A DNA stretch of 64,000 nucleotides, from the UHGV virus genome UHGV-0076294; one strand, written 5' to 3'. The notes beneath the pieces were generated by a model. That model searched no databases. It was not told the DNA's origin and worked only from the letters and a program-made list of their open reading frames with translations. Source of the DNA: a virus. The position numbers and the translations under genes were made by a program. Below, piece after piece: positions 1 through 64,000 of the stretch. Within the stretch, counting starts at the first letter, position 1. Each line of letters opens with the position of its first letter.

Positions 1-91
1 CAACAGTTTCTTTGAGGGGGGAGGTTGCGTTAAACCCGGCTGACGCTACGCCACCCGAGACGGTGTCTCGCGCTAAGAAGAAAAAATAATT

Positions 92-127
92 AGAGGGTGG
101 GGTAATCCCCACCCTCTTTTCTTTTTT
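92..127. terminator. Rho-independent terminator (bidirectional hairpin)
   Basis: agagggtgggg-taat-ccccaccctct followed by tttctttttt; A-tract on the other side. Confidence 0.7.
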
Positions 128-151
128 GTGTAAAAGAGGAGTTAAACGAAA

Positions 152-742
152 ATGGCTGAACGTTGGTCTAAAGAAGGTATCATTGAATCCAAAACCGATT
201 TGGAAGGTGGGTACGTAAACGACCCTGACGACAAAGGTGGAGAAACCTGTCACGGTGTAACTTTAGCTACTGCACGCGAATACGGCTACACAGGGAAAAT
301 GAAAGACCTCACCCGTGCACAAGCGTTTGATATTTACGATCGCGGTTGGTGGAAGAAGCTCAAACTCGATGAGATTTTCGCTATCTCACCGTTACTCGCA
401 GACCGGATGTTTGATTTTGGTATTAACGCAGGGCGTGCTAACTGTGTGAAATCGTTACAACGTATTCTCAACGTTTTAAATAACGAAGGGAAACTTTACG
501 CAGATATTGACACCGACGGCGGTATGGGTCCTAAGACACTGGGTGCGTTGAACGCGTACCTGAAATATCGTAAAGATGAAGGATTGAGCATTTTAATCTT
601 TGCGTTAATCTCGCACCAAGTAACTTACTACACGGAAATCTCCGAAAAACGTAAGAGAAACGAGAAATACACCTACGGATGGTACGGCCGCGTCTTCAGA
701 GAAATGGCAGATTATACGGTAAAAGCGGGGTTAGTAAAATGA
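152..742 (+). CDS. Peptidoglycan hydrolase, GH108-like lysozyme domain plus peptidoglycan-binding-like C-terminal domain (endolysin candidate)
   Basis: SD aagaggag upstream of ATG; N-terminal motif EGGYVNDPDDKGGETCHGVT is typical of GH108 muramidases; C-terminal half resembles PG-binding domain; recognised by eye, not searched. Confidence 0.7.
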   Translation: MAERWSKEGIIESKTDLEGGYVNDPDDKGGETCHGVTLATAREYGYTGKMKDLTRAQAFDIYDRGWWKKLKLDEIFAISPLLADRMFDFGINAGRANCVKSLQRILNVLNNEGKLYADIDTDGGMGPKTLGALNAYLKYRKDEGLSILIFALISHQVTYYTEISEKRKRNEKYTYGWYGRVFREMADYTVKAGLVK

Positions 743-858
743 ACTGGTTTGCTAAACTCTTAGCGTTATTGTGGAAAGCGTTAACGTCTGGTCGAAAACG
801 TAAAGACGAAAAGCGTGGACAAGAGTTCTTCTGGTTTTTGTAAGGAAAGGTGTGGGTA

Positions 859-1524
859 ATGGAAAAGCTTCAATATAAACGTTTAGACAATAAGTGGTTT
901 GTATTAACGGAGGATTACCATTATCCGTTTACGTTACGTGAGATTTATCACGACCACGTACACTTAGACCGTGCGGTTTATTTAACGGGCGTATTGCCTG
1001 ACACGCAACTGTGGTTAACAGCACCGAAAGGGTTCGTTACCGATTTAGCGTCAATTCCTGAACACCTCCAGGGAATTTTCCATCCTGACGGGCCTTGGGC
1101 ACCCGCAGCCTGTATTCACGACTTGTTATACCAAAAATGCAGTACGGAACGTAGCTACCCTATGACTCCTGGCGGTAACGTTTCGCGTATTATCGATAAA
1201 GAGTTCTCTGACTTAACATTCCTGCGTATTATGCAGTCGTTAGAAATCTCACCGTATATCTGCCAAACGTTTTATAAAGCCGTGGCGGGGTTCGGTTGGG
1301 ATGCTTACGTAGACCCTAACGCGAAACCGTCTTATACCACTAACGATTACCGTACGTTAGATTACAATCGAAACTATTTGTTCGTTCGTGAGTTTAGGGA
1401 GCCTGCTATTCCTGACCACGAACGTGTTGATATCACCACAGGTTGTCCCGTTAATGTCAAATACCTGAACATCAAACGGGCTTTTCTGTCTGGGAGGGAA
1501 GATGTTTCATCCAAATCCGAGTAA
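859..1524 (+). CDS. DUF1353-like protein
   Basis: Motif GFVTDLASIP resembles the TDxASIP signature of DUF1353; ATG at 859 preferred over GTG at 850 because of SD aggaaagg spacing. Confidence 0.5.
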   Translation: MEKLQYKRLDNKWFVLTEDYHYPFTLREIYHDHVHLDRAVYLTGVLPDTQLWLTAPKGFVTDLASIPEHLQGIFHPDGPWAPAACIHDLLYQKCSTERSYPMTPGGNVSRIIDKEFSDLTFLRIMQSLEISPYICQTFYKAVAGFGWDAYVDPNAKPSYTTNDYRTLDYNRNYLFVREFREPAIPDHERVDITTGCPVNVKYLNIKRAFLSGREDVSSKSE

Positions 1525-2017
1525 CTTTAAACTCAAAGAGTTAGTACCACAATCGTACATCGCCAAATACGGTGATTCTGCAATTCGGTTTATGAACCCG
1601 TTGTTAATGATCTCCCTACAACAGATTCGTAACCGTTTCGGCAGAATGGTGATTAACTCGTCTGCTGCGCAACAGCGTGGCCTAAGAACCTTAGACTTTT
1701 TCATCAACCAAGAAAAGCCTAAGGGCGGTAACTATAAACAACGTGCGTTACAACTCTACTCTGATTCAGGGAGTCAACACAAGTTCGGTAACGCAATTGA
1801 CGCGACACTGTTAGACTCAACGGTAAAACAAGTCCACGACTATATCGCCGCTAATCCTGACGAATTTCCATTCATTCACTTTATCGAATGCGACATCAGT
1901 TGGTTGCATATCGACGTTCGTAACCAACCGAATATCACGTTCTGGTCACCGAATCGCGGTACTGTGAAAGTCGTGAAACAAAGCCCTATCGATTGGAGCG
2001 CCTTAGTTAAAATCTAA
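1502..2017 (+). CDS. Peptidase M15-like (zinc D-Ala-D-Ala carboxypeptidase fold) cell-wall hydrolase candidate
   Basis: SD gggaggga before ATG; motif SQHKFGNAIDAT matches SxHxxGxAxD of M15 peptidases, later WLHID; start overlaps preceding gene. Confidence 0.5.
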   Translation: MFHPNPSNFKLKELVPQSYIAKYGDSAIRFMNPLLMISLQQIRNRFGRMVINSSAAQQRGLRTLDFFINQEKPKGGNYKQRALQLYSDSGSQHKFGNAIDATLLDSTVKQVHDYIAANPDEFPFIHFIECDISWLHIDVRNQPNITFWSPNRGTVKVVKQSPIDWSALVKI

Positions 2018-2079
2018 GCGCATAATCCTTAACTTAGGGTGATTGTACCTTATTTTGTATAAACCGTCTTAGAACGCGC

Positions 2080-2093
2080 TAGAACGCGTTCTA
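2080..2093. promoter_or_regulatory. 14-bp perfect palindrome tagaacgcgttcta (with adjacent direct repeat agaacgcg)
   Basis: Read directly between convergent genes; could be an operator or part of the terminator. Confidence 0.3.
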
Positions 2094-2108
2094 CGGACAA
2101 AATAAACC

Positions 2109-2142
2109 TACCCTCCTGCTTAGCAGGAGGGTATTTATTATT
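2109..2142. terminator. Rho-independent terminator between convergent genes
   Basis: ccctcctgc-tta-gcaggaggg followed by tatttattatt. Confidence 0.65.
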
Positions 2143-2617
2143 CTACCGGGTGCAGCATAGTGCCGGTATCCGGAATGCTACCTTCGTGACATCTGAAGAA
2201 CGTTACGCCTTTCCCTTCACCCGTTTTGTAGTTGATGGTAGAATACGCAAACGTTGGGGTTTTCGACAGTAACCCGTTTACACGGTAATAGCGCTCACCG
2301 GTAACGACGTTTAAGTTACCGTCAACTTTTCCTAACAAATCTTTATAAAGTTGCGGAGATTCGATTTTACCTTCGTTCCATGAAGCGACCCAATTCGCCC
2401 CTGTATCCATGACTAACACCGAAAGGGGCATCAGTTTTAGGCTAGACGGTACCGGTTTAAAATCAACGAATTCTTGGGAAGCGCCTGTACAGGTGTAAAT
2501 GACCATATCATGTTGGTCAACAGGTACGGTAGAGAACTGACCTTCTGCGTTCGGCTGAATAGCACAACTTGCCAATGTCATTACAAAAGCAACGACCACG
2601 AGAATGCGTTTTAGCAT
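2138..2617 (-). CDS. Putative lipoprotein
   Basis: N-terminal signal peptide with lipobox LASC (MLKRILVVVAFVMTLASC); SD aagggtgag. Confidence 0.55.
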   Translation of the reverse strand: MLKRILVVVAFVMTLASCAIQPNAEGQFSTVPVDQHDMVIYTCTGASQEFVDFKPVPSSLKLMPLSVLVMDTGANWVASWNEGKIESPQLYKDLLGKVDGNLNVVTGERYYRVNGLLSKTPTFAYSTINYKTGEGKGVTFFRCHEGSIPDTGTMLHPVE

Positions 2618-2757
2618 AATCTCACCCTTATTAAAATTAAGAAAAAATATTTTTTCAGGTTAGCGCCTACTGCCAACCGTCATATCTATATTTTACGAAA
2701 TGTCTAAAATAACATTCTTATGCAATCCACCCCTACCACTTACGAGGTAAAAAAAAG

Positions 2758-3285
2758 ATGGCTAAAGCCTTCAATCAACAGCTCATCGAAGCTGTAATTG
2801 CTAAAAACTCAGGAACCGCTTCTAATCTGACGGTTGGTGATGTCGATTTTGGTGCTGTTGCTGAGTTCAGCGGAGACGCTGGCCGCAACACTAAAATTAC
2901 ACTGACCGCCAAGGCAGAAAGCCAGAACTTCAAAGGCGAGAAAGAATTCCACTACACTCGTCTGGTCTCGCAAAGCCTCATTACGCTGACGGAAGTTACA
3001 GCAGAAACTACTGAAGTCGAAGATTCTGTTATCATCGCAAAACTCAACGAAGATATAGTCGCTAAAGGCTATACTGACGACGAGTTCAAAGCCGAAGAAT
3101 TGACCATTCAGAAAACTGATGCAGGTGAAGGTAATTTCAATTACACCGTTAGTGTAAACGAAGGTCATATCAAATTCTTAGCTGGACAAATCGCTGTTTA
3201 TAGCTATAAAAAGCCAGCGCCTGAAAAAGTAGCTCTGAGCGGTCTGGAAGGTGAGCTCGACGCCTTCACAGCTCCAGTAGCCTAA
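2758..3285 (+). CDS. Hypothetical protein, paralog of 3337-3870
   Basis: Strong SD gaggtaaaaaaaag; shares C-terminal GELDAFTA/GELDGFTA and internal NTKITLTA/NTKVTMTA with neighbour; followed by hairpin terminator. Confidence 0.6.
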   Translation: MAKAFNQQLIEAVIAKNSGTASNLTVGDVDFGAVAEFSGDAGRNTKITLTAKAESQNFKGEKEFHYTRLVSQSLITLTEVTAETTEVEDSVIIAKLNEDIVAKGYTDDEFKAEELTIQKTDAGEGNFNYTVSVNEGHIKFLAGQIAVYSYKKPAPEKVALSGLEGELDAFTAPVA

Positions 3286-3304
3286 TGCTTTTAACAACCA
3301 AACT

Positions 3305-3330
3305 AAGGCGGTAAATCCGCCTTATTAGGA
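3305..3330 (+). terminator. Hairpin terminator after 2758-3285
   Basis: aaggcgg-taaat-ccgcctt then att. Confidence 0.5.
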
Positions 3331-3336
3331 GAAAAA

Positions 3337-3870
3337 ATGGATAGTCAAGCTACTAACCAAATGCAGCTAGTCGAGTTATATAACGCTGCCAACACTGGTT
3401 TGCCGCACAAATTGGTGTCGTCTGAAGTAAAATTTGGTCTGCCCTCTGCAAACGACGACGGTGAAAAAAATACCAAAGTTACAATGACCGCTTTACCCGG
3501 CTCAGAAAATTTCCGTGGTCAGATTGAACTTAAGTACGACCGATTAAACCCCTCCATAATTTCTGATTCTCTGGGAGTGGTCAAACTCGAGGGGGAGATA
3601 GAAAAATGGCGGGAAGATAACTATGTTCGCGCCTATCTGCAACATTATATTAACCAAGTAAAACCCAAAGACACAATAGCCACAGGCGATATTGTTTATA
3701 GTTACGAAGAAGTAAAAGAACAGGATAAACTTGTCGCACTACGAGTTACCTGCACTGTCGCTGAAAGAAACCATAAATATCTGCAAGGCGTAATGCTTGT
3801 CTTTGAAGTTAGTCCAGAAAAGATCGATCTTTCCACCACCAACGGTGAGTTGGACGGTTTTACTGCTTAA
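3337..3870 (+). CDS. Hypothetical protein, paralog of 2758-3285
   Basis: SD aggagaaaaa; paralogous motifs as above; followed by bidirectional terminator. Confidence 0.6.
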   Translation: MDSQATNQMQLVELYNAANTGLPHKLVSSEVKFGLPSANDDGEKNTKVTMTALPGSENFRGQIELKYDRLNPSIISDSLGVVKLEGEIEKWREDNYVRAYLQHYINQVKPKDTIATGDIVYSYEEVKEQDKLVALRVTCTVAERNHKYLQGVMLVFEVSPEKIDLSTTNGELDGFTA

Positions 3871-3909
3871 TCGCTAAGTCAACTATTATAACAAAAAAAT
3901 AATAAGTTT

Positions 3910-3945
3910 ACCTACCTCCTTTACGGAGGTAGGTACTTTTTTTAT
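3910..3945. terminator. Bidirectional terminator between convergent operons
   Basis: acctacctcc-tttacg-gaggtaggt followed by actttttttatttt. Confidence 0.7.
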
Positions 3946-4616
3946 TTTATCCCCATTTCTAAAGCGTACGCTCGGATGGTATCATAATCACGCTGCTCGG
4001 CTAAAAGTCGAAGCTCTTTTTTCTGCTCGGTTTTCTGATTATGCAATTTCTGATCGCGTTTCACAATCGTTGCCATCAGTTCCTTACACTGCTCCAATGT
4101 GAACGGTTCCACTCGAGCGTTTGATGTGTCCAACCAGTAATCCGGTGCGGTTTCTGATTGGATATACTGACTTAACATCTGTCTTGACGTTGAGTCTGTT
4201 TGGAAATAACGTCCGTTTAATTCAATAGGCGCATAACGTTGCTCCTCATAAAGACGCTCCATCTCTATCATGATTTTCTGAACATCCTGATAGATATACC
4301 GCACCGTAGAACGAACGTTATTTCGTATTTCTTCTAAATCAATCTCAAGAACATCAGAGATAAATTCTTTCGCTTTCTGTAGCGTAAAATTAGCCTCAAT
4401 CTCTGACATATCATAACTGCGCATCTGTTCGATTGCGGCCTTATCTTCCAACCCTTCGATTAATTTGTAATGTAGAAGCGCACAAAAACCTGCACGGCCA
4501 CGATCCTCATTGCCAATTCGTTCCATGTAATTACCGTGCCGATCGATTGGAAGCCCTCGTGAGAAATAACGTTGGCGTATTTCCTCTTTCGTTAAGCTTT
4601 CGTCAATAACAGACAT
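3942..4616 (-). CDS. Hypothetical protein (last gene of radical SAM cluster operon)
   Basis: Long ORF, start overlaps upstream gene end; no recognisable motif. Confidence 0.5.
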   Translation of the reverse strand: MSVIDESLTKEEIRQRYFSRGLPIDRHGNYMERIGNEDRGRAGFCALLHYKLIEGLEDKAAIEQMRSYDMSEIEANFTLQKAKEFISDVLEIDLEEIRNNVRSTVRYIYQDVQKIMIEMERLYEEQRYAPIELNGRYFQTDSTSRQMLSQYIQSETAPDYWLDTSNARVEPFTLEQCKELMATIVKRDQKLHNQKTEQKKELRLLAEQRDYDTIRAYALEMGIK

Positions 4617-5164
4617 TCATCATCTCCTTTAACTAAACCCAGTTCAATTAACAATTCAAAATCGATTTGGCGAAATTTGTTATCAAAACCAGAATCCCAA
4701 TCGATATGTAACCCTTGTCGTTCTTCATCGGTAAGTTCAGGATAAATTAAACCAAGGAACGCTTCACGTTCTTCGTAAAATCCATCGATAGTAGAATCTG
4801 GATTTCGTGTTGCATAGATCGTAATGCCCGGAAAGGATAATCCTAATGCTGTTATAGATTCGACGCTCGGTTCTTGCAAGGCCCTGCGTAAAAGCACGAT
4901 TTTATGTCGTGGAAATTCTAGTACACGTTGTTCAAATCCAGGATTCCGTTTCTCAATTTCTGTAACTGAAAGATCGGTGAGTTCTGTGCAATACATTGGG
5001 ATAACTACGGTTACTCCGTGACGAATTAATAGTCGTTTAACATCGTCAGTGAAGTCTTCACCGTTAATTTGCACATAACAACCAAACAGTTTTGTGCTCT
5101 CTAAAAACTTTTCCAAAAAACGGAATTTACGCTTCGTAATATTGTGGATCAGAATTGGTTTCAT
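4592..5164 (-). CDS. Hypothetical protein (radical SAM cluster)
   Basis: ORF overlapping both neighbours (coupled translation); no recognisable motif. Confidence 0.5.
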   Translation of the reverse strand: MKPILIHNITKRKFRFLEKFLESTKLFGCYVQINGEDFTDDVKRLLIRHGVTVVIPMYCTELTDLSVTEIEKRNPGFEQRVLEFPRHKIVLLRRALQEPSVESITALGLSFPGITIYATRNPDSTIDGFYEEREAFLGLIYPELTDEERQGLHIDWDSGFDNKFRQIDFELLIELGLVKGDDECLLLTKA

Positions 5165-6449
5165 CTTTGGCTTCTCTCAATTGTTTTTCTTTCTGGGCAC
5201 GTTCACGTACGCAACGAGGGCAATAACACATGCTATTATCGTGAAAATCTTTCACTGACGTCGTGCCCATTTTCTGTTTCCAATATTCCGCAACCATCAA
5301 TTTTGCAGTTGTCCAGCCGCATTGACGGCGTTCGGCGTGATAAGCTTTGCGATCTTCTAGCGTCCCTTCTCCATTCTCGTAAGATGCAGCCGCACAACTA
5401 CCACAAGCGTGCTTCATTGGACAACCTAAACAGGTTTCAGGATAGTTGGTATATTGCGTCTGAATCTCTTCCAGCAATTTCCCGTCATCTAAGCTAACGA
5501 ATTCCCGGCCAACTAATTCAAATACGGCAGAACGTGATGTTACGGTTGACATGAAACGGTTACAACCGAAGATCTTACGATCGAATCCTAAGCAGGTCAT
5601 GTGTGTTAACGTACCGCAGAACGGACGTAAACGTTCTGGATTCAAACGTACAGTATCGTTATACAATAATTGGTCGCGCCAGTTTGGTTCCCAGATAGTA
5701 TCAAAATCTAACCCGTCTGGAATGATGTGCGACAAGGTGTTACGTGGGTTGGTGTGTAAGCCCTTCTCAACCCAATAATCAACCACATCCATCATCTGCA
5801 ATGCGATTGAAGTAGCCATGCTCCGTGGCATAATGTCTTCGAAGGTTACGTTGCCGGAAATAGTTCCACCGCCAGTAATATCAATTAATGATTTCATTCC
5901 AGCAGCATAGAACGGTAACGTTTCCAACGTAAAGGTCGCTTTTACACCAAGTTCTGCAATACCGACTTCTTTTAAGTAATTATAGCCCCGCACAGCGGCC
6001 TCGTAAGATCCTTCACGAGTTGTTGTAAAAATCCGGTACTTATCGTGCGATTCGGGCAATCCATCAATAGACACCCCAATAGAAAGCCTGTCTTTCCAAC
6101 GTTCAATAATTTCTCTATTCAAAGGTCTATCTAACAATGTTCCGTTAGTAGAAATGCTAAACATAAACGGCCGATTATGTTTTTCGCATAACTCTTCTGC
6201 GGTTTCAAATGCCGCCATTAATAACTTAGGCTGCATAAACGGCTCGCCGCCGATAATGTCGATAACGACCTCGATGTTTGTCAGGTCTTTATCCCTTTCG
6301 AAACAGGCATGTAAAAAATCAACGATATCTGCCGCTTTGTTATTCCGAGGATACTTACGTTCGTAACAATACTCACAGTCTAGGTTACACGATAAATTTG
6401 TAACGATCTGATAAGTCAGTTGTTTAGGATAACTATTTTCTTGACTCAT
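5127..6449 (-). CDS. Radical SAM enzyme with C-terminal SPASM/twitch-like Cys-rich domain
   Basis: CNLDCEYC (CxxxCxxC) near N-terminus, GGEP motif; C-terminal CGTLTHMTC...GC and CLGCPMKHACGSC cysteine clusters typical of SPASM auxiliary Fe-S domains. Confidence 0.8.
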   Translation of the reverse strand: MSQENSYPKQLTYQIVTNLSCNLDCEYCYERKYPRNNKAADIVDFLHACFERDKDLTNIEVVIDIIGGEPFMQPKLLMAAFETAEELCEKHNRPFMFSISTNGTLLDRPLNREIIERWKDRLSIGVSIDGLPESHDKYRIFTTTREGSYEAAVRGYNYLKEVGIAELGVKATFTLETLPFYAAGMKSLIDITGGGTISGNVTFEDIMPRSMATSIALQMMDVVDYWVEKGLHTNPRNTLSHIIPDGLDFDTIWEPNWRDQLLYNDTVRLNPERLRPFCGTLTHMTCLGFDRKIFGCNRFMSTVTSRSAVFELVGREFVSLDDGKLLEEIQTQYTNYPETCLGCPMKHACGSCAAASYENGEGTLEDRKAYHAERRQCGWTTAKLMVAEYWKQKMGTTSVKDFHDNSMCYCPRCVRERAQKEKQLREAKDETNSDPQYYEA

Positions 6450-7356
6450 TTTCCGCCCCTCTATTACGTTCTGCCATCACTACACGACGAATGTACTCGT
6501 AAGCTTCTACACCTATTGAGGAGGCTAGTTGGTTACACCCTGCTTTCGTAGCTATTGGTACATTTTTAAGTTGGTTTTCTTCCCCGTCCGCGTCTATCCT
6601 GAGACTTTCGCTACAGGCGTTACAAGCATGATCGAAGAATCTGTTTACAATAAAGCCGCAGTCTCTAGAATTTAGAACATTCAGTCTTTCTATATTCTCC
6701 TGAATTCTAAAATACCCGTAAATAAAGTTCATAACGTGATCGGGAGATAACGGTTTTGGCATGTTTTTGTCTAGTAATAAGGACATAGAACGAAAACCGT
6801 AATGGTAGATAGCAGTATATAATTGAATGATATCTTCATGCCATCTTTTATTGGATAAATTCTCCCTCGTAACAACAGCCCAAGTGTTAACATTATTCAA
6901 GCTGTAAATTACTTCTAACGCCTCATGGCAATTATCATCAATAAAGCGCTTAAAAGGCCGTTCAGAAAGATTAAACCCATCGATGCTAACATATATAGCA
7001 TCGAATTGTTTTAACAACGGTAGATGCGATTTACGCATTTTTAAACCGTTCGTGAACATTTGGTGTTTGAGTTCAGGACGGATCGTTTTTAATTCGTCAA
7101 CAAACGCCTCAATCTTTCGAGTTGCCAGTAGCGGTTCACCGCCAGTCCACTGAATTTCAGTAATGGTTGGGTTAGACGACAACGCTTTCAAAATTCGTTC
7201 ACGTTGAAACTCTCGCGGAGAATCTTCACGATGCATGTAATAGGCTCCGCCGCAGAAGCTACAGTCCAGATTACATTTGGATGTAGCAACTACGGACAAT
7301 ACGGTGGGTTTATTGTATAAACGATTCGATAACCTTGGCTCTACGTCGGTTGTCAT
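6433..7356 (-). CDS. Radical SAM enzyme (paralog of 9406-10320)
   Basis: CNLDCSFCGG (CxxxCxxC) and GGEPLL motifs; ATG at 7356 preferred (SD ggag) over 7371; 3' end overlaps start of SPASM gene. Confidence 0.8.
   Translation of the reverse strand: MTTDVEPRLSNRLYNKPTVLSVVATSKCNLDCSFCGGAYYMHREDSPREFQRERILKALSSNPTITEIQWTGGEPLLATRKIEAFVDELKTIRPELKHQMFTNGLKMRKSHLPLLKQFDAIYVSIDGFNLSERPFKRFIDDNCHEALEVIYSLNNVNTWAVVTRENLSNKRWHEDIIQLYTAIYHYGFRSMSLLLDKNMPKPLSPDHVMNFIYGYFRIQENIERLNVLNSRDCGFIVNRFFDHACNACSESLRIDADGEENQLKNVPIATKAGCNQLASSIGVEAYEYIRRVVMAERNRGAENESRK
6679..6773. repeat. 95-nt block identical to 9643-9737 (within paralogous radical SAM genes)
   Basis: Read directly; flanking coding sequence of the two paralogs is clearly diverged. 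Confidence 0.85.
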
Positions 7357-7377
7357 TGCAGGTGACTCCATCTATTT

Positions 7378-8265
7378 TTAAATATAGCCAATGGATAACA
7401 AAGGATCGTCGTAAGCGTTAACTCCGGGTTTTAATACAAATGGTGAATTGTAAGCCTCGATAATGCGATTAAGGTCCTTATAACGCACGTTTAAACGTTC
7501 TAAATCCGCCAACGTTACGTTACGTTCCAATACCGCCGACACTGCTGCTTTTTCTTCATCAGTTAACGTGACTTTCGTCATTAAGAAACTAACAAGTTTT
7601 GCTAAATCTGCTTCCGATGACGGGTGTTCACCAATACGTGTTTGAATTAAATGTTGCATCCACGGCTTACGAATACGTTTTGTGATTTCATGTTCATCTG
7701 TAAGGGCAACCCACACAGAGCGTTCGCGATCCCACACAAATTTATAACTGTACGCCATCAGATCGGCTAAGCAGTTGATGCCAAGCTCCTCGTAACCTTC
7801 TATTTCAATGTACGGTTCGGTATCAACATAGTTTTTTGTTTCTACAGGAACCAGTGCATAAAAGTACGGGAATGAACCGAGATAGTCTGGAGACCACCAA
7901 CGACGTGCTACAGGCTTCGCATTCAACTCTTTAAATGGCGTAAAGAACAATTCCAAATCTACAGAATTATTCAGAATACCGTCACTAAAGAAATATTTAC
8001 CGTCAACCAATTTACCGCGTAAATCTGAATCACCGGTAAACACCACTACGCTTTCTGCTGACAGATCGCGTATTTTAAAAGTGTTTTCTACTGAATAGTT
8101 ATTGCGATCGGTAAAAAAACGACCGCGCACTTTGGGCCATTCGCCAGGTAACTGAGTTAACAAACGAACTTTATCTTCCAAATGAGCGCGTATTGAATCG
8201 GGGGAAGAAATATGAAGTGGGTGGTTGAAAATTGTTTTATAGGCTAAATGCAAATCGTTTTTCAT
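7378..8265 (-). CDS. Hypothetical protein (radical SAM cluster)
   Basis: Long ORF between Cys-rich genes and radical SAM gene; no recognisable motif. Confidence 0.5.
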   Translation of the reverse strand: MKNDLHLAYKTIFNHPLHISSPDSIRAHLEDKVRLLTQLPGEWPKVRGRFFTDRNNYSVENTFKIRDLSAESVVVFTGDSDLRGKLVDGKYFFSDGILNNSVDLELFFTPFKELNAKPVARRWWSPDYLGSFPYFYALVPVETKNYVDTEPYIEIEGYEELGINCLADLMAYSYKFVWDRERSVWVALTDEHEITKRIRKPWMQHLIQTRIGEHPSSEADLAKLVSFLMTKVTLTDEEKAAVSAVLERNVTLADLERLNVRYKDLNRIIEAYNSPFVLKPGVNAYDDPLLSIGYI

Positions 8266-8277
8266 TGATTACTCCAA

Positions 8278-8757
8278 TTATTTTACGGTCAATCTGACGT
8301 TCAAGGTATAGAACCCGCCACGCCATTGCCTGCCGGTAACTTCAAATTCCGCAGTAAAGCCGTTTGATTTACTCGGTTGCTGCGTAATCGCCATGGTTCC
8401 GCCGGAATTACTTAATACTTCTAACGAGATAGAAACAGAAGATGCATTACCGATAGAGTCTATCTTAAAACTAGCCGCGTCTGTAAAATTGACACTGATA
8501 CCGTTACCCATCGCAACTTGTGGATAGGCGTAAGACTTGCCAGACAGTAACGATTTAAAGATCCTCATCGGTTTTTCTTTACCGGTTAATGTTGCGCATT
8601 GAATAAAGACGGTCCCAGTAGAGAAATTGATACGGACAACATCTTTAGCGTGTAGCTTAGACTCAACATAAACAACGGCTTTGTTATCGTAGGCGGGTCT
8701 TGATGGGGTTGGTGTGGAACCGCCGCCGGAGGGCTTACTTACCCCCCCCCCGCTCCC
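8278..8757 (-). CDS. Hypothetical protein; frame is open upstream of the first ATG (8568) up to the C10 tract, candidate frameshift fusion partner of the Cys-rich ORF 8739-8945
   Basis: ORF track gives 8278-8568; same frame has no stop from 8757 down to 8568 and no obvious SD before the ATG at 8568. Confidence 0.4.
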   Translation of the reverse strand, partial: GSGGGVSKPSGGGSTPTPSRPAYDNKAVVYVESKLHAKDVVRINFSTGTVFIQCATLTGKEKPMRIFKSLLSGKSYAYPQVAMGNGISVNFTDAASFKIDSIGNASSVSISLEVLSNSGGTMAITQQPSKSNGFTAEFEVTGRQWRGGFYTLNVRLTVK

Positions 8758-8945
8758 TTACTACAGCTACCGCTGCACGACCAACTACAACCACCGTTAC
8801 AATTATAATGACTTAAAGGTAACCCAGCTAGATTGTTGGTTGAAGAAACCGTCCCTTGGTTTGCAATATAGTTGTTTGCATTAGCGGTGGTGATATATCC
8901 CTCCGCTGTTACTAACCTGTCGCGTATGTTTTTAAGACTTATCAT
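8739..8945 (-). CDS. Cys-rich leader+core peptide C (short core, ends in poly-Gly encoded by C10 tract)
   Basis: Leader MISLKNIRDRL and junction HYNCNGGCSWSCSGSCS are paralogous to peptides A and B; start 3 nt after stop of peptide B. Confidence 0.55.
   Translation of the reverse strand: MISLKNIRDRLVTAEGYITTANANNYIANQGTVSSTNNLAGLPLSHYNCNGGCSWSCSGSCSKGAGGG
8742..8751 (-). repeat. C10 homopolymer (G10 on coding strand) at 3' end of Cys-rich ORF C
   Basis: Read directly; encodes the terminal GGG; a 1-nt frame change here joins an open downstream frame. Confidence 0.9.
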
Positions 8946-8948
8946 TTC

Positions 8949-9347
8949 TTATCTTCCAGTACACGATTGCTGACATCCGCCTCGACATGAACCCGAACAT
9001 GTTCCGGTGCAACTACTTGAACAACCACCCGAGCAGTTACCTGTGCACCCTCCTGAGCAGGTACTGCTACAACCTGTACAACCTGTACTACATCCTGAAA
9101 CACAGTTCGCTGAACAGGAAGAACCGCAGCCACCGGAGGCGTTGCCGGTGCAGCCGCCCGAACAACTTGAGCATGTCCAGCTACAGCTACCTCCGCAGTC
9201 ATAGTGAGTTCTCGGCTGTCCTCCAAACAGATCGCTATTATTAGTGGCTTTACCACGAATATAGTTCTGCACCGCACCAGTGTTTTTTAATGCAGTAGAG
9301 TCTATGTTATCCAGCCGGGCCTTTAAAGAAGATAAACCAATCGCCAT
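8949..9347 (-). CDS. Cys-rich leader+core peptide B (precursor-like; about 24 Cys at C-x3-C spacing)
   Basis: Leader about 45 aa then DCGGSCSWTCS followed by repeats such as CSGGCTGNCSGGCSSSC; SD aggt. Confidence 0.65.
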   Translation of the reverse strand: MAIGLSSLKARLDNIDSTALKNTGAVQNYIRGKATNNSDLFGGQPRTHYDCGGSCSWTCSSCSGGCTGNASGGCGSSCSANCVSGCSTGCTGCSSTCSGGCTGNCSGGCSSSCTGTCSGSCRGGCQQSCTGR

Positions 9348-9405
9348 TTTAATACCTACTGGTTTAGTGCCCCCTAGGACACATTATAATTCATTTTCTG
9401 TAAAA

Positions 9406-10320
9406 TTATCGTAGTTTTTCTGAGACTCTATTCTTAGCCCCTACCACACGACGTATATAGTCGTAAGCATCTAATCCAACCTTTCTGGCCAAGTCACTAC
9501 AACCATGCTGCGTTACGATTTCAACGTTCTTTACTTGGTTCTGGGCACCGTCAGACTCAATGCGAAAACAACGACTACACGTATTACAGGGTTCATCAAA
9601 TAACGCATTTAGCGTAAACGCACATTCACTTCGATTGGACGAATTCAGTCTTTCTATATTCTCCTGAATTCTAAAATACCCGTAAATAAAGTTCATAACG
9701 TGATCGGGAGATAACGGTTTTGGCATGTTTTTGTCTAAAACCAGCGACATCTCACAAAAACCATAATGGTAAATGTGGTTATGTAACGCAATTATATCTT
9801 CGTACCAACGTTTATCCCCAATACGCTCGCGTGTCAAGACCGCCCAAGTACGAATATTTTTCAATTCGTAAATTGTCTCCAAAACCTCGTATTGTTTTTC
9901 TTCGATAATCCTCATGAACGGACGCTCTGATTCTTTGAATCCATCCATGCTAAAAAAGATACTATCAAAACCCTTTAACAACGGTAGATGCGATTTACGC
10001 ATTTTTAAACCATTGGTATACAGGTAATGTTCGCAACGAGGATACTTCTCCCTTATCTCTTCTATAAGGGTATCAATTTTACGCGAGGCAAGTAATGGTT
10101 CGCCCCCTGACCATTGGATATTTGTGATAGTCGGGTTATTTTCCAGCGCCTCGATAATACTTTCCTTTTGTACTTCTGTGGTTGTATCCTCTCTATGCAT
10201 GTAATAGGCTCCGCCGCAGAAGCTACAGTCCAGATTACATTTGGACGTTGTAATCACGTTTAACGTTCTCGGATTACTGTAGAGCTTATCGGATACCGTC
10301 GGTCTAGTAAGTTCTTCCAT
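9406..10320 (-). CDS. Radical SAM enzyme (paralog of 6433-7356)
   Basis: CNLDCSFCGG motif; SD aagga; begins 19 nt after stop of peptide A. Confidence 0.8.
   Translation of the reverse strand: MEELTRPTVSDKLYSNPRTLNVITTSKCNLDCSFCGGAYYMHREDTTTEVQKESIIEALENNPTITNIQWSGGEPLLASRKIDTLIEEIREKYPRCEHYLYTNGLKMRKSHLPLLKGFDSIFFSMDGFKESERPFMRIIEEKQYEVLETIYELKNIRTWAVLTRERIGDKRWYEDIIALHNHIYHYGFCEMSLVLDKNMPKPLSPDHVMNFIYGYFRIQENIERLNSSNRSECAFTLNALFDEPCNTCSRCFRIESDGAQNQVKNVEIVTQHGCSDLARKVGLDAYDYIRRVVGAKNRVSEKLR
9643..9737. repeat. 95-nt block identical to 6679-6773
   Basis: Read directly. Confidence 0.85.
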
Positions 10321-10339
10321 TCGAACTGATCCTTATTTT

Positions 10340-10735
10340 TTATGGGTTAGAACAACCACCTGCACAAGAACCACTACACCCCGAGGAACAACGTCCAGCA
10401 CATCCCCCAGTACAAGTCCCACTACATCCTGAACAACCACCCGAACATGTTCCGGTGCAACCACTGCATTGATTACCACACGCAGAGGAACAGCTTCCTA
10501 CGCACACCGATGTACATGTACCTGAACAACTCGTACAACCATGCGTACAACCGTTTGAGCATGTCCAGCTACAGCTACCTCCGCAGTCTAATCGACCGGG
10601 TGTCCAACCTGAAAATGAATCAGCAGCATTATGTGCTTTCGACGCAACTTGCGGATCAACACGTGGCCCAGTTGCTATTCGGTTCTCTACGTTGGTGATT
10701 CGGTCACGTACGTTTTTAACACTGATCGCCATCAC
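10340..10735 (-). CDS. Cys-rich leader+core peptide A (precursor-like)
   Basis: Leader MMAISVKNVRDRITNVENRI..., junction RLDCGGSCSWTCS, core of C/G/S/T with C-x3-C periodicity; SD aaggat. Confidence 0.65.
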   Translation of the reverse strand: MMAISVKNVRDRITNVENRIATGPRVDPQVASKAHNAADSFSGWTPGRLDCGGSCSWTCSNGCTHGCTSCSGTCTSVCVGSCSSACGNQCSGCTGTCSGGCSGCSGTCTGGCAGRCSSGCSGSCAGGCSNP

Positions 10736-10754
10736 ATATCCTTAAAATAAAAAA

Positions 10755-10790
10755 GAATGGAGGACTACGTCCATAAACATAGTTCCTCCT
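10755..10790 (-). terminator. Imperfect hairpin with U-rich tail on minus strand between fibre gene and Cys-rich peptide A
   Basis: ggaggact...agttcctcc; minus strand reads hairpin then attctttttatttt. Confidence 0.4.
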
Positions 10791-10799
10791 GTAATTAAA

Positions 10800-11999
10800 T
10801 TATTTCGTACCCGCTTCTGCTTGTACGTCATCACGAGACGTCAGGTTAGCGTTAACGTGCACTGGGGCCTGAACCACGCCACCGTATCTCTTGTGGAGAT
10901 AACCTGTATGTGGGTTATCTGCCGCAATGTGGTTTTGTAGGTTTTGGTTCGCCTGACTGATTGCGTTCGTGTTATTATTAACCTGCTGTTTAAGCGCATC
11001 CAGGTTTTGTTGTAACTGATCGATTTTCTGATCGGTTTCTTGGCCATGTTGCTCTAACGCTTCAACACGCTGAATAACCTGATTCAGTTTTGTATTTAAA
11101 TCGTTGACACTCTTTTGCAGTTGTAACACTAACGAGTTCAGGTTCGCTAACGCTAAAGCCATTTTCTGGTAGTTTTGAGCAACCACGTTAAGTTGGTCGT
11201 TCCACGCTTCCAGAGAGCTGACAACAGCGTCAATACGCTTACCTAAAGCTTCATCTGCTTTCTTCAGTGCATTGATTTCCGTAATCGTTGCGTCGATAGC
11301 AGACTGGACGTCACGAATAAGCGCACGGATTTCAGTTTCTGTTAGTCCATTAACCTGATGGATATCAAGTTGGTGGACGTTACCGGTTGCATTGATGTGC
11401 GCATTTAAAGCGTCCAAGAAGTCGTTTTTCAGACTTTCCAGAATCGCTTTAATGTTCTCTAACTGTACCGCATCGCCAGAACTGATCGCGTCCTTAATGC
11501 CCGCCAATACAGCGATGATATATTCAAAGCCATAAATGTCACCTACGTCTTTATACGTCGGCGCTGACGGGAATGTATCTGGTACGTTACGTAAGTCTTT
11601 AAATGCAACTGTACGGTTATCGAGGTTTAGCTCAGCAATCGCTTGTTCGATAGCCACGATGTTTGCAGACTGTGGGCCACCAACTACCTGCGCAGATACC
11701 GTAATGTCTGTCGGAATCGCTGTGTTAGTGACCACAACCGCCATGACAATCTCGCGGTTTTTAGTCAGCTTTTCATAAGCCGGGTGTGCAAAAATCAACT
11801 CATAATCGGTACCACGTTCGTAGGTTGCATCCGGTCGGTTAGCAACGCGCAAACGAAACGTGTCCGCAAAGAACGGGCCGTCAGGAAAAGCAAAAGCACG
11901 GTTTACTTTACCTGTACCTAACGTAACCTGACGCTCCACAGCGTTAGACGTTAGCGAGCCTGTTAAATCTAAAGGATATTGGTAAACAATGGAGGCCAT
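10800..11999 (-). CDS. Tail fibre-like protein with coiled-coil region
   Basis: N-terminal module shared with the three large downstream proteins (PDGPFFADTFRL...GTDYEL); long Q/N/L-rich heptad-like segment; ATG at 11999 preferred over GTG at 12005. Confidence 0.5.
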   Translation of the reverse strand: MASIVYQYPLDLTGSLTSNAVERQVTLGTGKVNRAFAFPDGPFFADTFRLRVANRPDATYERGTDYELIFAHPAYEKLTKNREIVMAVVVTNTAIPTDITVSAQVVGGPQSANIVAIEQAIAELNLDNRTVAFKDLRNVPDTFPSAPTYKDVGDIYGFEYIIAVLAGIKDAISSGDAVQLENIKAILESLKNDFLDALNAHINATGNVHQLDIHQVNGLTETEIRALIRDVQSAIDATITEINALKKADEALGKRIDAVVSSLEAWNDQLNVVAQNYQKMALALANLNSLVLQLQKSVNDLNTKLNQVIQRVEALEQHGQETDQKIDQLQQNLDALKQQVNNNTNAISQANQNLQNHIAADNPHTGYLHKRYGGVVQAPVHVNANLTSRDDVQAEAGTK

Positions 12000-12039
12000 G
12001 GCCACTCTCCTTTATTCGAGACGTCCTTGTCCCGAGTCA

Positions 12040-15000
12040 TTAAGATGTAAACATAAGATTGAACTGGAGTTTGTCGATATCTCGAGTTTCAGCCGGATTC
12101 AACGCATCGAACGTAGTTGCCACATAAACCGTTAGCGTACCATCATCATACGAAGATTTCACCGGCGGATTAGTTCCAGTCTGACCATCTCTCACAACGA
12201 GTGCAGGCTCGCTGGGAAGATTATCAAACTGCCCTTTAACCGCTTTGTATACCAAACCGGACTGTGCAGATAACTCCGTGTCTGTGTACACACAGAACGG
12301 TGTATCGATGTCAGCTTGTTTGATAGTGGTACCGGATTCGACATCAATCAACTGTACTGCTCCAAACTTCGTGCGATAACTTTCATATTCGTTCTTCGGA
12401 ATAACAAAAGTAACGTGAACACGAACTTCTTCAGCGGGCTTAAAGCCAGTATGTTCTTTTTCCAAATACTGATTGGCTGATAGCGTCACTTTTTGTTCGG
12501 CCATCGAACCACCTGCCTGATTTATTCCGTACCGGGCTTCAACAATACCGGTTGGTGCAGCAAGTCGCAATTTCAGAGTTCGATTCGCCGTTCCTGGATT
12601 ACCTGGCACTTGAACGCGCAAACTCAATGCTAAGTAAGCATACGTTCCGGTAGTCGGTTTCGTATACGCACCTATCCATTTCATGTTCGCAGACGCTGCC
12701 TGCGAGTTCTCAGAAGCAGTAGCTGTCGCAATGTTAGCAGCTACCGCTTTCTGCCAGAATTGGTCGGCGCAGTTCTCATACGCTACTCTGGCCACGCTCT
12801 TATAACCCGAATACGTTTCCTGGATTGGTATCTTAGGACGCGTCGTGATGCCAGACAATGAACCCCATTTCTGGCCGTCAACATACCCTTCGCCCTTCGA
12901 CGCAGACGCCGTAGGTGCTTTAACGGGCTTGTTAATCAGTGTTAATAGAGGACCCGTCTTTCTGTCGAACGCTGCCGCTACATCGTGTTGGTCGATAATT
13001 GCTGCGTGGTCTTCCAGCTCTTTCACACGACCCAAGCGTTTTACTTTGTCGATACTGATATCAGTAATACGGCTGGAATCGGTGGTTACTGTCCCAACGA
13101 ACAGTCTTGTTGAAGTATCGGCTAACTGCTCCAAACCGATGCGGTATTGCGCGGTAGAACCCGACACCTCAGCGTGCACGTAGAACGTCTGGTTAGCGTG
13201 ATTGGACGGGAACTCGCTGCTTAAATCCACAGACCACGTTGGGAGTGTATAGCTGCTACTACCGAAATCTAACTTGACTTCTTCAGTCAGATACAGAATC
13301 CAACCTTCCGCTGTTTCCACACCGGCGATGATAACAGCCTGACCTCCGGTTGAGAAGGTCGTGTCGTTAACAAACTCTGCGGCTGTATACGCGTTACCTG
13401 AGCAGAAAACGCGGTCAGCTTTAGAGAAAATCAACGCCATCTTGTCCCAGTTACCCGCACCCATATAGCACCCAGATTCTGGGTTATGTGCAGGAGCCAT
13501 CTGTCGTAACTGCGACTTACCAGGAACGCGAGACCAACCTGAACCTGGGTCGTAGGTATACTTCGCGGCGTAACCTAGTGCGTTTAAGTCCCCGATATTT
13601 CGGATAGTTAACGTATAAGGTAGCCAGATACCGAAGTTAGTTCCATCCGCAGAAGCGAAAATAGGCTGTCCGACGCGACGGGTCTTATTACCAGCCTCCT
13701 CTCTTAACGACTGATAACTTAAACCGTAATCTTTATCCAGGAACCAATCCACCAACTTAAAGGTAGCTGAGTTGAACCGTAAGTAGCCATTCTCTTTAGA
13801 TGGACTCACCATGAAGTAATAGATATCAAGAATTCGACGTCCGTTACTTAAGGTTTTCATGCACGAAACTTGCAACAAGTCAAACTCGCACACGGTATTG
13901 ATACCCAACATCCAAAGAGCAAACAAGGCATTACCGGTTTGATGTGCAGCACTAATACGCTCGTTTGCGTATCCGTTCGCTTCACCAGAAGGCGCACCGT
14001 CAACGATCATCTGAATCATTTTCTGACGATCGGTTTCTTCTAACGTTAAGCGTTCAGAAGACAACGCAAAGTTACCGTAGATGTTACGATACGGGAACGT
14101 TTCTGCTTTGGTCAAATACCAACCATTTAATTGACCGTGACGTTCTTCAGGGATCATGCACGCCGCCATACAGCTAAGCTGTTCGTAAAGCGTTGCATCG
14201 ACTTCACGACGGTTGTTATTCGGTCCGTAGCCACTGTAACCCGGAACGTCGTAAGGTTTATTCGGATCAACTTCCACTTCGATGGTATAACGGTTACGTG
14301 GGTTTGACAACCACACCTTATTCGAACCACCAATTCCGACAGGATGAGAAAGACCGATGGTATAAATAGAACCACGACCTTTATCCCAGGTAAACGTTCC
14401 TTCGCCTGAGGTATTGTTTGGGTTATCGTAACGCAGATAATCGAAAAGCTCTTTGCCTTGCGTTCCTTTAATAGAAACGTTAGGCATCTGGTCTGCATCG
14501 TTAATCTGCCAACAGGAAAGCATCATTCCCGTACCGTTGGGTTTAGCATACGTCGCGAAACAACGATTGTTTGCTTGACCACCGCCCCACTTACGGCTGG
14601 TTTCTACAGTTGAACCATCCGCGAAAGAGAGTGTAGTAGCATCAGCCTTGATGGGGAAGCGTTCGCGGCCTTCTAACGTAACCTTGCCCGTCGACGTATC
14701 GATTGTAAAACTTGTTGCCCATTGACGAAAGTTAATTTGTGAGCTGTCAGCCGCTGCAAACCACACAGTAGGCATATGGTTCACACGAATCACGCCGTCG
14801 CGCACTGCACAAGCATGGTTACATTCTGGACCGTGAACAAAGTTGCAACCAATTGTCCATTTAGCCCGTGCTTCCGGCGTCAAATACGTAAAGAACTGAC
14901 CCGTTTGTGACTCTTCGGTTTTCTGGCCAATGCGTAGGCAGAGGTTATCTCCAAATTGTCCCATCTCCCCGTTTAGTGTTACGCGTTCAAACTCCAGCGT

Positions 15001-17223
15001 GGTGCTAGTAGACAAATCGTCCTTACGTAGACGCCAAGCTGCTACTGCGTAAGCAGAGTTATTTACCGTAGAGCGGAGAAGATAAACGTAATCCTCAACC
15101 AACACAACATCATCGGCTTCTGGCCACGGATTCCAGGTTTGTTCCACAGTACCGCTGGGGTTGCCGTTACGGTACACGGGCATCGTAACGCGACATACCA
15201 CCGTGTGTTTAGTGTGATCCATCGAACCATTAAACAACACCAAATAACGGTTATTATCAGAACCCAGACAAATAATCGCTTCCTGACCACCGATCAATAT
15301 AGCTTTCAGGGTCACTTCAGGATATTTACTCATCCCGGCAGGGTGATATTTCACTGAGGTCTGCTGCGGATTTACAAACGCGTTTGACGTGTTAATGTCA
15401 GCATAGCCGTAATAAATGGCTTCTGTACCCGGTACGCCGTTAGAACCGTTACGGAGCGAATAAACCTTACCCTGCTGATACCCAACAACCCCTTTTTGAT
15501 AAGACTGGTTTTTGGTATAACCCGAATAGTTACCTAGCGCTGGGATAGGTAAGAAGTTCTTGTTACCGAACTTCGCACCACCTACCGTCCACGCCGGTAA
15601 GATGGTATTCAGTTTATCAGAGACTTTCTTAATCTCTTTTGCGAACAGCCACCCTTGACGCGACGTGACAGCTTTATCGTTAGTAGTGTCAATCGCATCC
15701 CAGAGCTGCAAGATGCCGTCAACCGTTGCACTACCAATTGGAATGTTAACCAAGTCAGCAGTGGTGTGTGTATGCGTCTTCAAACTCTTGTTTTTCAACA
15801 CGTTCGTTAACGCTTTCGTCACCGGCTTAGCACTTGGCGTGGTGTTATCCATCTTATCGATACCGAAATCGGTTTTCGTTAAGGTTAACACCATACTGTC
15901 GCCTACCTTAACAAACCCTTTACCGTTAACGGTATAGTCATCGTCAACGTACAGGTCCAAGCGGTCTTTTAATTCGGTTACGGCTTTCTGGGAGATAGCA
16001 GTACCTAACGCCGCAGACGTGGAGATATTCGTAATCGAGAACAACCCATAAACTGATTCGGTCGCTGTGGGAATATTCGCGTTTAACGTAACCGGGTTAG
16101 TCTGTTTTGCGGTACCGTACGGTTTTACAGTGTCTGACGCTTTGAAATACGCGTTTGCTTCGAGCAACGTTACTGACGTCAGGTACATGTTCACCATTTC
16201 TGGCGTAACCAGATACACGGAGTTATAAACTGGCGCTAATACATCCTGTTCTGACCCCGAGTGAACCCAAAGCGTATTCAGACCCGCACTGAATTCAACC
16301 GCTAAACCCGATTCGTTGTTGTCCTGGTCTGCTTTAATCACCAACGGTTGTGGCGAGGTAATTAACCACTTATCACCACGAATACTGATGATGTGGCCAC
16401 CTGACGTTTTAAACGTTAATTCATTACTGTTCGTGGTACCCCATCGACCGTAAACGGTGCCGAGGGCTTCACCCATTAACTGGTCAACGTCCGATTGCTC
16501 AATACCCGCTGAACCCATCAGCGTAGCCAACTCGTCAATCGTCAACCCAAACGCTTTTGTAGCGTCAACAGCACGTCCTAATACGGGAAGAGCAGCAATG
16601 TCATCAGTGGTATAATGATGCGCGTTAGGGTTACGGTGATGCTGGTATAATTCTTCGTCGAAAACCTTTTTCCCGTTCTCGTAAATCAGGTTAGTGACTT
16701 CACTGAACGCAGCATCTAACTCCGTAGAACGCTTAATGATTTTCTTGCGAATGTCTTCTAACGCCTTAACAACCTCATCCCTCAGAATCGCTTCTTCTAA
16801 GTTAGCAGGCGGGTCGATAGGCTGAATAACCGGCGCATACGCCATTAGTTCAGACCAGTCCACGTTACGTGGGTCTTTCAGGTCAGTACGAACTAAGAAC
16901 TTCCCGATTTCAGATTGCGGTACACGATATTGACGTGCTACCCCTAAAATCTCATATTCGATTTCTGTTGCAGTAAGCAACATAAACCCGCCGTAAATCT
17001 GATCTTGTTCAGCTTCTGCGAGTTCTTTAAAGTAATAGCCTAAATAGTAGTCCAACCCCTCAATCAGAGTACGACGTCCGTTAGGCGCGGTATCGTCGGC
17101 TACTGTGAGTTTTAATCCGATACGATAAAAAGGTCCTTCAGGTGGAATGACCACGTTAAATCGGTTAGGGTACGTTGCTGTGCTTAGCGTACCGTTAAAC
17201 TGCGCCGCGTCTTCTCTCGGCAT
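12040..17223 (-). CDS. Large structural protein, tail fibre/spike candidate (1727 aa)
   Basis: SD aggagtc; N-terminal module IPPEGPFYRIGLKL...GLDYYL resembles tail-fibre attachment domains; G/S/T/N-rich beta-like composition. Confidence 0.5.
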   Translation of the reverse strand: MPREDAAQFNGTLSTATYPNRFNVVIPPEGPFYRIGLKLTVADDTAPNGRRTLIEGLDYYLGYYFKELAEAEQDQIYGGFMLLTATEIEYEILGVARQYRVPQSEIGKFLVRTDLKDPRNVDWSELMAYAPVIQPIDPPANLEEAILRDEVVKALEDIRKKIIKRSTELDAAFSEVTNLIYENGKKVFDEELYQHHRNPNAHHYTTDDIAALPVLGRAVDATKAFGLTIDELATLMGSAGIEQSDVDQLMGEALGTVYGRWGTTNSNELTFKTSGGHIISIRGDKWLITSPQPLVIKADQDNNESGLAVEFSAGLNTLWVHSGSEQDVLAPVYNSVYLVTPEMVNMYLTSVTLLEANAYFKASDTVKPYGTAKQTNPVTLNANIPTATESVYGLFSITNISTSAALGTAISQKAVTELKDRLDLYVDDDYTVNGKGFVKVGDSMVLTLTKTDFGIDKMDNTTPSAKPVTKALTNVLKNKSLKTHTHTTADLVNIPIGSATVDGILQLWDAIDTTNDKAVTSRQGWLFAKEIKKVSDKLNTILPAWTVGGAKFGNKNFLPIPALGNYSGYTKNQSYQKGVVGYQQGKVYSLRNGSNGVPGTEAIYYGYADINTSNAFVNPQQTSVKYHPAGMSKYPEVTLKAILIGGQEAIICLGSDNNRYLVLFNGSMDHTKHTVVCRVTMPVYRNGNPSGTVEQTWNPWPEADDVVLVEDYVYLLRSTVNNSAYAVAAWRLRKDDLSTSTTLEFERVTLNGEMGQFGDNLCLRIGQKTEESQTGQFFTYLTPEARAKWTIGCNFVHGPECNHACAVRDGVIRVNHMPTVWFAAADSSQINFRQWATSFTIDTSTGKVTLEGRERFPIKADATTLSFADGSTVETSRKWGGGQANNRCFATYAKPNGTGMMLSCWQINDADQMPNVSIKGTQGKELFDYLRYDNPNNTSGEGTFTWDKGRGSIYTIGLSHPVGIGGSNKVWLSNPRNRYTIEVEVDPNKPYDVPGYSGYGPNNNRREVDATLYEQLSCMAACMIPEERHGQLNGWYLTKAETFPYRNIYGNFALSSERLTLEETDRQKMIQMIVDGAPSGEANGYANERISAAHQTGNALFALWMLGINTVCEFDLLQVSCMKTLSNGRRILDIYYFMVSPSKENGYLRFNSATFKLVDWFLDKDYGLSYQSLREEAGNKTRRVGQPIFASADGTNFGIWLPYTLTIRNIGDLNALGYAAKYTYDPGSGWSRVPGKSQLRQMAPAHNPESGCYMGAGNWDKMALIFSKADRVFCSGNAYTAAEFVNDTTFSTGGQAVIIAGVETAEGWILYLTEEVKLDFGSSSYTLPTWSVDLSSEFPSNHANQTFYVHAEVSGSTAQYRIGLEQLADTSTRLFVGTVTTDSSRITDISIDKVKRLGRVKELEDHAAIIDQHDVAAAFDRKTGPLLTLINKPVKAPTASASKGEGYVDGQKWGSLSGITTRPKIPIQETYSGYKSVARVAYENCADQFWQKAVAANIATATASENSQAASANMKWIGAYTKPTTGTYAYLALSLRVQVPGNPGTANRTLKLRLAAPTGIVEARYGINQAGGSMAEQKVTLSANQYLEKEHTGFKPAEEVRVHVTFVIPKNEYESYRTKFGAVQLIDVESGTTIKQADIDTPFCVYTDTELSAQSGLVYKAVKGQFDNLPSEPALVVRDGQTGTNPPVKSSYDDGTLTVYVATTFDALNPAETRDIDKLQFNLMFTS

Positions 17224-17239
17224 CGTAAAGACTCCTACT

Positions 17240-17280
17240 TTTTAAATAAAATGGATACCCCTCCCCATTACAGGGAGGGG
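17240..17280 (-). terminator. Hairpin terminator between large fibre genes (minus strand)
   Basis: cccctcccc-attaca-gggagggg; minus strand tail T-rich. Confidence 0.55.
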
Positions 17281-17318
17281 TTACCTACGGACACACAACT
17301 GCCCGCAGGCAGCCTGTC

Positions 17319-20300
17319 CTAAGTACGATCCCCTAACTGCTTCCCGTTAAGTTCTCGTTTCAGTACAGAAAGTATCCATTTCCACGCTTTACTCGTGATA
17401 TGGTACGGATTCCGTTTCTCCATTAAGAACTGCTTTTCACCGCTACGCAGTTCGAAGCTCTGCGCATTAAGGTAGTCCTGACGATAGATTTTCTCATCAA
17501 AAACTTCCAATGAACAGGTAAAGTTAAGTTCGTACCCTTCAGGATTATTACCTGGTGGTTCTAAGACAATATAAATGTCCTGACCTACGCGTAAATCCCT
17601 TGGAGTGATGGTAATCGCTTTACCTACATCAGCGCTTGTTGACAGTGCAAACTCCGCACTATCGGTGGACGCTAAGTACGGGTCTTTCCCTGCATCGCCT
17701 ATAATTACCTTACCCGGCCAGTTGCACTTCACCGTCCCGGACACCTTTGCAATCCGATATTGTTGTCTCTCAACACCTTGTGCAAAACGGAGAATGAGTT
17801 TGTGACGATAACGACTTGCAGCGGCTTTAGTCGTACTCCACTCATTGTTCCAGGAGGTATGAAGTTCATTTTTCTTGGCCATTAATGCGCCACGAGACAG
17901 CTTACGTGGGAAGAATTGTGCTGGTAATTGCCCATCGTGGGAGGTCGCCACTCCCCCTTGTCCGGTTGGAAGTGCTATTGTTTCCGTAGGACAATAACTT
18001 AACTCGTACTCGTATGTTGCAGGATCGATCAATTTCTGATAGTAATCGCCGTCCTTACTGTTTGCTAACCAACCAACGGAAGAGTCCATATACGATTCAA
18101 ACAGTGAACGTAAATAATGATACTTATCAATATCGATATTACCCGTTTTTGGATCAATCAGCGCATGGTTAATAGTGAGGAGACACTTTTCACTCAAACC
18201 TTTAAACGCTAAACCCACTCCATCGCCGGTAAAGTAGTCTACCAGGTCAAATGGAAACGCCATCTCTATTTGTCGCAAGTCGATAGTCGTTGAACCAAAC
18301 TGCGAAAAAGATAGTGCTAATCGAAGTACACGAGTATTAACGTTATAACGATAACGAATCATCCCACGTGGCGCATGGTTAGCGGAGATCTTATCACCGC
18401 TTGGTCCCCAGCCAATTAAGTCGAGTATTTCGGCATTCGTTACTTCTCCATTAAACAAAACGTCTTTAGTCGTGACTTCAACCGATGTTTCCCTTCCGGC
18501 ATCCATTAACATCGAACCGTTATTCAACTCGAAGTTCTTAAGCCAGACTTCTGAAGTCGAACCGGCACCTACGCCCACCTTACAAGTTTTACTAGTAAGG
18601 TTAATACGCACATAACGACGTCCCGCCGTACCGCCCTGCGAGCTTGCACACAAAATAAGATCAGGTGCCGCAGACAGTGCCTTGGTCCCTCCAATGTCGT
18701 CGACATCGAAAACGAATGAGCCTTCGAACGTTGGTGCGTTATTTTCCTTCGGGTTAAATGGCGTAAACCAACAATAAGGCGTCGCACCCTCGGTTGAGAA
18801 AATCAACTCTAAGTCAGTTTTAACATTTAATCCGTGGGAATAAGAGAAAAGTCCCCGACTTAAGGTACAAAGCGTACCGCCACTTCCGCTACCTAACATT
18901 TTTCGATAAACTAAGGCACGTGGTTCAGCAATAGCGCGATTTAACAACGGCAGTCGTGGGTTATCCGTTAACGTCCAGTCGACAGAGCTGAGTCCGTGTG
19001 CCTTGCGAGTACCAATGTGTTCACTAACCTCGGCACTTTTCCCGAAATCGAACGTGGTTTCAAATCTCACGGTTTTATTCGCGTAGGATGATACACCCGC
19101 AACAATATCAACATAGCCGATATAACCACGCTCAGGATCGACCTCAAATCCTTGAACTGGTTCAGCACGCGAATACAAAGAGCCTGTGAGCATGTTAACG
19201 TACAGATAATGACGAATCCCTACATGCGTTGTAACAAACTCCTGAAGAAGCTCTACGCGCGTTTCAGGGCCACTGAAGTAAACAGGATAGTCACCATCGT
19301 AAACTTCAAATTGTACAGCTGCCGATTTTGCAGTATCGCTACATTCTGCTTTAACAGCAATTGTGTAGTTTTCAACATCTGGAGACGTTCCATAGTTCAT
19401 TAACAATGGCGACTCACCAGTAGCACCCACAACACCATTTACATAAACGGTTATTGTCCCACCGCCAGCGGCATAAACAAACAGCCTTTTCTGATGGGCT
19501 TTGACGCGCGTTTTAGCCAGCACCGATACAACGGACTGATCGCCCATCTGCGTAGCGCTTTTACCTACCGGAACTGACTGAAACCCCATTATTGGAGGAT
19601 CAACAATTCCATCCCAACTAATCCCGGTACCTTTACTAACCTTACCCGTAGGCCAAGTCAGTTCAAGCTGGTTATTCGGTGAGAACCAGTTAAACATTGG
19701 GGTAGTTTGCAGGTCAATCGCACCGGTAACGGTACTGTCGCCTTTCATACCGTTCAGCAAATAGAAACATTTCAAATCCTGAACAGAAATTGCAGTACCC
19801 TGGCTATTGAAACGCCAGTCTGCGCCTTTCACAGCAGCGAAATCCGTTACTGTTCCTTCTTTCGCGTTTGCTATCGCAGCAGCCACCACATCTAAACGGG
19901 CTGAAAGCTCTTTTAAGATGTCCGGTACAACCGCACGGTTCTCAACCAACCCGTTCTGGTTAGATGCATAACGACCAATACCGTAAATCGACTGCGAGGC
20001 TTTATAAATGCCTAACTCTGACCAGTCGTGGTGGTGACCGACATCTGCTAAACCACTAACCGATATATTCAGTTCAGTAGACAACGGTTTGTCGAGGTCT
20101 GCGGTGTTATCCGCTTGCCCTAATCCCAGGTCAGCTTTCGTGATCGTCCTGGAGCCGTCGTTCATTGACTTACCGTTAATCATGGTCGTTTTAGTCACGT
20201 ACCCTGATAAGTCGGTTGAATATGGCGTTAGTGACGCAGGGGTTGCTGCAACCCCAACCGTTTCTGTGCCTTTACCGGTTTTAAGTTTAACGACACCTTT

Positions 20301-21524
20301 TTCAGTGGTTGACGCTTTCGTCGGGTCGATAGCCCCCACGATAGGATCGGCTCGAGAACCTTTACCAGTGAAACTGATCCCATTACGGCCTTCGATATAC
20401 ACTTTGGAGTCATCAGGGTCGCTACCGCCACCAGAACCCGCATCCGGGTCTTGTTGGTATTCCATAAGTGCGGTGGTGGTCAGTAACGGGTTACCGTTTA
20501 GGGTGAGTTTGTTCATCCCTAAAGCATCTCCCGTTGACTCGATGCGTAACGTGTTTTTACCAGCACGCCAGTTAATGTAACGTCCCGCATCAGTGCCTTC
20601 CAGATGCCCTACCGCTAATACCACAGAACCATCGGATTTTAACGTAAAGCCGTCATTTGCAAAAACGATTTCTGACTCGCCGTTTTTTGAACGGAACTGT
20701 GCGCGGTTTCCTGACACCGTACAGTTAAACACACCCTGTACTTCCGAAGAAATCCAGTGGGAGATATACGTGTCGATAACCGACTGTGGCAAACGAAACG
20801 CTTTCAGTTCTTCCGTTAACGCTTTCAATTTTAACCCGTACGCCATAAAGGTGTCAGGTGTTTTCAGGTCAACGGGATGTGCATTAATTTGTGCGCTCGT
20901 GGTTTCGTGCGGGTTCGTCGCGGCGATATGTGCTGGGTAGTTAAACGCCTCGATTTCTTTACCCAACGCAGTCACTAGCGCTTTAACTTCGGCTAATTTA
21001 TCTTTAATTAGCTGGTTAGCGTCATCGGTTTTCAACTCAATATCGTGAATCGCTGACGCTAAGTATTTTTTGTTCAGCAAATCCGCCCAGGACGTTGCCG
21101 CAGGCGTAGCTGGGTATAACGACGGTCTACCGTCTAACAACAGCCAGTCTACACTGACTGGGTTATTCAAATATTTCACCAACTCGTCGAGCATGTCAAC
21201 GAACGGGTCGTAGAACGTACCGCCGAGCATTTGTCCTTCAAAGGTTACAATACCTTTAATGGATGGGTTGATAAGGTGTACCCCACAATACACGTTGGCT
21301 GCTACCGAGTCATCCAGTTCTGTCAGTTGGTATTGCAGTTCGTAGTCCACCCCACGACTTAGTGGGGTGGTTGAACCCGGTTGTCTGACGACCAAATCTT
21401 CAAAGAACGGGCGATGGTCTAAAATCACCACCCGATCGTTGTTGTTTTCTGACCCGATGATACGCTCCTCTAAGAAGTGATTCTCGGTTTTCGTCCCCCG
21501 AGGATCGTAAGGATACGCTTTCAT
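17319..21524 (-). CDS. Large structural protein, tail fibre/spike candidate (about 1400 aa)
   Basis: SD ggaga before ATG at 21524; N-terminal module LDHRPFFEDLVV...GVDYEL shared with neighbours. Confidence 0.5.
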   Translation of the reverse strand: MKAYPYDPRGTKTENHFLEERIIGSENNNDRVVILDHRPFFEDLVVRQPGSTTPLSRGVDYELQYQLTELDDSVAANVYCGVHLINPSIKGIVTFEGQMLGGTFYDPFVDMLDELVKYLNNPVSVDWLLLDGRPSLYPATPAATSWADLLNKKYLASAIHDIELKTDDANQLIKDKLAEVKALVTALGKEIEAFNYPAHIAATNPHETTSAQINAHPVDLKTPDTFMAYGLKLKALTEELKAFRLPQSVIDTYISHWISSEVQGVFNCTVSGNRAQFRSKNGESEIVFANDGFTLKSDGSVVLAVGHLEGTDAGRYINWRAGKNTLRIESTGDALGMNKLTLNGNPLLTTTALMEYQQDPDAGSGGGSDPDDSKVYIEGRNGISFTGKGSRADPIVGAIDPTKASTTEKGVVKLKTGKGTETVGVAATPASLTPYSTDLSGYVTKTTMINGKSMNDGSRTITKADLGLGQADNTADLDKPLSTELNISVSGLADVGHHHDWSELGIYKASQSIYGIGRYASNQNGLVENRAVVPDILKELSARLDVVAAAIANAKEGTVTDFAAVKGADWRFNSQGTAISVQDLKCFYLLNGMKGDSTVTGAIDLQTTPMFNWFSPNNQLELTWPTGKVSKGTGISWDGIVDPPIMGFQSVPVGKSATQMGDQSVVSVLAKTRVKAHQKRLFVYAAGGGTITVYVNGVVGATGESPLLMNYGTSPDVENYTIAVKAECSDTAKSAAVQFEVYDGDYPVYFSGPETRVELLQEFVTTHVGIRHYLYVNMLTGSLYSRAEPVQGFEVDPERGYIGYVDIVAGVSSYANKTVRFETTFDFGKSAEVSEHIGTRKAHGLSSVDWTLTDNPRLPLLNRAIAEPRALVYRKMLGSGSGGTLCTLSRGLFSYSHGLNVKTDLELIFSTEGATPYCWFTPFNPKENNAPTFEGSFVFDVDDIGGTKALSAAPDLILCASSQGGTAGRRYVRINLTSKTCKVGVGAGSTSEVWLKNFELNNGSMLMDAGRETSVEVTTKDVLFNGEVTNAEILDLIGWGPSGDKISANHAPRGMIRYRYNVNTRVLRLALSFSQFGSTTIDLRQIEMAFPFDLVDYFTGDGVGLAFKGLSEKCLLTINHALIDPKTGNIDIDKYHYLRSLFESYMDSSVGWLANSKDGDYYQKLIDPATYEYELSYCPTETIALPTGQGGVATSHDGQLPAQFFPRKLSRGALMAKKNELHTSWNNEWSTTKAAASRYRHKLILRFAQGVERQQYRIAKVSGTVKCNWPGKVIIGDAGKDPYLASTDSAEFALSTSADVGKAITITPRDLRVGQDIYIVLEPPGNNPEGYELNFTCSLEVFDEKIYRQDYLNAQSFELRSGEKQFLMEKRNPYHITSKAWKWILSVLKRELNGKQLGDRT

Positions 21525-21537
21525 CAAAAAAATCTCC

Positions 21538-24500
21538 TTAATCGCGAATGATTACCGCCTGCACTTTATTGCTGGTGTCGATAAACGACATTACGCGCTC
21601 CTTATTAAGATAAGGAGGTATCGGTAACGCAGCATAATCCGCCAGGTTGTTATTAAATTCAGTTGCCACTAACGCATTAAGCGTTTCGGGGTCTGAACTG
21701 GCACCGGCCAATTCCATAACGCGCACACGATTTAATGAGGAATAGTTGCTAATATAGTCCAACAACGTACCATAGACTTTATTCGCAGTTGCACTGTCTC
21801 CCGCAGAACGGACGTCGGCACGGACCTCATCCTCATAAAGTCCCCCTAAACCGTAGTAAATAGGGGTATACGGATCGTTAACGATAGGTTCAATATTGAA
21901 GCCAGTTAAACGGTCGGTTAATGGGATTTTCTGCGTAGTTCCCCCTGCTGCCGTACAGCTTACATATTTGTCCGTCGCAGATAAATGCACCCCGACAGTA
22001 TACGCAGTCCCCGCTAAGGTCAGTCTTGCACTAAACGTTATTGCGTTGGTTGCACTACGGGTGTGGGTAAATGATACTACAGGTTGTAATGAACTCCACG
22101 GTGCAGGTGTAACACGTTTCGTTGGTGTGAAACCTAACACTACTGATTTCCCGCTACCGAAGTTCAAACCGAACCCTGCGTAACAATACTCACCGTTACT
22201 GTCAGTTAAACGATATCCGCGAGTGATAAGTAACGACAACCGCATAAACTCGCCATCGGTGTTTTTCCAACAACCTAAAATGGTTTCTAACACCGTGCCG
22301 GTTTTTGCGTTGCTTTCTGTTTCCCAACTTACCCGCATTCCTGCGTTCTTAAAAGCTGGGAACATGTTGTGGATAAACCCGTGAACGTTATCGCTTACCC
22401 CTTTCGCATCAAACACCCACTTCGACGCAAGCTGATCGTATTTCACACCATCGAGTGCTTTATATCCACCGCCAACCACATAACGCCAATCTGCCTCGCC
22501 ACGCACAACCGCTTGAAGTCCAGAAGCCCAGCAGGGCGCACCTACTGTTAAATTGCTTAACCCCAGCACTGCACGCGGAGCAGAACGCTGAATATGTGCG
22601 TTGTCATTAGCGACGTGGTCTTTCAGCTCACGGAAATCGCCTAACCGTGTCACGTTTCGGAGTTCCACTACGTCAACTTGGGAAAGTTCGTTAACAATAA
22701 GCTTCCCAACACGCGTCATGGTGTCGGTTTCAGCTTGATTGTAACTATCGTGGACGATATACATTGCTCTATTGTCGACGATATCAACAAAGATCCCTGC
22801 GTGGATTAACGTTTGTGGGTTTGTGAAACGTTCGGTAACGTTAACCGTCATTAACGGTACGTCATACGTCTCACCACCAACGAAATACGTTGAAGCGGGG
22901 AGTGTAAGCAGAATGTTATCCTTAACGGTAACGTCAATTAAGTCGTTACCGGACTTACCAAAGCGAATAATGTCAACGCGAGCACCCGAGTCAACGCCAC
23001 CGACGGTATTCTCCAAATCTTCAATCTGGGAAGTCTGCGCCATCACCACACTACCATCGAGTGCTAAAGTGGCATCATCCACTTCCAGACCGAATTTAAT
23101 CAGACCCCGTTTCGTGGTGTCTGCGTTCGCAACACCGAATACGGAAGACGGGTGTTGGTGAACCTTCGGTGAGTATTTGTCCAGCTCGGTCTGCTGTGCA
23201 ACAGAAATCGGTAAGTCAACGTCCGGGGTATTCGCAACGTTACCTAAACCAAAGGTAATTTTGTCGATAGTAACCGAACTGGTAAGCTGCATGTCGTTGA
23301 TGTACGACTTGGCGGCAACTAACTTACCGGTAAACTCTGCGTCCAGTTTTTCAATTAACGCAGGGGTTGCTGCGAGGTTTTCAGCCGTACCGAATTCGTC
23401 CGTTAACTGCCAGCAGGCTAACGTCGTGACGTCGTTGGCAACCGGAAGGATAAACGTTGCGACAAACGGCGACGCTTTAATCCCGCTACCAGTAAGTTCC
23501 ACTGTAGCTGTAGATGCACCGTAGAATAATCCCGTGCCGCCTGCGGTATTACCCGGCAAATACGGCGCTACCGTAGTGGGGTCTAAGAGTTTCTTACCAC
23601 GCCACAATAATCCACGATCATCAGGGTATAGCACAAGCTGGTTATCGCCCGCCTGTAACGTTACCGGGTTGTTACCCACGTTAACGTCAGTAGAACCTTG
23701 ACCGATGAACTTAATGGATTTCGGATCAACGACAAACTGGGCACCTAAACGTGTCTCGTCAACAACATCAGGTGCTTTCTTAATGGTAACCGTGTTACCT
23801 TTGTTTTGCGAACTAATGGTGACAGCATCAGCAACGTTGTTAATCCACGTTTTAAAATGATATTGATTTTCCAACGCTTCTAGCGCAGAATCCATGTTAT
23901 CAAAATTAATTCTGGCACTGTAAGTTTTACCGTTTACCGTAACGACAGCATCGAACACGTTCCCCGTGCGCTTCAACTGGAAACGTAATGAGAAATCGCT
24001 GTTAGGTATTGCCGGATCAGGAGCTTGAGAAATATACCTTACCTGCGGAACTGTACCAACAGTATTAAGGCTTAGCGAAACTTCAATAGAGATAGTATCG
24101 CCCCAGATTCCGGCTTTTATCTCGACAAACTTGCCAGCGTTTGTGCCCGAGTTCTCGTAAAACCGCATAATCGCGGAACCGACCGCCTCATTACCCGACG
24201 CAGTTTTTATACCAGTGGCAATAAAGTCAATATCTTGCAGGTTAGCGGGTACCGCATTAAAAGAAGCACTAAATCCATTCTTCGTTCCTGTGTAACGAAG
24301 CTCGCCGTGATACCTGTGACCACTACTAACATAGCTTTCGCTAAAATAAGGGCTCACGTATTTAGACATCGAAACCGGATCAACTTCTGTCGTGAACGAA
24401 GTAAAACCGGGCAGCGTTCCAATGGTTCCGTCGGCCGTTTTCGTAGTTGACGTGCGCAGTAGTTTCTTTTGCGCAGTCAATGTTTCTTGCGTTGGATACT

Positions 24501-25863
24501 TAGCATTAACATAATCTGTTAACTGCGGCTTCGTTTTTCCGTAAGCTAACGCTGTATCCGTCGCAATACCGTTCAACTCTAACGCACGGATCGGGCCCCA
24601 CGTGTCGCTATGCGGATTGTCCTTACGTGTAACGTGTTCGTGCGCAGGTGCGTTGCGATAGAGCTGTTCTACTAACTGATGGTACTTAACGATTAGCTGA
24701 TAAACGTCGTTACTTACGTCTGCTTCTGGCGCACCAGGTAACGCAAGGAATTGAGCGTAATCGTTTTCAGCCGCCCACCAGTTTAAGTTAACGTTGGTTT
24801 TGTATTTCAGCCACTTCGCAACATCCGTTTTGGTGTAACCTGCTGAGAATTCGTCTGGCGGTGTGTCAACGTTAAAGGTGTAGTCCATAGACTGTTTGTT
24901 GGTCTTCACCTCGATAACGTATACACCGTTACCCGGTTGACGAACAACGCTAAACGTTAACTCGCCTTTTAATTCATCGTCGGTCAAACCGTTGATTAAC
25001 GTATAATCATAATCAGTTGAACCGCTGCCTAACGCAACCGTCAGTCGTAGGCCGATTTTACGTTGTTTTAATTGGAGACGAAGGATACTTGCGCCACCGT
25101 TCGCGTAGCACAACATCCAATCGATTTGTTCGTTCGGATTAATACTCCCCATGTTCGGAAAAATAGCCGGGATACGGTATTTCATCGACAGGGAATATTC
25201 ATTTAACGTGGTGGTTTTGTACGTAACGGAGAAACGACGTTTAGCGGTATTGTAAGTATACCCACCTTTGTTGTCGTACGTTGCGTACTGTTCAGACGTG
25301 ATAACCGTACCATTAGCGCGATGCTCGATATCTAACGTGTTACGCGCAATCGGGTCTACCCGATTCACCACGTTACCTAACGAATCACCTAAGCCTGCAA
25401 TGGCTTGCATTAATTCCAGTTCACCTTTCCAGTTTTCCCAGTCGAACTGAATGTCGACCGGTGGAAAGTAAACATCGCCGATAACGGTATCCCATTGACA
25501 CGCAGACGGGTATTTATCTTTATTGAGTTCGCGTTCTGCGGTAATCTGTTCTTGGGTCGCTTCACCGCAACCTACGGCGTGGTAATCTACCGTGAAATTC
25601 GATTTGTATTTGTCGTTAACAATCCAAATCATCCCGTGCACGAGGTAGGCTGTGCGCAACATACCGGTCTCGTACGGGTGTGTAATAACGTAATCGTCGC
25701 CTAAGGTCAGTATTTTGCCGCCGCTCTTGACCACCAGGGATGTGGTGAAAAAAGGGGCGTGGGCAGGTACCAACATTCGGTACTTCGTACCAATGACGGC
25801 GACCGCTTCACCGGTTATTTTATTCCCCGGTTCTTTGAAGTGTGGGTCTAGGACGACAGCCAT
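21538..25863 (-). CDS. Large structural protein, tail fibre/spike candidate (1441 aa)
   Basis: SD aggagtag; N-terminal module PAHAPFFTTSLVV...GDDYVI shared with neighbours. Confidence 0.5.
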   Translation of the reverse strand: MAVVLDPHFKEPGNKITGEAVAVIGTKYRMLVPAHAPFFTTSLVVKSGGKILTLGDDYVITHPYETGMLRTAYLVHGMIWIVNDKYKSNFTVDYHAVGCGEATQEQITAERELNKDKYPSACQWDTVIGDVYFPPVDIQFDWENWKGELELMQAIAGLGDSLGNVVNRVDPIARNTLDIEHRANGTVITSEQYATYDNKGGYTYNTAKRRFSVTYKTTTLNEYSLSMKYRIPAIFPNMGSINPNEQIDWMLCYANGGASILRLQLKQRKIGLRLTVALGSGSTDYDYTLINGLTDDELKGELTFSVVRQPGNGVYVIEVKTNKQSMDYTFNVDTPPDEFSAGYTKTDVAKWLKYKTNVNLNWWAAENDYAQFLALPGAPEADVSNDVYQLIVKYHQLVEQLYRNAPAHEHVTRKDNPHSDTWGPIRALELNGIATDTALAYGKTKPQLTDYVNAKYPTQETLTAQKKLLRTSTTKTADGTIGTLPGFTSFTTEVDPVSMSKYVSPYFSESYVSSGHRYHGELRYTGTKNGFSASFNAVPANLQDIDFIATGIKTASGNEAVGSAIMRFYENSGTNAGKFVEIKAGIWGDTISIEVSLSLNTVGTVPQVRYISQAPDPAIPNSDFSLRFQLKRTGNVFDAVVTVNGKTYSARINFDNMDSALEALENQYHFKTWINNVADAVTISSQNKGNTVTIKKAPDVVDETRLGAQFVVDPKSIKFIGQGSTDVNVGNNPVTLQAGDNQLVLYPDDRGLLWRGKKLLDPTTVAPYLPGNTAGGTGLFYGASTATVELTGSGIKASPFVATFILPVANDVTTLACWQLTDEFGTAENLAATPALIEKLDAEFTGKLVAAKSYINDMQLTSSVTIDKITFGLGNVANTPDVDLPISVAQQTELDKYSPKVHQHPSSVFGVANADTTKRGLIKFGLEVDDATLALDGSVVMAQTSQIEDLENTVGGVDSGARVDIIRFGKSGNDLIDVTVKDNILLTLPASTYFVGGETYDVPLMTVNVTERFTNPQTLIHAGIFVDIVDNRAMYIVHDSYNQAETDTMTRVGKLIVNELSQVDVVELRNVTRLGDFRELKDHVANDNAHIQRSAPRAVLGLSNLTVGAPCWASGLQAVVRGEADWRYVVGGGYKALDGVKYDQLASKWVFDAKGVSDNVHGFIHNMFPAFKNAGMRVSWETESNAKTGTVLETILGCWKNTDGEFMRLSLLITRGYRLTDSNGEYCYAGFGLNFGSGKSVVLGFTPTKRVTPAPWSSLQPVVSFTHTRSATNAITFSARLTLAGTAYTVGVHLSATDKYVSCTAAGGTTQKIPLTDRLTGFNIEPIVNDPYTPIYYGLGGLYEDEVRADVRSAGDSATANKVYGTLLDYISNYSSLNRVRVMELAGASSDPETLNALVATEFNNNLADYAALPIPPYLNKERVMSFIDTSNKVQAVIIRD

Positions 25864-25930
25864 TATCTACTCCTATAGTCCGTGGGCGTCGAGTTCATAC
25901 TATGACTTGAATCTATTGAGGAAAAGAGCT

Positions 25931-27193
25931 GTGACTACTGCTTATCAAGTACGGCCTGACAGCGCTTTTGGCTTCTCTCGAGAGACCCGTACCTGGGGAG
26001 CCATCGACGTCACGCAACCCTTAGAAACCTTGTGTTCTGATTACCATATTTTCGAAGTCGGTCTGAGTGCGCTTGGTAAAGACTATACGTTAATTAGCCA
26101 ATATCACCTCGCTGACTTACAAAACCGTACCGATACGTTACAAGACTGGCTGAATGAAAAAGCCGGTGTGGTTATCTCTGCGTTGAAAGACGGTTTACCG
26201 ACGTTAGAGTTTGATTGGGCACACTACCAATCGATTAATGCTGATGTTCCAGTAGAAACCTACCTGTGTCCTCACGGTTATCACTACAGTCAAGATTTCA
26301 GTATAGACGATGCTGACGACGTTGTGATTGTTTGCGAAGATAAATGGAGAGACAAATACCGTAACGGGGTGTTGTACAACATCAACGGACAATGGGTACC
26401 ACATCAGTCGGATACTGTTGGTGTACGTTTACCGGGTGCGGGTAAGATAGTACGTCGTGCAGGGACACCGGATATCGGGTGCATGGTCTTTAGTAAATTG
26501 GGGAATGTTAAAACGTACCCCATTGCTAATTTGACCTTAAACAAACTCGACACCACCCGTGACTATTATTCCACGTTAATGATTTCTTTACCGGAATCTA
26601 TTACGGGTAAAACCGTGGGGTTTGTTATCGGGGGTCTGATACACTGGTTACCGGTTACTGGGTACTTCTCCGACAAAGCCATTATGGTCTCGTTACCGAA
26701 CTTTGACGTTGCGCGTACTGTGCTAGAAACCCGACGTTATTACGACTGGGATAGCATCGGCGTTGGCGATCTGTCATCCCCGACCAGCGTACAGCGTATC
26801 CGCAACCCAGAAACGTTAAAGGCGCTTTTAACCCACGAGTCGTCGTTTATCTTTACGGTGGATAATCCGTATCTGGAAGAAGAAGTTGTGGGGGTTTCTC
26901 ACAACGCTATCTGGGGACGTTTATACCTTAAAGATCCTAATGATCCTGATGGGGAAAAACAACTGGGCTATCTGTTAAACCGCTTCGGTAAAACCGTTGC
27001 TTATTGGCCGACGTGGGAAGAAGGGGAATGGGTATTTAACACCACGGAATTCGACAGTCAAAACTACGTGTTCCGTGAAGCCCGCTGGTATAACCAGAAG
27101 AAAATTAACGATGCACAGGCAATCGTAGGGCCTTTCGGTCCCTGGGAAAAAGTCTATTTGGAAATGCATCGTTTCCGTGCAAGAAAAAAATAA
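25931..27193 (+). CDS. Hypothetical protein
   Basis: ORF track start 25715 lies inside the divergent fibre gene; GTG at 25931 with SD gaggaaaagag is the likely start; followed by strong terminator. Confidence 0.45.
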   Translation: MTTAYQVRPDSAFGFSRETRTWGAIDVTQPLETLCSDYHIFEVGLSALGKDYTLISQYHLADLQNRTDTLQDWLNEKAGVVISALKDGLPTLEFDWAHYQSINADVPVETYLCPHGYHYSQDFSIDDADDVVIVCEDKWRDKYRNGVLYNINGQWVPHQSDTVGVRLPGAGKIVRRAGTPDIGCMVFSKLGNVKTYPIANLTLNKLDTTRDYYSTLMISLPESITGKTVGFVIGGLIHWLPVTGYFSDKAIMVSLPNFDVARTVLETRRYYDWDSIGVGDLSSPTSVQRIRNPETLKALLTHESSFIFTVDNPYLEEEVVGVSHNAIWGRLYLKDPNDPDGEKQLGYLLNRFGKTVAYWPTWEEGEWVFNTTEFDSQNYVFREARWYNQKKINDAQAIVGPFGPWEKVYLEMHRFRARKK

Positions 27194-27197
27194 GTAA

Positions 27198-27240
27198 CCT
27201 CCTACCCTCTAAGAGGGTAGGAGTAGCACGTTTTTTTTTT
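27198..27240. terminator. Bidirectional terminator
   Basis: tcctaccctc-taa-gagggtagga followed by T10. Confidence 0.7.
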
Positions 27241-27243
27241 CAC

Positions 27244-27453
27244 TTAGTCTTTTTTGTAGACGATCGCGTTACCGTGCAGTTTGTTGTTACCGGAAATACC
27301 GATAACTTTAAACGCTTCACCGCCGATCTTTTCAGCTTCGACAGCCAGCTTAGCAGTAACGTCGTCTACGGTGTCACCGAAAGCGCTTACGTTACCGATT
27401 TTCTTGAACTCTTCAGGAATGTGTTCAGCAGAAGAGAATTCTTTAATAGCCAT
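27244..27453 (-). CDS. DUF1471 (YdgH/BhsA/McbA-like) small protein lacking a signal peptide
   Basis: IGNVSAFGDTVDDVTAKLAVEAEKIGGEAFKVIGISGNNKLHGNAIVYK closely follows the BhsA-family pattern (GTISA...LHGTAVIYK); SD ggagag. Confidence 0.7.
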   Translation of the reverse strand: MAIKEFSSAEHIPEEFKKIGNVSAFGDTVDDVTAKLAVEAEKIGGEAFKVIGISGNNKLHGNAIVYKKD

Positions 27454-27512
27454 AGCTACTCTCCAGTTAAAGAAAGGAAGGACTGTATCGTGTTACAACC
27501 AAAGCATAAGAT

Positions 27513-27537
27513 AGCTCCTCCCGGAAGGGAGGAGTAG
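27513..27537. other. GC-rich hairpin without U-tract
   Basis: ctcctccc-ggaa-gggaggag between DUF1471 gene and 27654-28619. Confidence 0.35.
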
Positions 27538-27653
27538 AGTGCGCGAAAAAAAGTGGCCTGCTTAACTAAACGATGAGGTTTAAGAAAAGTGTTGATAAGA
27601 AGCTTACCAACGTCAGGTCACAATATATAATACCAACGTAAGAAAAAGGGGAA

Positions 27654-28619
27654 TTATTGTGGTGGTGAAGTTGGGCCATGCTTGCCTTGGTGAATGTGTA
27701 CACTGAAGGTAATACCGGAAATCACCGCATCCTTAACTGTAAAGACACCCACACCTTCACCCGTACCACCGTATTTGAAGTTCTTAGCAACTTCCAAATT
27801 ACCGGTGAACATCGCTTCATTACCTTCTTGCTTAAAGTTCGGCGTTTTATACGTTGTGGAACCGGAGGCTTCGGTTAGCCATGTTTCTGTTTTAAAGGTA
27901 ACCGATTTCGACGCTTCAGTATTCCGAACTTCGCATTTCTCATTAATCGTTTTCGTTTCCAGGTTAATCGAACGTTTTGCGTAAATGAACGCATCTTCTT
28001 TGTTGATGTTCACTTTCGAAAGCATCGCGTTCTCAAAACCTAAATCGTCTTCCACCGAGTTAATGTAATACTTATTCCCTTTATGGTCAACGCACTGCCA
28101 CGATCCGTTAGCGTTATCGAATTGGAATAACCACGCCGCTTTCTCCCCGTTCACCATACTTGTTCTTAGCGTAACGTGTTTGTCAATCGTTGAGACGTTT
28201 AACACATACGCGTTCGACAAGTCATCCGCCATCTGGTTTTCAGGGTCAGCCGACCACGCGTAAACCGCATCTTCTAATCGCTTAACGTTAGCGAAGTTCA
28301 GATCAATCCAAAAATAAATATCCGTTTTCCCCAAACGTAACAAGATAACGTAATCTTCTCGTTTAACGTCAGGGGAATTAATTCGATTGGAGTTAAACTT
28401 CCACCACTTTGCCGTTATCGTGTTACCCGTCTTAATGGTTAGGTTATCTGTTGCACCAGATGTTTCATGCGTCTTTTCAGTTGCTGAAGAAACAGATTGT
28501 ACCACGGTAGGGTTAGCAAAGTTGGTTTCAATTGGTATCACTTTTACCCGATCTGTACCACGGGGTTTGTCTTCCGCGACGATACCAATTGAGAAAAAAT
28601 CAACGCTGGATTTCTCCAT
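27654..28619 (-). CDS. Hypothetical protein (possible baseplate/spike-associated; His-rich C-terminus)
   Basis: 321-aa beta-rich ORF; C-terminal GITFSVHIHQGKHG; functional assignment speculative. Confidence 0.4.
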   Translation of the reverse strand: MEKSSVDFFSIGIVAEDKPRGTDRVKVIPIETNFANPTVVQSVSSATEKTHETSGATDNLTIKTGNTITAKWWKFNSNRINSPDVKREDYVILLRLGKTDIYFWIDLNFANVKRLEDAVYAWSADPENQMADDLSNAYVLNVSTIDKHVTLRTSMVNGEKAAWLFQFDNANGSWQCVDHKGNKYYINSVEDDLGFENAMLSKVNINKEDAFIYAKRSINLETKTINEKCEVRNTEASKSVTFKTETWLTEASGSTTYKTPNFKQEGNEAMFTGNLEVAKNFKYGGTGEGVGVFTVKDAVISGITFSVHIHQGKHGPTSPPQ

Positions 28620-28647
28620 TAGGTCGTTCCTTAGATCGGAAATGTAA

Positions 28648-28670
28648 TCAGATATATTTTACTTAGGTGA
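28648..28670 (+). promoter_or_regulatory. Conserved intergenic motif cAGATATATTTTACTTAGGTGAG (candidate phage promoter)
   Basis: Near-identical copy at 32954-32976; related copies upstream of other plus-strand genes. Confidence 0.4.
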
Positions 28671-28673
28671 GTA

Positions 28674-28697
28674 GGGGCTGAAGTGCGAATTCAGCCC
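28674..28697 (+). other. Hairpin immediately downstream of candidate promoter motif
   Basis: ggggctgaa-gtgcg-ttcagcccc. Confidence 0.35.
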
Positions 28698-28926
28698 CTA
28701 TAGGCACGTTTCTTTTCGAAACGGATACTAACAATAGCGGAGGCTACCATGCTTGCTGAACAGAAAGACGGTATCGAAGAGGTAGTGAGACTCTTCCGTC
28801 ACTATTCACCTTATCTACCACGGTAATCATAGTATTACTTAAAATTTACAGATTGTCCCTTTATTCTGCTACTCGGGATACCGGTAGGGGGTAGGGGGCA
28901 ATCTGTATACGGATATAAATAGCGGA

Positions 28927-28943
28927 GGTATACGTAGTATACC
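28927..28943. promoter_or_regulatory. Inverted repeat ggtatac-gta-gtatacc (operator-like) upstream of 29005 gene
   Basis: 7-bp arms, 3-nt spacer, read directly. Confidence 0.3.
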
Positions 28944-29004
28944 GACATACTCTTCCCAGAGGAACGTAGTGACTTCCTTATTCCTTTTTAGGAGAATAAA
29001 CCCC

Positions 29005-29739
29005 ATGAGAGAATTATTAGACGATATCTTTACCAACACCAGTTTAGAACTTTCTTCTACGCTGGTTAACGAATTAATAAAACAATACCAACCTGCTAAG
29101 TTAGTCACTGTCAGGGTAGTTAACCCTAAAGATTATCTAGGCTGCGATATCATAGACGGTACGATCGATGAGTACGCAATTGGTATTTACGCCGACCGGG
29201 TCTTCTTTGTTCTTAATACCGAAACCGGTGTCATGTTAACCTACACGATGAGTAGTGATGCCGAACACGAAGTTGTAGCGGAACATATTCGCCACATTGC
29301 CAGCACGCCTACCTTTTCCGACGTTACGTTTATTGGGGGAAGCACTATGCTGACGTTATTCTCTTACTTCCCACTGTTTAGACATGGGGTAGGGCTAATC
29401 AAGCATGTAGAAAACCTTCCCGCTGATGTAGAATTAACGTTGCTCGGTCGGGACATCAGTCTTTATCCCTTAAAAGATAACGGTAAGTTATACGGTTTAC
29501 GTATCTATGTTTCTTGGTTAAAGGGATACCGTGTTATTGAACTGATTGCATCAGATTTAACAAAACAAATCCCAGAAGTGGAAACGATTTCTAAAGCCAC
29601 CCACCTAGTTGAGATTAACCCAGACGATCCGTTTTTACAGTATCACACAGAAATTGCCCTTCGTGGTATCGCTGCCGTAAAAGGGTGGGGGCGTGCTGAG
29701 CTTACGAAGGACTATCTGCTGTTAATTAAAACCGCGTAA
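29005..29739 (+). CDS. Hypothetical protein, member of GW...LL C-terminal paralog family
   Basis: SD aggagaa before ATG 29005 (GTG 28969 alternative); C-terminus AAVKGWGRAELTKDYLLLIK. Confidence 0.5.
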   Translation: MRELLDDIFTNTSLELSSTLVNELIKQYQPAKLVTVRVVNPKDYLGCDIIDGTIDEYAIGIYADRVFFVLNTETGVMLTYTMSSDAEHEVVAEHIRHIASTPTFSDVTFIGGSTMLTLFSYFPLFRHGVGLIKHVENLPADVELTLLGRDISLYPLKDNGKLYGLRIYVSWLKGYRVIELIASDLTKQIPEVETISKATHLVEINPDDPFLQYHTEIALRGIAAVKGWGRAELTKDYLLLIKTA

Positions 29740-29765
29740 GTAAAAAACCTAAAGGAGAAAATATC

Positions 29766-30323
29766 ATGTCTACTATTGAACTGAAACAACAAGTTATTGG
29801 ATTTGTTAAGCTGGGTGCAGGTAAACACCAACTTGATTATCCTTGCGTTATACAGTCTAACATTATCCCGGTCGATACAATGATTACCGGTCTTCAAGTT
29901 GAAGAATTTGATGGAGATGCTGTGGTTTGGGAACGCCATTTCACACGACTTAATTATCGTAAAGTCGGAGATAGTTTTACCGAAATATTCCGTCATCTGT
30001 TTTCCGGTACCGGATGGAAAGTAACGAGTGCGTTCTACGGTGGGAATGTTATTACGCTTCTAGACACGGGGAATGCACGTTATCTCGTGAACTTTACTTT
30101 CGCAAGACGCTACGCATATTTCCCCAACCCGCTTACGTGTACGTTAAGTAACCCAGGAATGCTACTAACAGATAAAGAAGCAGACGTTCTACTCGCCGAA
30201 CTGCGAAAAGACGGTTGCGACGTTGACGATTGGGAAACATTGATCGCTGTCGCTAAAGCACACGGTTGGTATACCGTACGTAAAATCGGTCGACAGTTGT
30301 TGTTCTTAGCTTATAATGTTTAA
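29766..30323 (+). CDS. Hypothetical protein, GW...QLLF paralog family
   Basis: SD aaaggagaaa; C-terminus AHGWYTVRKIGRQLLFLAYNV. Confidence 0.55.
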   Translation: MSTIELKQQVIGFVKLGAGKHQLDYPCVIQSNIIPVDTMITGLQVEEFDGDAVVWERHFTRLNYRKVGDSFTEIFRHLFSGTGWKVTSAFYGGNVITLLDTGNARYLVNFTFARRYAYFPNPLTCTLSNPGMLLTDKEADVLLAELRKDGCDVDDWETLIAVAKAHGWYTVRKIGRQLLFLAYNV

Positions 30324-30334
30324 AGGATGATATC

Positions 30335-31462
30335 ATGCATATCTACCATAACTCACCGTCACATAAACTTTATCTTGAATTGCTTTTCGAGGATTACAAG
30401 AAAGGTGTACCGAAAATACTACTCAGTATCCCCTGTGCCACACAAACTGATTTGTTCGGTCGCGTTTTTGGTTGTACTGTTAACGCTTTGCCAGAACCAA
30501 TCTGTGCACCTATAGATAATTGTGTTTTCGACGAGCGAATTGAGGGTTTTCAATTCACCTTTTACGTAAACGATTCTTTACCGTACGACAAACTTTACGT
30601 TCGTGAGTTGAAATCAAATCAGCGGTTAATGTACCGCGTCTACCCACCCCACAAAGGATCGTTACTGGAGTATAAAATCAGGCGGCTACCTTACGAGGGT
30701 GTGAAATTACTCGACCAGCAGGATATAGCTTTTCTGGAAGAACTTTGCGGATTCGAAATTGAGAAAATTCACGTAACCCAGGAAATATCCCGAAACGTAC
30801 CTAGTCGTCTCACCCCTAACGGCGGGTTTCCGTACGAGTTCACCGACACAGGGCTAAGGCTCGTAACCGAATTTAACGACGTAATGTATTACGCAGTGTG
30901 TATTGAACGTAAAGTAGTGGAGAAAGAAATGGCAAGTACATTGAAAGAAGAATTAGCTCAATTCATTCGTGACGTCGAAGAGAAAAGCAAGAGCGATCAC
31001 ATTTTCTCACAACGCTATCCTGAACTTATTGACGAAACCACCGATAGTGTCGTCGATGGTATACGCATTTTCCCAAGCAACCTTGCAACTTACCGACTGC
31101 CCAGCCTTAACCAGCTTAAAGTCATGGAAATGCTAAAAGACGTTTTAGCAAAAGCGGGTTGGGAATATCGTTTCGATTGCAATTTCGAAGGGATGGCGTT
31201 ATTCGTTACAAAGAAAAATTATAATTTGACAATCGATCTGCCCAAAAGTCAGTATTACAGTTTCTTCCCGAAAGCGGATGACCGCACTGAAAAAGAACCT
31301 GCGTTGTTACTTGATGCGGCAGAATCCAATACGCTAATGATGCGTCTGCGGATGGTTGACAAAAAGTTAAATACCGGCCATCTAACGACGATCGGTAAAG
31401 ATTACGGTTGGAAATCTGTCGAACCGTACGGCAGTCAGCTGCTGTTTGTTGCTGACCTTTAA
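30335..31462 (+). CDS. Hypothetical protein, GW...QLLF paralog family
   Basis: SD aaggatg; C-terminus LMMRLRMVD...YGWKSVEPYGSQLLFVADL. Confidence 0.55.
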   Translation: MHIYHNSPSHKLYLELLFEDYKKGVPKILLSIPCATQTDLFGRVFGCTVNALPEPICAPIDNCVFDERIEGFQFTFYVNDSLPYDKLYVRELKSNQRLMYRVYPPHKGSLLEYKIRRLPYEGVKLLDQQDIAFLEELCGFEIEKIHVTQEISRNVPSRLTPNGGFPYEFTDTGLRLVTEFNDVMYYAVCIERKVVEKEMASTLKEELAQFIRDVEEKSKSDHIFSQRYPELIDETTDSVVDGIRIFPSNLATYRLPSLNQLKVMEMLKDVLAKAGWEYRFDCNFEGMALFVTKKNYNLTIDLPKSQYYSFFPKADDRTEKEPALLLDAAESNTLMMRLRMVDKKLNTGHLTTIGKDYGWKSVEPYGSQLLFVADL

Positions 31463-31497
31463 TAAGTGAAACTACACTTTCTCTAACTGCCGCGCTT

Positions 31498-31524
31498 TAG
31501 TCGCGGCTTTTGTTAAGAAGGAAA
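31498..31524 (+). terminator. Hairpin terminator
   Basis: gccgcg-ctttagt-cgcggc followed by ttttgtt. Confidence 0.5.
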
Positions 31525-31529
31525 AAGAA

Positions 31530-32303
31530 ATGAAAATCCATTTAGACGACCTCTTTAAATCTGAACCGTATATGGTTAAAGGTTCGCTGGCTTCATTGTT
31601 GCTAGACGATAGATTTCATCGAACGCTGCAATTACAATCGGTCGAATCCGCGCCAACAGAAGACGTGGGTCTTTATCAACGTATCACTTATACGCGCGGA
31701 GAATATCGGCGATATAAACCTGATACGCTAACCGTTAAACTCTGGCAAGTGGCCACAGGCAAAGTATTAACTTATCGCGCTGTTGGTCTGTACTACGTTG
31801 AACGTGCCTACGCATGGTTAGAAGAAGTTAAAGAAATGGATTACGGCCGTTTAAGCAAAAGACTGCGCGATAATAACGCCAGTTTACCGCTACGTAATTA
31901 TTTCTCCACAATTGAAAATAGTCGTTGTTTCGTTTCACGCGAATCCATGATATTGCCTGGGGCTGATGTTCAGACGACACTAAAAGATGTGGTTGTGAGG
32001 AAAATCTTTCATGAATCTGAACACGTTGGATTTCGTATCTATTTAACGCACAAGAGGCCATTTACCGTGATTCATCTTGTTACCGTACCCGAAGGCTCGG
32101 CAGTCGTACGTGAACTTCCTGACGCACGTGACCGTAGTCCTAATGAGCCACTTTACTTAATGTCAGGAACAAAATCAGAATCTTTGATGTCCCGTTACAG
32201 CATGGTTGATGTTGTTGATACTGCTATGAAATTAGGTTGGAAAGAAGTACAACAGCACGGCAAACAATTGCTGTTTATCGCAGATGTAAATCTCAATAAC
32301 TAA
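31530..32303 (+). CDS. Hypothetical protein, GW...QLLF paralog family
   Basis: SD aagaaggaaaaag; C-terminus LMSRYSMVD...LGWKEVQQHGKQLLFIADV. Confidence 0.55.
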   Translation: MKIHLDDLFKSEPYMVKGSLASLLLDDRFHRTLQLQSVESAPTEDVGLYQRITYTRGEYRRYKPDTLTVKLWQVATGKVLTYRAVGLYYVERAYAWLEEVKEMDYGRLSKRLRDNNASLPLRNYFSTIENSRCFVSRESMILPGADVQTTLKDVVVRKIFHESEHVGFRIYLTHKRPFTVIHLVTVPEGSAVVRELPDARDRSPNEPLYLMSGTKSESLMSRYSMVDVVDTAMKLGWKEVQQHGKQLLFIADVNLNN

Positions 32304-32315
32304 AGAGGTGGTACC

Positions 32316-32894
32316 GTGTACCGATTAATAGAAATGAGAAAAGACGTTTGGTTGGAAAACCTCGTCGACGGGGAGCTTGAGGGAATAGAGCTTTCCTTAC
32401 CAGAGAGAGCGGACACGGTATTGGCCTTTCTGGTAAAACAGGCAGACCGTGAGCCGGTAGGAATCTTCAGCGTGGACTATAAAGACCCGCGAGGGATTCA
32501 TTTACGGAACATTTGCAGTGGTTTGGAAAACTTACCGGCTAATCCGTTCTTAAACTACGCAAAACGTAAACTCCGACCGGGACAACACCTCTGGGTAACG
32601 TTAGCGCCTGACATTAGAATCATGCGTGACGATTACTCGGCGTTTGTACAGGCAACGAAAGTCAGTCTGTATAACCCGAACGCAGAGCGTACCGATATGC
32701 CGTTTATAATTACCTTAGAAGACGATGGAACGCAAGAAGGTATTGAGGCAATTACGGAATTAGTAAACTCTTATCCGGTTGCCACTATCGAGTTAGAAAA
32801 CCCAAGTCGTTTACAACTGGGTGACCTGCTCGAATGGATTGAACTGAATACAGAATTCTTAATCAATTCTCGTCAGTATCGATTCGACGTTTAA
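32316..32894 (+). CDS. Hypothetical protein
   Basis: GTG start with SD aagaggtgg; followed by terminator. Confidence 0.5.
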   Translation: MYRLIEMRKDVWLENLVDGELEGIELSLPERADTVLAFLVKQADREPVGIFSVDYKDPRGIHLRNICSGLENLPANPFLNYAKRKLRPGQHLWVTLAPDIRIMRDDYSAFVQATKVSLYNPNAERTDMPFIITLEDDGTQEGIEAITELVNSYPVATIELENPSRLQLGDLLEWIELNTEFLINSRQYRFDV

Positions 32895-32898
32895 CAAC

Positions 32899-32930
32899 GG
32901 TGGGGTGTAAACCCCACCTTTTATTTTTTG
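32899..32930 (+). terminator. Rho-independent terminator
   Basis: ggtgggg-tgtaaa-ccccacc followed by ttttattttttg. Confidence 0.7.
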
Positions 32931-32953
32931 TTCTCTAACATTAAAAATAATCT

Positions 32954-32976
32954 CAGATATATATTACTTAGGTGAG
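32954..32976 (+). promoter_or_regulatory. Conserved motif cAGATATATATTACTTAGGTGAG (candidate promoter)
   Basis: Second near-identical copy; sits between terminator and secreted-protein gene block. Confidence 0.4.
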
Positions 32977-33023
32977 AGTTAAGATTAACTCTTTTACTTG
33001 TTAACCCCACGAGGAGAAAAACA

Positions 33024-33485
33024 ATGAAAATCTTCACTTCCTTTTTAATCGGCCTTCTCGCAATCGGATTCAATACTGCACACGCTGCAATCAATAGTTG
33101 GGAACAACTACAGAACCCAGGTCAAGCTGTTTACGAAATCGAAGACACCACCGGAAACGGACTGTCTATCAACTGTGACACTGAAACCGCGAATCGCAAA
33201 TTTTACGGTCGCATGGTTTGGTATTACGGGGAACCTGTAGGTGCAACTAACGCTGAAGACAACACGCTGGATATTGTCGTAAATGGCAAAACTTACAACA
33301 TCCCTACCGTGGATGGTAGTGACAAAGCAGAACTCGCTTGGGTGGCTTTCGTTAATGCTATCGGCAATGCCAAAACTTTCAGTGTGAATATCAACGGAAA
33401 CGAAGCCGCTAACTTTACCGTAGAAGGCGAACGTCTGTCTGAAACTTTCTTCCAGAACTGTGGACACACCCGTCCTAACAAATAA
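33024..33485 (+). CDS. Small secreted protein (signal peptide)
   Basis: SD gaggagaaaaa; N-terminus MKIFTSFLIGLLAIGFNTAHA. Confidence 0.55.
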   Translation: MKIFTSFLIGLLAIGFNTAHAAINSWEQLQNPGQAVYEIEDTTGNGLSINCDTETANRKFYGRMVWYYGEPVGATNAEDNTLDIVVNGKTYNIPTVDGSDKAELAWVAFVNAIGNAKTFSVNINGNEAANFTVEGERLSETFFQNCGHTRPNK

Positions 33486-33512
33486 GTATTAATCTTTTTA
33501 GAGTGCGTGAAA

Positions 33513-33899
33513 ATGAATATCAGAACTATACTTTATACCATCATTATTTTCTGTGCAGTCGGTATTACTGCCACTTATGCTTTCGGTGATTCGGATGTCC
33601 GCTATTACGAACCGGCTCCTGACTCACCGATTATCAACCCGGATGAGTCGCCTACGTTAATGCGCAGTTTCGGTAAACTGCAAGTTTATCGTTTAGTGCG
33701 TGGTGAATCGTGTACCGGATTACTCATTGCTGACACCCGTGCACAAGTCTACCAACGTCTGACGGATATCGCCTGCGAACAACCAAAAGTCATGTCGGTC
33801 AGTATTCATCCGTTAGAGGTCGGTAACTATACTGCTGTGGACTTCTTCCATAATGCAGAACTGATTGGTCGTATTACTTTAAATCGTAGCGCTGAATAA
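33513..33899 (+). CDS. Small secreted protein (signal peptide)
   Basis: N-terminus MNIRTILYTIIIFCAVGITATYA; ATG 33513 preferred over GTG 33507. Confidence 0.5.
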   Translation: MNIRTILYTIIIFCAVGITATYAFGDSDVRYYEPAPDSPIINPDESPTLMRSFGKLQVYRLVRGESCTGLLIADTRAQVYQRLTDIACEQPKVMSVSIHPLEVGNYTAVDFFHNAELIGRITLNRSAE

Positions 33900-33917
33900 T
33901 TTAATGGAGAAATTACA

Positions 33918-34400
33918 ATGAAACGTTTACACACCCTGATGCTCTTCGTGGCTATTCTGTTCACGGGCTTTAACTTTAACGCAGAAGCGGCTAGTGTAAA
34001 ACAAGCACTTAGTTGTAACCCGGAAGCCTGGGCTGAACAACCCGGTGCGTGTCCTGATATCAATACGCTCTATACCGACGACGCTACTTATAAAGCCGCG
34101 ATCGATAAAGCGTTGAAACCGGTCGGACTGGACGGATTATTCGGTAAAGATGGTGTAATGAATGGTCCTGGCGGCGATGTTATTCCCGTGCAAATCAACG
34201 GCAAAATCTGGCTTGAAGCTACTGGTTGTAAAAGCAATGCTTGTGGTTGGGAATACATCACGACGCTTTATAACCCGCAGACCCATGTCGTGGTAGGTTA
34301 CTATTACAACGTCGACCCAGGTTACCTGGTTTGGTTTGGCGATATCGGCGTTAATGAATTCGCCTATCTGGTTAAGAAATACGTAGCTACGGTTAATTAA
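33918..34400 (+). CDS. Small secreted protein (signal peptide, several Cys)
   Basis: SD tggaga; N-terminus MKRLHTLMLFVAILFTGFNFNAEA; paired cysteines suggest disulfides. Confidence 0.55.
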   Translation: MKRLHTLMLFVAILFTGFNFNAEAASVKQALSCNPEAWAEQPGACPDINTLYTDDATYKAAIDKALKPVGLDGLFGKDGVMNGPGGDVIPVQINGKIWLEATGCKSNACGWEYITTLYNPQTHVVVGYYYNVDPGYLVWFGDIGVNEFAYLVKKYVATVN

Positions 34401-34415
34401 TTTAAGGAGTCTGTC

Positions 34416-34826
34416 ATGAAAACGTTTATCAAAACTTTACTCGTTGCTGTAACTGTTCTGTTCTCTCTTAACGTAGCAGCAAAAACAGTAAAACTACCGG
34501 CGGGTATCAAATACGTCAACAGTACCGATGAATTCTACTGCACAGAAATCGACGGTCTGTATTGCCAGACAAAGAATTTGTTTGAATACAAAGGTAACAG
34601 ATATGTTTTCGTTGTTGAGCAAGGTGGTGCCTGGTGCTACGACAGCCCTATGTCGGTACTCAACCTGGAAACTTGGAAAGCACAGAAAATTGAATACAAA
34701 GACAACCAATTGTGTTCAGGCGAAAACAAACCGTTCTTCAAAATCAAAAATGGTGTCCCGACTGTAGGTATTATCGACACCTCTGGAGCACCAATCGTTG
34801 TAGCTCAGGACAAACTTAAAATCTAA
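34416..34826 (+). CDS. Small secreted protein (signal peptide)
   Basis: SD aaggag; N-terminus MKTFIKTLLVAVTVLFSLNVAA. Confidence 0.55.
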   Translation: MKTFIKTLLVAVTVLFSLNVAAKTVKLPAGIKYVNSTDEFYCTEIDGLYCQTKNLFEYKGNRYVFVVEQGGAWCYDSPMSVLNLETWKAQKIEYKDNQLCSGENKPFFKIKNGVPTVGIIDTSGAPIVVAQDKLKI

Positions 34827-34836
34827 GGAGTAAACC

Positions 34837-35226
34837 ATGCGTCTTATCTGCGCTTTGTTGGCGTTTTTCTCAATCGGAGTTATGGCTTCTACACACATCG
34901 ACGATTTATTACTTACCCCGGCAACGAACACAGACTATCACTACAACCCACCGGGTTTTGAAGTCTGCGAAGGCGATGCAGGCGAATGCCAAGAAGTTGG
35001 CGCAGATGGACGCTATATACTCGTAAAAGCAGACGGAGGAACAACCTGCCCTGCGGGTTATTATTTCGTACTTGACTCTGTAGCAAAAGAGGTACTTCCT
35101 GTAACGACCAAAACGTGTGACCCCACAGTTGTACTAACGCTTGCGAAAAGCAAATCACGTGACCGTCACTTTATTGTCATCGAAGAACGCGGTGAGATGT
35201 TAGGTGCTATCGAATTAGATTACTGA
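34837..35226 (+). CDS. Small secreted protein (signal peptide)
   Basis: SD aaggag; N-terminus MRLICALLAFFSIGVMAS; followed by terminator. Confidence 0.55.
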   Translation: MRLICALLAFFSIGVMASTHIDDLLLTPATNTDYHYNPPGFEVCEGDAGECQEVGADGRYILVKADGGTTCPAGYYFVLDSVAKEVLPVTTKTCDPTVVLTLAKSKSRDRHFIVIEERGEMLGAIELDY

Positions 35227-35237
35227 TGTGTAGTCTT

Positions 35238-35276
35238 GACCCCGGCACGTGCCGATTCGTCCGGGGTCCTTTTTAC
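35238..35276 (+). terminator. Hairpin terminator
   Basis: gaccccgg...ccggggtc followed by ctttttac. Confidence 0.55.
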
Positions 35277-35305
35277 GACCTGTTTTACCTAAAGGAGAAT
35301 TAAAA

Positions 35306-35782
35306 ATGCGTTTATCTAATGTTTATCAAGCGGCCCAATTCCATCACGAGCTGACGGCTAAGCCTGAATATATTCGCCACAACTTAACGGTGGCTTGGAA
35401 ACTGCTATTGATTGCTGATGCTGCACGACACAACGACCAGGAAACTATTATCAAAACCGTGCGTACTTTACGCCCTATTGACCTGGAAACAATTTGGTCG
35501 TTTGACTTAACTCGAATTTATCATCGTCGCTTTAATGCGGCGGTGGATGCGATACGTCCTTATTTCCACTATTTGCAAGCAACATCAGACTGTGGTCCAT
35601 CCTTAGAGTGGGTCTTGGTACAAAGCGTATGGAGCGATTACATTTATCTCCTATCTTTAGAGACGGGTGAATGCATTATCGCTAACGAGGTATTCTCAAC
35701 CAACGCCGAAATGTATCGTTCCCACGCTACTATCCAGGGTGTCTCACAGCCTATCTTATCACTCACGCACTTAGGGCTGTGA
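35306..35782 (+). CDS. Hypothetical protein
   Basis: SD aaaggagaa before ATG 35306; ORF-track start 35249 lies within the upstream terminator hairpin. Confidence 0.5.
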   Translation: MRLSNVYQAAQFHHELTAKPEYIRHNLTVAWKLLLIADAARHNDQETIIKTVRTLRPIDLETIWSFDLTRIYHRRFNAAVDAIRPYFHYLQATSDCGPSLEWVLVQSVWSDYIYLLSLETGECIIANEVFSTNAEMYRSHATIQGVSQPILSLTHLGL

Positions 35783-35785
35783 TTA

Positions 35786-35819
35786 GCCCGGCCCCGCTGT
35801 GTACGGGGCTTCTTTTTTG
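35786..35819 (+). terminator. Rho-independent terminator
   Basis: gccccg-ctgtgta-cggggc followed by ttctttttt. Confidence 0.65.
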
Positions 35820-35836
35820 CCAAAGGAAACTGAAAC

Positions 35837-36445
35837 ATGAACGAAATTACTTTGGTTCGTTTTATCGAAGCGATGCGACTAAACGAAGCTAATCCTCACT
35901 CTCCGTTATTTATCGATTTAATGGAGGAAGAAGTCGAAGGGTTCTTAGCGTACCCGCGTTTGAAAGCGTATTTCGAACGTAAAACACCAACCGCTTACGA
36001 AAAGCTGATGTACGCGTTAGATAACCGTACTACGCTAAATAATACGCCGTTTAAAGCGCTGGAAGCAATAGACCCTACCGGGGGTGCAGGTATCCCACAA
36101 CGTGTTGTGTTCTACTACATCGACAACGGTCGTATTAAGGCCGACGTTGTAAATTGGATCTCTGAAGGGGAAATTCCAGAAACGCGTACTTTTAACCTCT
36201 GCCCGGTAGAAGAAGGTTGGGTCGCAGGAACACATTATTCCTATCCGTATCAAAGCATCAAATCACCTTATCTGTACCCGGTGTATTTGGATGACGTTAC
36301 GCCAGGCAAATGTGTTCCCGTTACCAATCTGATTTGTTTACTGACGATGGAAGTTGTTGCGTCTGACGCAGGCCAGGCTTGGGTTGAGCAATCGAAAAAT
36401 ATCCAAAACTGGCAGGGGATGGGTTACAAACTCTACCAGCCGTAA
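35837..36445 (+). CDS. Hypothetical protein
   Basis: SD aaggaaa; no phosphoesterase motifs (not an Mre11/SbcD). Confidence 0.5.
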   Translation: MNEITLVRFIEAMRLNEANPHSPLFIDLMEEEVEGFLAYPRLKAYFERKTPTAYEKLMYALDNRTTLNNTPFKALEAIDPTGGAGIPQRVVFYYIDNGRIKADVVNWISEGEIPETRTFNLCPVEEGWVAGTHYSYPYQSIKSPYLYPVYLDDVTPGKCVPVTNLICLLTMEVVASDAGQAWVEQSKNIQNWQGMGYKLYQP

Positions 36446-36451
36446 TACCAC

Positions 36452-36492
36452 GAGAGAACCTTCGGGTTCTCTCCCTTCTCTTTTATTTTTTT
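36452..36492 (+). terminator. Rho-independent terminator upstream of Rad50-like gene
   Basis: gagagaacc-ttcg-ggttctctc followed by T-rich tract. Confidence 0.7.
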
Positions 36493-36528
36493 CTTTTTAC
36501 ACCACGCTCCGTGAATATGGAGGTGGAC

Positions 36529-39033
36529 ATGTTAAAAGTTGAACGTATTGTACTTAAAGGGTTTACCGGAATGGGATTACACGAAATCGAAACCTTCGAT
36601 TTTACTATCCATTCCCCAACCACCATTATCCTCGGTGGTAACGGCTGCGGTAAGACCAGCTTACTGTCCGTGTTTCTACCTATCGCACCTTCGAAATCCG
36701 AATTCCGTGACGGGGGTTCTTACACCAACATCTGTTTGGTTAACGACCATCGTTACAAATTTAAGGTTGCACGTAAAGGCAACTCACTGGTTTGCGATAT
36801 CGAGAACCTGACGACGGGCACCAAAATCGTCGAACAAGGTAATGCGAAAGTGTATAACTCTCGTGTAGAAGAAATCACGGGCATTACAAAAGAGATTAAA
36901 GAGTTACTGAACGGAGAAGTGCTTTTAACGGATGCAGGAACGGAACTGCGTCGTAAGTGGTTCTACCGTTTAAGTACGTCAGACTTAACTTACGCGTTAG
37001 GTTTTTATCAACGTTTACGAAAAAACCTGACGATGTTAAACGGCGGTATTGAAATCACCAGCCGCAAGATTGCAGAGTTGCGTACCCGCGTGATTGATAA
37101 CGAGGAAGAACGTCAGCAGTTAGCAACACGGTTAAAAGCATTAGAAGTGGATTTACGTGAAGTCAACAAACAGATTGAACAACTGCCTGGTCTGAATCGC
37201 GACGTTACGGTGGCAACGATTCAATCGCTATTGCTTAAAATCGAAGCACCGATTAATGCTATCTTGGAACACCGTGGCGGATTACCTACGGAAGAACGGG
37301 TAGAGGAAGCACGACGCGTTGAAGCCACTGCCCGTGAAGCGGTGGTCTCTGCTGAAACAGAACTGTCCATGCTAAACAAAGATTTGTCTTTGTTGATGGA
37401 CGAGTCTACCCGCCAAGATTACCTGATGCGGAATCACGAAGGGTTAAAGAACACGGTTGCAAAACTGCGTGAGTTATTAAAGCAGTGGGACACCGAACAT
37501 CTTTTCCCTGAACTGTTTGCGGAGACCGTTAACATCGACCAGCTTAAAGCAGCGACGGATGCGCGTGTCTGGGGACAACGTTTAGGAACAACGCTGGACG
37601 CCATTAAATCGACAGAACGGTTGAACGTACTGGAAGAGAAACTGTTGACCTTAGACCAAAACTCATCTGGGTTGCGTGACCGACTACAACGCGTTGAAAA
37701 CGTATTGCAGAACCTCAACCACGAACGGAATCACTATTTGGAAACCGCCGAGGTTGATTGTCCGCAGTGTCAATTTAAATTCCGTCCGGGCGTGCGTCGT
37801 TCTTTGCCTGAATTGGAAGAAGCCATTCGTGGACAAATGGAGCAACGTAATACGTTACAGACTCAGCTTGATTCCGTATTGCGAGACCGTACGGAATTAG
37901 AGTCGGACGTTAATTACATGCGTCAAGTACGAGAAATCGTTTTAACATACTCGAAAGACCCGGTATTGAGTTTGTTCTTTAAACGTCTCCAGGAGCGGAA
38001 TGTCTTTACGGATAACCGCAGTCAATTCGGCAGTTTGTGTGCAGAGTTCGATCGTGAACTTTATTCCGCAATTGAATACCACGAAACGAAACACCGTTTT
38101 GCTAAAGCGGAAAAAGAGTGGGCAAACGCAGTTGCAGCGGTAGGTAACGTTGACGGTGCACTACAGCAGAAAATTGCCTTCCAGCAGGAGCGTTTGGGTA
38201 AGGCGACAGAAACGCTCTCAGAGCGCCGTAGAGAGCACGCAGTTGCTAATGATACCTTTTGTTATCTAAACGAACTTAAAGCCACTGTAGACAATTTTAA
38301 TGCGGTTTTTGAGCGTTTAGAGAACGATGTTAAGGTAACATTAACCAATACGGTGGTCGAAACGTTATTAAACGCCCGAGAAAACAAGTTGGATGCGTTC
38401 ACCACAGCACGGGAACGGTACCGTCAGATGGAAAACGAGCTCAACCAACTTACTGCGTTAGAAAAGGAGTTATCGGATTTACAGGCACAGCAATTCAATA
38501 ACAAACTGATGATTCAAGCGTTCTCGCCCGAGAAAGGGGTATTACGCAAATACTTCTACAACGCTATCGTGAGAATCACAGAATTAATGACGCGCTATAT
38601 CGAACAAGTCTGGACCTACCCTATGCGGGTCATGCCGTGTGACTTAACCGATGGTGACTTAGACTACACGTTCCCAGTGCAGTTAAAAACCCATCCTGAA
38701 CCGGTACCTGACGTGCGGAAAGGGTCGAAAGCACAGCGAGCCATCTTTAATTTGATGTTTCGTTTAACCGCTTACAAAGCCCTGAAACTTCATCAGTATC
38801 CGCTACTGTTGGATGAACCGTCAGAAGGGATGGATGAGGAACACCGAAATAACCTCGTCGGGTTTATTAAAACCCTGGCGAATTCCGGTGAGTTCTCTCA
38901 GTTACTGGTGGTATCTCACGAAGCAGAAATTCATTCAAAACTTAACGAAGCCGCATACTGTGTTATTGAACCTGAAGGCGTAACACTGCCTGCGGTATAC
39001 AACGAGGGAGTAAAAATTGTCTACGCAAACTGA
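36529..39033 (+). CDS. Rad50/SbcC-like recombination ATPase (T4 gp46-like)
   Basis: Walker A GGNGCGKTS near N-terminus, long coiled-coil middle with CPQC zinc-hook-like motif, C-terminal Walker B LLLDEPSEGMD and following SHE; SD ggaggtgg before ATG 36529. Confidence 0.75.
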   Translation: MLKVERIVLKGFTGMGLHEIETFDFTIHSPTTIILGGNGCGKTSLLSVFLPIAPSKSEFRDGGSYTNICLVNDHRYKFKVARKGNSLVCDIENLTTGTKIVEQGNAKVYNSRVEEITGITKEIKELLNGEVLLTDAGTELRRKWFYRLSTSDLTYALGFYQRLRKNLTMLNGGIEITSRKIAELRTRVIDNEEERQQLATRLKALEVDLREVNKQIEQLPGLNRDVTVATIQSLLLKIEAPINAILEHRGGLPTEERVEEARRVEATAREAVVSAETELSMLNKDLSLLMDESTRQDYLMRNHEGLKNTVAKLRELLKQWDTEHLFPELFAETVNIDQLKAATDARVWGQRLGTTLDAIKSTERLNVLEEKLLTLDQNSSGLRDRLQRVENVLQNLNHERNHYLETAEVDCPQCQFKFRPGVRRSLPELEEAIRGQMEQRNTLQTQLDSVLRDRTELESDVNYMRQVREIVLTYSKDPVLSLFFKRLQERNVFTDNRSQFGSLCAEFDRELYSAIEYHETKHRFAKAEKEWANAVAAVGNVDGALQQKIAFQQERLGKATETLSERRREHAVANDTFCYLNELKATVDNFNAVFERLENDVKVTLTNTVVETLLNARENKLDAFTTARERYRQMENELNQLTALEKELSDLQAQQFNNKLMIQAFSPEKGVLRKYFYNAIVRITELMTRYIEQVWTYPMRVMPCDLTDGDLDYTFPVQLKTHPEPVPDVRKGSKAQRAIFNLMFRLTAYKALKLHQYPLLLDEPSEGMDEEHRNNLVGFIKTLANSGEFSQLLVVSHEAEIHSKLNEAAYCVIEPEGVTLPAVYNEGVKIVYAN

Positions 39034-39217
39034 TTGGTGGCGTCAGTTACTAAGCGTTTTAGGGTTTAGCGTCATGGTGCTGGTTGCCATTCTGTACGTG
39101 CTATTTTGTATAACGGCGATTTTATGGGTGGTCTTAGCGTACGCGATTAGGCTCACCTGGGGTTCAATTTGGCACCAACGCGAATGTGAGTGGCGGTGTG
39201 TTGGAGGGAAGTCATGA
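39017..39217 (+). CDS. Small membrane protein candidate
   Basis: TTG start with SD gagggag; hydrophobic stretch VLGFSVMVLVAILYVLFCITAILWVVLAYAI. Confidence 0.3.
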   Translation: MSTQTDWWRQLLSVLGFSVMVLVAILYVLFCITAILWVVLAYAIRLTWGSIWHQRECEWRCVGGKS

Positions 39218-39324
39218 TTGAGGGTATTCTGTTAACACTTGGGTCGTTGTGGATTATTGGGAAATCCCTCAACTGGCTGATTAATAAGTACGGATGGGCT
39301 TTCAAAGGCTCTACGCACAGTTAA
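39214..39324 (+). CDS. Small hydrophobic peptide candidate (36 aa; not in ORF track)
   Basis: SD ggaggg 5 nt before ATG; ATGA overlap with previous ORF; MIEGILLTLGSLWIIGKSLNWL...; followed by hairpin. Confidence 0.35.
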   Translation: MIEGILLTLGSLWIIGKSLNWLINKYGWAFKGSTHS

Positions 39325-39331
39325 GTTAGGA

Positions 39332-39360
39332 CCCCCTCCTGGGTAACTGGGAGGGTGTTT
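39332..39360 (+). terminator. Hairpin terminator
   Basis: ccctcc...ggaggg followed by tgtttt. Confidence 0.45.
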
Positions 39361-39374
39361 TACGAGGGAAAACC

Positions 39375-39503
39375 ATGACTGTTGTCAATACTACCAATGC
39401 TGCAATTGGCGCTTTATACAACGCGGAACTAACATGGGGTGCGGGTTTTATTACCGTACTACTTCTTGCCGCAGCCGCTTTTATCATTGGACGTTGGTTT
39501 TAA
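39375..39503 (+). CDS. Small membrane peptide candidate (42 aa; not in ORF track)
   Basis: SD gaggga; MTVVNTTNAAIGALYNAELTWGAGFITVLLLAAAAFIIGRWF has a clear TM segment. Confidence 0.35.
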   Translation: MTVVNTTNAAIGALYNAELTWGAGFITVLLLAAAAFIIGRWF

Positions 39504-39535
39504 TTTCATCTTTTTGCGTCTGTAAGGTCTGATAA

Positions 39536-39979
39536 ATGGAAATTTATTTGTTGAACGCACTTTCTAAAATCGGTGAAGAACAAGCGAAAGATTTACTCGC
39601 ACTTCATTACCGTTACTTAGATCATCAAGCAACGATGCTGAAAATCAAAACCGCTGTACCGAAATTAAACGTGCGTCAACTGATCGAAGGCAACTGTGTT
39701 GTTCTGATTTATATCGACGATGTTGCGGCGGGTTATTGCAGTTACCGTAATCGCAACGGGGTACTCAAAATTCGTTCGCTATACGTGCTGCCCGATTACC
39801 GTCAGCGTGGGGTAATGAAAGAAATCTTCAAAGCGATAGCCGCTGATGAAGCATTCGGTGAAATTGCAATTGGGATGTACACGAAGTGCAAAGAAGCGAA
39901 AGAGTATTTCATTCGTCGTGGCTACAAAGCAACCTATTCTCACGATAAAGAATGGGTGGATTTCAGTAAAACTTTCTAA
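39536..39979 (+). CDS. GNAT-family N-acetyltransferase
   Basis: Motif VLPDYRQRGVMKEIF matches the GNAT acetyl-CoA binding region (R/Q-x-x-G-x-G/A). Confidence 0.6.
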   Translation: MEIYLLNALSKIGEEQAKDLLALHYRYLDHQATMLKIKTAVPKLNVRQLIEGNCVVLIYIDDVAAGYCSYRNRNGVLKIRSLYVLPDYRQRGVMKEIFKAIAADEAFGEIAIGMYTKCKEAKEYFIRRGYKATYSHDKEWVDFSKTF

Positions 39980-40045
39980 AACAATAAAGGCTCTCTTGAC
40001 GTTCCTCACTATGAGTGTGAGAATTTTACGTCGGGAGAGCTACTT

Positions 40046-40282
40046 ATGTTAAACAGTTTCGGTGTAGGTGGAATGGATACAAGCATTTGCTGGAAAGAAT
40101 ACGAACGCGCAAAGGCATTTCTCCAGCATCCCAACGTGGGTAAGATCGGTCAGGTGTGCTTTGGTAAACCTGCACTGACAGCCTGTATTCAAGGTGCGTT
40201 AGGGACGCTGCCACCTGAATCACCTTTCGAGCCTAAGGAGAATCCAGATGTTACCAGGAACCCAAACCCCGTATCTATTTAG
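40046..40282 (+). CDS. Hypothetical protein
   Basis: SD gggagag; short ORF. Confidence 0.45.
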   Translation: MLNSFGVGGMDTSICWKEYERAKAFLQHPNVGKIGQVCFGKPALTACIQGALGTLPPESPFEPKENPDVTRNPNPVSI

Positions 40283-40622
40283 TGAACCACTGGATAACAG
40301 CGACATCTTACAAATCTGCTATCAGTGTCACGAAATCGGTGGTAGTGAACTTACGCGGGTTAATAAACTGCTGTGGCTGATTCCAGAAATCGAATTACCG
40401 TTTGTTAAGCCTAGCTTGTGGCGTCGTGGTGCGTGTCGCGAAGCGTATATGCTGTCAAAATTTAACATTAATCTGGAGAAGGTCTGGGAGAAGATGAACG
40501 ACACCCAAACCCGAGAACAGATTACTCACACGCTGGAATTGCACCTTGCCATGAAACGCCTCGGTCTCGAACACGAAGGACTGGAGTCCGTTATCAGTCA
40601 ATGGGTGAAAAGGAATCGTTAA
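40248..40622 (+). CDS. Hypothetical protein
   Basis: SD aaggagaa; overlaps previous gene. Confidence 0.5.
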   Translation: MLPGTQTPYLFSEPLDNSDILQICYQCHEIGGSELTRVNKLLWLIPEIELPFVKPSLWRRGACREAYMLSKFNINLEKVWEKMNDTQTREQITHTLELHLAMKRLGLEHEGLESVISQWVKRNR

Positions 40623-40695
40623 TGTCTAAAACGTATATAGCGATTTTGGTTGAGTTGGCGATTGGTGGTACGCGGTTTATCCCTGTGCATCAATT

Positions 40696-41220
40696 ATGCT
40701 TACCTCACTCGGTAAGACCGTTATGCTAACGATACTTCCAGAATCGGATATTGACAACGACCTGTTTAACGCCCCTGAGCGCTTCAAGGTCGTTACGATA
40801 AATTGTGTAGGGGCAATGGGTCGGGGTATCGCTTTAGCGTGCAGAGAACGCTATCCTGGTCTTTATCAGGACTACCGAGAACGTTGCTTCGCTAACGAGA
40901 TACGAATAGGGAATGTGTACGTTTATCCCGAGGAAAACTGCATTCTCTTACCAACTAAAACACATTGGAAACTGAAATCCCAGGTTTCTTATGTTATCGC
41001 GGGTATCACCGCGTTGGCAGATGCCGCAGAAAACTTAGAGGGTGGGGTGGCTTTACCGCCGTTAGGGATGGCCACCGGTTGGTTGACAAAAGCTGAACGT
41101 CAACAAATCTTTTTGTTTATCGAAAAGAAACTCGTACCAAGGAGACAACATTACCGTTTCTATTTACCCGAACCGCTTTACCAAGAAGCAAAACCTTTAA
41201 TTCCAAACCTTTTTAAATAG
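40696..41220 (+). CDS. Macro-domain-like protein (ADP-ribose binding/processing candidate)
   Basis: VVTINCVGAMGRGIALA resembles macro-domain VNAAN..GGGV motif and GGVALPPLGMATG resembles the IAFPAIStGiyG motif; start uncertain (40696 or 40723). Confidence 0.45.
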   Translation: MLTSLGKTVMLTILPESDIDNDLFNAPERFKVVTINCVGAMGRGIALACRERYPGLYQDYRERCFANEIRIGNVYVYPEENCILLPTKTHWKLKSQVSYVIAGITALADAAENLEGGVALPPLGMATGWLTKAERQQIFLFIEKKLVPRRQHYRFYLPEPLYQEAKPLIPNLFK

Positions 41221-41235
41221 ATATTATCATTAGGG
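41218..41235 (+). promoter_or_regulatory. AGATATTAT-type motif (candidate promoter) upstream of lytic transglycosylase gene
   Basis: tAGATATTATCATTAGGG; variant of the motif at 28648 and 32954. Confidence 0.3.
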
Positions 41236-41320
41236 CACACAACAAAGGAGTACCAGCTGTCCGCGCCGTGATTTCGTTCTACGGAATACGGAAATGTATA
41301 AATCCAACTGGAGAACTAGT

Positions 41321-42007
41321 ATGTTTCGTATCTTCTTTCTTTTACTGGTAACACTTTTCGCGTTTAACGCATACGCATCCAAATCCGCACCCAGTGCCAA
41401 ACACCATCGTGAATTCGAAATGATTCAAGACCGTTTCGAACGGGTAAAACCGTTGATTGTGGAAATCTCTCGAAAGCAGGGTGTTGATCCTAATTTAATG
41501 ACCACGCTAATCTATCGAGAGTCACGGTTTAATCCGAAGGCGTATAATCGAACGTCTAAAGCGCACAGTCTGGTTCAGATGCTACCGAGCACAAAGCGCA
41601 ATTTGCTAAAACTCTACGGTGCCGAAATCGGACTTAGTCGCAATGCGGATTTGTACAATCCTCGTAATGCGGTGCTATTGGCTTCCGTCTACGTTAAACA
41701 TTTAGAAAAGGGGTTAACTAAACGACTCAAACGCAAGCCCACTATTGCAGAAATAGCATTGGCTTATCACTGGGGTGAAAGCGGTGCACACGCCAGGATT
41801 AAAAGCAAGTCTCGGGCAGCACAACGAGAAATGGCGAGCTTTATGAAAGATGCAACGTTCTACAGTGCGAAAATCAACAAGCCTGTAGCATCTCGTCAGC
41901 TTGCGTTTGCGAAGAAACCAGAACGCCAGATTCAGTTAGCAGAAGTTAACCGAATTTGGGATACGATAAACACCAGTTTTCCATTTAAACAAGGAGTCAC
42001 CCTTTGA
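41321..42007 (+). CDS. Lytic transglycosylase (SLT domain) with signal peptide
   Basis: SD tggagaa before ATG 41321; signal peptide MFRIFFLLLVTLFAFNAYA; catalytic-region motif YRESRFNPKAYN...AHSLVQMLPST. Confidence 0.7.
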   Translation: MFRIFFLLLVTLFAFNAYASKSAPSAKHHREFEMIQDRFERVKPLIVEISRKQGVDPNLMTTLIYRESRFNPKAYNRTSKAHSLVQMLPSTKRNLLKLYGAEIGLSRNADLYNPRNAVLLASVYVKHLEKGLTKRLKRKPTIAEIALAYHWGESGAHARIKSKSRAAQREMASFMKDATFYSAKINKPVASRQLAFAKKPERQIQLAEVNRIWDTINTSFPFKQGVTL

Positions 42008-42513
42008 GCATCGTTGTAACCGATTGGTATAAAGGTATCACTAAGGCTACCCAAATTACTGCCCAGGACGTGTACAGTATCGTTCGTAGCAGTAACGAAG
42101 ACCAGATAAAGTCCGACGAAGACTTTGCAACGCGTCATGAGTTTTACGATGCCCTTAAAACGGCTTTCGGTGACGACGAAGAAGAAGGTTTAGAGTTTGA
42201 CTGGAACGTCAACCTTGCCTTATTGTGGATTTGCGGATTGCGTCCGAGTGTGAGAGACACGGAGCAAGGAAAAGTTCTGTTGTGGCATCACACCGGTAAA
42301 TACAATCCGAACCAGGTCTTTAAAGAAGCGTATATGGAAGCCACTGTAGAGTTACAGAATCTGCTGTTGGGTGAGAACACCTACTGTCAACGCAGCTTCC
42401 TGACGATTCTGGAGAAACTGGCGTCTACACACAAAATCTGGCGTCAGGCAGATGCCCCTGAGCACATCTTCGTTCTGGAATTTGCTGTGATTCCAAACCA
42501 GCCGTTCTTTTAA
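42004..42513 (+). CDS. Hypothetical protein
   Basis: TTG start with SD aaggag, overlapping previous stop; followed by terminator. Confidence 0.45.
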   Translation: MSIVVTDWYKGITKATQITAQDVYSIVRSSNEDQIKSDEDFATRHEFYDALKTAFGDDEEEGLEFDWNVNLALLWICGLRPSVRDTEQGKVLLWHHTGKYNPNQVFKEAYMEATVELQNLLLGENTYCQRSFLTILEKLASTHKIWRQADAPEHIFVLEFAVIPNQPFF

Positions 42514-42519
42514 TACTTG

Positions 42520-42554
42520 CCCCTAATCCAATCGGATTAGGGGTACTTTTATTT
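42520..42554 (+). terminator. Rho-independent terminator
   Basis: cccctaatcc-aatc-ggattagggg followed by tacttttattt. Confidence 0.7.
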
Positions 42555-42576
42555 ATTCCCCTAAAGGAGCAAAGGT

Positions 42577-43056
42577 ATGTTGAAGTTTATCTGGCGTTAC
42601 CCAACCCGCTTTTGGTTCGTGGTATTAGAGGTAATCACCGTTTTACTGTTAGTGACGTTCGTAAACGCCTCTACGAAACAAATGGTGATTTTCTGTGTAT
42701 TCGACGCTATACCGTTGTGGGTATTTGCAAAGATTATTAAGTTTTACATGATAAGCTGGGCGAACTACACCTGTCCATTTAAACCCAGAGAAATCATGAA
42801 CTGGTTGATGTATATCGAAGACCGTTTACCCGCTCAGTCTAAAACGTTAGGCTGGCAATCGATGTTGGATATTGCGCTAGAAACAAACGCAAAATTCCCT
42901 GGGTCAAAGAATCCTTATTTGCTGCTGGCTGTTATTGTTGCCCAGCAGAAACGTGCAGGCGAACGTTGGTTACCGAAAGAAGCGAAAGAGTATATTCGTA
43001 AACATCCGAAGGCTTTCTATTCCGTAGGTCAATGGCGTAACCTCCCACTCTTTTAA
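42577..43056 (+). CDS. Membrane protein (two predicted TM helices)
   Basis: SD aaaggagcaaagg; hydrophobic segments FWFVVLEVITVLLLVTFV and MVIFCVFDAIPLWVFAKII. Confidence 0.5.
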   Translation: MLKFIWRYPTRFWFVVLEVITVLLLVTFVNASTKQMVIFCVFDAIPLWVFAKIIKFYMISWANYTCPFKPREIMNWLMYIEDRLPAQSKTLGWQSMLDIALETNAKFPGSKNPYLLLAVIVAQQKRAGERWLPKEAKEYIRKHPKAFYSVGQWRNLPLF

Positions 43057-43109
43057 CTTTTTTACAAAACCCTTAGTTGATTTGAATAAACCTAAAGAGG
43101 ACTATTAAA

Positions 43110-44045
43110 ATGACTTTTCCATCTGAAGTAATTTACGAACTGGCTAACACACTACGTCGTCACTATAGCGCCAAGATGATGCAAACCCATGTGGGTGCGA
43201 CCGCTGACTTTTTGCGCGGCCATTTCCTGGGCAATAACCCGCCATCTATTACACAGGAAACGGTTTTCTCTATCGATCGTGCCTCCTTAATTCTTCCAAT
43301 CGACCACGCCATTGCGGTTCAAGAAGGGAATACGTTCAACTTCTCTATGGGAATGCGACGTTCGTCTATCGCCGTTAACTCAAACATGGGAAATAACCCG
43401 TCTTTCGTACAGAACACGCACTCTGCAGAACACGGTAACTGGTTCGTTGTTGTAGAACAAGGCGTGAATCAGTATGACGTTGTTGCAGCTCGCGATGAAT
43501 CTTTCTTTGAGCTGGGACAGATTTCTCGCCGTCGTGAAATTGCGCTTGACCTACGTCAAGGTAATATCGGATTAAGTGGGACCAGTGTCTATTTCATCCT
43601 GAGCAGTTGGGCACATGTAAGTTATGTGCTGAAAAATGCCAGTCCGACGTTCCACGCAACGACGGTAGAATTTCGTGGCCTTGAGATAGAATATCGTGAC
43701 GAAGAAGAAACGGTACCTGGCACAGAGGTCGCCATTTGTGAAAACTACGATGATCTGAAATCTGTGCTTGTTAAGCGTGATGTTTTCGAATCGTTAAACT
43801 TGGATTTCCCCGGCGATGAAAATGAAATATCCGTAGCTGACCTGGTAGAAACATTGTGTCAGAAAGACCAAGCTAACGAAATTAGCGACGAAGAAGCAGA
43901 ACTCTTCCAAGTTCAACAACTCATCAGCAAGGTTATCGGCGGTCAGGAAATTGTTGACACCCTTATGGCTTTACCACCGAAGAAACGTACTCAAAAGTAC
44001 ATTCGTGAACTGGTTCTTGAAAACCTGGGTCAAGCCAAAAAGTAA
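43110..44045 (+). CDS. Hypothetical protein, paralog of 44107-44655
   Basis: SD aagagga; N-terminal similarity to next gene; followed by terminator. Confidence 0.55.
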   Translation: MTFPSEVIYELANTLRRHYSAKMMQTHVGATADFLRGHFLGNNPPSITQETVFSIDRASLILPIDHAIAVQEGNTFNFSMGMRRSSIAVNSNMGNNPSFVQNTHSAEHGNWFVVVEQGVNQYDVVAARDESFFELGQISRRREIALDLRQGNIGLSGTSVYFILSSWAHVSYVLKNASPTFHATTVEFRGLEIEYRDEEETVPGTEVAICENYDDLKSVLVKRDVFESLNLDFPGDENEISVADLVETLCQKDQANEISDEEAELFQVQQLISKVIGGQEIVDTLMALPPKKRTQKYIRELVLENLGQAKK

Positions 44046-44052
44046 TTTAAAT

Positions 44053-44087
44053 CCCCTACTCCCGGAGGAGTAGGGTTAATTCTTTTT
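44053..44087 (+). terminator. Rho-independent terminator
   Basis: cccctactcc-cgga-ggagtaggg followed by ttaattcttttt. Confidence 0.65.
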
Positions 44088-44106
44088 CCATCTTAGGAGT
44101 ATTAAA

Positions 44107-44655
44107 ATGTTTCCATCATCTGAATATTTAACCCACCTGGCTTACGGTATTCGTCGAGGTTCTGTTTTCCGTACACGTTTAAAGGACGTAAATTTCCTGG
44201 CTAATTTCTTATTTAACCATTTGGGAGATGGAACTAACGTTTACAAAAAGATCACCACAACACAACTTTATTCCCTTATAGCGGCGTCTGAAATTGTACC
44301 TACAGATATTTGGCGATTCAAGCGTTATAACGGAGATATTACGATCAGTTTTCTTGATCATTCTCCTATTACCGTTGAAATCGTCGAACGCGTTGATATT
44401 AATAGTGAAGTGTCTGGTTGGAAGATTCTGTTTGATTGTGGCAATCGTTATGCGGTACTTGGCTCCTCTGATGAACGTGACTTCCCATTCGACAAACCCT
44501 ACTACTACCTCAGCGAAGATGATTTCCCGGATAAAGAATCCAATATCTTTTTAAACGGGGATACCGTTTACTTCATTTTTCGTACTTGGAACGATGTTGC
44601 TGCTATGATTGCTCAAGGTGTCATCGATTACCGTAAACTAGAAGTCGACATTTAA
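44107..44655 (+). CDS. Hypothetical protein, paralog of 43110-44045
   Basis: SD aggag; followed by bidirectional terminator. Confidence 0.55.
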   Translation: MFPSSEYLTHLAYGIRRGSVFRTRLKDVNFLANFLFNHLGDGTNVYKKITTTQLYSLIAASEIVPTDIWRFKRYNGDITISFLDHSPITVEIVERVDINSEVSGWKILFDCGNRYAVLGSSDERDFPFDKPYYYLSEDDFPDKESNIFLNGDTVYFIFRTWNDVAAMIAQGVIDYRKLEVDI

Positions 44656-44661
44656 AATAAA

Positions 44662-44700
44662 AGCTACCCTACTCCTTTTCGGGAGTAGGGTAATTTCTTT
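44662..44700. terminator. Bidirectional terminator between convergent genes
   Basis: ccctactcc-ttttcg-ggagtaggg followed by taatttctttt. Confidence 0.65.
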
Positions 44701-45323
44701 TAGTTAACTAACCCGTTAGCTTTAAGAATCTCTAACATCTGGTTGTTTAACTCTTTTAATTTTTTGTTTTCGTTTGTCAACGAAGTAACTTGTTCTGACA
44801 ACGGAATAGCCTCTCGAATTTTCCTTTTCCGAGCCGCTTCCATTTGCAGGTGTTGCTCCTCCGTCACTTTCCCTTCATACTCCATGGTCGTGATTTCGAC
44901 TTTCGGGTCGATACCCAACGTACGGGTAAGAATATCCGAAACGTCTTTAGTCATCACCGACACATCTACATAATCCGGTACAAACGATAAGTCCACCACC
45001 ATCACATTACGCTGGTACGCGATTCCCGATAAACCGGGGCACGATTCTACGTAAGTGTCGGGGATATAAACGACTTGACCATCGCGTGATTTAAACGTAA
45101 GTATTGACGCGTTAACAGTGGCATCAGCAAGATATTCTTCTCGCTCCAACCCAACGGGCTTGTAATACTCGTTGTAAACATCAATATTCTGACGTACTAA
45201 ATCTGGGAAGGTACGTGATGCCTCCACCGTGAAGATAACCGTTTCGGCTAACGTAAACGGTGTTTTTACCTTAAATAAACCCGTTGTGTTAACGGGAACC
45301 AAAAGAGGTAAACGCGTAGCCAT
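44700..45323 (-). CDS. Hypothetical protein
   Basis: ORF on minus strand ending at bidirectional terminator; C-terminal coiled-coil-like KKLKELNNQMLEILK. Confidence 0.5.
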   Translation of the reverse strand: MATRLPLLVPVNTTGLFKVKTPFTLAETVIFTVEASRTFPDLVRQNIDVYNEYYKPVGLEREEYLADATVNASILTFKSRDGQVVYIPDTYVESCPGLSGIAYQRNVMVVDLSFVPDYVDVSVMTKDVSDILTRTLGIDPKVEITTMEYEGKVTEEQHLQMEAARKRKIREAIPLSEQVTSLTNENKKLKELNNQMLEILKANGLVN

Positions 45324-45326
45324 TCA

Positions 45327-46760
45327 TTACTCCTCGTCGATTTCAGTGTACCATTTCGCTTTACGAGACAGTATGCGATATTCGACGTTATCGTATTCAA
45401 ACACCCAGAAGTAGTTATCGGGATCAGCTTCATCAACGAGTTTCACGACATCCAGACTGGTCTGGTACGGATGGTATTCTTCCGCTGCTATTAGTGCCTG
45501 GAAGAACAATGCTAACCACTCGGTGGTGGATTTTGACATTCGTGCAATGTCTGGGTTCGTTGTTGCAATCAGTGCGTAGTCTGGTAACGTCTCGTGTAAG
45601 GTATTCTTACGAGTGTCGTTCTCAGGGCCACTGATAACCACCATGTTCAGCGATTTATACACGGTAGGTAAATCGGTAACATCCGTTGTCGGTTTGCTTA
45701 CCGTATTACTATTTCTTTCTGCAACAGACTGATCAGACCATTCCCCAAACTTTGTAATGGCTTTGACCCAGAAATCATATGGAAGGATGGGGGAATAGAG
45801 AGCCGCCACGTCTTCCTCATTCGGTATACCACGGATTTTCCACCCCGGAACCATTGTGAATTTCGTAGTGGTAAAGATCTCAGGGAATACCTTCACCCCA
45901 ATCGGAACCGTAAAGCTGGAGTTTGCAAGAATATGTTCACGCAACGCTTGCTTTATTTTCGTTGGGTTTTTTCCTGCACGTCCGTAAATGATAACCGACA
46001 TTGGAACAACCAGTGTTGACTCGTAGTTTTCTTGGTCATGCCAGGTGTAGTAGTTAGTTTGGATGGCAGTATACGGGAACCCTGCCATTAACTCGTTGAT
46101 TTTCTTATGGTGTTCGGTAAGGTTAAACCCTTCCATCGCTTTTTCAACGACTGACTTTGTGGCCAAGAATGTGTCGATTGGCTCAATCGGCATCTGTACT
46201 TCGATTTCAAAACCCGTGTAGTCCTGGTCGAAGTCTTCATCCGAGAACCAAACTATGATTTGGTTATCTACATCAGTGTCATCTTGTACTTGATCTGCTG
46301 TTGCTTCATATTTCCAGCTCACCCAACGTGGGAACCAGTTACTGTTCGTCTGGATCATCGCACCGGACTGAACACCGGAAATGGTTGTTTGGAATTGACC
46401 TAATAATAGGCGCTGGAATTCAAGTTCGTCATTTCTCAGATTCCCCAAGATGGCTTGCTGGTAAATCCATTGAGAAACGGTTAGAATATGATCAGAAAAC
46501 TCGGCTGGAACAACAACCGTCTGTTTTTCTCGTTTAGACGTAAATGTCACCAACTGCACTTGCAGATTGGATTTAGTAAACGTCTGTTTACTCTTCGCGT
46601 ACGAGAGGGTCAGATCAGACAGCTCACCTACCGGAGCGGTGACGCCGTCCTGATTGTCAAACAGAGCCGGTATCTGAATAAAACCTTGTAAGTCTAACAT
46701 AATTAAAAATACTCCGAGGTGAGCAATGGGTTCATTTCTTAAAGTGCTTCCGTTCTTCAT
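45327..46760 (-). CDS. Hypothetical protein (477 aa)
   Basis: Long ORF; start uncertain (46760 overlaps the divergent plus-strand gene; in-frame ATG at 46700 is an alternative). Confidence 0.45.
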   Translation of the reverse strand: MKNGSTLRNEPIAHLGVFLIMLDLQGFIQIPALFDNQDGVTAPVGELSDLTLSYAKSKQTFTKSNLQVQLVTFTSKREKQTVVVPAEFSDHILTVSQWIYQQAILGNLRNDELEFQRLLLGQFQTTISGVQSGAMIQTNSNWFPRWVSWKYEATADQVQDDTDVDNQIIVWFSDEDFDQDYTGFEIEVQMPIEPIDTFLATKSVVEKAMEGFNLTEHHKKINELMAGFPYTAIQTNYYTWHDQENYESTLVVPMSVIIYGRAGKNPTKIKQALREHILANSSFTVPIGVKVFPEIFTTTKFTMVPGWKIRGIPNEEDVAALYSPILPYDFWVKAITKFGEWSDQSVAERNSNTVSKPTTDVTDLPTVYKSLNMVVISGPENDTRKNTLHETLPDYALIATTNPDIARMSKSTTEWLALFFQALIAAEEYHPYQTSLDVVKLVDEADPDNYFWVFEYDNVEYRILSRKAKWYTEIDEE

Positions 46761-47229
46761 TCAGATGTTGATGGAAGCATTTAAACCAGGAGAAGGAGAG
46801 AACGTATCAAGAGCAAACAAGATAATGACTTTAATCATCACGGTCTTGTTATCCTACTCGGCTTTCGTCTCCTATGCGTACGTAGTGCAGTTTCACAAGC
46901 TCGTTACAGTACAATCGCATGATCAATACATGTCGCAATCTTACCAAGAGATGAAGCAAGATCGTGACAAACTGAAAGATGATAATGGTAGATTATACGA
47001 CAAGCTCTTTATTTGCCTCGGCCAGAAACCGCCATATGAAAGCGGGTACAGCTCGGTAAAAGAAGACGTCTCTGCCAAAGATTTAACACCTAAGAAACCA
47101 GAAACTCCTGTTAGCCCAGCTTCAACACCAGAACAACGCAAAGAAGCTTCGGCACGACCTGTTGGTAGTCAAGACGCTAACAGTTTCCGTCAGGAGATCA
47201 TAAAGACGTTATCGTCACCTAAGGAGTAA
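46726..47229 (+). CDS. Membrane-anchored protein (N-terminal TM, charged coiled-coil-like and Pro/Ser-rich tail)
   Basis: SD gaggtga; TM segment IMTLIITVLLSYSAFVSYAYVV. Confidence 0.5.
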   Translation: MGSFLKVLPFFIQMLMEAFKPGEGENVSRANKIMTLIITVLLSYSAFVSYAYVVQFHKLVTVQSHDQYMSQSYQEMKQDRDKLKDDNGRLYDKLFICLGQKPPYESGYSSVKEDVSAKDLTPKKPETPVSPASTPEQRKEASARPVGSQDANSFRQEIIKTLSSPKE

Positions 47230-47232
47230 CTG

Positions 47233-47688
47233 ATGAAATCGCTGTTATTCATCATGATTTTGTGCGTGGGTTTGGTGAGTAATAGCTATGGAGAACCCGG
47301 TAAACGGTCATCCTATACTGCGTTACAGCCTCCGCCAGCGCCACCTATCATGTTAAATTGGAAAATTGATAAAGACGCGATGCGGGAATATGTTGCGGAT
47401 GTGAATACATACGCTTATTACGTTTATCTCTACACACGAAACTTAAATCAGCAAGCAGTCAAACGCGGGTGGAATCCACCGATGTTAGCACCTATCTGCG
47501 AACGGTTTGAAATTCCTAAATTACATTCCGTTCCAGAAAAGATGCTATTAGACGAGAAAGCGTTAACGCCACAAGAAATCAGTCGGGATTTATCACGTAA
47601 ACTGAATTCGTTGTTGTGGAATTATCGCTCTGACCGGCAAGCTTTATTAGACGCCTACGATCAGTATCTGACAACGTGTTTGAACTGA
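47233..47688 (+). CDS. Secreted protein (signal peptide, Pro-rich N-terminal region)
   Basis: SD aaggag; MKSLLFIMILCVGLVSNSYG then LQPPPAPP; followed by terminator. Confidence 0.5.
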   Translation: MKSLLFIMILCVGLVSNSYGEPGKRSSYTALQPPPAPPIMLNWKIDKDAMREYVADVNTYAYYVYLYTRNLNQQAVKRGWNPPMLAPICERFEIPKLHSVPEKMLLDEKALTPQEISRDLSRKLNSLLWNYRSDRQALLDAYDQYLTTCLN

Positions 47689-47693
47689 CAACG

Positions 47694-47733
47694 CCTCCTG
47701 TATCCTTCGGGGTACAGGAGGTATTTTCTTTTT
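47694..47733 (+). terminator. Rho-independent terminator
   Basis: cctcctgtatcc-ttcg-gggtacaggagg followed by tattttcttttt. Confidence 0.65.
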
Positions 47734-47775
47734 AACGTTTAACCCCCTTCTAATGTATAGAGAAAGGAGCTTAAC

Positions 47776-48510
47776 ATGACATACCCGAAAACGATTCAAC
47801 CCACCTTACCGACGCTGGTAATTGGTGCTGACGCAGAAACCAAATCACTGCGTCCTGATGCGTATTTGTTAACCACAGGCTTAGTTGCCTTTGACGTACC
47901 GACTTTAAAAATGGTAGGGTCGTCGTATATGCGTATTGATCCTAACGACCCTAAAGCAAAAGCTGTGTTCCACGAAGACCCGCAAACCGTGGGGTGGTGG
48001 GAAGGTAAAGGAGAACCTGAATACGCGCCGTCTCGTGAAGCCTACACGGAAGCATGGGGTGGTACAACTCCTATGCCGGAAGCGCTGTGGGCAATGCGGA
48101 AGTGGTTAGACGAAATCACCGGCAAACACAATTTCGTTATTACCATGCGTGGGCCAGATTTCGATTCTCCGATTTTCATGAACGCGTTCGCACAATGTGA
48201 CGTCCCTCCAGGTAAGTTCCGTAAGTTTAGTGCGTTAGACAGCGACCGCACCGCAGAGCGTTTAGCGCTGGCGTTTGGTTTTGAGCCTGACTTGACCGTT
48301 GAGCAAGTTTACTGGACGCGGGGTAAACCGGCATTTGAACACCATGCTTTGTGGGATGCCGCGAAAGAAGCGTACACCACCGCACGTATTTATCACCTTG
48401 CACTGATTACCCGCGAGTATGGGTACGAACGTGCTAAAACCTGTCACGAAGAACTGAAAACCGGTGAGTATATTCCACCACAGATTCGTGATCAGTTAAC
48501 CAGGGATTAA
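47776..48510 (+). CDS. DEDDh-type 3'-5' exonuclease (DexA-like)
   Basis: SD aaaggagc; Exo I-like GADAET near N-terminus and Exo III-like HHALWDAAKEAYTTARIY near C-terminus. Confidence 0.6.
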   Translation: MTYPKTIQPTLPTLVIGADAETKSLRPDAYLLTTGLVAFDVPTLKMVGSSYMRIDPNDPKAKAVFHEDPQTVGWWEGKGEPEYAPSREAYTEAWGGTTPMPEALWAMRKWLDEITGKHNFVITMRGPDFDSPIFMNAFAQCDVPPGKFRKFSALDSDRTAERLALAFGFEPDLTVEQVYWTRGKPAFEHHALWDAAKEAYTTARIYHLALITREYGYERAKTCHEELKTGEYIPPQIRDQLTRD

Positions 48511-48512
48511 GA

Positions 48513-50024
48513 ATGAAGAACGTTGATGTTGCTGTACTTTATACCGACGGTAGCCATTTAACCTCACCGATGGGAACAGGCGGTGGGATTCACGGCTACC
48601 TGTTTAACAAGGAAGAGATTGTTGACGGTGGCGTTTATCGCCACCCTACCATTCCCGAAGGGATTACGACCTCTGGTTATCGTCAGATTAACAAAGAGGA
48701 AAAACTTCCTGCGTTACCAGACTCTGTTGAGTTCGTAGACTGTGTTATTCCGGTACCGAAACACCACCACTCTGATGTTGCAGAGATTGTTGCTTTTTTA
48801 ACCGTTTTCGAAAAAGCACCGTTCGTTGCAAAAAACTACGTTATCTATATCGACGCGTCTTACGTTGTGAATACGTTTAACGATTGGATTGACGGTTGGG
48901 CTAAGCGGGACTGGCGACGGGCTGATGGAACCCCTATCGCGAACCTTGAACTGGTTCAACGGATGTGGGAAATTAAGAAACGTCTGAAGAGAGAAGGGAA
49001 AGGGATTCGTGTTCTTAAAATCAAAGGACACTCTGGTCACTACGGTAACGAACGGGCTGACGGGCTGGCACGAAAGGGATCATCCATCTCTGCGCACGGA
49101 GAAGGTTTAGATTATCAGGCGTACTGGTCAGCAGACGAAATCCCGGAAGAACAGCAGGAAGAAATCGTCAGTGAAGGCGTTAACGTTGCCGCGTTTCCTG
49201 ATATTTGCGTAACTAAGTTCTGTTACCCGATGGTAAATGAGCAACACCCTACGGTTAAAGTAAACGGTGAAAATCTCTATTACATGTTCGGGGGTAACCA
49301 CGCAAAACAGAAGGACGATATTGTCTTCGTCGGAAAATACATCCCTGATGCGCAGTTTTGTGTGATGTTTACACGTGAACCGTGGACGAACGTTTACGAT
49401 TTGGTTAACGCCCACGCTGCTAAAGCCTGGGAGGGCGTACCACGTTTGCGTCAGTTTGACCCTATCGCTGTTGTGTTCAACCTGTTCGTAAAACGTAAGA
49501 AGTTTGCGGAAGCAGCGGCTAACGGTATCCCGGTTGACAAAATGCACTTTAGCGAAGACAAAAACCTGTGGATGTACGAAGACTTGTCTATCAGTCGTAT
49601 TCTGCGTCCCGCGTTATTGTCATACCGCTGCGTAACCATTCGTGATGAACTGGCAGAGTGGCTGCGTGACTGTTTGGAAGGCAAATCGAACGTTGTCTTA
49701 AATGACATTACCGATTTGCTTTATGACGAAAAAGGTAAACCCACCAAAGACTTTTACCGAAACGTGGATAAAGGGTTTGACGTTTCCATTAAAATTCCTA
49801 ACGGGAAGGTTGACGTTAAAACTATTCTGACGCGTGCTATCGACATACCGACACGTACGGAAATCAACCGTATCAAAGAACCAAACGGGAGATTCTACAT
49901 TGCCGTACGACGTCCAGAACGTCAGTATATTGAATATGCGTTAGTGTATATCGGTGAGAAGTATCATGGTCTGTGGTGTGGTTATTATTCAAACAAACGA
50001 ATATTGACCGATAAGGAACTTTGA
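48513..50024 (+). CDS. RNase HI-like domain protein with about 300-aa C-terminal extension
   Basis: LYTDGS, IDASYVVN, and KIKGHSGHYGNERADGLARKG match catalytic motifs of type 1 RNase H; C-terminal two-thirds has no recognisable motif. Confidence 0.7.
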   Translation: MKNVDVAVLYTDGSHLTSPMGTGGGIHGYLFNKEEIVDGGVYRHPTIPEGITTSGYRQINKEEKLPALPDSVEFVDCVIPVPKHHHSDVAEIVAFLTVFEKAPFVAKNYVIYIDASYVVNTFNDWIDGWAKRDWRRADGTPIANLELVQRMWEIKKRLKREGKGIRVLKIKGHSGHYGNERADGLARKGSSISAHGEGLDYQAYWSADEIPEEQQEEIVSEGVNVAAFPDICVTKFCYPMVNEQHPTVKVNGENLYYMFGGNHAKQKDDIVFVGKYIPDAQFCVMFTREPWTNVYDLVNAHAAKAWEGVPRLRQFDPIAVVFNLFVKRKKFAEAAANGIPVDKMHFSEDKNLWMYEDLSISRILRPALLSYRCVTIRDELAEWLRDCLEGKSNVVLNDITDLLYDEKGKPTKDFYRNVDKGFDVSIKIPNGKVDVKTILTRAIDIPTRTEINRIKEPNGRFYIAVRRPERQYIEYALVYIGEKYHGLWCGYYSNKRILTDKEL

Positions 50025-50692
50025 TGCTGATTGTTTTTAGTCAAGCGTTATCGATGGCACCGAGTTATATCCAGATACGCTTTTCAGCAATTGCGCGTCA
50101 GCAGTGGGGCTTTAAAGCCCCCTATTCTGACGACCACTATACACTCGGTGAAGTAGCACTTGAACTTGCTTTACGTTCATTGTGGGAAATCATTGCATTG
50201 TACAATGCAGGTTGTGATATACCGAAAGATTGTTTCCCACAGCGGGTGATTGCACAAGGCACTACGAACACTTACGGTAATCCGGCATTGGTGGAAGAGT
50301 GCTTAGGCTACGCTAACCAGTCTGGGGAACTGCAACATAACTTTAATCTGGTGATTAACAAAGTCTGGAGTGAGCTGGAAAGCTACCCTGAAAAGATTAT
50401 CTGGTTTGATCGTAACCAATTCGTTAAGGAGGTGGCCAGTAAACGACCCGTACGTTTAGTTGCCTTAAAGCCCACCGACCTTGATTTGAAACAAACCTAT
50501 CCCTTCCCAGAGGAAATTCGACTTTCTCCAGAAACCGTAGGTCACACTATTTTCAAACAAGGTGACGCCTGGATACTTCCTCACGATCTAGACCGTTTCC
50601 TGCTCAACTCCGATCAGATTCACTCCGGCTATGATTCTCTCGTAAAAGAGTTTCACATCGATCCCTATTTCGCTAAAAACTTTCTTAGATAG
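50024..50692 (+). CDS. Hypothetical protein
   Basis: SD aagga before ATG 50024, overlapping previous stop. Confidence 0.5.
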   Translation: MLIVFSQALSMAPSYIQIRFSAIARQQWGFKAPYSDDHYTLGEVALELALRSLWEIIALYNAGCDIPKDCFPQRVIAQGTTNTYGNPALVEECLGYANQSGELQHNFNLVINKVWSELESYPEKIIWFDRNQFVKEVASKRPVRLVALKPTDLDLKQTYPFPEEIRLSPETVGHTIFKQGDAWILPHDLDRFLLNSDQIHSGYDSLVKEFHIDPYFAKNFLR

Positions 50693-50706
50693 ATATTATT
50701 CAGGTG
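50691..50706 (+). promoter_or_regulatory. AGATATTAT-type motif (candidate promoter)
   Basis: tAGATAGATATTATTCAGGTG upstream of 50730 gene. Confidence 0.3.
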
Positions 50707-50729
50707 TAGAACCCTCGGAGTTAATCACC

Positions 50730-51467
50730 ATGTTGAAAGTTTATGTCCCTCAATTACAACGTATTAATCCCTCGTTGTTCGAGGGATTCTTTTATAAAAT
50801 TTGGCCACAATACTTCAATGAACACCTGAAAGACTCAAAATGGTCATCTGTCCAAGGAGAATTCTTTTACACCGCACAATCAGCCTGTACAAATGTCTTT
50901 ACCCACCTCATCTCTGAGGTTATTGACGCTGTCAACACCAACCGAAACTTTGACCTTCGTGACGTCATAATAGATCTCTCAGCGATCTTCGATAACTACG
51001 ATTGCGATGACGCAGTATTCGAACATTTCTCCTCTGAAGATGTGTGGGAGGCCGTTTATCAATGGCTAGAATACTACGTGAATTTTCTACTTTCCTCGAA
51101 CATGTTAGAAAATTACAATAAAGCACTCTTTCCCATTTATAACGACTTAATGAACGTTAAACTGACAAAGAATCTCGTTGGTTTTTGGTATTCGACCTAC
51201 GACGCTGAAAGCAGGTTGTGGGAAAAAGAAATGATCGCTTACGGCATCGAGCGCGGCGATTATGATGAATTATATCGATGTTATTGGCCATTCAATCATT
51301 ACGAAAAAGGGTGTCAAGGCGATCCGTATTTGTGGTCTTTTTATTTCTGTAATCAGACTGGTGTTATTTATCTTGAAGACACCGGTGTACGAATCCCTAA
51401 CGGTACTGATGTAACATACTGCCAATTACGTAAAGACCGGGCTGACGCCATTTATCAGGATTATTAA
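50730..51467 (+). CDS. Hypothetical protein
   Basis: ORF preceded by conserved AGATATTAT motif and SD ggag. Confidence 0.5.
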   Translation: MLKVYVPQLQRINPSLFEGFFYKIWPQYFNEHLKDSKWSSVQGEFFYTAQSACTNVFTHLISEVIDAVNTNRNFDLRDVIIDLSAIFDNYDCDDAVFEHFSSEDVWEAVYQWLEYYVNFLLSSNMLENYNKALFPIYNDLMNVKLTKNLVGFWYSTYDAESRLWEKEMIAYGIERGDYDELYRCYWPFNHYEKGCQGDPYLWSFYFCNQTGVIYLEDTGVRIPNGTDVTYCQLRKDRADAIYQDY

Positions 51468-51468
51468 C

Positions 51469-52011
51469 ATGAAATTACTTATCGATTTTTCTCTGAGTTC
51501 GTCACGCGACAGGCTAAATAAAATACTTACTGAAATGCGAAGTAAAGTGACGTTAGAATTGCACGATGCGATAGCGGTATACGAGAGAAAGCTAACGAAA
51601 GAGAACAACGGGGAGACCGTGGTGATCTTAGACGCTAAAGCGATGGTGGATTTTCTGGTAGACGTTTTAGAAAGACGGATACACGCAGTGATAGAACGAC
51701 CCTACCTGGTTCGTGTGACCGACCCAGACACTACGGTAGATTCGATACTGGAAAAAGCATTCGTTGACGCAGCACACTATTTACAAAATCATTCCCCAGA
51801 CGATTTCGAAACGATTTACGTTGGTGTTATACAGCAACAGAATGCTGAAACCAACATAGTCGATACTGTGTGCTGGAGCGATATTCTTACTAATGAAACC
51901 ATGTCTCGCATTCGAGATATCTTTATTGAAAATTTGGCATTAGTAAAAAGGGTGTGTAGTTCCGAGATTATTTATTTATCATCGAAATACGAAAAACCTA
52001 AAGGGGTATAA
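51469..52011 (+). CDS. Hypothetical protein
   Basis: Start immediately after previous stop (taacATG). Confidence 0.5.
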   Translation: MKLLIDFSLSSSRDRLNKILTEMRSKVTLELHDAIAVYERKLTKENNGETVVILDAKAMVDFLVDVLERRIHAVIERPYLVRVTDPDTTVDSILEKAFVDAAHYLQNHSPDDFETIYVGVIQQQNAETNIVDTVCWSDILTNETMSRIRDIFIENLALVKRVCSSEIIYLSSKYEKPKGV

Positions 52012-52013
52012 CC

Positions 52014-52538
52014 ATGGATATTTTAATTCAGCTTCGTAAGAAAACAACCATTGCCACGCCGATAGCGTTAGAGGAGAAAATCTCTGGCGCGGTTGCACGC
52101 AAGCTCTGTGGTGCTCACGGCTTTAGCAGTCATCAGGAACAGGTCGTTACTGCCGCCACATTACACAACTTACGGCACACAGTACATTACTGTTTAGCTG
52201 ACAACGTCACCATCACTCTTGATGATGGCGCAGCAGCCGACCAACTGCGTCGTGAAATTGACCACAAGATCGGCGTTTATAAAAGACGTTTTGATCGTGC
52301 CTGTGCACGTTTAACCGATGACAAGGAATTATGGAAACGTTTGAAACTTGAAATTGAGTATGCGGCGCAGCGTTACGGGATTGGCGGTACCGAACCGTTG
52401 CTGTCCGAACAAGAAATCATGTTAGCAATCGAAGTTTACATCACCGTTTGTATCGCCATCCTGAAAGAAACCGACTACGAAATTACAAAAGCGTTGTTAA
52501 ACACCGCAGACAGACTCACCCCAATTTTAGGACAGTAA
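52014..52538 (+). CDS. Hypothetical protein
   Basis: SD aaagggg; tightly packed. Confidence 0.5.
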   Translation: MDILIQLRKKTTIATPIALEEKISGAVARKLCGAHGFSSHQEQVVTAATLHNLRHTVHYCLADNVTITLDDGAAADQLRREIDHKIGVYKRRFDRACARLTDDKELWKRLKLEIEYAAQRYGIGGTEPLLSEQEIMLAIEVYITVCIAILKETDYEITKALLNTADRLTPILGQ

Positions 52539-52539
52539 A

Positions 52540-53025
52540 ATGAACTTAAATGCAATTATCAATCTCTCTAATAGCGACATTGTCCACGAGTTTCTGAACC
52601 ACTGCGATCGCACAGAACAGTCTATCCGTAACATGTTAGCTCCGAAAACAGTGGATGCCATTTGGATAGCTTCACAGGCAGCGGGCGTTATCGTTGCAAG
52701 ATATCGCGCGACATTACTAATGAGTCTGGACATTTTCTTCGATCGACCAGGGCCTATTACATGGACTTCTATCGGACGTCGGCTTTATGACATACGTATC
52801 GAAACCCTACGCTCGATAATTAATGGCTGGCACAACGGGTATATGCCTGACGTAATAGTACCCTACACTGTTCCCGAATGGCGACGCTTTTATAGTCAGA
52901 TTTGGAGTAATGAAAGCGTTTATCATGAAATAGTGGCTCTTATCAGTGCTGACCAAAGCCAACTTGCATACCAGCTATGGGAGTGGCTAAAAGCTAATTA
53001 TCCTGATTACGTCAAAATCGACTAA
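52540..53025 (+). CDS. Hypothetical protein
   Basis: Start 1 nt after previous stop; followed by terminator. Confidence 0.5.
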   Translation: MNLNAIINLSNSDIVHEFLNHCDRTEQSIRNMLAPKTVDAIWIASQAAGVIVARYRATLLMSLDIFFDRPGPITWTSIGRRLYDIRIETLRSIINGWHNGYMPDVIVPYTVPEWRRFYSQIWSNESVYHEIVALISADQSQLAYQLWEWLKANYPDYVKID

Positions 53026-53030
53026 TAGAC

Positions 53031-53063
53031 ACCCTAGCTTCGGCTAGGGTTACTTTATTTTTA
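53031..53063 (+). terminator. Rho-independent terminator
   Basis: ccctagc-ttcg-gctaggg followed by ttactttattttt. Confidence 0.65.
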
Positions 53064-53084
53064 ACCATTTTAGGAGAATATACC

Positions 53085-54017
53085 ATGTATTTGTACAAAA
53101 GTAAAAAAGTAAAAGGTATTAAAGACTGCCTTAGACAAATGGGGAGTCAGCATCTAGAAAATGTCATGGAAGAAAATCAAACAAAAGAAAATCCTGTCTC
53201 GAAATGGATAAAAAAGAATCGTAATCATCTAACCAATAGCTTTATACCGTATAATGAAGATTTAGGTCTCAAAGATCCACGTTCCCTTCACGCTCAAACA
53301 TTGGCAATTGGATGGCTATACGGCGGGGCTTCCTTAATATCCGATCGAGCACTTAGAGAACTTGTTTTTGAGACTGAGATGCCCAGTAAATTCCCTGAAG
53401 AATGGTTGGACTTTATACCTACTTGGACTGTGGCAATCGATGTAGGTAAAGAGGATGAGACTTTCTTTCTCGGTTATCGAAAAAATGGGAAGAGAAGGTT
53501 TATTATAATTGCTACAAATACTGATTACGGGTTAACAGAAGGCGTTACCACGATTGCCACTTGTTCGTTAGAGCTTCGTAGTGCAGGAAACGGACTTGTG
53601 GAAATCGACTATGCCGACGGTGTGGAGAACGAACAAGAAAAGATGCTATGGTTATCTCTGGCCAAAGCCGCCACATCGATGATATTTCTGTGTACGCTAA
53701 TCCCACCTAATCTCAAAACGTCTTACAATGACGTTAAGTTCAAAGAAATCAAAAAGAACGGCAGTATTAGCTACGAAGTCAAACCTCGTGAACGTGATGT
53801 TAAAGTGGATATCACACCAGGACAAGTAAAATATCTAAAAGGATTTAACACCGACTTGAAAGCCATGCAGGGTATCAAACACGCTAAAGCTGCGCACATT
53901 CGTCGTGCCCACTGGCGTAGATACTGGGTTGGTCCAAGAAACGGTGAAAGAAAAAGAAAACTTTGCTGGATTCCACCGACATTTGTTCGCGGCTACGTAC
54001 CCCACACGCAAGACTAG
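53085..54017 (+). CDS. Hypothetical protein, paralog of 54028-54912 (C-terminal AHIRRAHW...W.GP...W.W..PTF motif)
   Basis: SD aggagaa; C-terminus AAHIRRAHWRRYWVGPRNGERKRKLCWIPPTFVRG. Confidence 0.55.
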   Translation: MYLYKSKKVKGIKDCLRQMGSQHLENVMEENQTKENPVSKWIKKNRNHLTNSFIPYNEDLGLKDPRSLHAQTLAIGWLYGGASLISDRALRELVFETEMPSKFPEEWLDFIPTWTVAIDVGKEDETFFLGYRKNGKRRFIIIATNTDYGLTEGVTTIATCSLELRSAGNGLVEIDYADGVENEQEKMLWLSLAKAATSMIFLCTLIPPNLKTSYNDVKFKEIKKNGSISYEVKPRERDVKVDITPGQVKYLKGFNTDLKAMQGIKHAKAAHIRRAHWRRYWVGPRNGERKRKLCWIPPTFVRGYVPHTQD

Positions 54018-54027
54018 GAGAATTATA

Positions 54028-54912
54028 ATGTTAAGACGCAGAATTTATGGAGACACGCTTCGACGTATTAGTGAAGCTATAGAGACTGCACACAAAGACT
54101 TGTTTGGTCTGAAGGAAGATCGTTTTCTAACGTTTGTCAGGGAACACAAGAGGCAACTTCCTGTAACCTTTCTGCCCGTTAACGACCCAACGTACCGTGT
54201 GTTCGGCACCACCAAACAGGTGCCGTATTCTATTCGCCAATCGTTAGGTTTGGGCTGGCAATACGCAGGTATTGAAATTATCTCTGATAAAGAGTTGATG
54301 GGACTACTTGCAGACACAGAACGTTTAACGGATATTCCGTACGCGTGGATTGAAGCAATTCCTTCATTCACCTTTTCCGTGACTGTAAAGATTAACGAAC
54401 TACCCGCTACGCTCTTTATCGGTCGTCGTAAATTCGAAGGTGAGGAAGTATTGTTCGTTTTACGATGGGTGGAGATAAATCAGCGGCACTGTTGGTCAAC
54501 CAAGATTTATCGGTTCAACAGAAAGGCAGATGACTTTGTTAGTTTAGAGCCTTACTTTGCTAACGAGTCAAAGGACGAGGAACTTCTGGATGAGGTACAT
54601 ATCGGTTTATATCTTTCCTCGCGGGTGAAGAAATCGGAACGCGAGAGACGGGAATACCGTGGTAGAACGACACGTTACGTACCTGATACAGAAATCCTCC
54701 CACGCAGAGAACCTGTCGTCGTTGACGTAAGTCCAGTACAACGCGAAGACTTAGAAAAACAACGCAGGGAAGGCAGGAGAATCTGTTTAACGCCTCATCG
54801 CGCAGCACACATACGCAGGGCTCATTGGAAACGGGTCTGGTGTGGGCCAATGACAGGACCACGCTGGCAGGAGTGGCGATGGATTGCACCCACCTTTATA
54901 TCTGGTTTTTAA
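54028..54912 (+). CDS. Hypothetical protein, paralog of 53085-54017
   Basis: SD aggagaa before ATG 54028; C-terminus AAHIRRAHWKRVWCGPMTGPRWQEWRWIAPTFISGF. Confidence 0.55.
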   Translation: MLRRRIYGDTLRRISEAIETAHKDLFGLKEDRFLTFVREHKRQLPVTFLPVNDPTYRVFGTTKQVPYSIRQSLGLGWQYAGIEIISDKELMGLLADTERLTDIPYAWIEAIPSFTFSVTVKINELPATLFIGRRKFEGEEVLFVLRWVEINQRHCWSTKIYRFNRKADDFVSLEPYFANESKDEELLDEVHIGLYLSSRVKKSERERREYRGRTTRYVPDTEILPRREPVVVDVSPVQREDLEKQRREGRRICLTPHRAAHIRRAHWKRVWCGPMTGPRWQEWRWIAPTFISGF

Positions 54913-54928
54913 TGTGAAAATAAAGATT

Positions 54929-54976
54929 ACCCCTAGACCACAAGGTCTAGGGGTAGCTTTTACTTTTTATTTTTTG
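54929..54976. terminator. Bidirectional terminator between convergent genes
   Basis: cccctagacc-acaa-ggtctagggg followed by tagcttttactttttatttttt. Confidence 0.7.
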
Positions 54977-55722
54977 TTTGCCTTCAGCGCTTTCAGGCGT
55001 TCAGCCGTCACGTTCAGACATTCAATCAATTCGTTCACCTGTTTCATGAACAAACCAAACAGTTCAACCCAATCGGATGCAAAGTCTAACATCGCTGTCA
55101 GTTCTTTTGCCACGTTAGGATGAATGTTTTGTTCAGACAGAATCGTTGCAGAGGCTTTAATAGACTCGATGGATTTGTCGATGTTCGTACGAAGTTTCTT
55201 CGTGATTTCAACGTTCAGTGCTTTTGCACGGTTAAACGCAATATCGATCTCCGTAGCACTGTGGTACGTTTTCTCAATCGGACGCTGGTCAATAACGTTG
55301 TTGATGTAAGACTTAGCCAACTGGTTAACCAGGTCTTTCGGATTCACGTTACGTAACGGAATGTTAACGTTTTTATAACGGAAACCGATAGGTAATGACA
55401 GTACGCCCACATCATGTGTAAGGGCGGAAAGTTGCAACTCAACAGGTAAAAGGACACCGTCGTAGATCTTCTGTAATGAACTCCATACCGATTCTAAGCG
55501 GTTAATGTGATCCATTACGTAGGTATTGAAGCCTGGCGGTACAATAACCAACATGCCTGCAAAGTGTAAGAATTTTTCCTGTTGCATCCACTTGGAAACG
55601 TCTGACATGTCGTCGTAAGTGGTTAATGCAATCTCTTGTTGAGGGCCACTGAACCCTTTGGGTAAGATTGCAGACGCTTTAGCGGCAAAGCTAGTTAACG
55701 CTGCAAGTGGATTTACGTTCAT
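54967..55722 (-). CDS. Hypothetical protein
   Basis: Minus-strand ORF bracketed by bidirectional terminator. Confidence 0.5.
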   Translation of the reverse strand: MNVNPLAALTSFAAKASAILPKGFSGPQQEIALTTYDDMSDVSKWMQQEKFLHFAGMLVIVPPGFNTYVMDHINRLESVWSSLQKIYDGVLLPVELQLSALTHDVGVLSLPIGFRYKNVNIPLRNVNPKDLVNQLAKSYINNVIDQRPIEKTYHSATEIDIAFNRAKALNVEITKKLRTNIDKSIESIKASATILSEQNIHPNVAKELTAMLDFASDWVELFGLFMKQVNELIECLNVTAERLKALKANKK

Positions 55723-55819
55723 TTAAAACCTCGGATTATAAGTCAGGGTTACATAGTAAAGTCTTTTTACAGTTCATCCTGAACTTATGACCGAGATTAT
55801 CTCATAAAGGTAAAGCTCG

Positions 55820-56119
55820 ATGAAAATCAAATTACTGACTCGAAACACCACGCCTCGTCTGGAACCGGAAATCTATCTTACCCCGGTGAAAAAAGACAAA
55901 GAAGGTAAGCCTATTCAAGTAGGTAAGATTCTTAGCGTGACCTCTTTACCTAACGGTAAGCGCGTGATGGAATTAGAAATCGACGAGCGCAACAAACGTC
56001 GTTTCGAGTCTATTGAGAACCCCTATCCTGAAAAATCGGAAGAAGTCACCGAGTGGGTAGAGACCTACTTTGAATTCTGGCACAAACGCCGTCTTCTTCT
56101 TCCGACCAAGAATCGTTAA
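55820..56119 (+). CDS. Hypothetical protein
   Basis: SD aaaggtaaag; basic C-terminus. Confidence 0.45.
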   Translation: MKIKLLTRNTTPRLEPEIYLTPVKKDKEGKPIQVGKILSVTSLPNGKRVMELEIDERNKRRFESIENPYPEKSEEVTEWVETYFEFWHKRRLLLPTKNR

Positions 56120-56134
56120 TTATTGGAGCGCTAA

Positions 56135-57631
56135 ATGGCAGGCCCAACTAAGCAAGTTATCGGTGAAGTAATTCGTCCTCGTTTTAACGTTTATACCATC
56201 ATGGACCACGCCTTAGGCAACTACGAAAGAGGCGAAGATGGTTTATACTACCTTAACGGTGGTTTTGCCCACATCATGGGTTTCGCGGGTCGTGGTAACA
56301 CCTTCAAATCCACACTGTTGGATTTCTGTATCTTCCAAATCCTACAACGCTATAAAGCAGAGTGGGGTTCGAAATACGATACCGAAGTGTCTGCTGCCCT
56401 CGATCGCTTAGAGACCGGTTATATTTCTGCCATGCACGCCAACGGTATTGACGATGGAACTTCGGTACTGGAACTTATTCACGAAGGTCGTTATAACCTC
56501 GTTGGTTCTGACGTGATGCCAGGGGAACAATATTACAGTGACTATATTCGTGATGAAGTGGAAAAACGCTTCAAGCAGTATATGTCTGGTAAAACGCGTG
56601 TAACGCCGTTCCTCGACCCGGTTCGTCGTAAGCAAAAAGAAATCCTTGACCCGTGGCTGTATTCTATCGACTCCCTGTCGGAGTGGCACTCGTCTTCTCT
56701 GGAAGACAAGCACGCTAAAACGGATATCGGTGATTCCGATCAGAACATCCTCAACGCCCACGACGCCTTACAGAAATCGAACATGATGAGCCGTTGGCCG
56801 TCTGCGTTTGCCCGTGGTGGTTTCTACATGGGCTTTGTTGCACAGATGGCCGATGACTCCGGTAAGGCGATGGCAGGCGGTCGTCAAGGACAGAAAGCAA
56901 ATGCGAAACTGCTGGACGATGCGAACGACGATCTCAAATTCGCAGGGATTCCTCGTCGTCAGTTAAGCTTCCTGACTAACTCGTTTATTGTTGCGACAAA
57001 ATCAGGCGAGCTGAAAAAAGACCAGAGTTATAACGCCCAGACCGGTGTTAACGAAGAACTTTACCCAACCGCACGTTCAAAAGCCATGAACGCGTCGGTT
57101 AACGACCTGAAAGTTATCACCTTTACGCAGTACCGTGCTAAAGGCGGTCACACAGGCGTGAAGTTCCAGATGATCTTCTCGCAAGAGATGGGTCTACTGT
57201 ATCACCTGAGCCTGTGGCACTACCTGAGTGATACCCTGAAAAAATCCGAATTTGGATTTACATCCAGCGGTAGCGGTGGTTCCATTAAAGAACTCCAGAT
57301 TCTGCCTGGTGTTAAATTCCAGCGTACGACGATTCGCGACATGATCGACGATAACCCGAAACTGCGTCGGGCATTAGAAATCACGGCCGCGATTGCGTAC
57401 ATGCAGAACAACTACCATCGTTTAGAGGTTAAATACCACCTCACGATGGAAGAAATCTACAAACTCATTGATGAAAAATGGGATTGGAATGAGATTCTGG
57501 AGAACACCGTAGAATACTGGATGTTTAAAGACCAAGAAACGAAAGGTGGTAAACGTACGTTAACTGCCCGTACGATTCTGGGTATGGCCGTGGACGGCCT
57601 GGAACCGAAGTTCCTCACCAAAAAGAAATAA
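56135..57631 (+). CDS. ATPase candidate with RecA/UvsX-like Walker motifs (recombinase-like, uncertain)
   Basis: GFAGRGNTFKST resembles the UvsX-type P-loop (G....FKS) and LYSIDSL a RecA-type Walker B; length (498 aa) atypical. Confidence 0.3.
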   Translation: MAGPTKQVIGEVIRPRFNVYTIMDHALGNYERGEDGLYYLNGGFAHIMGFAGRGNTFKSTLLDFCIFQILQRYKAEWGSKYDTEVSAALDRLETGYISAMHANGIDDGTSVLELIHEGRYNLVGSDVMPGEQYYSDYIRDEVEKRFKQYMSGKTRVTPFLDPVRRKQKEILDPWLYSIDSLSEWHSSSLEDKHAKTDIGDSDQNILNAHDALQKSNMMSRWPSAFARGGFYMGFVAQMADDSGKAMAGGRQGQKANAKLLDDANDDLKFAGIPRRQLSFLTNSFIVATKSGELKKDQSYNAQTGVNEELYPTARSKAMNASVNDLKVITFTQYRAKGGHTGVKFQMIFSQEMGLLYHLSLWHYLSDTLKKSEFGFTSSGSGGSIKELQILPGVKFQRTTIRDMIDDNPKLRRALEITAAIAYMQNNYHRLEVKYHLTMEEIYKLIDEKWDWNEILENTVEYWMFKDQETKGGKRTLTARTILGMAVDGLEPKFLTKKK

Positions 57632-57636
57632 AGTCG

Positions 57637-57663
57637 TTAGGGTAGGGTAATCCCCTACCCTAG
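57637..57663 (+). other. GC-rich hairpin (weak terminator or RNA processing site)
   Basis: tagggtaggg-taat-cccctaccct, no clear U-tract. Confidence 0.35.
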
Positions 57664-57676
57664 CTAAGGAGTCGTT

Positions 57677-57976
57677 ATGCGTTATCAAACGGAGATTGTG
57701 GAGCGCTTAAGCGAAGGTTTAGCCAGCGTCAGTCTGGAAACAGCAGCGGCATTTCGTGAGACTTTCGCTACTTTCTTTCCCGATCGTGAATCTTTTTGTT
57801 TAAAGGTCGGTGAATATTATTCCAAGTTACTCGAACACTACGGTTACCCGCCGGTGAAATTCGACGTACCTGAAAACACCGACGACATCAGTTATTGGAT
57901 TGAAACCCTCGAAGCAGGGACACTTTCCAACTTGCGTAAGGCGGTAGAAAATGAGACTCGATCCAGCGCGGCGTAA
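57677..57976 (+). CDS. Hypothetical protein
   Basis: SD aaggag. Confidence 0.5.
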   Translation: MRYQTEIVERLSEGLASVSLETAAAFRETFATFFPDRESFCLKVGEYYSKLLEHYGYPPVKFDVPENTDDISYWIETLEAGTLSNLRKAVENETRSSAA

Positions 57977-58619
57977 AAAAGCAGAAGCTTACGCCTTACA
58001 AATCTTAAACCTGGTTGACCCCTCTGGGATTAATGCAGAGGCAGCAAAGAAAGCTTTTGCTCGAATGACAGACGAACAGTTTAATCGTCTTCGTGAAGGG
58101 CTACCGATTTACAACCCGGTTGGCAGCAAAGTTAAAATAGACCACATGCGAAACGTTGAGCTATGTCGTGTTTTAGGTTTGAACCTGGAACAGCGGTTGT
58201 GGTTAACTGAGCCGAAAACGGGTGTTTTCCATCGTACCCGCTACCCACATCTGGTATTGCGCTTGCCTGCGCGTCGTCAAACGCAGATGCAAGAAAAGAA
58301 AATGGCAGTAGCGAAGAACGACAAAGTTCGTGATAAACTCTCCGGTCAAGTTGTTGGTCCTTCTAAAGCATCTGGTGTATCTTTCCCAGAAGCGTACATC
58401 ATGTACTCCGATGGTCACGACTGGACACTGAAAGAGTTTCTGTGGGCGCGTGGGGGTAACGAAGCTTTACAACGTGCGTTCTATCAATCGTTACGTCAAA
58501 CCGGTAAGGGACGTATTGACCTGCCGGGAGCAGAACGTACCAGTTCGAAAGCAACACGTACCTGGTCTGCGTATCTGAAAGCGATGCACATTGGTAACAA
58601 CATAGGCCATCCGTCATGA
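57951..58619 (+). CDS. Hypothetical protein
   Basis: Overlaps previous gene; basic protein. Confidence 0.45.
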   Translation: MRLDPARRKKAEAYALQILNLVDPSGINAEAAKKAFARMTDEQFNRLREGLPIYNPVGSKVKIDHMRNVELCRVLGLNLEQRLWLTEPKTGVFHRTRYPHLVLRLPARRQTQMQEKKMAVAKNDKVRDKLSGQVVGPSKASGVSFPEAYIMYSDGHDWTLKEFLWARGGNEALQRAFYQSLRQTGKGRIDLPGAERTSSKATRTWSAYLKAMHIGNNIGHPS

Positions 58620-59338
58620 GATTTTCTCGACGTTTTTTGATTGATATCGATGCGTTGTTTGACACCCGAATCGGTTGGGTCAAAGCCATCAAACCTGAAA
58701 GATTGGAAATTATGGATTACGACGTTTATCGTCGTCGTTTTACGGAGGAATGGGCGACTGTCTTGGGGTTTGAGAATTGGAAAGAGGAATATCAGAAACG
58801 TGATAAACGCGCGTTAATGAATGCGGAACCCACCGAACTGTTGTTGACGATGAAGAACGAGTTCGAATGTATGTTACTCGAAATCGAGATGCATTCGCCT
58901 ATCGAAAAACCGACGCTGACAATTAACACCTGGCCGTATACTGATCTTACTGACCAAGAAATGCAAACGTTCTTGCAGATGTTCCGTATCTATTACGATA
59001 TGGTGCAGGTTGAGTTAGTGTCGTGGCCGCATTCGGAACTTACGCCGGGTCGTTTAGCGACAGCTTGGGATTGTTGGATAATGTACGATTGGTTCGCTTG
59101 GATTGAACTCAATGCGAAACATCTGAAAAAGCCTATCCCTAGCTTTACCATTACGCACCCTGCCCTGCTAACGCCGGAACTTACAAAAGAGACGGTAGAG
59201 CAGCTTAAACGCGATGGTGTGAATCCGTTCAAGGAACACATCCGGTTTATGGCAGAGTGGGTCGGTGTCGACCCACGTGATTCTGCGCTATTTAGTCTGG
59301 CTCGTCCGAAGAAGGACGCGCAAACGCCGCAGTCATAA
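58616..59338 (+). CDS. Hypothetical protein
   Basis: ATGA overlap with previous stop. Confidence 0.5.
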   Translation: MRFSRRFLIDIDALFDTRIGWVKAIKPERLEIMDYDVYRRRFTEEWATVLGFENWKEEYQKRDKRALMNAEPTELLLTMKNEFECMLLEIEMHSPIEKPTLTINTWPYTDLTDQEMQTFLQMFRIYYDMVQVELVSWPHSELTPGRLATAWDCWIMYDWFAWIELNAKHLKKPIPSFTITHPALLTPELTKETVEQLKRDGVNPFKEHIRFMAEWVGVDPRDSALFSLARPKKDAQTPQS

Positions 59339-59756
59339 TGGACTTCACGTCAATTTGTTCGCCAACCGGAGCCAACTCCCCTTCCGAGATTTCTACGTTA
59401 GGAATGTCTGGAAGGGTGGGTTGGTAACCATTATTTTCATCAAGTTCTTCATCGTGACGTTTTATTTTCACGTTACCGCGTTGCATCAGAATTGTATTCA
59501 GTGCGTTAGCCAAGTCTTGGTTCGCTTCACTGTTTTTCTGGGCAGCGGCAACACGACGTTTAGAAATGATCTGCTTATCTAGGTCGTTTAATAACGTCCC
59601 GATACGATCCACAGTCTTTAAGTCTTTGTGAGCATTAGGATCGTCTAAGATTAGATTGACGATTCTGACACGGGCTTGTTGCGTTTGGCGGAGAAGCGAT
59701 TCTTCGTCGTCTACTTCACCATCTAACGCCTGGTATTTCACTTCTTCTTCAGCCAT
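59292..59756 (-). CDS. Hypothetical protein
   Basis: Minus-strand ORF convergent with 58616-59338, overlapping 3' ends. Confidence 0.45.
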   Translation of the reverse strand: MAEEEVKYQALDGEVDDEESLLRQTQQARVRIVNLILDDPNAHKDLKTVDRIGTLLNDLDKQIISKRRVAAAQKNSEANQDLANALNTILMQRGNVKIKRHDEELDENNGYQPTLPDIPNVEISEGELAPVGEQIDVKSIMTAAFARPSSDEPD

Positions 59757-59787
59757 TTAAAACCACCTCATTTTCAAAAAGAAGTCA

Positions 59788-59808
59788 GACAGATATTATT
59801 TACGTGAG
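59788..59808 (+). promoter_or_regulatory. AGATATTAT-type motif (candidate promoter)
   Basis: cAGACAGATATTATTTACGTGAG upstream of 59829 gene. Confidence 0.3.
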
Positions 59809-59828
59809 ACATTCTTTCGGAGTGAATT

Positions 59829-60377
59829 ATGTTTACAGGATTAATAACACGTTTTAAGAAACGTCTACAGCAAAAGCGTTTACAGGCTCTCAGAGAGTCT
59901 CTAAGGCAGGAGTTTCATAAGAACATCCATAACCCCTGCGCGAGAACGTTTAGCGGCTTACGGTTGCTTACGTTGCCTATAAACGTAGATACCGAACCCT
60001 ACCACCCCAGCTTACGTGGTAATCTCGAGTTACGTATCGCTAATCTCGATATTCTTTACCAACGTCTTGCTTTTTATATCAACGAATACCAACGCACGAT
60101 TAATGGAACCTCTATCGAGTGGTTATCATTGCCAGAGTCGTTAAGTAAACAAAAAGACTCATCGGAAAACCGCTGGTTAGACACTTATTTTGGGACGTCC
60201 AATCCGGCGGTTGCCTATTATAAGCTAACGCAGTTACTCGAGCTTATCGAACCTTACGAAGATATTTTCTTAAAGCCCAAGACCGATGAAGATCGGGCAT
60301 TGGTAAATCACTGTGCACATTTGTTTCGTGAAATGGAGGTACTCATCGAACACTACCTTTTAAACCGACCTGTTTAA
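59829..60377 (+). CDS. Hypothetical protein
   Basis: Preceded by conserved AGATATTAT motif and SD ggag. Confidence 0.5.
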   Translation: MFTGLITRFKKRLQQKRLQALRESLRQEFHKNIHNPCARTFSGLRLLTLPINVDTEPYHPSLRGNLELRIANLDILYQRLAFYINEYQRTINGTSIEWLSLPESLSKQKDSSENRWLDTYFGTSNPAVAYYKLTQLLELIEPYEDIFLKPKTDEDRALVNHCAHLFREMEVLIEHYLLNRPV

Positions 60378-60410
60378 TAATCAGTTAACCCCTTGTAACA
60401 AGGTGAAGTG

Positions 60411-61223
60411 ATGGATAACGAAGCAAAAGCAAAACTGCAACGAGACGAAGAAGAACGTGCGGGTAAACCGTTGCAAAAACTTTACTGGGAATATAAAACT
60501 CAGATTGGGTGGGAACCTAAAGATTATAAGCTTGCAGTTGCAAGACACATCCTGTCCCCTGATTTCCGCACACGTTCGAAGGCCGTTCTCGAAGATCGAG
60601 TACAACGCATCTCAACGAAACTTACCTCAGGTAACAACCGTGACTTACCAGTTGACCTCACGTGGCGAGGTTTCACGGAAGGGTTAGTGATTACCGGGGT
60701 GGAATCGTTGAGAATCTGTATAACGACTTACCGTGGACGTTTCCAGACAAAAACCATTTCTGAAGTCACCACACGAGTGCGTGACGATCTTATCCGCTAC
60801 GATTTTGAAGACTGTAACGAGAAACCGACGGCCAGTGCTAGTACGGAACTGAATCGTTTCTTCCGAGATTGTGCGGGGACAGCAAAGACGATGGAGCACC
60901 CCCTTTCGAGACTCCTGTGGACAATCTTTGCGAATATCAAAATGACTTCGGATTGGTGGCATCGACTTTCAACGAACTATGTTAATAATCCAGAGAACTG
61001 TCTTCCTATCGCTTCTAAACGCAATGACATGCGGCACAATATGCAGCACAACATGCGACTGAAAAAGAAGCTGTCTTGGAAATGGTTTATGAGGATACTC
61101 AAGGCGATTGATGTGAAGAAATTCGATATTCTGTTGACGTTAAAACGCAAAAACGACAACAAGATTTACGAAGTCGTTCACACGGTTGACCTCGAGGCTT
61201 ATCAATTTCGGAGTACAGAATGA
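60411..61223 (+). CDS. Hypothetical protein
   Basis: SD aaggtgaa before ATG 60411. Confidence 0.5.
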   Translation: MDNEAKAKLQRDEEERAGKPLQKLYWEYKTQIGWEPKDYKLAVARHILSPDFRTRSKAVLEDRVQRISTKLTSGNNRDLPVDLTWRGFTEGLVITGVESLRICITTYRGRFQTKTISEVTTRVRDDLIRYDFEDCNEKPTASASTELNRFFRDCAGTAKTMEHPLSRLLWTIFANIKMTSDWWHRLSTNYVNNPENCLPIASKRNDMRHNMQHNMRLKKKLSWKWFMRILKAIDVKKFDILLTLKRKNDNKIYEVVHTVDLEAYQFRSTE

Positions 61224-62494
61224 AACTCGATCAGATAACCGGCCAGATTAACAAAGGTCAATCGGCTATCGACAACTCGGTTAATACCGCGAAGAATGCG
61301 GTTAACCGAGTACAGTCTACGGTAGAGAACGCCGAACGTGGCATTCAGAATACCGTAGATAAAGTCAGCCAGCTTTCCGATCGTGCCGGTGAAACCTTTA
61401 ACAAACTCATCAGCGGTGGAAGTGAACTGACCTCAAAAATCGGTAACCTATTCGGCGGTAGTGACATTGCCAGCGTGGGGGGTACCAAAACAGCAGGCAG
61501 CTCCACCTCCGGTGTTTCCCCAGGACAAAAAGTTCCTGGGTTTGCTTCTAACACTAAAGAGACACTACCTGTTCTCGATCCGCAGAAGCGTGATGTTTCA
61601 GAACCTTTCAAAAAGGTTAATGAGGAAGGGCTTAAAGCACTAGGGTATCTGTCACCCGGTGACTCAGGAAGTTTACTGGGCAAAGGTTGGGACAGCATTT
61701 CGTCGCTGAGTGATTCTCTTCTATCAGGAATTGGTACTGACTTCTCCTCCGTGAAGAAGCGTCTCGAAGGAACGCTGAATATCGCAGGTCAACTGGCTAA
61801 GCTTCCTTCAGAAATCAGTCATGAAGTCAACAACTTTATGTCTGAAGTCAACAGTATGCGTTACCAGATAACCTCGGTTATTGATGACGTACAACACACG
61901 TTTGACAGCTATAAAGACCTTGACGATTTCTTAGCCATCGACAACTTGATTAACAGTTTCAAAGGCAGCGACAGTTTTTCAGCGTTAGACATTAACACGT
62001 CGTCTGCTTTGATCTACGGTCTGTCTACGAAACTTAACAGTTACGGATTGCCTGCAAAAATCGACCCGATGATTCAGGCTATCAGTGACGATCAAGCAAA
62101 AGAGGCGCTTTACGGGGAGCTGATGATTCAAGCTGCTGCTACCGGTAACTTGGACTCAACAGAATATTACCTGAACAAACTTCAGGAAGGTCAGGGCAAA
62201 CAGATTGCGGAAACCGTGATTCAAAACATCATGGCTAACTTGCGTGTGGAAACCGGTACGAGTTTTAGTACGTACGGTACACGAATGTTAGCATTATTTA
62301 AAGCACTTGATGCCAAATGGGATAAAACGAAAAACGTTACTCCTGAAACTACCGAACTGAAACTTTATACTTACGCAGGCGCTAACGCGATACAAGCGCT
62401 GATGACCACCGAAAAACGTAACTACGTTTTAGCGGCAGGTAGTGTAAGTTATCAGTCTACCGATGAAATCGTGGAAGACTACTTTGCAATCTAA
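61220..62494 (+). CDS. Hypothetical protein (Ser/Gly-rich, possible virion internal protein)
   Basis: ATGA overlap; low-complexity S/G/T-rich segments. Confidence 0.5.
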   Translation: MKLDQITGQINKGQSAIDNSVNTAKNAVNRVQSTVENAERGIQNTVDKVSQLSDRAGETFNKLISGGSELTSKIGNLFGGSDIASVGGTKTAGSSTSGVSPGQKVPGFASNTKETLPVLDPQKRDVSEPFKKVNEEGLKALGYLSPGDSGSLLGKGWDSISSLSDSLLSGIGTDFSSVKKRLEGTLNIAGQLAKLPSEISHEVNNFMSEVNSMRYQITSVIDDVQHTFDSYKDLDDFLAIDNLINSFKGSDSFSALDINTSSALIYGLSTKLNSYGLPAKIDPMIQAISDDQAKEALYGELMIQAAATGNLDSTEYYLNKLQEGQGKQIAETVIQNIMANLRVETGTSFSTYGTRMLALFKALDAKWDKTKNVTPETTELKLYTYAGANAIQALMTTEKRNYVLAAGSVSYQSTDEIVEDYFAI

Positions 62495-62504
62495 GAGGCC
62501 GGAT

Positions 62505-63326
62505 ATGTCCGAACCACAATTACTGCGCTCCGTATTAAAGAAAATCAAAAGTCAAAGTGAAGACATTCAATCACTGGCTTTAACGCTCGGTTATGCGCCG
62601 GGTGACTTACGTTCTAAATCCTACGTGAACGCGTCAAGCATTGTACTCACGCCTGATGAGCTCCTTGCTTATGTCCTATACCTGAGACGGTTAGGCTATG
62701 TTTGTGCTTTACCTGAACAACTCCCGTTTACCGATGGGGTGAACCACATCAACTTTTACTCCAACGGTCGTACTACCGTGGGTAAGATGATCAGTAACTT
62801 CTACGCGAAACCTGACGGGTCAAAATTCGACACGATACACGGTCAGTTCCTGACGTTAGAAGGTTACTATCACTACTTGCGTATCGTTGACTACATGTTA
62901 CACATGGGTTACTCGATTAAAACGATGGGACGTCTGGAGACTGAATTTCCTGATATTCTTCGTTTACGTACGTTAACGGGTGCTGAGTGTATTCAGTTAG
63001 GTCGTCGATTAAAAGCGGCAATTTACGGGAAAACGGATTACCGTCCCGGTGAGTTTAGTAGCTACGCGACTGGCGCATTTAAGAATGCGCTGCTGCGTAA
63101 GTTGCACCTGTTGCAATACGACGGGTCTTGTTTAGGTAATACCCTGTCTTACTGCCATTCGATGAATCTTCCGTTCTTGCATTATTACGTCATGAACGGT
63201 CGGGTGATTACACCACCACATTCTGAATGGCTTCCTAATCTGGTGGTTTCTATTGTTGAAAACATCGACTATAACGACTCGACGTTCGATATTACGGACG
63301 TCAGTGAACGTATGGGATTAATCTAA
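62505..63326 (+). CDS. Hypothetical protein
   Basis: SD aagagg before ATG 62505; ORF-track start 62463 lies within previous gene. Confidence 0.5.
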   Translation: MSEPQLLRSVLKKIKSQSEDIQSLALTLGYAPGDLRSKSYVNASSIVLTPDELLAYVLYLRRLGYVCALPEQLPFTDGVNHINFYSNGRTTVGKMISNFYAKPDGSKFDTIHGQFLTLEGYYHYLRIVDYMLHMGYSIKTMGRLETEFPDILRLRTLTGAECIQLGRRLKAAIYGKTDYRPGEFSSYATGAFKNALLRKLHLLQYDGSCLGNTLSYCHSMNLPFLHYYVMNGRVITPPHSEWLPNLVVSIVENIDYNDSTFDITDVSERMGLI

Positions 63327-63985
63327 TGGGATTGTTCGATACCCTAGCGCGGCTGGATAAAGCGCAGGAAGAAGAAATCATTCGTGTTGCTGGTGAGTCC
63401 ATTAAACACGAAGTCGAAAAGGAATACTGCGTTTGGGTAAAACCTACGCAAGCGGGATGGGATTGGCTCCACGCACAAGAAGCCAAGATGTTCATGGACA
63501 TTCTCATGCCGATAGAAGGTGGGCGTCGTCGTATCCGTATTAAAGAAGACGGTACGGCACAGCTAACGCTTAAGCGTAAGTTCCAGGACGGAAAGGTTGA
63601 AGAGAATTCGGATATCGGTATTAGTTCCGCACTCTCTTTTTACAAAGACGGTTATTTGGCACACCTGGTGAAACGTATTCACTTAGAGCCGGGTGAATTA
63701 GCCGAGAAAGGGGCTAAGCATTGGGATATTGATATTTTCACTATCACCACCGGACACCCTGCCATTGAAGTTTCAGCTGACTTTAACGATCTCATCACCG
63801 AGATGCGTAGTAGCACCAGCGTTGGTGACTGGGTGAAAGTTGAACTGGAAGTCGAACGTTACGAGATTGCAGATGTGCTGTCTGTAATTCCGTTTGAGTT
63901 TGACGGCCATATTCCGGCTACGCCGAAAGATCCTGAAGACCAAGAATATCTTCGTGATTACTGGGATTCAGTTACCCGTATGTAA
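63326..63985 (+). CDS. Hypothetical protein
   Basis: TAATG stop/start overlap. Confidence 0.5.
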   Translation: MGLFDTLARLDKAQEEEIIRVAGESIKHEVEKEYCVWVKPTQAGWDWLHAQEAKMFMDILMPIEGGRRRIRIKEDGTAQLTLKRKFQDGKVEENSDIGISSALSFYKDGYLAHLVKRIHLEPGELAEKGAKHWDIDIFTITTGHPAIEVSADFNDLITEMRSSTSVGDWVKVELEVERYEIADVLSVIPFEFDGHIPATPKDPEDQEYLRDYWDSVTRM

Positions 63986-64000
63986 CACCTACCCTACTCC

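Follow-up and report, generated by a model that had tools for sequence, protein, structure and literature searches.

In this work we analysed a 64-kb window of jumbo phage DNA (the whole stretch examined, 64,000 nucleotides), in which a unit of ten co-directional minus-strand genes (3942-10735) adjoins tail-fibre genes and encodes three radical SAM enzymes (one of SPASM type and two small paralogues) and three Cys-rich proteins, called here A, B and S. The interpretation that we favour, with moderate confidence, is that this unit serves tail-fibre maturation, a radical SAM system of the RiPP type having been recruited to crosslink a domain at the fibre tip; both the chemistry and the incorporation of the product into virions are inferred. 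No prior description of such a module was found in the literature searched.

In the proposed mechanism the substrates would be A, B and S, small fibre-tip-like proteins with a C-terminal domain in which Cys recurs at every fourth residue (the CXXX domain). Late in infection and inside the cell, the SPASM radical SAM enzyme, a relative of thioether-forming ranthipeptide maturases, would act on this domain with two partners, a small radical SAM enzyme without a SPASM domain (present here in two copies) and a conserved 295-aa protein. By abstracting hydrogen from residues of the core, the enzymes would link Cys sulphur to carbon atoms, giving a ladder of thioether staples within one chain or between the subunits of a fibre trimer. 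Once stapled, the domain would be retained on the virion as a rigid tip that withstands reduction and proteolysis, and its probable attachment site would be the 401-aa fibre protein encoded directly upstream.

Organization of the locus

The genes themselves are established. A preliminary description, made from the sequence alone, had counted eleven of them; there are ten between 3942 and 10735, and its ORFs were all recovered on the minus strand at essentially unchanged positions. Its claim of overlapping or tightly coupled genes held, as the stop of A and the next radical SAM start are separated by 19 nt and the last four genes overlap by 17, 38 and 25 nt. Where it had placed a terminator, at about 3910-3945, there is a terminator-like hairpin (3909-3935, stem of 11 bp, no strand assigned) between convergent transcription units, with a T-run that is clear on the plus strand and weaker on the minus strand. 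Profile searches with Pfam, NCBIfam and PHROGs found no peptidase, transporter or immunity gene at the locus, and no nucleotide-modification genes were found there with Pfam and PHROGs.

The Cys-rich proteins

Protein A (10340-10732, minus strand, 130 aa) consists of an N-terminal region of about 50 aa, a junction (DCGGSCSWTCS) and an 81-aa CXXX core with 21 Cys. Its ORF extends to 10735, and the true start is likely to be the ATG at 10732, because its orthologues have a matching start. Protein B (8949-9347, minus strand, 132 aa) has an 82-aa CXXX core with 20 Cys, while the short paralogue S (8739-8945, minus strand, 68 aa, 4 Cys) is made of the N-terminal region and the junction only. The C-G-G-S-C-S-W-T-C-S junction is common to all three, and the CXXX-repeat core (81-82 aa, 20-21 Cys) is restricted to A and B. 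Successive Cys are exactly four residues apart in most intervals (A, 17 of 20; B, 16 of 19), and no other ORF of the 64-kb window has a run of at least five closely spaced Cys. The preliminary description was thus right about three genes sharing a conserved junction, two of them with a Cys-rich core. It overestimated the Cys content (about 24 per core) and described cores of about 85 aa made only of C, G, S, T, N and A, whereas a few V, W, H, Q, R and P residues are also present. Its S(V/L)KN(V/I)RDR motif occurs in A and S, not in B, which has LSSLKARLDN instead, and its leader-like region of about 45 aa is closer to 50.

The frame that encodes the Cys residues is the true coding frame of A, B and S. 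Among three diverged phages, differences at the first, second and third codon positions number 35/24/82 in A, 37/30/97 in B and 11/4/44 in S, and the Cys columns are conserved. Of these proteins, S shows the strongest purifying selection, with 39 synonymous and 8 non-synonymous codon changes relative to SPN3US. Cys is the sole invariant residue of the core, which contains neither Asp nor Glu in A or B, and AF2 gave no confident model of it (pLDDT 47). The TIGR04114 target model is barely reached by A (20.1 bits) and B (22.3 bits; cutoff 20), and phrog_6085 is matched by A (E=6e-40) and S (E=8e-25).

Several of these segments have relatives in structural proteins. The junction of A is homologous to the C-terminal region of a 600-aa structural protein (locus L026, E=2e-10), and the segment KATNNSDLFGGQPRTHYDCGGSCSWTCSS of B matches a fibre-repeat protein of a Deferribacter prophage (56% over 36 aa, E=2e-5). 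The "leader" of the preliminary description is not a classical RiPP leader, because, where the CXXX domain is fused to a fibre, the fibre segment before it is homologous to the last 17 or so residues of this region and to the junction; for the first 30 or so residues of the window's Cys-rich proteins no fibre homology was detected. A, B and S are small, separate polypeptides that are not fused to a fibre, and A is predicted, by inference, to be a radical SAM substrate and a fibre-tip-like protein.

The module in other phages

Enzyme and CXXX protein co-occur almost obligatorily. A CXXX-repeat ORF is found near a relative of the large enzyme in 78 of 80 IMG/VR viral loci, about 1 kb away, and in all six database contexts; in IMG/VR loci it lies on the strand of the enzyme in 101 of 102 cases, at a median distance of 975 nt. 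Together with the family matches described below, this supports in silico the earlier proposal of a phage radical SAM system acting on Cys-rich proteins; that the CXXX domain is the substrate remains an inference.

Fusion of the CXXX domain to fibres in other phages is directly observed. In a P2-like Campylobacter prophage it forms the C-terminus of a PF12571 tail fibre (139 bits); a fibre-repeat protein of a lambda-like prophage also ends in it, as do proteins matching tail-fibre PHROGs in loci L033, L027 and L005. The tail fibres that carry it are 256-600 aa long. In L040 and L056 the CXXX genes are separate and the gene directly upstream encodes a tail or tail-collar fibre, which in L056 also matches phrog_2163. 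In many unrelated phages a genuine tail fibre precedes the module or is fused with it, and in the contexts examined the module always lies within tail or fibre gene blocks. The preliminary description would have been refuted by a tail-fibre domain present in phages without radical SAM genes; the domain is indeed a fibre domain, but every locus in which it was seen has radical SAM genes as well.

These observations bear on a rival explanation, in which A, B and S are free RiPP precursors whose leader of about 50 aa is cut by a host or unknown protease, the product being released at lysis as a toxin, a signal or an anti-defence peptide. In its favour, the three proteins are small with a leader-plus-core layout, S could act as a decoy or regulator, and the enzymes resemble RiPP maturases, one GenBank record carrying an automatic AlbA annotation. 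Against it, the homologous domain is covalently part of 256-600-aa tail fibres in other phages, the module always sits among tail or fibre genes, neither a peptidase nor a transporter or immunity gene was found, and the enzymes lack an N-terminal RRE domain. We consider this rival unlikely. The lean of the preliminary description towards a non-exported or structural product is supported in silico, because the CXXX domain is fused to genuine fibres elsewhere and peptidase and transporter are absent; the module probably staples a fibre tip rather than yielding an exported peptide, a view for which there is no chemical or proteomic evidence.

In a second rival the CXXX domain serves only temporarily in assembly: like an intramolecular chaperone, it nucleates fibre trimerisation and is then removed, so that it is modified yet absent from the mature virion. 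Self-cleaving chaperone domains of fibres are C-terminal, as is the CXXX domain, and in the P2-like prophage the module is found where P2 has its fibre-assembly gene. Nevertheless, a protease domain was searched for and none was found, two radical SAM enzymes would be costly for a discarded domain, and the CXXX proteins of the window are separate polypeptides, which leaves this explanation very improbable.

The radical SAM enzymes

The large radical SAM/SPASM enzyme (5127-6449, minus strand, 440 aa) carries, as previously described, CNLDCEYC and C-terminal SPASM-like Cys: C21, C25 and C28 and seven further Cys fitting the SPASM pattern are invariant in six of six phage lineages and in 12 of 12 sequences compared. 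Its family relationships are established, although the window's radical SAM enzymes score well under every curated family cutoff: for the large enzyme, TIGR04115 gives 118 bits (cutoff 350), PapB 114 (cutoff 340), the CteB-type family 59 (cutoff 425) and the QhpD family TIGR03906 57.5 (cutoff 453). The best PDB match is CteB (5wgg, E=1e-11). The radical SAM motif begins at residue 21, leaving no N-terminal RRE domain. We regard this enzyme as the universal partner of CXXX-repeat proteins and as their predicted crosslinking maturase, thioether formation being inferred.

A less likely possibility is that the substrates are the same and the chemistry is different: Cys could be converted to formylglycine or dehydroalanine, residues could be epimerised, methylated or joined by C-C links, or the CXXX domain could be mainly a metal-binding or disulfide scaffold in which the enzymes make few changes. 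All family scores are far under cutoffs, SPASM enzymes catalyse many different reactions (PMC10114670), the cores lack the Asp/Glu acceptors used by PapB, and the small enzyme matches only generic radical SAM models. On the other hand, the informative matches are headed by TIGR04115, PapB and CteB, of which the last two make thioethers from Cys and the first is modelled with CXXX targets, and Cys is the only invariant core residue.

The two small enzymes, 1 (6433-7371, minus strand, 312 aa) and 2 (9406-10320, minus strand, 304 aa, between A and B), both contain KCNLDCSFCGG and are 62.5% identical, so that their description as paralogs held. Enzyme 1 is the copy kept in all relatives having the two-enzyme module and is homologous to the N-terminal half of a 668-aa protein of a T7-like phage, in which small and large enzymes are fused. 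Enzyme 2 has a CX3CX2C motif, no SPASM domain and two or three C-terminal Cys, and scores 53.5 bits against Pfam Radical_SAM. It is present in L023 (a 97% relative) and absent from L013, SPN3US and Erwinia phages; it is a duplicate confined to this lineage, where it is inserted between A and B.

In searches of curated families the small enzymes gave generic radical SAM matches only. Matches to QueE, NrdG, MoaA and viperin (31-52 bits against cutoffs of 126-284) lend some support to a last rival, a non-protein substrate (a nucleotide, hypermodified DNA or a cofactor) with Cys-rich neighbours present by chance; thymidine hypermodification is a known role of radical SAM enzymes in phages (PMC8989533). 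These weak, sub-threshold scores, the 78/80 co-occurrence, the conserved SPASM Cys and the lack of detected nucleotide-modification genes in the locus all but exclude it.

Other genes of the unit and the SPN3US counterpart

Returning to the fibre maturation model, the 295-aa third component (7378-8265, minus strand, phrog_8030) occupies the position expected of a fibre chaperone. Its fold is unknown, no structural relatives are detectable, and its family strictly tracks the two-enzyme form of the module. It may act as an adaptor or a chaperone, presenting the CXXX domain to the enzymes. The 96-aa ORF at 8278-8568 (minus strand) is of unknown function and lineage-specific, without a match in Pfam, NCBIfam or PHROGs and missing from the equivalent SPN3US position; whether it belongs to the module is uncertain. 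The 190-aa protein (4592-5164, minus strand, phrog_7988), also of unknown function, has a homologue at the same position (L004_172, E=2e-10) and is kept with the module in jumbo-type phages only. The last gene (3942-4616, minus strand) encodes a 224-aa DUF4376 protein (PF14301, 37.7 bits, cutoff 25) with weak similarity to a tail-fibre PHROG (phrog_1141 'tail fiber protein', E=3e-5).

Directly upstream of A lies the gene for a 401-aa coiled-coil fibre protein (10800-12005, minus strand; phrog_2163, E=3e-104), a possible attachment partner of the CXXX proteins. It is the orthologue of SPN3US gp167, which published virion proteomics detected in virions, without head assignment. The next protein (12040-17223, minus strand, 1727 aa), a fibre or baseplate protein, is the orthologue of gp168, an essential 'baseplate/tail fiber candidate' also found in SPN3US virions. 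SPN3US gp161-165, of which gp161 is the orthologue of the DUF4376 protein, are not in the virion proteome, and the radical SAM enzymes were thus not detected in virions; this is consistent with what would be expected of maturation factors, a role that is inferred. The three Cys-rich genes of SPN3US are unannotated or represented by off-frame calls, and the proteomics was therefore blind to their products.

Comparison with known systems

The closest known arrangement is TIGR04115/TIGR04114 (PF27846), family models for a radical SAM peptide maturase of the CXXX-repeat target family and for its Cys-rich repeat target, in which a SPASM radical SAM enzyme adjoins a protein with Cys at every fourth residue. 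TIGR04115 is the best curated match of the large enzyme, and A and B reach the TIGR04114 cutoff; two radical SAM proteins from phage structural modules (L009 and L010) pass the TIGR04115 cutoff of 350, with 386 and 379 bits. The window enzyme, with 118 bits, therefore belongs to a sister group, which differs in that a small radical SAM enzyme always accompanies the large one, joined in most loci by the 295-aa protein. No paper on TIGR04115 or TIGR04114 was found in the searchable literature, nor any text linking the TIGR04115 family to phages in the literature searched.

PapB (freyrasin) and CteB (SCIFF/thermocellin), respectively the second-best curated match and the best PDB match, share the rSAM plus SPASM architecture. 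PapB modifies repeated Cys-X3-acceptor motifs, whose period of four is that of the CXXX repeats (PMC9413430), but it uses Asp/Glu acceptors, which the window cores lack. Further differences are the scores (114 against 340 and 59 against 425), the absence of a CteB-type N-terminal RRE, and the presumed substrates, which reach 940 aa and are proteins or domains associated with fibres instead of short exported peptides. QhpD provides a SPASM precedent for several intra-protein Cys thioethers in a structural/enzymatic subunit that is not a RiPP (PMC10114670); QhpD/QhpC, which crosslinks a quinohemoprotein amine dehydrogenase subunit, differs in substrate and biological context and has no phage link, and its sequence similarity to the large enzyme is merely distant.

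Finally, tail-fibre assembly chaperones such as P2 gpG, Mu gpU and T4 gp38/gp57A are encoded directly downstream of the fibre gene, are required for the distal end of the fibre and are absent from the virion. The module resembles them in its slot in the P2-like prophage and in the non-virion status of SPN3US gp161-165. Known chaperones, however, are non-enzymatic and make no covalent modification, whereas the slot of the module holds two radical SAM enzymes.

The reading best supported by our observations, favoured only by a modest margin in the absence of proteomic or chemical data, is that a RiPP-type radical SAM system has been recruited to modify the C-terminal CXXX domain (Cys at every fourth residue) of phage tail fibres. 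In SPN3US-like phages this domain would have been split off as the separate small proteins A, B and S, and these probably dock on the fibre protein encoded just before them.

Gene layout of the module

The window derives from a jumbo phage whose DNA is ~70% identical to that of the SPN3US/SEGD1 (Seoulvirus) and Erwinia Machinavirus groups. Between a hairpin at 3909–3935 and the fibre genes lie ten co-directional minus-strand genes, encoding a DUF4376 protein (3942–4616), a 190-aa protein (4592–5164), a radical SAM/SPASM enzyme of 440 aa (5127–6449, the large enzyme), a small radical SAM enzyme of 312 aa (6433–7371), a 295-aa protein (7378–8265), a 96-aa ORF (8278–8568), Cys-rich S (68 aa, 8739–8945), Cys-rich B (132 aa, 8949–9347), a second small radical SAM enzyme of 304 aa (9406–10320) and Cys-rich A (130 aa, 10340–10732). 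Two fibre genes directly precede the module; their products, a coiled-coil protein of 401 aa and a protein of 1727 aa, are the respective orthologues of gp167 and gp168, both of them virion proteins in SPN3US. The preliminary description of the locus held except for small numbers: it had counted eleven genes where there are ten, and about 24 Cys per core where A has 21 and B has 20; the leader-like region it put at about 45 aa is an N-terminal region of ~50 aa, and its claim that the cores consist only of C, G, S, T, N and A held in part, a few other residues being present.

Two genes of the module vary between relatives. The second small radical SAM gene is present in a 97%-identical locus (L023, 3564–4484) and absent from a 94%-identical one (L013), from SPN3US and from the Erwinia phages; the two small radical SAM copies are 62.5% identical to each other, and the second is a recent duplication. 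The 96-aa ORF (8278–8568, minus strand), which has no Pfam, NCBIfam or PHROGs match, has a 170-nt gap before it and no counterpart at the SPN3US position; it probably represents a lineage-specific insertion within the module.

Several neighbouring genes deserve mention in their own right. A DUF1353 protein is encoded near the module in the window (850–1524, plus strand), beside it in the Erwinia phage (L002, 6351–6998) and, in a Campylobacter prophage (L011, 9068–9433), immediately behind the small radical SAM gene, and could be a further, loosely associated component. The SPN3US orthologue of two tandem DUF7941 paralogues (2758–3285 and 3337–3870, plus strand) is gp160, a head protein of high copy number (>300 per capsid); SPN3US and SEGD1 each have one copy at the locus and the Erwinia phage two. 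An endolysin with GH108 and PG_binding_3 domains is encoded just beyond the module (152–742, plus strand). Finally, ~240 kb contigs carrying this phage's radical SAM protein occur in many NCBI assemblies labelled Salmonella, E. coli or 'Curtobacterium' (P0032–P0064), so that bacterial assemblies do contain SPN3US-like genomes, as contaminants or because of a carrier state.

The Cys-rich ORFs are genes, and are misannotated

In A, 17 of the 20 intervals between successive Cys measure exactly four residues, as do 16 of the 19 in B, and no other ORF of the window has five or more closely spaced Cys. A reversed-sequence null for Cys runs gave 17 hits and was a poor control, because TGT is unchanged on reversal; it was replaced by statistics on the rest of the window and on strand and distance. 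When this phage, SPN3US and the Erwinia phage are compared in the Cys frame, differences at codon positions one, two and three number 35/24/82 for A, 37/30/97 for B and 11/4/44 for S, and the Cys columns are conserved. The Cys-rich ORFs are thus real genes, since differences concentrate at the third codon position, and a non-coding or off-frame artefact is ruled out by the same analysis.

The GenBank annotation is wrong at this locus (SPN3US JN641803, locus L003, 5692–6721; SEGD1, L001, 10288–11316). On the complement strand of JN641803 itself, the three ORFs lie at 143191–143397 (S), 143413–143817 (B) and 143828–144220 (A). SPN3US gp166 is an off-frame ORF that overlaps B, and A and S are unannotated in that genome; SEGD1 gp169 and gp170 are off-frame ORFs over the Cys-rich genes. 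The N-terminal region was found by tblastn in 60 phage records, many of which have nothing annotated there. The SEGD1 orthologue of A is apparently frameshifted, its reading frame breaking off after an ORF of 47 aa. An AF2 model of B had a pLDDT of 47, with an N-terminal helix alone being modelled, and was uninformative. A and B reach 20.1 and 22.3 bits on TIGR04114, the model for the CXXX-repeat targets of the TIGR04115 maturases (cutoff 20), which is a match, if a marginal one for an 18-position repeat model; PF27846 gave no match in the Pfam copy searched, though it is precomputed on homologues.

The large enzyme resembles peptide maturases, some of them thioether-forming

The best curated match of the large enzyme is TIGR04115, the radical SAM peptide maturase family with CXXX-repeat targets (118.1 bits over residues 10–371), well short of the cutoff of 350 that is passed by the radical SAM enzymes of two single-enzyme loci, L009 (386 bits) and L010 (379 bits). 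The cysteine criterion of that family is met, by a CX3CX2C motif and a 7-Cys SPASM domain, and C21/C25/C28, C278, C296, C340, C343, C349, C352 and C377 are invariant in all six lineages and in 12 of 12 diverse homologues. So is its neighbour criterion: A, B and S lie 2.3–4 kb away on the same strand, and 78 of 80 relatives are arranged likewise. The cutoffs of the PapB ranthipeptide maturase family, also among the enzyme's best curated matches (NF047865, 114 bits against 340), and of the SCIFF maturase family of CteB (TIGR03974, 58.8 bits against 425) are not met. The sole PDB match is CteB, a SCIFF thioether synthase; this alignment begins at CteB residue 105 and query residue 19, from which we conclude that the large enzyme lacks the N-terminal RRE/leader-binding domain. 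The small enzymes carry the radical SAM motif, lack a SPASM domain, conserve two or three Cys in their C-terminal part, and give generic matches only. By cutoffs, the module's enzyme is therefore not a member of TIGR04115, PapB or SCIFF; we infer that it is likely to carry out SPASM-type maturation of a Cys-rich target.

For thioether crosslinking itself the only basis is inference from PapB, CteB and QhpD, the nearest relatives that have been characterised. PapB substrates have a Cys-X3-Asp/Glu motif (PMC9413430), a criterion that A and B do not meet; because their cores are devoid of Asp and Glu, the acceptor residue remains unidentified. It is conceivable that the enzymes perform a different chemistry on the same substrate.

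A non-protein substrate is strongly disfavoured and very unlikely. Nucleotide-directed radical SAM enzymes (QueE, NrdG, MoaA, viperin) and RNR-type enzymes were considered and rejected, with 31–52 bits against cutoffs of 126–284.

The CXXX domain occurs inside tail fibres

Homologues of A are rare (20 among 5.8 billion proteins); their N-termini are longer and varied, and lead into the C..GCSWTCS junction and then a CXXX core; in the six contigs examined, a radical SAM gene always lies one to three genes away. One is in a T7-like podophage (L005), where the gene order is tube, nozzle, gp14-16-like genes, PF03906 fibre adaptor, 118-aa collagen-repeat protein and Cys-rich protein, then a 238-aa protein and a 668-aa protein whose N-terminal half corresponds to the small enzyme and C-terminal half to the large one. 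The N-terminus of the L005 Cys-rich protein matches phrog_5073. The collagen-repeat protein (9632–9988) and the adjoining Cys-rich protein (10001–10621) share their first ~67 residues, a hint that one shared attachment domain may bear different tips.

Prophage genes account for the nearest 'bacterial' relatives of the large enzyme. In the P2-like tail module of Campylobacter pinnipediorum (L011/L028) the fibre protein itself ends in GCNGCSGSCSGSCSSGCTACSGCSGSCSG; it matches PF12571 (139 bits) and many tail-fibre PHROGs and carries a C-terminal CXXX run. Where a fibre-assembly chaperone would usually be encoded, its gene is followed by those for a 250-aa protein and then for the large and the small enzymes. 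The same three genes follow a Deferribacter fibre-repeat protein that contains KATNADQLGGQAGSYYRCSDCSWTCSS and 29 Cys; the KATNADQLGGQAGSYYRCSDCSWTCSS segment aligns to the 'leader' and junction of B (56% over 36 aa). A tblastn search of phages with the N-terminus of the Deferribacter fibre gave three weak archaeal-virus hits only. Among the viral loci, C-terminal phrog_6085 domains, the PHROG of the Cys-rich proteins, occur in a protein that matches many tail-fibre PHROGs (L033) and in one that matches long-tail-fibre distal subunit families (L027), while the CXXX protein of L026 is a 600-aa structural protein. The link to L033 rests on phrog_6085, as BLASTP of B against this fibre was not significant. 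The domain is thus found inside bona fide tail-fibre proteins in L011/L028, L033, L027 and L005.

Two rival explanations can be weighed here. The first, that the Cys-rich products are free RiPPs, we consider unlikely: the domain is built into fibre proteins, and, judged by gene content alone, the general RiPP criterion of leader removal by a peptidase and export or release of the product is not fulfilled, as neither a peptidase nor a transporter family was found in the ten module proteins, nor was a protease-like structural neighbour found for the model of the 295-aa protein. The second, that the CXXX region is a domain needed only transiently during assembly, also appears unlikely to us.

Two forms of the module in viral genomes

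A pattern scan of IMG/VR recovered at least 488 relatives of the large enzyme, 80 of which were fetched as loci for the following statistics. An ORF with a run of ≥7 closely spaced Cys is present in 78 of the 80, in proteins of 100–940 aa with up to 92 Cys; these ORFs are on the enzyme strand in 101 of 102 cases, and 90 are upstream, at a median distance of 975 nt. Of the two that do not, one (L032) has, directly before its 295-family gene, a 101-aa ORF whose product ends in GCESCAMGCHGPQ; in the other (L031) only ~1.1 kb of contig is left upstream of the enzyme, which would place any CXXX gene beyond its end.

The loci take two forms. Type 2 includes the window and L013–L033, all at ≥30% identity, with a 295-family gene in 20 of 21 loci, a small radical SAM enzyme in 19 of 21, and a conserved order of CXXX protein, 295-family protein and then enzymes. 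Type 1 has a single enzyme and includes L009 and L010; L034–L092, which were not scored on TIGR04115, resemble it in having no 295-family gene and no small radical SAM enzyme (with one weak exception, L081). Directly upstream of the type 1 CXXX gene is a tail or tail-collar fibre gene in L040 and L056 and a structural protein gene in L082, and a non-structural assignment was obtained for none of the ten examined. Like the window's 401-aa protein, the upstream protein of L056 matches phrog_2163.

Some CXXX runs are enormous, with 92 (L035/L036, 4783–6246), 71 (L069, 5659–6957) and 62 (L046, 4904–6031) consecutive closely spaced Cys in proteins of 376–488 aa. Separately, the radical SAM gene of another comparison locus, L007 (6693–7985), has an in-frame stop under translation table 11, which may reflect a sequencing error, recoding or an alternative genetic code.

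Virion data and a bolder model

In the SPN3US virion proteome, gp167–173 and gp160 were detected and gp161–166 were not (PMC5694885, Supplementary Table 1), indicating that the enzymes and their neighbours are not parts of the virion. This is consistent with a role as maturation factors, which we consider likely. The same proteome is silent on A, B and S, because the annotation used lacked those ORFs.

A bolder reading, which we would neither bet on nor against, is that the 'CXXX-repeat RiPP' families are in reality a tail-fibre-tip maturation system shared by many phage lineages. Radical SAM enzymes encoded by the phages would build thioether staples, arranged as a ladder, into the C-terminal domain of the fibres, possibly linking the chains of a trimer, and A, B and S would form the stapled tip of the SPN3US-type fibre, a tip that proteomics may have missed through mis-annotated genes.

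Relation to known systems

Ever since the SPN3US genome was determined, the enzymes have carried the label 'putative radical SAM superfamily protein', and the Cys-rich proteins were already grouped as PHROG 6085, of unknown function. In the literature searched there was no match for TIGR04115 or 'CXXX repeat', and nothing that describes the system, links it to tail fibres, SPN3US, jumbo phages or SPASM, or links TIGR04114/04115 to phages; radical SAM enzymes and RiPPs are both absent from a 2026 review of jumbo phages. The one related remark concerns Aeromonas phage 332-Vera, in which the presence of eight radical SAM genes within the structural cluster was called 'highly unusual' (PMC12390700). 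This phiKZ-like phage, whose eight genes are reported to lie inside a tail-fibre/baseplate cluster, was not hit in our homology searches, and might have a distinct or enlarged variant of this arrangement.

As regards annotation, our observations expose a systematic error: for SPN3US and many relatives, the Cys-rich genes either go unannotated or are called in a false frame, and existing virion proteomes are therefore blind to their products. If the recruitment of a RiPP-type system to fibres is correct, an orphan maturase family would gain a biological role and large, naturally repetitive substrates of up to 92 Cys, and enzyme-dependent steps would have to be supplied when receptor-binding proteins are engineered or swapped for phage therapy. 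The bolder reading would also make this the first case of a virion structural protein modified post-translationally by radical SAM enzymes. We found no report, in the literature searched, of covalent stabilisation of tail fibres or of stabilisation through radical chemistry. Capsids are known to be stabilised covalently, as in the isopeptide chainmail of HK97; staples in the fibre would, if confirmed, constitute a new principle of fibre assembly and stability.

Follow-up and report, generated by a model that had tools for sequence, protein, structure and literature searches.

Signature of recurrent short-patch gene conversion between two old radical SAM paralogs of a jumbo phage

Introduction

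The tuf genes are nearly identical over their full length, and conversion between them spans the gene. In Salmonella, gene conversion is documented for the tufA/tufB pair (Paulsson et al. 2017, PMC5485169). Prokaryotic concerted evolution is also represented by long-lasting cases of paralogs (PMC6053082) and by rRNA operons (PMC8022953). These latter cases concern whole genes or operons of cellular genomes. In eukaryotes, micro-conversion between diverged paralogs is known from CYP21A2/CYP21A1P and from globin and opsin duplicates. For phages, Tetart and colleagues reportedly described in 1998 recombination at short conserved motifs, the 'His boxes', in the tail-fibre genes of T-even phages, where adhesin domains are swapped between phages.

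Here we describe two radical SAM genes, rSAM-A and rSAM-B, from a 64-kb stretch of phage DNA (the window; W where genomes are compared). An original prediction had pointed to exact blocks shared by the two genes and proposed recent intragenomic recombination or gene conversion, or alternatively an embedded RNA or DNA element. As in the tufA/tufB pair, non-reciprocal transfer between dispersed paralogs appears to keep both genes co-evolving, with stochastic tract lengths bounded by the extent of homology. Unlike that pair, the rSAM paralogs are about 42% diverged, conversion would be limited to three islands of 38-95 nt, the case is known from sequences alone, and the genes are direct repeats only 3 kb apart in a phage genome. 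The other prokaryotic cases likewise show paralogs within a genome that are closer than orthologs, recurrently in several lineages, but the rSAM case is partial (about 20% of the gene), involves tens of nucleotides and is viral. It resembles eukaryotic micro-conversion in that short patches seem to have moved between diverged duplicates, giving a mosaic, with selection keeping functional differences elsewhere; however, neither the recombination machinery nor the meiotic context is shared, and the likeness is one of pattern only. Finally, as with the His boxes, conserved islands in divergent phage genes would be sites of homologous recombination, and both loci lie in the tail-fibre region, but the rSAM case would be a homogenisation of two paralogs in one genome.

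Results

The radical SAM locus and its two short paralogs

The window belongs to a jumbo phage with about 70% nucleotide identity to the SPN3US/SEGD1 group (Seoulvirus), and its host is probably Salmonella or Shigella. In order of transcription, the locus codes for a 1727-aa fibre-like protein, a 401-aa virion structural protein, C131, rSAM-B, C132, C68 (a Cys-rich protein of 68 aa), a 96-aa ORF, a 295-aa protein, rSAM-A and a 440-aa radical SAM/SPASM enzyme. The genes with which we are chiefly concerned are:

5127-6449, minus strand, the 440-aa radical SAM/SPASM gene, which shares 17 nt with the end of rSAM-A
6433-7371, minus strand, rSAM-A, an ORF of 312 aa, short radical SAM gene
8949-9347, minus strand, C132, a 132-aa Cys-rich CXXX-repeat protein
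9406-10320, minus strand, rSAM-B, an ORF of 304 aa, an extra paralog between the two long Cys-rich genes
10340-10735, minus strand, C131, a 131-aa Cys-rich CXXX-repeat paralog

The cassette that adjoins the tail-fibre genes thus holds three radical SAM enzymes and three CXXX-repeat Cys-rich proteins. The best NCBIfam model for the 440-aa enzyme is TIGR04115 (CXXX-repeat-target maturase), at 118 bits and below the cutoff of 350. Against TIGR04114 (CXXX-repeat target; cutoff 20), C132 scores 22.3 bits and C131 20.1, just at the cutoff. All three Cys-rich proteins (C131, C132 and C68) map to phrog_6085, all three rSAM genes of the locus to phrog_1802, and the 295-aa gene, which is conserved in all relatives, to phrog_8030. 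A search of the literature on SPN3US radical SAM genes, on radical SAM and Cys-rich proteins of jumbo phages and on CXXX-repeat maturases found no paper specific to these genes.

Both short genes encode radical SAM proteins: they carry the CX3CX2C cluster motif (CNLDCSFC) and score 48.7 (rSAM-A) and 53.5 bits (rSAM-B) against PF04055, whose Pfam gathering threshold is 29.5; no specific NCBIfam model scored above its cutoff for either. rSAM-A is the syntenic ortholog of the SPN3US/SEGD1 'radical SAM superfamily protein 2' (63% amino acid identity, with conserved gene order). Its true start is probably an internal ATG at 7356, giving a protein of 307 aa, the form also seen in the orthologs; the span of 6433-7356 first given for this gene is right for that form, whereas the full ORF reaches 7371. 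The two genes are direct repeats on one strand, spaced by 2964 nt, with 61% amino acid and 66% nucleotide identity overall and about 57-58% nucleotide identity outside the blocks described below. They are clearly diverged paralogs, as had been recognised.

Three exact blocks in otherwise saturated genes

The exact identity is confined to three pairs of segments:

6679-6773, minus strand, block 3 in rSAM-A, 95 nt, encoding DKNMPKPLSPDHVMNFIYGYFRIQENIERLN, an exact match to 9643-9737
9643-9737, minus strand, block 3 in rSAM-B, 95 nt
7010-7047, minus strand, block 2 in rSAM-A, 38 nt, within TNGLKMRKSHLPLLK, an exact match to 9974-10011
9974-10011, minus strand, block 2 in rSAM-B, 38 nt
7231-7281, minus strand, block 1 in rSAM-A, 51 nt, encoding SKCNLDCSFCGGAYYMH with the CX3CX2C motif, an exact match to 10195-10245
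10195-10245, minus strand, block 1 in rSAM-B, 51 nt

The offset is 2964 nt for each of the three, which excludes indels between the blocks. The 95-nt and 51-nt blocks lie where the original prediction had placed them and the peptides that it named, DKNMPKPLSPDHVMNFIYGYFRIQENIERLN and CNLDCSFCGGAYYMH, are indeed encoded there; its middle block is likewise exact, but measures 38 nt (7010-7047 = 9974-10011) and not 37. Identity in the blocks is clearly elevated, at 100% inside versus about 58% outside.

This contrast is most evident at the synonymous level. Degenerate codons are identical between the paralogs in 56/56 cases in the blocks, as against 47/121 (39%) at the other codons specifying the same amino acid; the latter value indicates that synonymous sites are essentially saturated, and the chance of the former (p^n) is about 1e-23. 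In 20,000 permutations that shuffled matches and mismatches, the longest run did not exceed 37 nt (95 observed), and when only codon identity among amino acid-identical codons was shuffled, no run was longer than 22 codons (31 observed). Conservation of the protein alone does not yield such nucleotide identity, as the codons of the family-invariant GGEPLLA and of SERPF mostly differ between the paralogs (1/7 and 0/5 identical, respectively).

An exact k-mer scan of the whole window for direct repeats of at least 18 nt returned six, namely the three rSAM blocks, two in the Cys-rich pair and a single 18-mer (39890/42976), which is probably a chance repeat, being only a short KEAKEY motif (E = 0.004). 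As a control we used another paralogous pair of the window (2758-3285 and 3337-3870; 40% amino acid and 63% nucleotide identity), the longest exact run of which is only 7 nt. Hence, conversion is not general among the paralogs of this window.

Single-copy and two-copy relatives

SEGD1, pEa_SNUABM_29, SPAsTU and Huxley share the backbone and have one short rSAM gene, in the position of rSAM-A, and each of the 60+ GenBank phage records has exactly one place that matches rSAM. No GenBank relative has rSAM-B, nor does the metagenomic relative L007, where C131 and C132 lie just 10 nt apart. We scanned IMG/VR, JGI/ENA metagenomes and a protein collection and recovered 17 genomes with both copies, which represent 10 distinct (A, B) haplotype pairs and are all metagenome or incidental assemblies, not clonal long-read genomes. 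They come from NCBI, from ENA (with SPAdes-style and MEGAHIT-style contig names) and from IMG/VR. The protein P0039 alone occurs on at least 36 contigs. No independent B-type lineage was found outside this two-copy clade. The candidates for such a lineage, P0002-P0004 (74-87% identity), were rejected because they are A/B hybrids that switch only within blocks.

In 10/10 haplotypes A and B are exactly identical at the same three regions, and the tract ends are specific to the lineage (in the numbering of the 924-nt gene):

W, L037 and L038: block 1 at 76-126, block 2 at 310-347, block 3 at 584-678 (51, 38 and 95 nt)
L045 type: block 1 at 73-126, block 2 at 310-347 (307-347 in L056), block 3 at 589-672 (54, 38 and 84 nt)
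L005 and L006: block 1 at 64-123, block 2 at 301-347, block 3 at 595-678 (60, 47 and 84 nt in L005)

W and L005 match at 93% over 8761-17300, a stretch that runs from the fibre genes to C68 and takes in rSAM-B; beginning with the 295-aa gene the match falls to 76%, and rSAM-A lies in this mosaic segment.

The blocks evolve in concert within each genome

In the blocks, the two paralogs of one genome are closer to each other than orthologs from different genomes are; outside them, the gene groups by ortholog. For example, nucleotide identity in the blocks is 0.96 for the two copies of W (W_A-W_B) versus 0.83 for W_A and its L007 ortholog (W_A-L7_A), whereas outside the blocks the values are 0.57 and 0.77. 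Six sites (99, 312, 318, 328, 336 and 660) are polymorphic among genomes, with A equal to B in 10/10 haplotypes. Between W and L005, informative sites are divided into 5 concerted and 0 orthologous in the blocks versus 9 and 128 outside (Fisher p = 4.5e-6); between L005 and L006 the corresponding counts are 4 and 5 versus 1 and 256 (Fisher p = 3e-6). Overall, the Fisher tests of site patterns gave p values from 1e-6 to 2e-5. Between L005 and L006, the genes of which are 96-98% identical, four sites of the 47-nt block 2 have changed together in A and B. One change shared by the two copies is non-synonymous, turning RKSHLP to RKTHLP in A and B of both L005 and L006. The comparison with orthologs that had been proposed thus reveals that substitutions distinguishing genomes are common to both copies within each genome. 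Two SNPs in the blocks occur in just one copy, at position 114 in A of L052 and at position 330 in B of L055, as is expected between successive conversion events.

The same identity might be the relic of a single historical event, either the one-time building of rSAM-B as a chimera or one old conversion. Tract positions are broadly alike in all two-copy genomes, and no site fully co-varies within the closest clade (W against the L046 type), both of which speak for such an event. However, A and B have changed together at 4-5 block sites, both when W is set against L005/L006 and when L005 is set against L006, the boundaries differ among W, the L045 type, L056 and L005, and a relic would have gained copy-specific synonymous differences at the rate of the flanks; we hence consider a single event very unlikely.

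Judged from the sequences, the signature is the one that concerted evolution by gene conversion would leave, on every criterion that can be tested. We accordingly favour, with a probability of about 0.9, the reading that gene conversion, a non-reciprocal homologous recombination acting recurrently on short patches, has left the three blocks as its tracts in two old paralogs. Conversion as originally proposed thus stands, with the same regions being identical in L005, L006 and the L045 type and substitutions in A and B co-varying per genome. Its timing is better described as recurrent than as recent: an old duplication followed by repeated events, some of them after the split of L005 and L006.

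Nucleotide-level constraint

The other explanation offered at the outset was that each block contains an RNA or DNA element (a structured RNA, regulatory site or antisense target) which needs the exact sequence in both genes. In its favour, the blocks are exact and in the same register in both genes, and the shorter blocks 1 and 2 fold slightly better than shuffled sequences (z = -1.02 and -1.63). Against this, structure prediction for the 95-nt block gave no signal, the block being less stable than its shuffles on both strands (z = +1.24 and +0.38), and a scan of 4000-13000 against Rfam returned no match at E <= 1. The single-copy orthologs (L007, SEGD1, Ea29, SPAsTU, Huxley and L015) have many synonymous differences in the blocks. 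At amino acid-identical codons, codon identity in versus outside the blocks is 0.62/0.63 for W_A/L7_A, 0.46/0.42 for W_A/SEGD1 and 0.54/0.47 for L7_A/SEGD1, compared with 0.93/0.39 for W_A/W_B; there is thus no excess synonymous conservation where only one copy is present. Moreover, the block sequence varies among genomes yet stays equal between the copies. These observations leave an embedded element with very little likelihood.

We also considered and discarded a diversity-generating retroelement with a TR/VR pair, as the 295 mismatches between the genes are free of adenine bias (A/C/G/T in the A copy = 82/80/59/74) and fall in all codon positions.

Age of the paralogs, and probable direction and limits of conversion

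Outside the blocks, B is 49-54% identical to A-type proteins and 45-47% identical to the Seoulvirus orthologs, whereas A-type and Seoulvirus proteins share 56-63%. B is therefore farther from A than A is from Seoulvirus, and is either older than the A/Seoulvirus split or fast-evolving. Together with the saturation of synonymous sites, this points to an old duplication.

A few characters bear on direction. The other A-type genes and those of Seoulvirus read DA(N/K/M) and M(N/D) at two places where W_A agrees with B, with DKN and MH; the VITT of L5_A, the A copy of L005, is of the B type. Further, the rSAM-A genes of W and L005, although they lie in the segment with the 76% match, reach 93% identity in the blocks versus 70% outside, the value in the blocks being that of B-B similarity. 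In these three informative patches B would have been the donor and A the recipient. The CTGAAT at the 3' end of block 3 in W_A was rejected as a marker of B origin, since it is also present in L5_A and in the single-copy L7_A; the deviating state at that end is the TTAAAC (gene positions 673-678) in A of the L045 type.

The homogenised parts are only the three longest amino acid-identical runs (32, 21 and 15 codons), in which 90% of the codons are identical, as against 35% in the runs of 4-7 codons. Restriction of conversion to amino acid-identical runs of at least 15 codons fits a homology-limited process. As a proxy for the state before conversion, W_B can be compared with the single-copy L7_A: the block regions are 79-91% identical, with exact runs of 17-20 nt, and the whole gene 66%. 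Of the six tract ends in W, three fall at synonymous differences inside amino acid-identical runs (T, R/E and T/N codons), which favours a homology limit over pure selection on the protein. The other three abut amino acid differences, and selection against longer tracts may hence act alongside the homology limit.

These patterns suggest the following course of events. Under purifying selection on the protein, nucleotide identity would have stayed at about 80-90% in three stretches of at least 15 invariant codons each, and such islands would be the sole places where the diverged copies can still pair. In replicating phage DNA, the direct repeats would begin to pair at the islands, each event copying one gene onto the other (B onto A where informative) until the mismatch-rich flanks halt it. 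As an event would reset the island to 100% identity, the next one would be easier. The molecular route may be strand invasion, annealing or template switching among replicating phage genomes. The window was also searched for Chi sites, and none was found.

Assembly effects and A/B hybrid contigs

Two contigs of about 230 kb (L039 and L040) break off inside block 3 of rSAM-A, after exactly 77 and 55 nt of it; 77 and 55 are typical assembler k values. In addition, several short contigs carry A/B hybrid genes:

L034 and L041-L044: hybrid that starts as B and changes to A in block 3; C131 lies upstream and the 440-aa gene downstream, as a 2.96-kb deletion would leave them
L036: reciprocal hybrid that starts as A and changes to B in block 3
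L035: hybrid that starts as B, changes to A in block 1 and returns to B in block 3

Since contigs end within block 3 and short contigs have hybrids that switch in the blocks, it might be argued that the identity itself arose in silico, with the assembler collapsing near-identical repeats or popping bubbles and writing one consensus into both copies. Several observations make such an artefact extremely improbable. The same pattern recurs across projects and assemblers, in no fewer than 10 distinct haplotypes; tract ends vary by lineage; and the single-copy SNPs in the blocks of L052 and L055 are preserved, indicating that variants were not collapsed. Furthermore, the blocks, at no more than 95 nt, are shorter than 2k+1 for the k values apparent from these contigs (55, 77 and 141), so that a paralog-specific SNP in a block would presumably form no simple bubble.

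The hybrids themselves reflect one of two recurrent processes, real crossover or mis-joining by the assembler. The deletion type (B5'/A3') is represented by five contigs from five samples of two studies and is without the 295-aa gene; hybrids are confined to contigs of at most 8.4 kb; and their flanks are 99-100% identical to two-copy haplotypes of the same cohorts (L043 to L056, L042 to L046 and L034 to L055). One could propose on this basis that the islands are selected recombination sites, kept because crossover shuffles halves of the maturase or deletes or duplicates a 3-kb cassette (C132, C68, the 96-aa ORF and the 295-aa gene). The B5'/A3' hybrids with deletion-type neighbours, and the A5'/B3' and B-A-B forms, all of which switch in the blocks, agree with this proposal. 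Yet the restriction to short contigs, the likeness of the flanks to different co-occurring two-copy haplotypes, which indicates that there is no established lineage, and the loss in the deletion form of a 295-aa gene conserved in all relatives argue against it. Assembler mis-joins fit the same data, and there is no sign of selection for the repeats beyond the product of conversion itself. We therefore regard selected sites as improbable. The idea that the islands are live crossover sites in natural populations, with the hybrids of L034-L036 and L041-L044 being real molecules, we rate somewhat higher, although still as doubtful.

A second, weaker case in the Cys-rich pair

C131 and C132 are 52% identical at the nucleotide level overall, and have two exact blocks: 34 nt coding for the motif DCGGSCSWTCS (9167-9200 in C132 = 10555-10588 in C131) and 23 nt in shifted register (8991-9013 = 10439-10461). 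The codons of the motif differ between C131 and C132 at 0-3 positions in genomes with two copies of rSAM versus 6-7 in the L007 type, and some variants of the motif are common to both genes, such as GAC/GAT in W versus L037 and GGT/GGC in L005 versus L006. This suggests that the Cys-rich pair undergoes the same conversion process, with weaker evidence than for the rSAM pair.

Discussion

Recurrent gene conversion between rSAM-A and rSAM-B would be a new, well-documented case of a known process and does not overturn current understanding. Conceptually the case is ordinary and its mechanistic interest moderate to low, with some practical relevance for the quality of assemblies and databases. The repeats break or mis-join metagenome assemblies, and public protein databases hold A/B hybrid 'proteins' (P0002-P0004 and P0031) that resemble diverged homologs. 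Masking of the blocks is needed if phylogenies of these radical SAM genes are not to be distorted.

If the islands were live crossover sites, recombination in block 3 would generate B5'/A3' hybrid maturases together with a 2.96-kb deletion, as well as reciprocal and long-tract products. The populations would in that event hold a standing pool of variants of a maturation cassette for Cys-rich proteins next to the tail-fibre genes.

As it stands, gene conversion at these islands would offer an unusually clean natural example of homology-limited micro-conversion, in which genes saturated at synonymous sites still exchange patches of 38-95 nt, and the population sample would catch it with tract ends moving and new SNPs awaiting homogenisation. 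The locus draws attention to an unstudied cluster of radical SAM and Cys-rich genes beside the tail-fibre genes, and it suggests that intragenomic concerted evolution operates in jumbo phages.

Gain or loss of the second radical SAM gene

The paralogous radical SAM genes rSAM-A (6433-7371) and rSAM-B (9406-10320) belong to a single minus-strand gene cluster:

5127-12005, minus strand: cassette of three radical SAM genes and three Cys-rich CXXX-repeat proteins

Within it, C132 (8949-9347) and C131 (10340-10735), the two long Cys-rich genes, flank rSAM-B, which behaves like a clean insertion or deletion and is separated from them in the window by gaps at 9348-9405 and 10321-10339. In the single-copy metagenome locus L007 rSAM-B is absent and the same two Cys-rich genes lie 10 nt apart (6306-6317). 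Comparison of the window with L007 revealed no obvious repeats flanking the inserted or deleted segment, and no B-type gene was found beyond the clade of genomes that carry both copies.

Several radical SAM 'proteins' in public collections (P0002, P0003, P0004 and P0031, from loci L034-L036 and L041-L044) are A/B hybrids encoded on short metagenome contigs, where they pass for homologs at 74-87% identity; their switch points all fall inside one of the three exact blocks (95, 38 and 51 nt) shared by rSAM-A and rSAM-B. Outside the radical SAM and Cys-rich paralog pairs, the sole exact repeat of at least 18 nt in the window (39890-39907 = 42976-42993) is probably due to chance. It codes for KEAKEY, a short motif close to the C-terminus in each of two ORFs (147 and 159 aa) that are barely alike elsewhere (BLASTP E = 0.004).

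Mosaicism of the locus

Alignment with L005, a metagenome locus carrying both radical SAM copies, uncovered a sharp mosaic junction at about 8272-8761 of the window (9561-9603 in L005): identity is 93% over 8761-17300 and only 76% over 3901-8272. A 96-aa ORF (8278-8568) present in the window is missing from L005. Four further loci (L037-L040), which encode an rSAM-B protein identical to that of the window (P0001), are 92.6-94.2% identical to the window across 3835-16320. As the radical SAM genes of L037 differ from those of the window by just 1-2 nt, its divergence is concentrated elsewhere in the locus. In L037-L040 this divergence is probably centered on the fibre genes, and its location outside the radical SAM genes points to further mosaicism.

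The third and shortest Cys-rich gene, C68 (68 aa; 8739-8945 on the minus strand), contains a homopolymer:

8742-8751, minus-strand gene: homopolymeric G tract, 3' end of C68

The tract is 10 G long in the window as well as in L038 and L040; L008, L037 and L039 have 9 G. Lengths of 8 or 11 G would result in an in-frame fusion of the 68-aa protein with the downstream 96-aa ORF, yielding a 222-aa product. The tract may be a site of slippage or frameshifting.

Nature and context of the cassette

Among the phage radical SAM proteins, members of the clusters P0005, P0009, P0021 and P0038 include proteins labelled as Salmonella enterica or Shigella flexneri from NCBI bacterial assemblies. These labels are a hint of the host range; they also hint that isolate assemblies contain phage DNA.

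Directly upstream of the cassette are genes for a tail-fibre-like 1727-aa protein and a 401-aa virion protein. All three radical SAM genes belong to the family phrog_1802, and one of them, a 440-aa SPASM enzyme, has its best match, below cutoff, to the CXXX-repeat-target maturase TIGR04115. The three Cys-rich proteins belong to phrog_6085, with C132 and C131 matching TIGR04114 at cutoff. A literature search on jumbo-phage radical SAM/Cys-rich proteins found no paper on this locus; the cassette looks like a RiPP-style maturation system carried by a jumbo phage.

Follow-up and report, generated by a model that had tools for sequence, protein, structure and literature searches.

A run of ten G residues (G10) at the 3′ end of a small cysteine-rich gene in a jumbo phage is probably a real junction, evolutionarily maintained and unstable in length, at which one nucleotide switches the reading frame. 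The run lies in a 64,000-nt stretch of DNA (the window) from UHGV-0076294, a jumbo phage of ~225 kb and a relative of Salmonella phage SPN3US. We propose that the locus is built from a conserved peptide gene (ORF C), the tract, and a swappable, start-less cassette inserted at the extreme 3′ end of ORF C. Which of three states is adopted would be set by tract length modulo 3, as the cassette has no means of initiating alone. In the closed state, that of the window (G10), ORF C would encode 68 aa and the cassette would be untranslatable unless a 1-nt shift occurs. In the alternative-frame state (G9), ORF C would encode 69 aa and an ORF of 171-173 aa would start at an ATG or GTG inside ORF C that has no SD. 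In the fused state (G11, or G8 in this genome), a 222-aa protein would combine the leader, the Cys core, a Gly-rich linker and a beta-sandwich domain. The features of the junction are as follows.

8739..8945, minus strand: ORF C, a Cys-rich peptide of 68 aa (from the ORF and its translation)
8742..8751, minus strand: G10 homopolymer (C10 on the plus strand), the proposed frame-switch site (from the sequence)
8753..8759, minus strand: SD-like AAGGGAG immediately 5′ of the tract, encoding K-G-(A) (from the sequence)
8278..8742, minus strand: cassette 1, 154 codons plus stop in the −1 frame of ORF C (from the ORF, homologues and synteny)
8695..8742, minus strand: linker VSKPSGGGSTPTPSRP, rich in Gly/Ser/Pro/Thr, with which the cassette begins (from alignment and disorder prediction)
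8566..8568, minus strand: internal ATG with a weak SD, used by mechanical ORF finders (96-aa ORF, 8278-8568)
8735..8794, minus strand: alternative-frame mini-ORF GTG...VVVVGRAAVAVVRERGGGK* in the +1 frame of ORF C (from the sequence)

ORF C consists of a conserved N-terminal part of ~50 aa followed by a short core, CNGGCSWSCSGSCS, and belongs to phrog_6085 (E 8e-25), with the match confined to the first half of the profile. It ends in ...CSKGAGGG*, encoded by GCG GGG GGG GGG TAA; the tract comprises the third base of GCG and the three GGG codons, and the TAA stop follows directly. This ending and the G10 at 8742-8751 on the minus strand are as described in an earlier note on this DNA, which had also read the −1 frame correctly, with a TAA at 8758-8760 and then an open frame from 8757 to the TAA at 8278-8280. 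The −1 frame reads GSGGG and then 154 codons, VSKPSGGGSTPTPSRP...TVK. The note had further claimed that a slip or length change of one nucleotide would fuse ORF C to the downstream domain. Adding one G does so, giving 222 aa rather than the ~225 estimated, but removing one G merely yields ...GGGK* in the frame of ORF C. A third frame, overlooked in that account, is the +1 frame of ORF C, which a G9 tract joins to the cassette.

G/C runs of at least 10 nt are expected 0.02-0.03 times per 64 kb, and one is seen here, the G10 tract; the second-longest G/C run in the 64-kb window has a length of 6. The probability of three GGG codons in a row is ~0.005, because GGG makes up just 17% of Gly codons. 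AAGGGAG and the G-run make up one long run of purine-rich sequence that is complementary to the anti-SD, and this might have a role in ribosome pausing or initiation. GGAGCG is found in the cassette-less SEGD1 too and is therefore ancestral coding sequence.

Cassette 1 has no ATG, GTG or TTG before codon 59, which leaves 58 codons without a start, close to the ~57 counted earlier. The linker VSKPSGGGSTPTPSRP is predicted to be disordered (pLDDT < 50 for residues 1-21 of the model) and is followed by a ~138-aa domain predicted to be all-beta. Homologues cover 100% of the cassette at identities down to 58%, and VSKPSGG is invariant in all four that were aligned. Differences cluster at third codon positions, including those upstream of the ATG at 8568 (14/9/29 at the three codon positions in L004), and the 154 codons are free of stops and frameshifts across 13 distinct alleles. 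By these patterns of substitution, cassette 1 is coding along its whole length. Compared with SPN3US and SEGD1, it is an insertion of 465 extra nt that begins exactly at the tract.

These observations bear on the idea that the cassette of the window lineage is not expressed as a full domain, because it is a decaying remnant or yields only a 96-aa product from the ATG at 8568. The closed state is the commonest, and many contigs have a 96-aa ORF in their gene calls, as would be expected in that case. Against it, however, are the 13 intact alleles with a third-position bias that extends over the 58 codons before the ATG, and the replacement of this ATG by ATH (Ile) in several lineages (P0025 and L007/L010/L011/L014/L030), where gene callers give 77 aa instead. 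As the earlier note had suspected, the ATG lacks a good SD, with an anti-SD duplex of −3.0 kcal/mol compared to a median of −6.1 for 64 likely genes of the window, and the 96-aa product would miss the first predicted beta-strands. We find this explanation very hard to credit. The ATG at 8568 was rejected as the true start on the same grounds, namely protein-level conservation of the 58 upstream codons, the weak SD and a Met that is not conserved.

In other public assemblies, the same phage has 9, 10 or 11 G residues in the tract. Two loci with G10 (L017, L020) and three with G9 (L018, L019, L023) have 0 mismatches over 1.9-5.9 kb besides the tract, in a comparison that spans different samples and assemblies and in which the G9/G10 difference could be partly technical, as all tract data come from assemblies, mostly short-read. 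This difference between otherwise identical genomes supports the phase-variable homopolymer that the earlier note had listed as an option. A state-blind sample, collected via neighbouring genes or with a state-blind pattern, contained seven loci with G10, six with G9, and one Logan contig (L024) that starts exactly at the tract. Identical ORF C sequences of 68 aa and 69 aa were found on 38 and 37 contigs, respectively, among the matches listed.

All three frame states are represented in public gene calls: closed, as in the window; alternative (171-173 aa); and fused (221-224 aa). A fused state with an uninterrupted tract was seen in 0 of 14 members of the state-blind sample and on ~7 contigs among the matches listed. 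With the fusion taken as the “on” state, the majority of genomes would be “off”. Fused genes are called at 221-222 aa (P0017, P0018, P0038, P0039, P0041), at 224 aa (P0067 and P0075, one of them on a 227-kb contig) and at 226 aa (P0049 and relatives), and each of the three cassette types is represented by fused ORFs of 221-226 aa in public assemblies. An exact-pattern scan for the tract flanks in IMG/VR viral contigs gave 0 matches, the phage being absent from that collection; a gapped pattern gave 18 in JGI metagenome contigs, 17 of them due to chance and one real (L053, 222.7 kb, G9). Elsewhere in the window, a T10 homopolymer at 27231, taken as a control, has a length of 8-10 among diverged lineages, with no near-identical pairs for comparison.

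Sequencing is error-prone at long G/C homopolymers. One could thus suppose a single true length, for example G11 with a 222-aa gene, that short-read assemblers miscalled as G9 or G10. The break of L024 exactly at the tract and the low coverage of some assemblies (4-8x from contig names) would fit such an artefact, but G10 and G9 each occur in many independent samples, assemblers and studies, including contigs of 20-154x by name, and the miscall would be needed as the consensus in > 90% of assemblies. Two separately produced assemblies, L002 (a Logan assembly of an SRA run) and L003 (an NCBI GenBank assembly), concur on G11. In addition, L031 and L068 have interrupted tracts, and different frames are therefore genuinely fixed in nature. 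We consider an artefact highly improbable and infer that changes in tract length arise in the phage and not in sequencing. For the window itself, the sequencing error that the earlier note allowed for is unlikely, since independent assemblies repeatedly show G10 and 38 contigs carry an exact copy of the 68-aa ORF C. Contig NODE_45 of ERZ1742067 matches the window at 100% identity over the 5.8 kb compared. The longer fused gene that it had in mind is real biology, given fused ORFs for three cassette types and an L031 lineage fixed in the fusion without a homopolymer.

At least three cassette versions lie behind the same tract. Diverged lineages carrying cassettes 1, 2 and 3 have the homopolymer without interruption despite differing flanking synonymous sites; it is absent where there is no cassette, and interruptions are confined to the lineages with a single fixed frame. 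In L057, the tract context is GGT followed by G9 and the cassette is in the −1 frame. The L031 tract is that of L057 lengthened by 1 nt and interrupted by a synonymous G-to-A change, and its junction, GGC GGA GGG GGA GGG GTA, reads in frame as a fixed fusion of 226 aa. This fixed fusion (P0049) is present on 10 contigs, 8 of them > 200 kb. Two further lineages carry cassette 3: L032, with G6 and the cassette in the −1 frame behind its own GTG start and a strong SD-like sequence (−11.8 kcal/mol), and L068, with an interrupted tract, a fixed alternative frame and a GTG 6 nt past the G-rich stretch, from which PGAP calls a domain of 154 aa (24 contigs). L032 and L068 can express the domain alone, and attachment to ORF C may therefore not be required. 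The earlier note had named stop-separated orthologues with no homopolymer as evidence against its reading; L032 and L068, which have no long homopolymer, are such loci, and they count against it in part only.

The state before insertion can be seen in relatives. In SEGD1, SPN3US and Erwinia phage pEa_SNUABM_29, ORF C has 68 aa, ends in GAGNR*, and has neither a G-run nor a cassette. Across SPN3US-like and Erwinia jumbo phages, ORF C orthologues of 68-69 aa have GAG-x-R* at the same position, and in cassette-less relatives a 295-aa gene begins 22-27 nt after ORF C. A tblastn search of 50,697 phage records with both cassette types returned nothing but the ORF C leader.

The functional product of cassette 1 is likely the fusion, which would carry the junction peptide GAGGGVSK / PSGGGSTPTPSR linked to ORF C at ~23 kDa; that it is instead the alternative-frame product is possible but doubtful. 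With a G9 tract, the alternative frame runs into the cassette, and the resulting ORFs of 171-173 aa are called in many assemblies. Taken at face value, these calls would describe an independent gene of ~172 aa that starts at the +1-frame ATG or GTG and carries the tract ~16 codons in, with G9 as on, G10 as off and the fusion as an accident. A homopolymer soon after the start codon is the usual layout of phase-variable genes, and the position of the tract fits this 5′-proximal arrangement. The alternative state is also common: among the matches listed, the 69-aa ORF C occurs on ~42 contigs and 171-173-aa ORFs number in the dozens, and 6 of the 13 state-blind loci are in this frame. L002 (G11 after GCA) and L004/L005 (G9 after GCG) differ by one whole codon, which preserves the alternative frame, and L068 is fixed in it with a free-standing domain. 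Nevertheless, the start has no SD in any lineage and lies inside a translated ORF; the duplex is −0.9 kcal/mol at the GTG of the window, and no SD was found at the corresponding ATG in relatives (−0.9, +1.5 kcal/mol). Its position and identity vary by lineage, being an ATG at the Asn-Gly codons or, in the window lineage, a GTG one codon later, and forms of 164-170 aa use a GTG further downstream. The same ATG and an open alternative frame are already present in SEGD1, which has no cassette, and are therefore by-products of the Cys-core codons. L068 uses a different, downstream GTG/ATG, the alternative frame is shut in the fixed fusion of L031, and the 35-aa N-terminus of hydrophobic and linker residues has no obvious role. 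We therefore regard an independent gene as unlikely.

Slippage could also act at the level of RNA. The programmed slippage offered by the earlier note is not supported in its classical form, a −1 frameshift: the zero frame does contain a slippery heptamer of the form X XXY YYZ (G GGG GGG) right before UAA, but no RNA structure 3′ of the tract was better than shuffled sequence (MFE z = −0.48, −0.25), and the frame relation is not conserved. The cassette is in the −1 frame in G10, L057 and L032, in the +1 frame in G9, G11 and L068, and in frame in L031 and the fused members, and the sequence downstream of the tract differs between cassettes. A canonical, conserved −1 programmed ribosomal frameshift was rejected on the frame relation and the RNA structure.

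A looser version is that G10 is the designed state and that a fixed fraction of fusion is made through ribosomal −1 slippage or through G insertion by the phage RNA polymerase; in a companion claim, differences in tract length between assemblies would be mostly noise or neutral drift. The arrangement GGG GGG (GGG) TAA-G with a −1-frame cassette recurs in three contexts (G10 in the window, GGT + G9 in L057 and G6 in L032), and G GGG GGG fits the slippery pattern, with the SD-like AAGGGAG upstream. P-site slippage is more likely when a stop codon occupies the A site (cf. the recoding of dnaX and prfB, reviewed in PMC5009743), and the tract would place one there. Purifying selection has kept the cassette intact even though the closed state is commonest, and some expression would therefore be required. 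At 10 nt, the tract also exceeds the length of at least 9 nt, about that of the RNA-DNA hybrid, that is associated with transcriptional slippage. There is precedent in herpesvirus TK, which is rescued by low-level frameshifting on a G7 run (PMC5009743). Against these points, documented bacterial transcriptional slippage takes place on A/T runs (PMC5009743), RNA structure adds nothing, and a designed −1 site is at odds with cassettes that are in the +1 frame in G9/G11 genomes and in frame in others. Both the RNA-level origin of the fusion and the dismissal of the DNA differences seem rather improbable to us.

For the length-unstable DNA junction that we favor, slipped-strand changes in tract length within phage DNA are the likeliest mechanism. 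Populations would then be mixed, with some genomes expressing the fusion, and the accessory domain would be displayed in a stochastic or phase-variable manner in the baseplate/fibre module. In closed genomes, a low level of fusion may also come from slippage, either of RNA polymerase or of the ribosome (−1, on G GGG GGG UAA).

The domain itself was not recognized by family searches, as Pfam and PHROGs returned no family for either cassette, its similarity to beta-sandwich proteins is generic, and it was not assignable to an Ig-like family (Big_2, I-set, FN3 and similar). AlphaFold2 gave an unusable model for cassette 1 (4 sequences, pLDDT 48); a cassette-3 fusion was modelled at pLDDT 70-80 for the domain only. 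The hhalign comparison of cassette 1 with cassettes 2/3 reached 80% probability before trimming, a value inflated because the alternative-frame leader is common to both queries. After trimming, the sole match was a QQ(P)PS(K/E)xNG(F/W) motif (E 0.1), and homology between cassette types is therefore unproven. Comparison of the cassettes with the other ORFs in the window revealed no relation. We infer that the domain serves as a module for binding or host range. The surrounding genes are as follows.

5127-6449, minus strand: radical SAM gene (PF04055), downstream (profile match)
6433-7371, minus strand: radical SAM gene (PF04055), downstream (profile match)
7378..8265, minus strand: conserved 295-aa gene, phrog_8030, directly downstream (profile and synteny)
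8949-9347, minus strand: Cys-rich peptide B, upstream, a full-length phrog_6085 paralogue of ORF C
9406-10320, minus strand: radical SAM gene (PF04055), upstream (profile match)
10340-10735, minus strand: Cys-rich peptide A, upstream, a full-length phrog_6085 paralogue of ORF C
10800..12005, minus strand: 401-aa coiled-coil virion protein, phrog_2163 (profile and synteny)

Short Cys-rich ORFs A, B and C beside three PF04055 genes have the layout of radical-SAM peptide precursors. A literature search on SPN3US with radical SAM or Cys-rich peptides found nothing relevant. No proteomic evidence for phrog_6085 proteins turned up. The SPN3US counterpart of the 401-aa protein is annotated as “virion structural protein”; its size and position suggest that it is gp171, a 47.1-kDa, essential, tail-associated “possible baseplate/fiber protein” (PMC5105663). 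This gp171-like neighbour is the reason that we place the locus in a baseplate/fibre module. One can speculate, with considerable reserve, that the poly-G junction is a dedicated diversity device serving an SPN3US-like jumbo phage that is widespread and uncultured, in which a radical-SAM-modified Cys-rich peptide serves as an anchoring or cross-linking baseplate/fibre handle that is stochastically given exchangeable beta-sandwich domains by DNA slippage, possibly amplified by the phage’s own RNA polymerase or by ribosomal slippage. If so, each burst would mix virions that bear the domain with others that lack it, a hedge across hosts or gut surfaces, and a RiPP-like peptide would be a structural adaptor with phase-variable cargo.

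Short of such a device, the locus has consequences for annotation. Public records either leave ORF C and the cassette unannotated or call them in a wrong frame, and the “hypothetical proteins” of 96, 77, 129 and 172 aa in hundreds of Salmonella and E. coli assemblies would be pieces of one unit. The tie between phrog_6085 Cys-rich, radical-SAM-associated phage peptides and a modular C-terminal domain offers a handle on the role of these peptides. The architecture, in which a domain junction would act as a switch between three states, cassettes can be exchanged and frame-fixed variants occur naturally, is unusual, and it makes testable whether one-nucleotide switches hedge host recognition or adhesion in enterobacterial jumbo phages, with the natural fixed-fused, fixed-alternative and closed alleles as controls.

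The closest parallel is found in Campylobacter phages, for which Sorensen et al. 2021 (Cell Rep 35:109214) reportedly described hypermutable poly-G tracts of ~9-11 nt in the host-recognition region, with lengths that differ between otherwise identical genomes and frame switching that leads to phenotypically mixed phage populations. In the present locus, too, an uninterrupted G-run (at least ~8 nt) abuts coding sequence and varies in length between otherwise identical loci. A change in its length alters the ORFs predicted (68+96, 69+172 or 222 aa), and the start of contig L024 exactly at the tract is the one hint of mixed lengths within a population. Unlike those phages, the ones considered here are SPN3US-like jumbo phages of Enterobacteria, and whereas the Campylobacter-phage tracts lie inside one ORF, this tract is at the junction of a complete small ORF and a start-less, exchangeable cassette, with three states. 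To our knowledge, Campylobacter phages are the only known case of phage-encoded poly-G phase variation. If the tract is truly hypermutable, this phenomenon would also include jumbo phages that infect Salmonella, E. coli and Shigella, hosts that serve as models and matter for therapy. Contingency loci of Neisseria, Haemophilus and Campylobacter undergo slipped-strand mispairing at poly-G/C tracts, and interrupting substitutions fix lineages. The junction resembles them in that a one-base change at a poly-G tract alters the frame and interruptions have fixed lineages; it differs in being virus-encoded and in joining two coding units in three states instead of turning a single gene on or off.

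Two other known systems share parts of this design. One review states that phage structural proteins have C-terminal Ig-like domains added by −1/+1 frameshift or in frame (Fraser et al. 2006, reviewed in Atkins et al. 2016, PMC5009743), and that domains land by recombination, with expression then rescued by frameshifting (PMC5009743). As with these domains and the T3/T7 capsid proteins 10A/10B, the domain here is a C-terminal beta-sandwich, short and long products would be possible, and relatives differ in whether the C-terminal domain is in frame; unlike them, the cassette domain was not assignable to the Ig-like families. Homopolymer transcriptional slippage is described for Thermus dnaX, IS630-family elements and Shigella mxiE/spa genes, and as G insertion in the paramyxovirus P gene (PMC5009743). 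Like such sites, the tract is a homopolymer of at least 9 nt at the boundary of two frames, which a change of +/−1 nt in the mRNA would span, but the bacterial sites are A/T runs, whereas the run here is of G and its variation is documented in DNA. Hypermutation of poly-G in phages and the addition of domains by frameshift are known kinds, and the variant found here is new.

The 3' end of ORF C, a small Cys-rich peptide gene, carries a poly-G junction, evolutionarily maintained and unstable in length, that switches an exchangeable domain between fused, alternative-frame and silent states, and the window, with G10, is silent. An earlier note had described a C10 run at the end of ORF C and an open -1 frame, and coordinates and translation confirmed both:

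8739-8945, minus strand: ORF C, 68 aa, 3' end AAG GGA GCG GGG GGG GGG TAA
8742-8751, minus strand: G10 tract (C10 on the plus strand), read from the sequence

After a TAA at 8758-8760, the -1 frame of ORF C is open through GSGGG and 154 codons (cassette 1) to the TAA at 8278-8280, and the translation of the 154 codons reads VSKPSGGGSTPTPSRP AYDNKAVVYVESK ... NVRLTVK. Adding one G in silico gives a 222-aa ORF, and removing one makes the ORF C frame end in ...GGGK*. A third frame, overlooked in the earlier note, is the +1 frame of ORF C, GTG(8794)-VVVVGRAAVAVVRERGGGK*(8735) on the minus strand, which a G9 tract would join to the cassette. Such a tract stands out in this DNA, where 0.02-0.03 G/C runs of at least 10 nt are expected in 64 kb. 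The second-longest G/C run in the window is 6 nt, and GGG makes up 17% of its Gly codons.

In the phages SEGD1, SPN3US and Erwinia phage pEa_SNUABM_29, which lack the cassette, ORF C also has 68 aa and ends in GAGNR*, indicating that the window's ORF C stop is at the ancestral position; in SEGD1 and SPN3US this end is GCG GGG AAT CGA TAA, with no homopolymer. A 295-aa gene starts 22-27 nt past ORF C in all three, so 8278-8742 is an insertion in the window. Homologues from databases span all 154 codons at identities down to 58%, the cassette is stop-free in all 13 distinct alleles seen, and nucleotide differences cluster at third codon positions, also within the 174 nt that precede ATG 8568 (14/9/29 by codon position in relative L004, for instance). 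The first 58 cassette codons contain no ATG, GTG or TTG. The 96-aa ORF starting at ATG 8568, considered as an independent product in the earlier note, is an ORF-calling artefact, because its Shine-Dalgarno (SD) pairing is poor (-3.0 kcal/mol, compared to -6.1, the median over 64 genes) and its Met is replaced by Ile in several lineages.

Tract length varies among assemblies of relatives, from which all tract data come:

G9: L004, L005, L018, L019, L021, L023, L026, L053
G10: L006-L017, L020, L022, L028-L030
G11: L002/L003

Over 1.9-5.9 kb, the tract is the sole difference between L017 and L020 (G10) and L018, L019 and L023 (G9). Loci found via neighbouring genes or a state-independent pattern comprised seven with G10, six with G9 and one contig starting exactly at the tract. 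The 68-aa form of the exact ORF C sequence is found on 38 contigs, and the 69-aa form (...GGGK) on 37. Gene calls among protein clusters reflect three frame states:

Closed, as in the window: 96, 77 or 129 aa
Alternative: 164-175 aa, starting within the +1 frame of ORF C
Fused: 221-224 aa, junction ...CSKGAGGG-VSKPS... or -VSENRP... (P0017, P0018, P0038, P0039, P0041, P0067, P0075)

The fused state with an intact homopolymer is rare, occurring in none of the 14 state-independent loci. The interpretation offered in the earlier note holds in part, and a sequence error specific to the window is rejected.

Among further variants (P0115, P0113, P0086, P0004), one has lost the TAA, with ORF C reading on in the zero frame to 106 aa, others carry 76-78-aa tails, and in one cassette allele the C-terminus is frameshifted (85 aa); small changes seem to be concentrated at the junction and in the cassette. 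ORF C variants P0020 and P0080 (68 aa, ending ...GAGGR*) occur on 43 and 35 contigs. Their carriers may be the same phage group without the cassette, in which case the cassette would be a presence/absence polymorphism.

L009 and L027 carry a different start-less cassette of ~156 codons behind the same G10 and in the same -1 frame. A third version, ~50% identical to the second, was found in four arrangements:

L057: behind GGT+G9, closed
L032: behind G6, with the ORF C stop kept and its own GTG start after a strong SD-like stretch
L031: in-frame 226-aa fusion via GGC GGA GGG GGA GGG GTA (interrupted Gly codons)
L068: interrupted tract, fixed in the alternative frame, on 24 contigs

The L031 junction equals the L057 tract plus one nucleotide and a synonymous G-to-A change, and this fusion (P0049) is carried by 10 contigs, of which 8 exceed 200 kb. 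In L068, ORF C is extended by 24 codons, a possible cassette GTG start lies 6 nt past the G-rich stretch, and PGAP calls the cassette as 154 aa. Two cassette-3 lineages thus seem able to produce the domain alone, so the domain may not have to be linked to ORF C. The only sign of homology that cassette 1 shows to cassettes 2 and 3 is one short common motif. Long uninterrupted G-runs accompany cassettes in diverged lineages and are absent without a cassette; interruptions occur only in lineages fixed in one frame.

The locus is within a baseplate/fibre module and a Cys-rich gene cluster:

Upstream of the locus: 401-aa protein, SPN3US counterpart annotated as virion structural protein
10340-10735, minus strand: Cys-rich ORF A, phrog_6085
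8949-9347, minus strand: Cys-rich ORF B, phrog_6085
8739-8945, minus strand: Cys-rich ORF C, phrog_6085, first half of the profile only

By size and position, the counterpart of the 401-aa protein appears to be gp171, an essential, tail-associated "possible baseplate/fiber protein" (PMC5105663). Three radical SAM genes are interleaved with the Cys-rich ORFs, and 5127-10735 (minus strand) resembles a RiPP biosynthetic locus; peptides A and B contain long runs of C-x3-C. The radical SAM gene at 9406-10320, between A and B, is extra compared to SEGD1 and SPN3US and is a paralogue of 6433-7371 (about 73% nucleotide identity). Searches combining SPN3US with radical SAM or Cys-rich peptides found no literature on this family. 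Public annotations place wrong-frame ORFs (SEGD1_169, SEGD1_170, ACQ60_gp100) across the Cys-rich genes and leave ORF C unannotated (SEGD1, KU726251, 8288-9316; SPN3US, NC_027402, 3600-4740). SEGD1 peptide A is split over two frames by a 1-nt difference and is intact in SPN3US.

The window's other 10-nt homopolymer, T10 at 27231-27240, comes after a perfect hairpin, CCTACCCTC-TAA-GAGGGTAGG, so the sequence at 27200-27260 looks like an intrinsic terminator. As a control homopolymer, this run is 8, 9 or 10 nt in ten diverged lineages, which include no near-identical pairs. Adjoining it is a 69-aa gene (about 27244-27453, minus strand), called in all related contigs, that matches PF07338 (YdgH/BhsA-like), a small-protein family of enterobacterial genomes.

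The window is distantly related to the SPN3US/SEGD1 jumbo phages (genus Seoulvirus), with about 70% nucleotide identity over about a fifth of a 5.7-kb query. The same phage occurs on contigs of about 222-230 kb (related contigs considered: L006-L030, L058-L067), and ERZ1742067 NODE_45 matches the window at 100% identity over 5.8 kb. Neither the phage nor two cassette types matched among 50,697 deposited phage genomes. Its proteins are encoded by hundreds of contigs, which come from isolate assemblies of Salmonella, E. coli and Shigella and from gut-type metagenomes, so this is apparently a widespread jumbo phage without a deposited isolate genome; a carrier state possibly explains its occurrence in isolate assemblies.

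Cassette 1 more likely functions as the ORF C-domain fusion, because the cassette lacks both a start and an SD and opens with a conserved flexible linker, every cassette type has fused ORFs, one lineage carries a fixed fusion, and the alternative-frame start lacks an SD, varies in position and is present also in cassette-less genomes. That the cassette stays intact in many closed genomes requires it to be expressed, via frequent switching or recoding. Slippage could contribute, either by the ribosome (-1, on G GGG GGG UAA) or by RNA polymerase, and three tract contexts share the closed layout. However, the transcriptional slippage known from bacteria uses A/T runs (PMC5009743), RNA structure 3' of the tract is no better than shuffled sequence (z about -0.5), and the frame relation between ORF C and cassette is not conserved; on the last two grounds, a canonical programmed frameshift is rejected. 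We have demonstrated a one-nucleotide frame switch at the domain junction, for which slipped-strand length change in phage DNA would be the most economical mechanism, and tract slippage would generate mixed phage populations. The junction lends itself to direct tests, with natural fixed-frame alleles as possible controls.

Slipped-strand change in poly-G resembles contingency loci. It also resembles Campylobacter phages, in which Sorensen et al. in 2021 reportedly described poly-G tract length change; here the length differences are between assemblies. The mix of in-frame, -1 and +1 arrangements seen here is the pattern described for the accessory Ig-like domains found on structural proteins of phages, which arrive by recombination, with expression sometimes rescued by frameshifting (PMC5009743).
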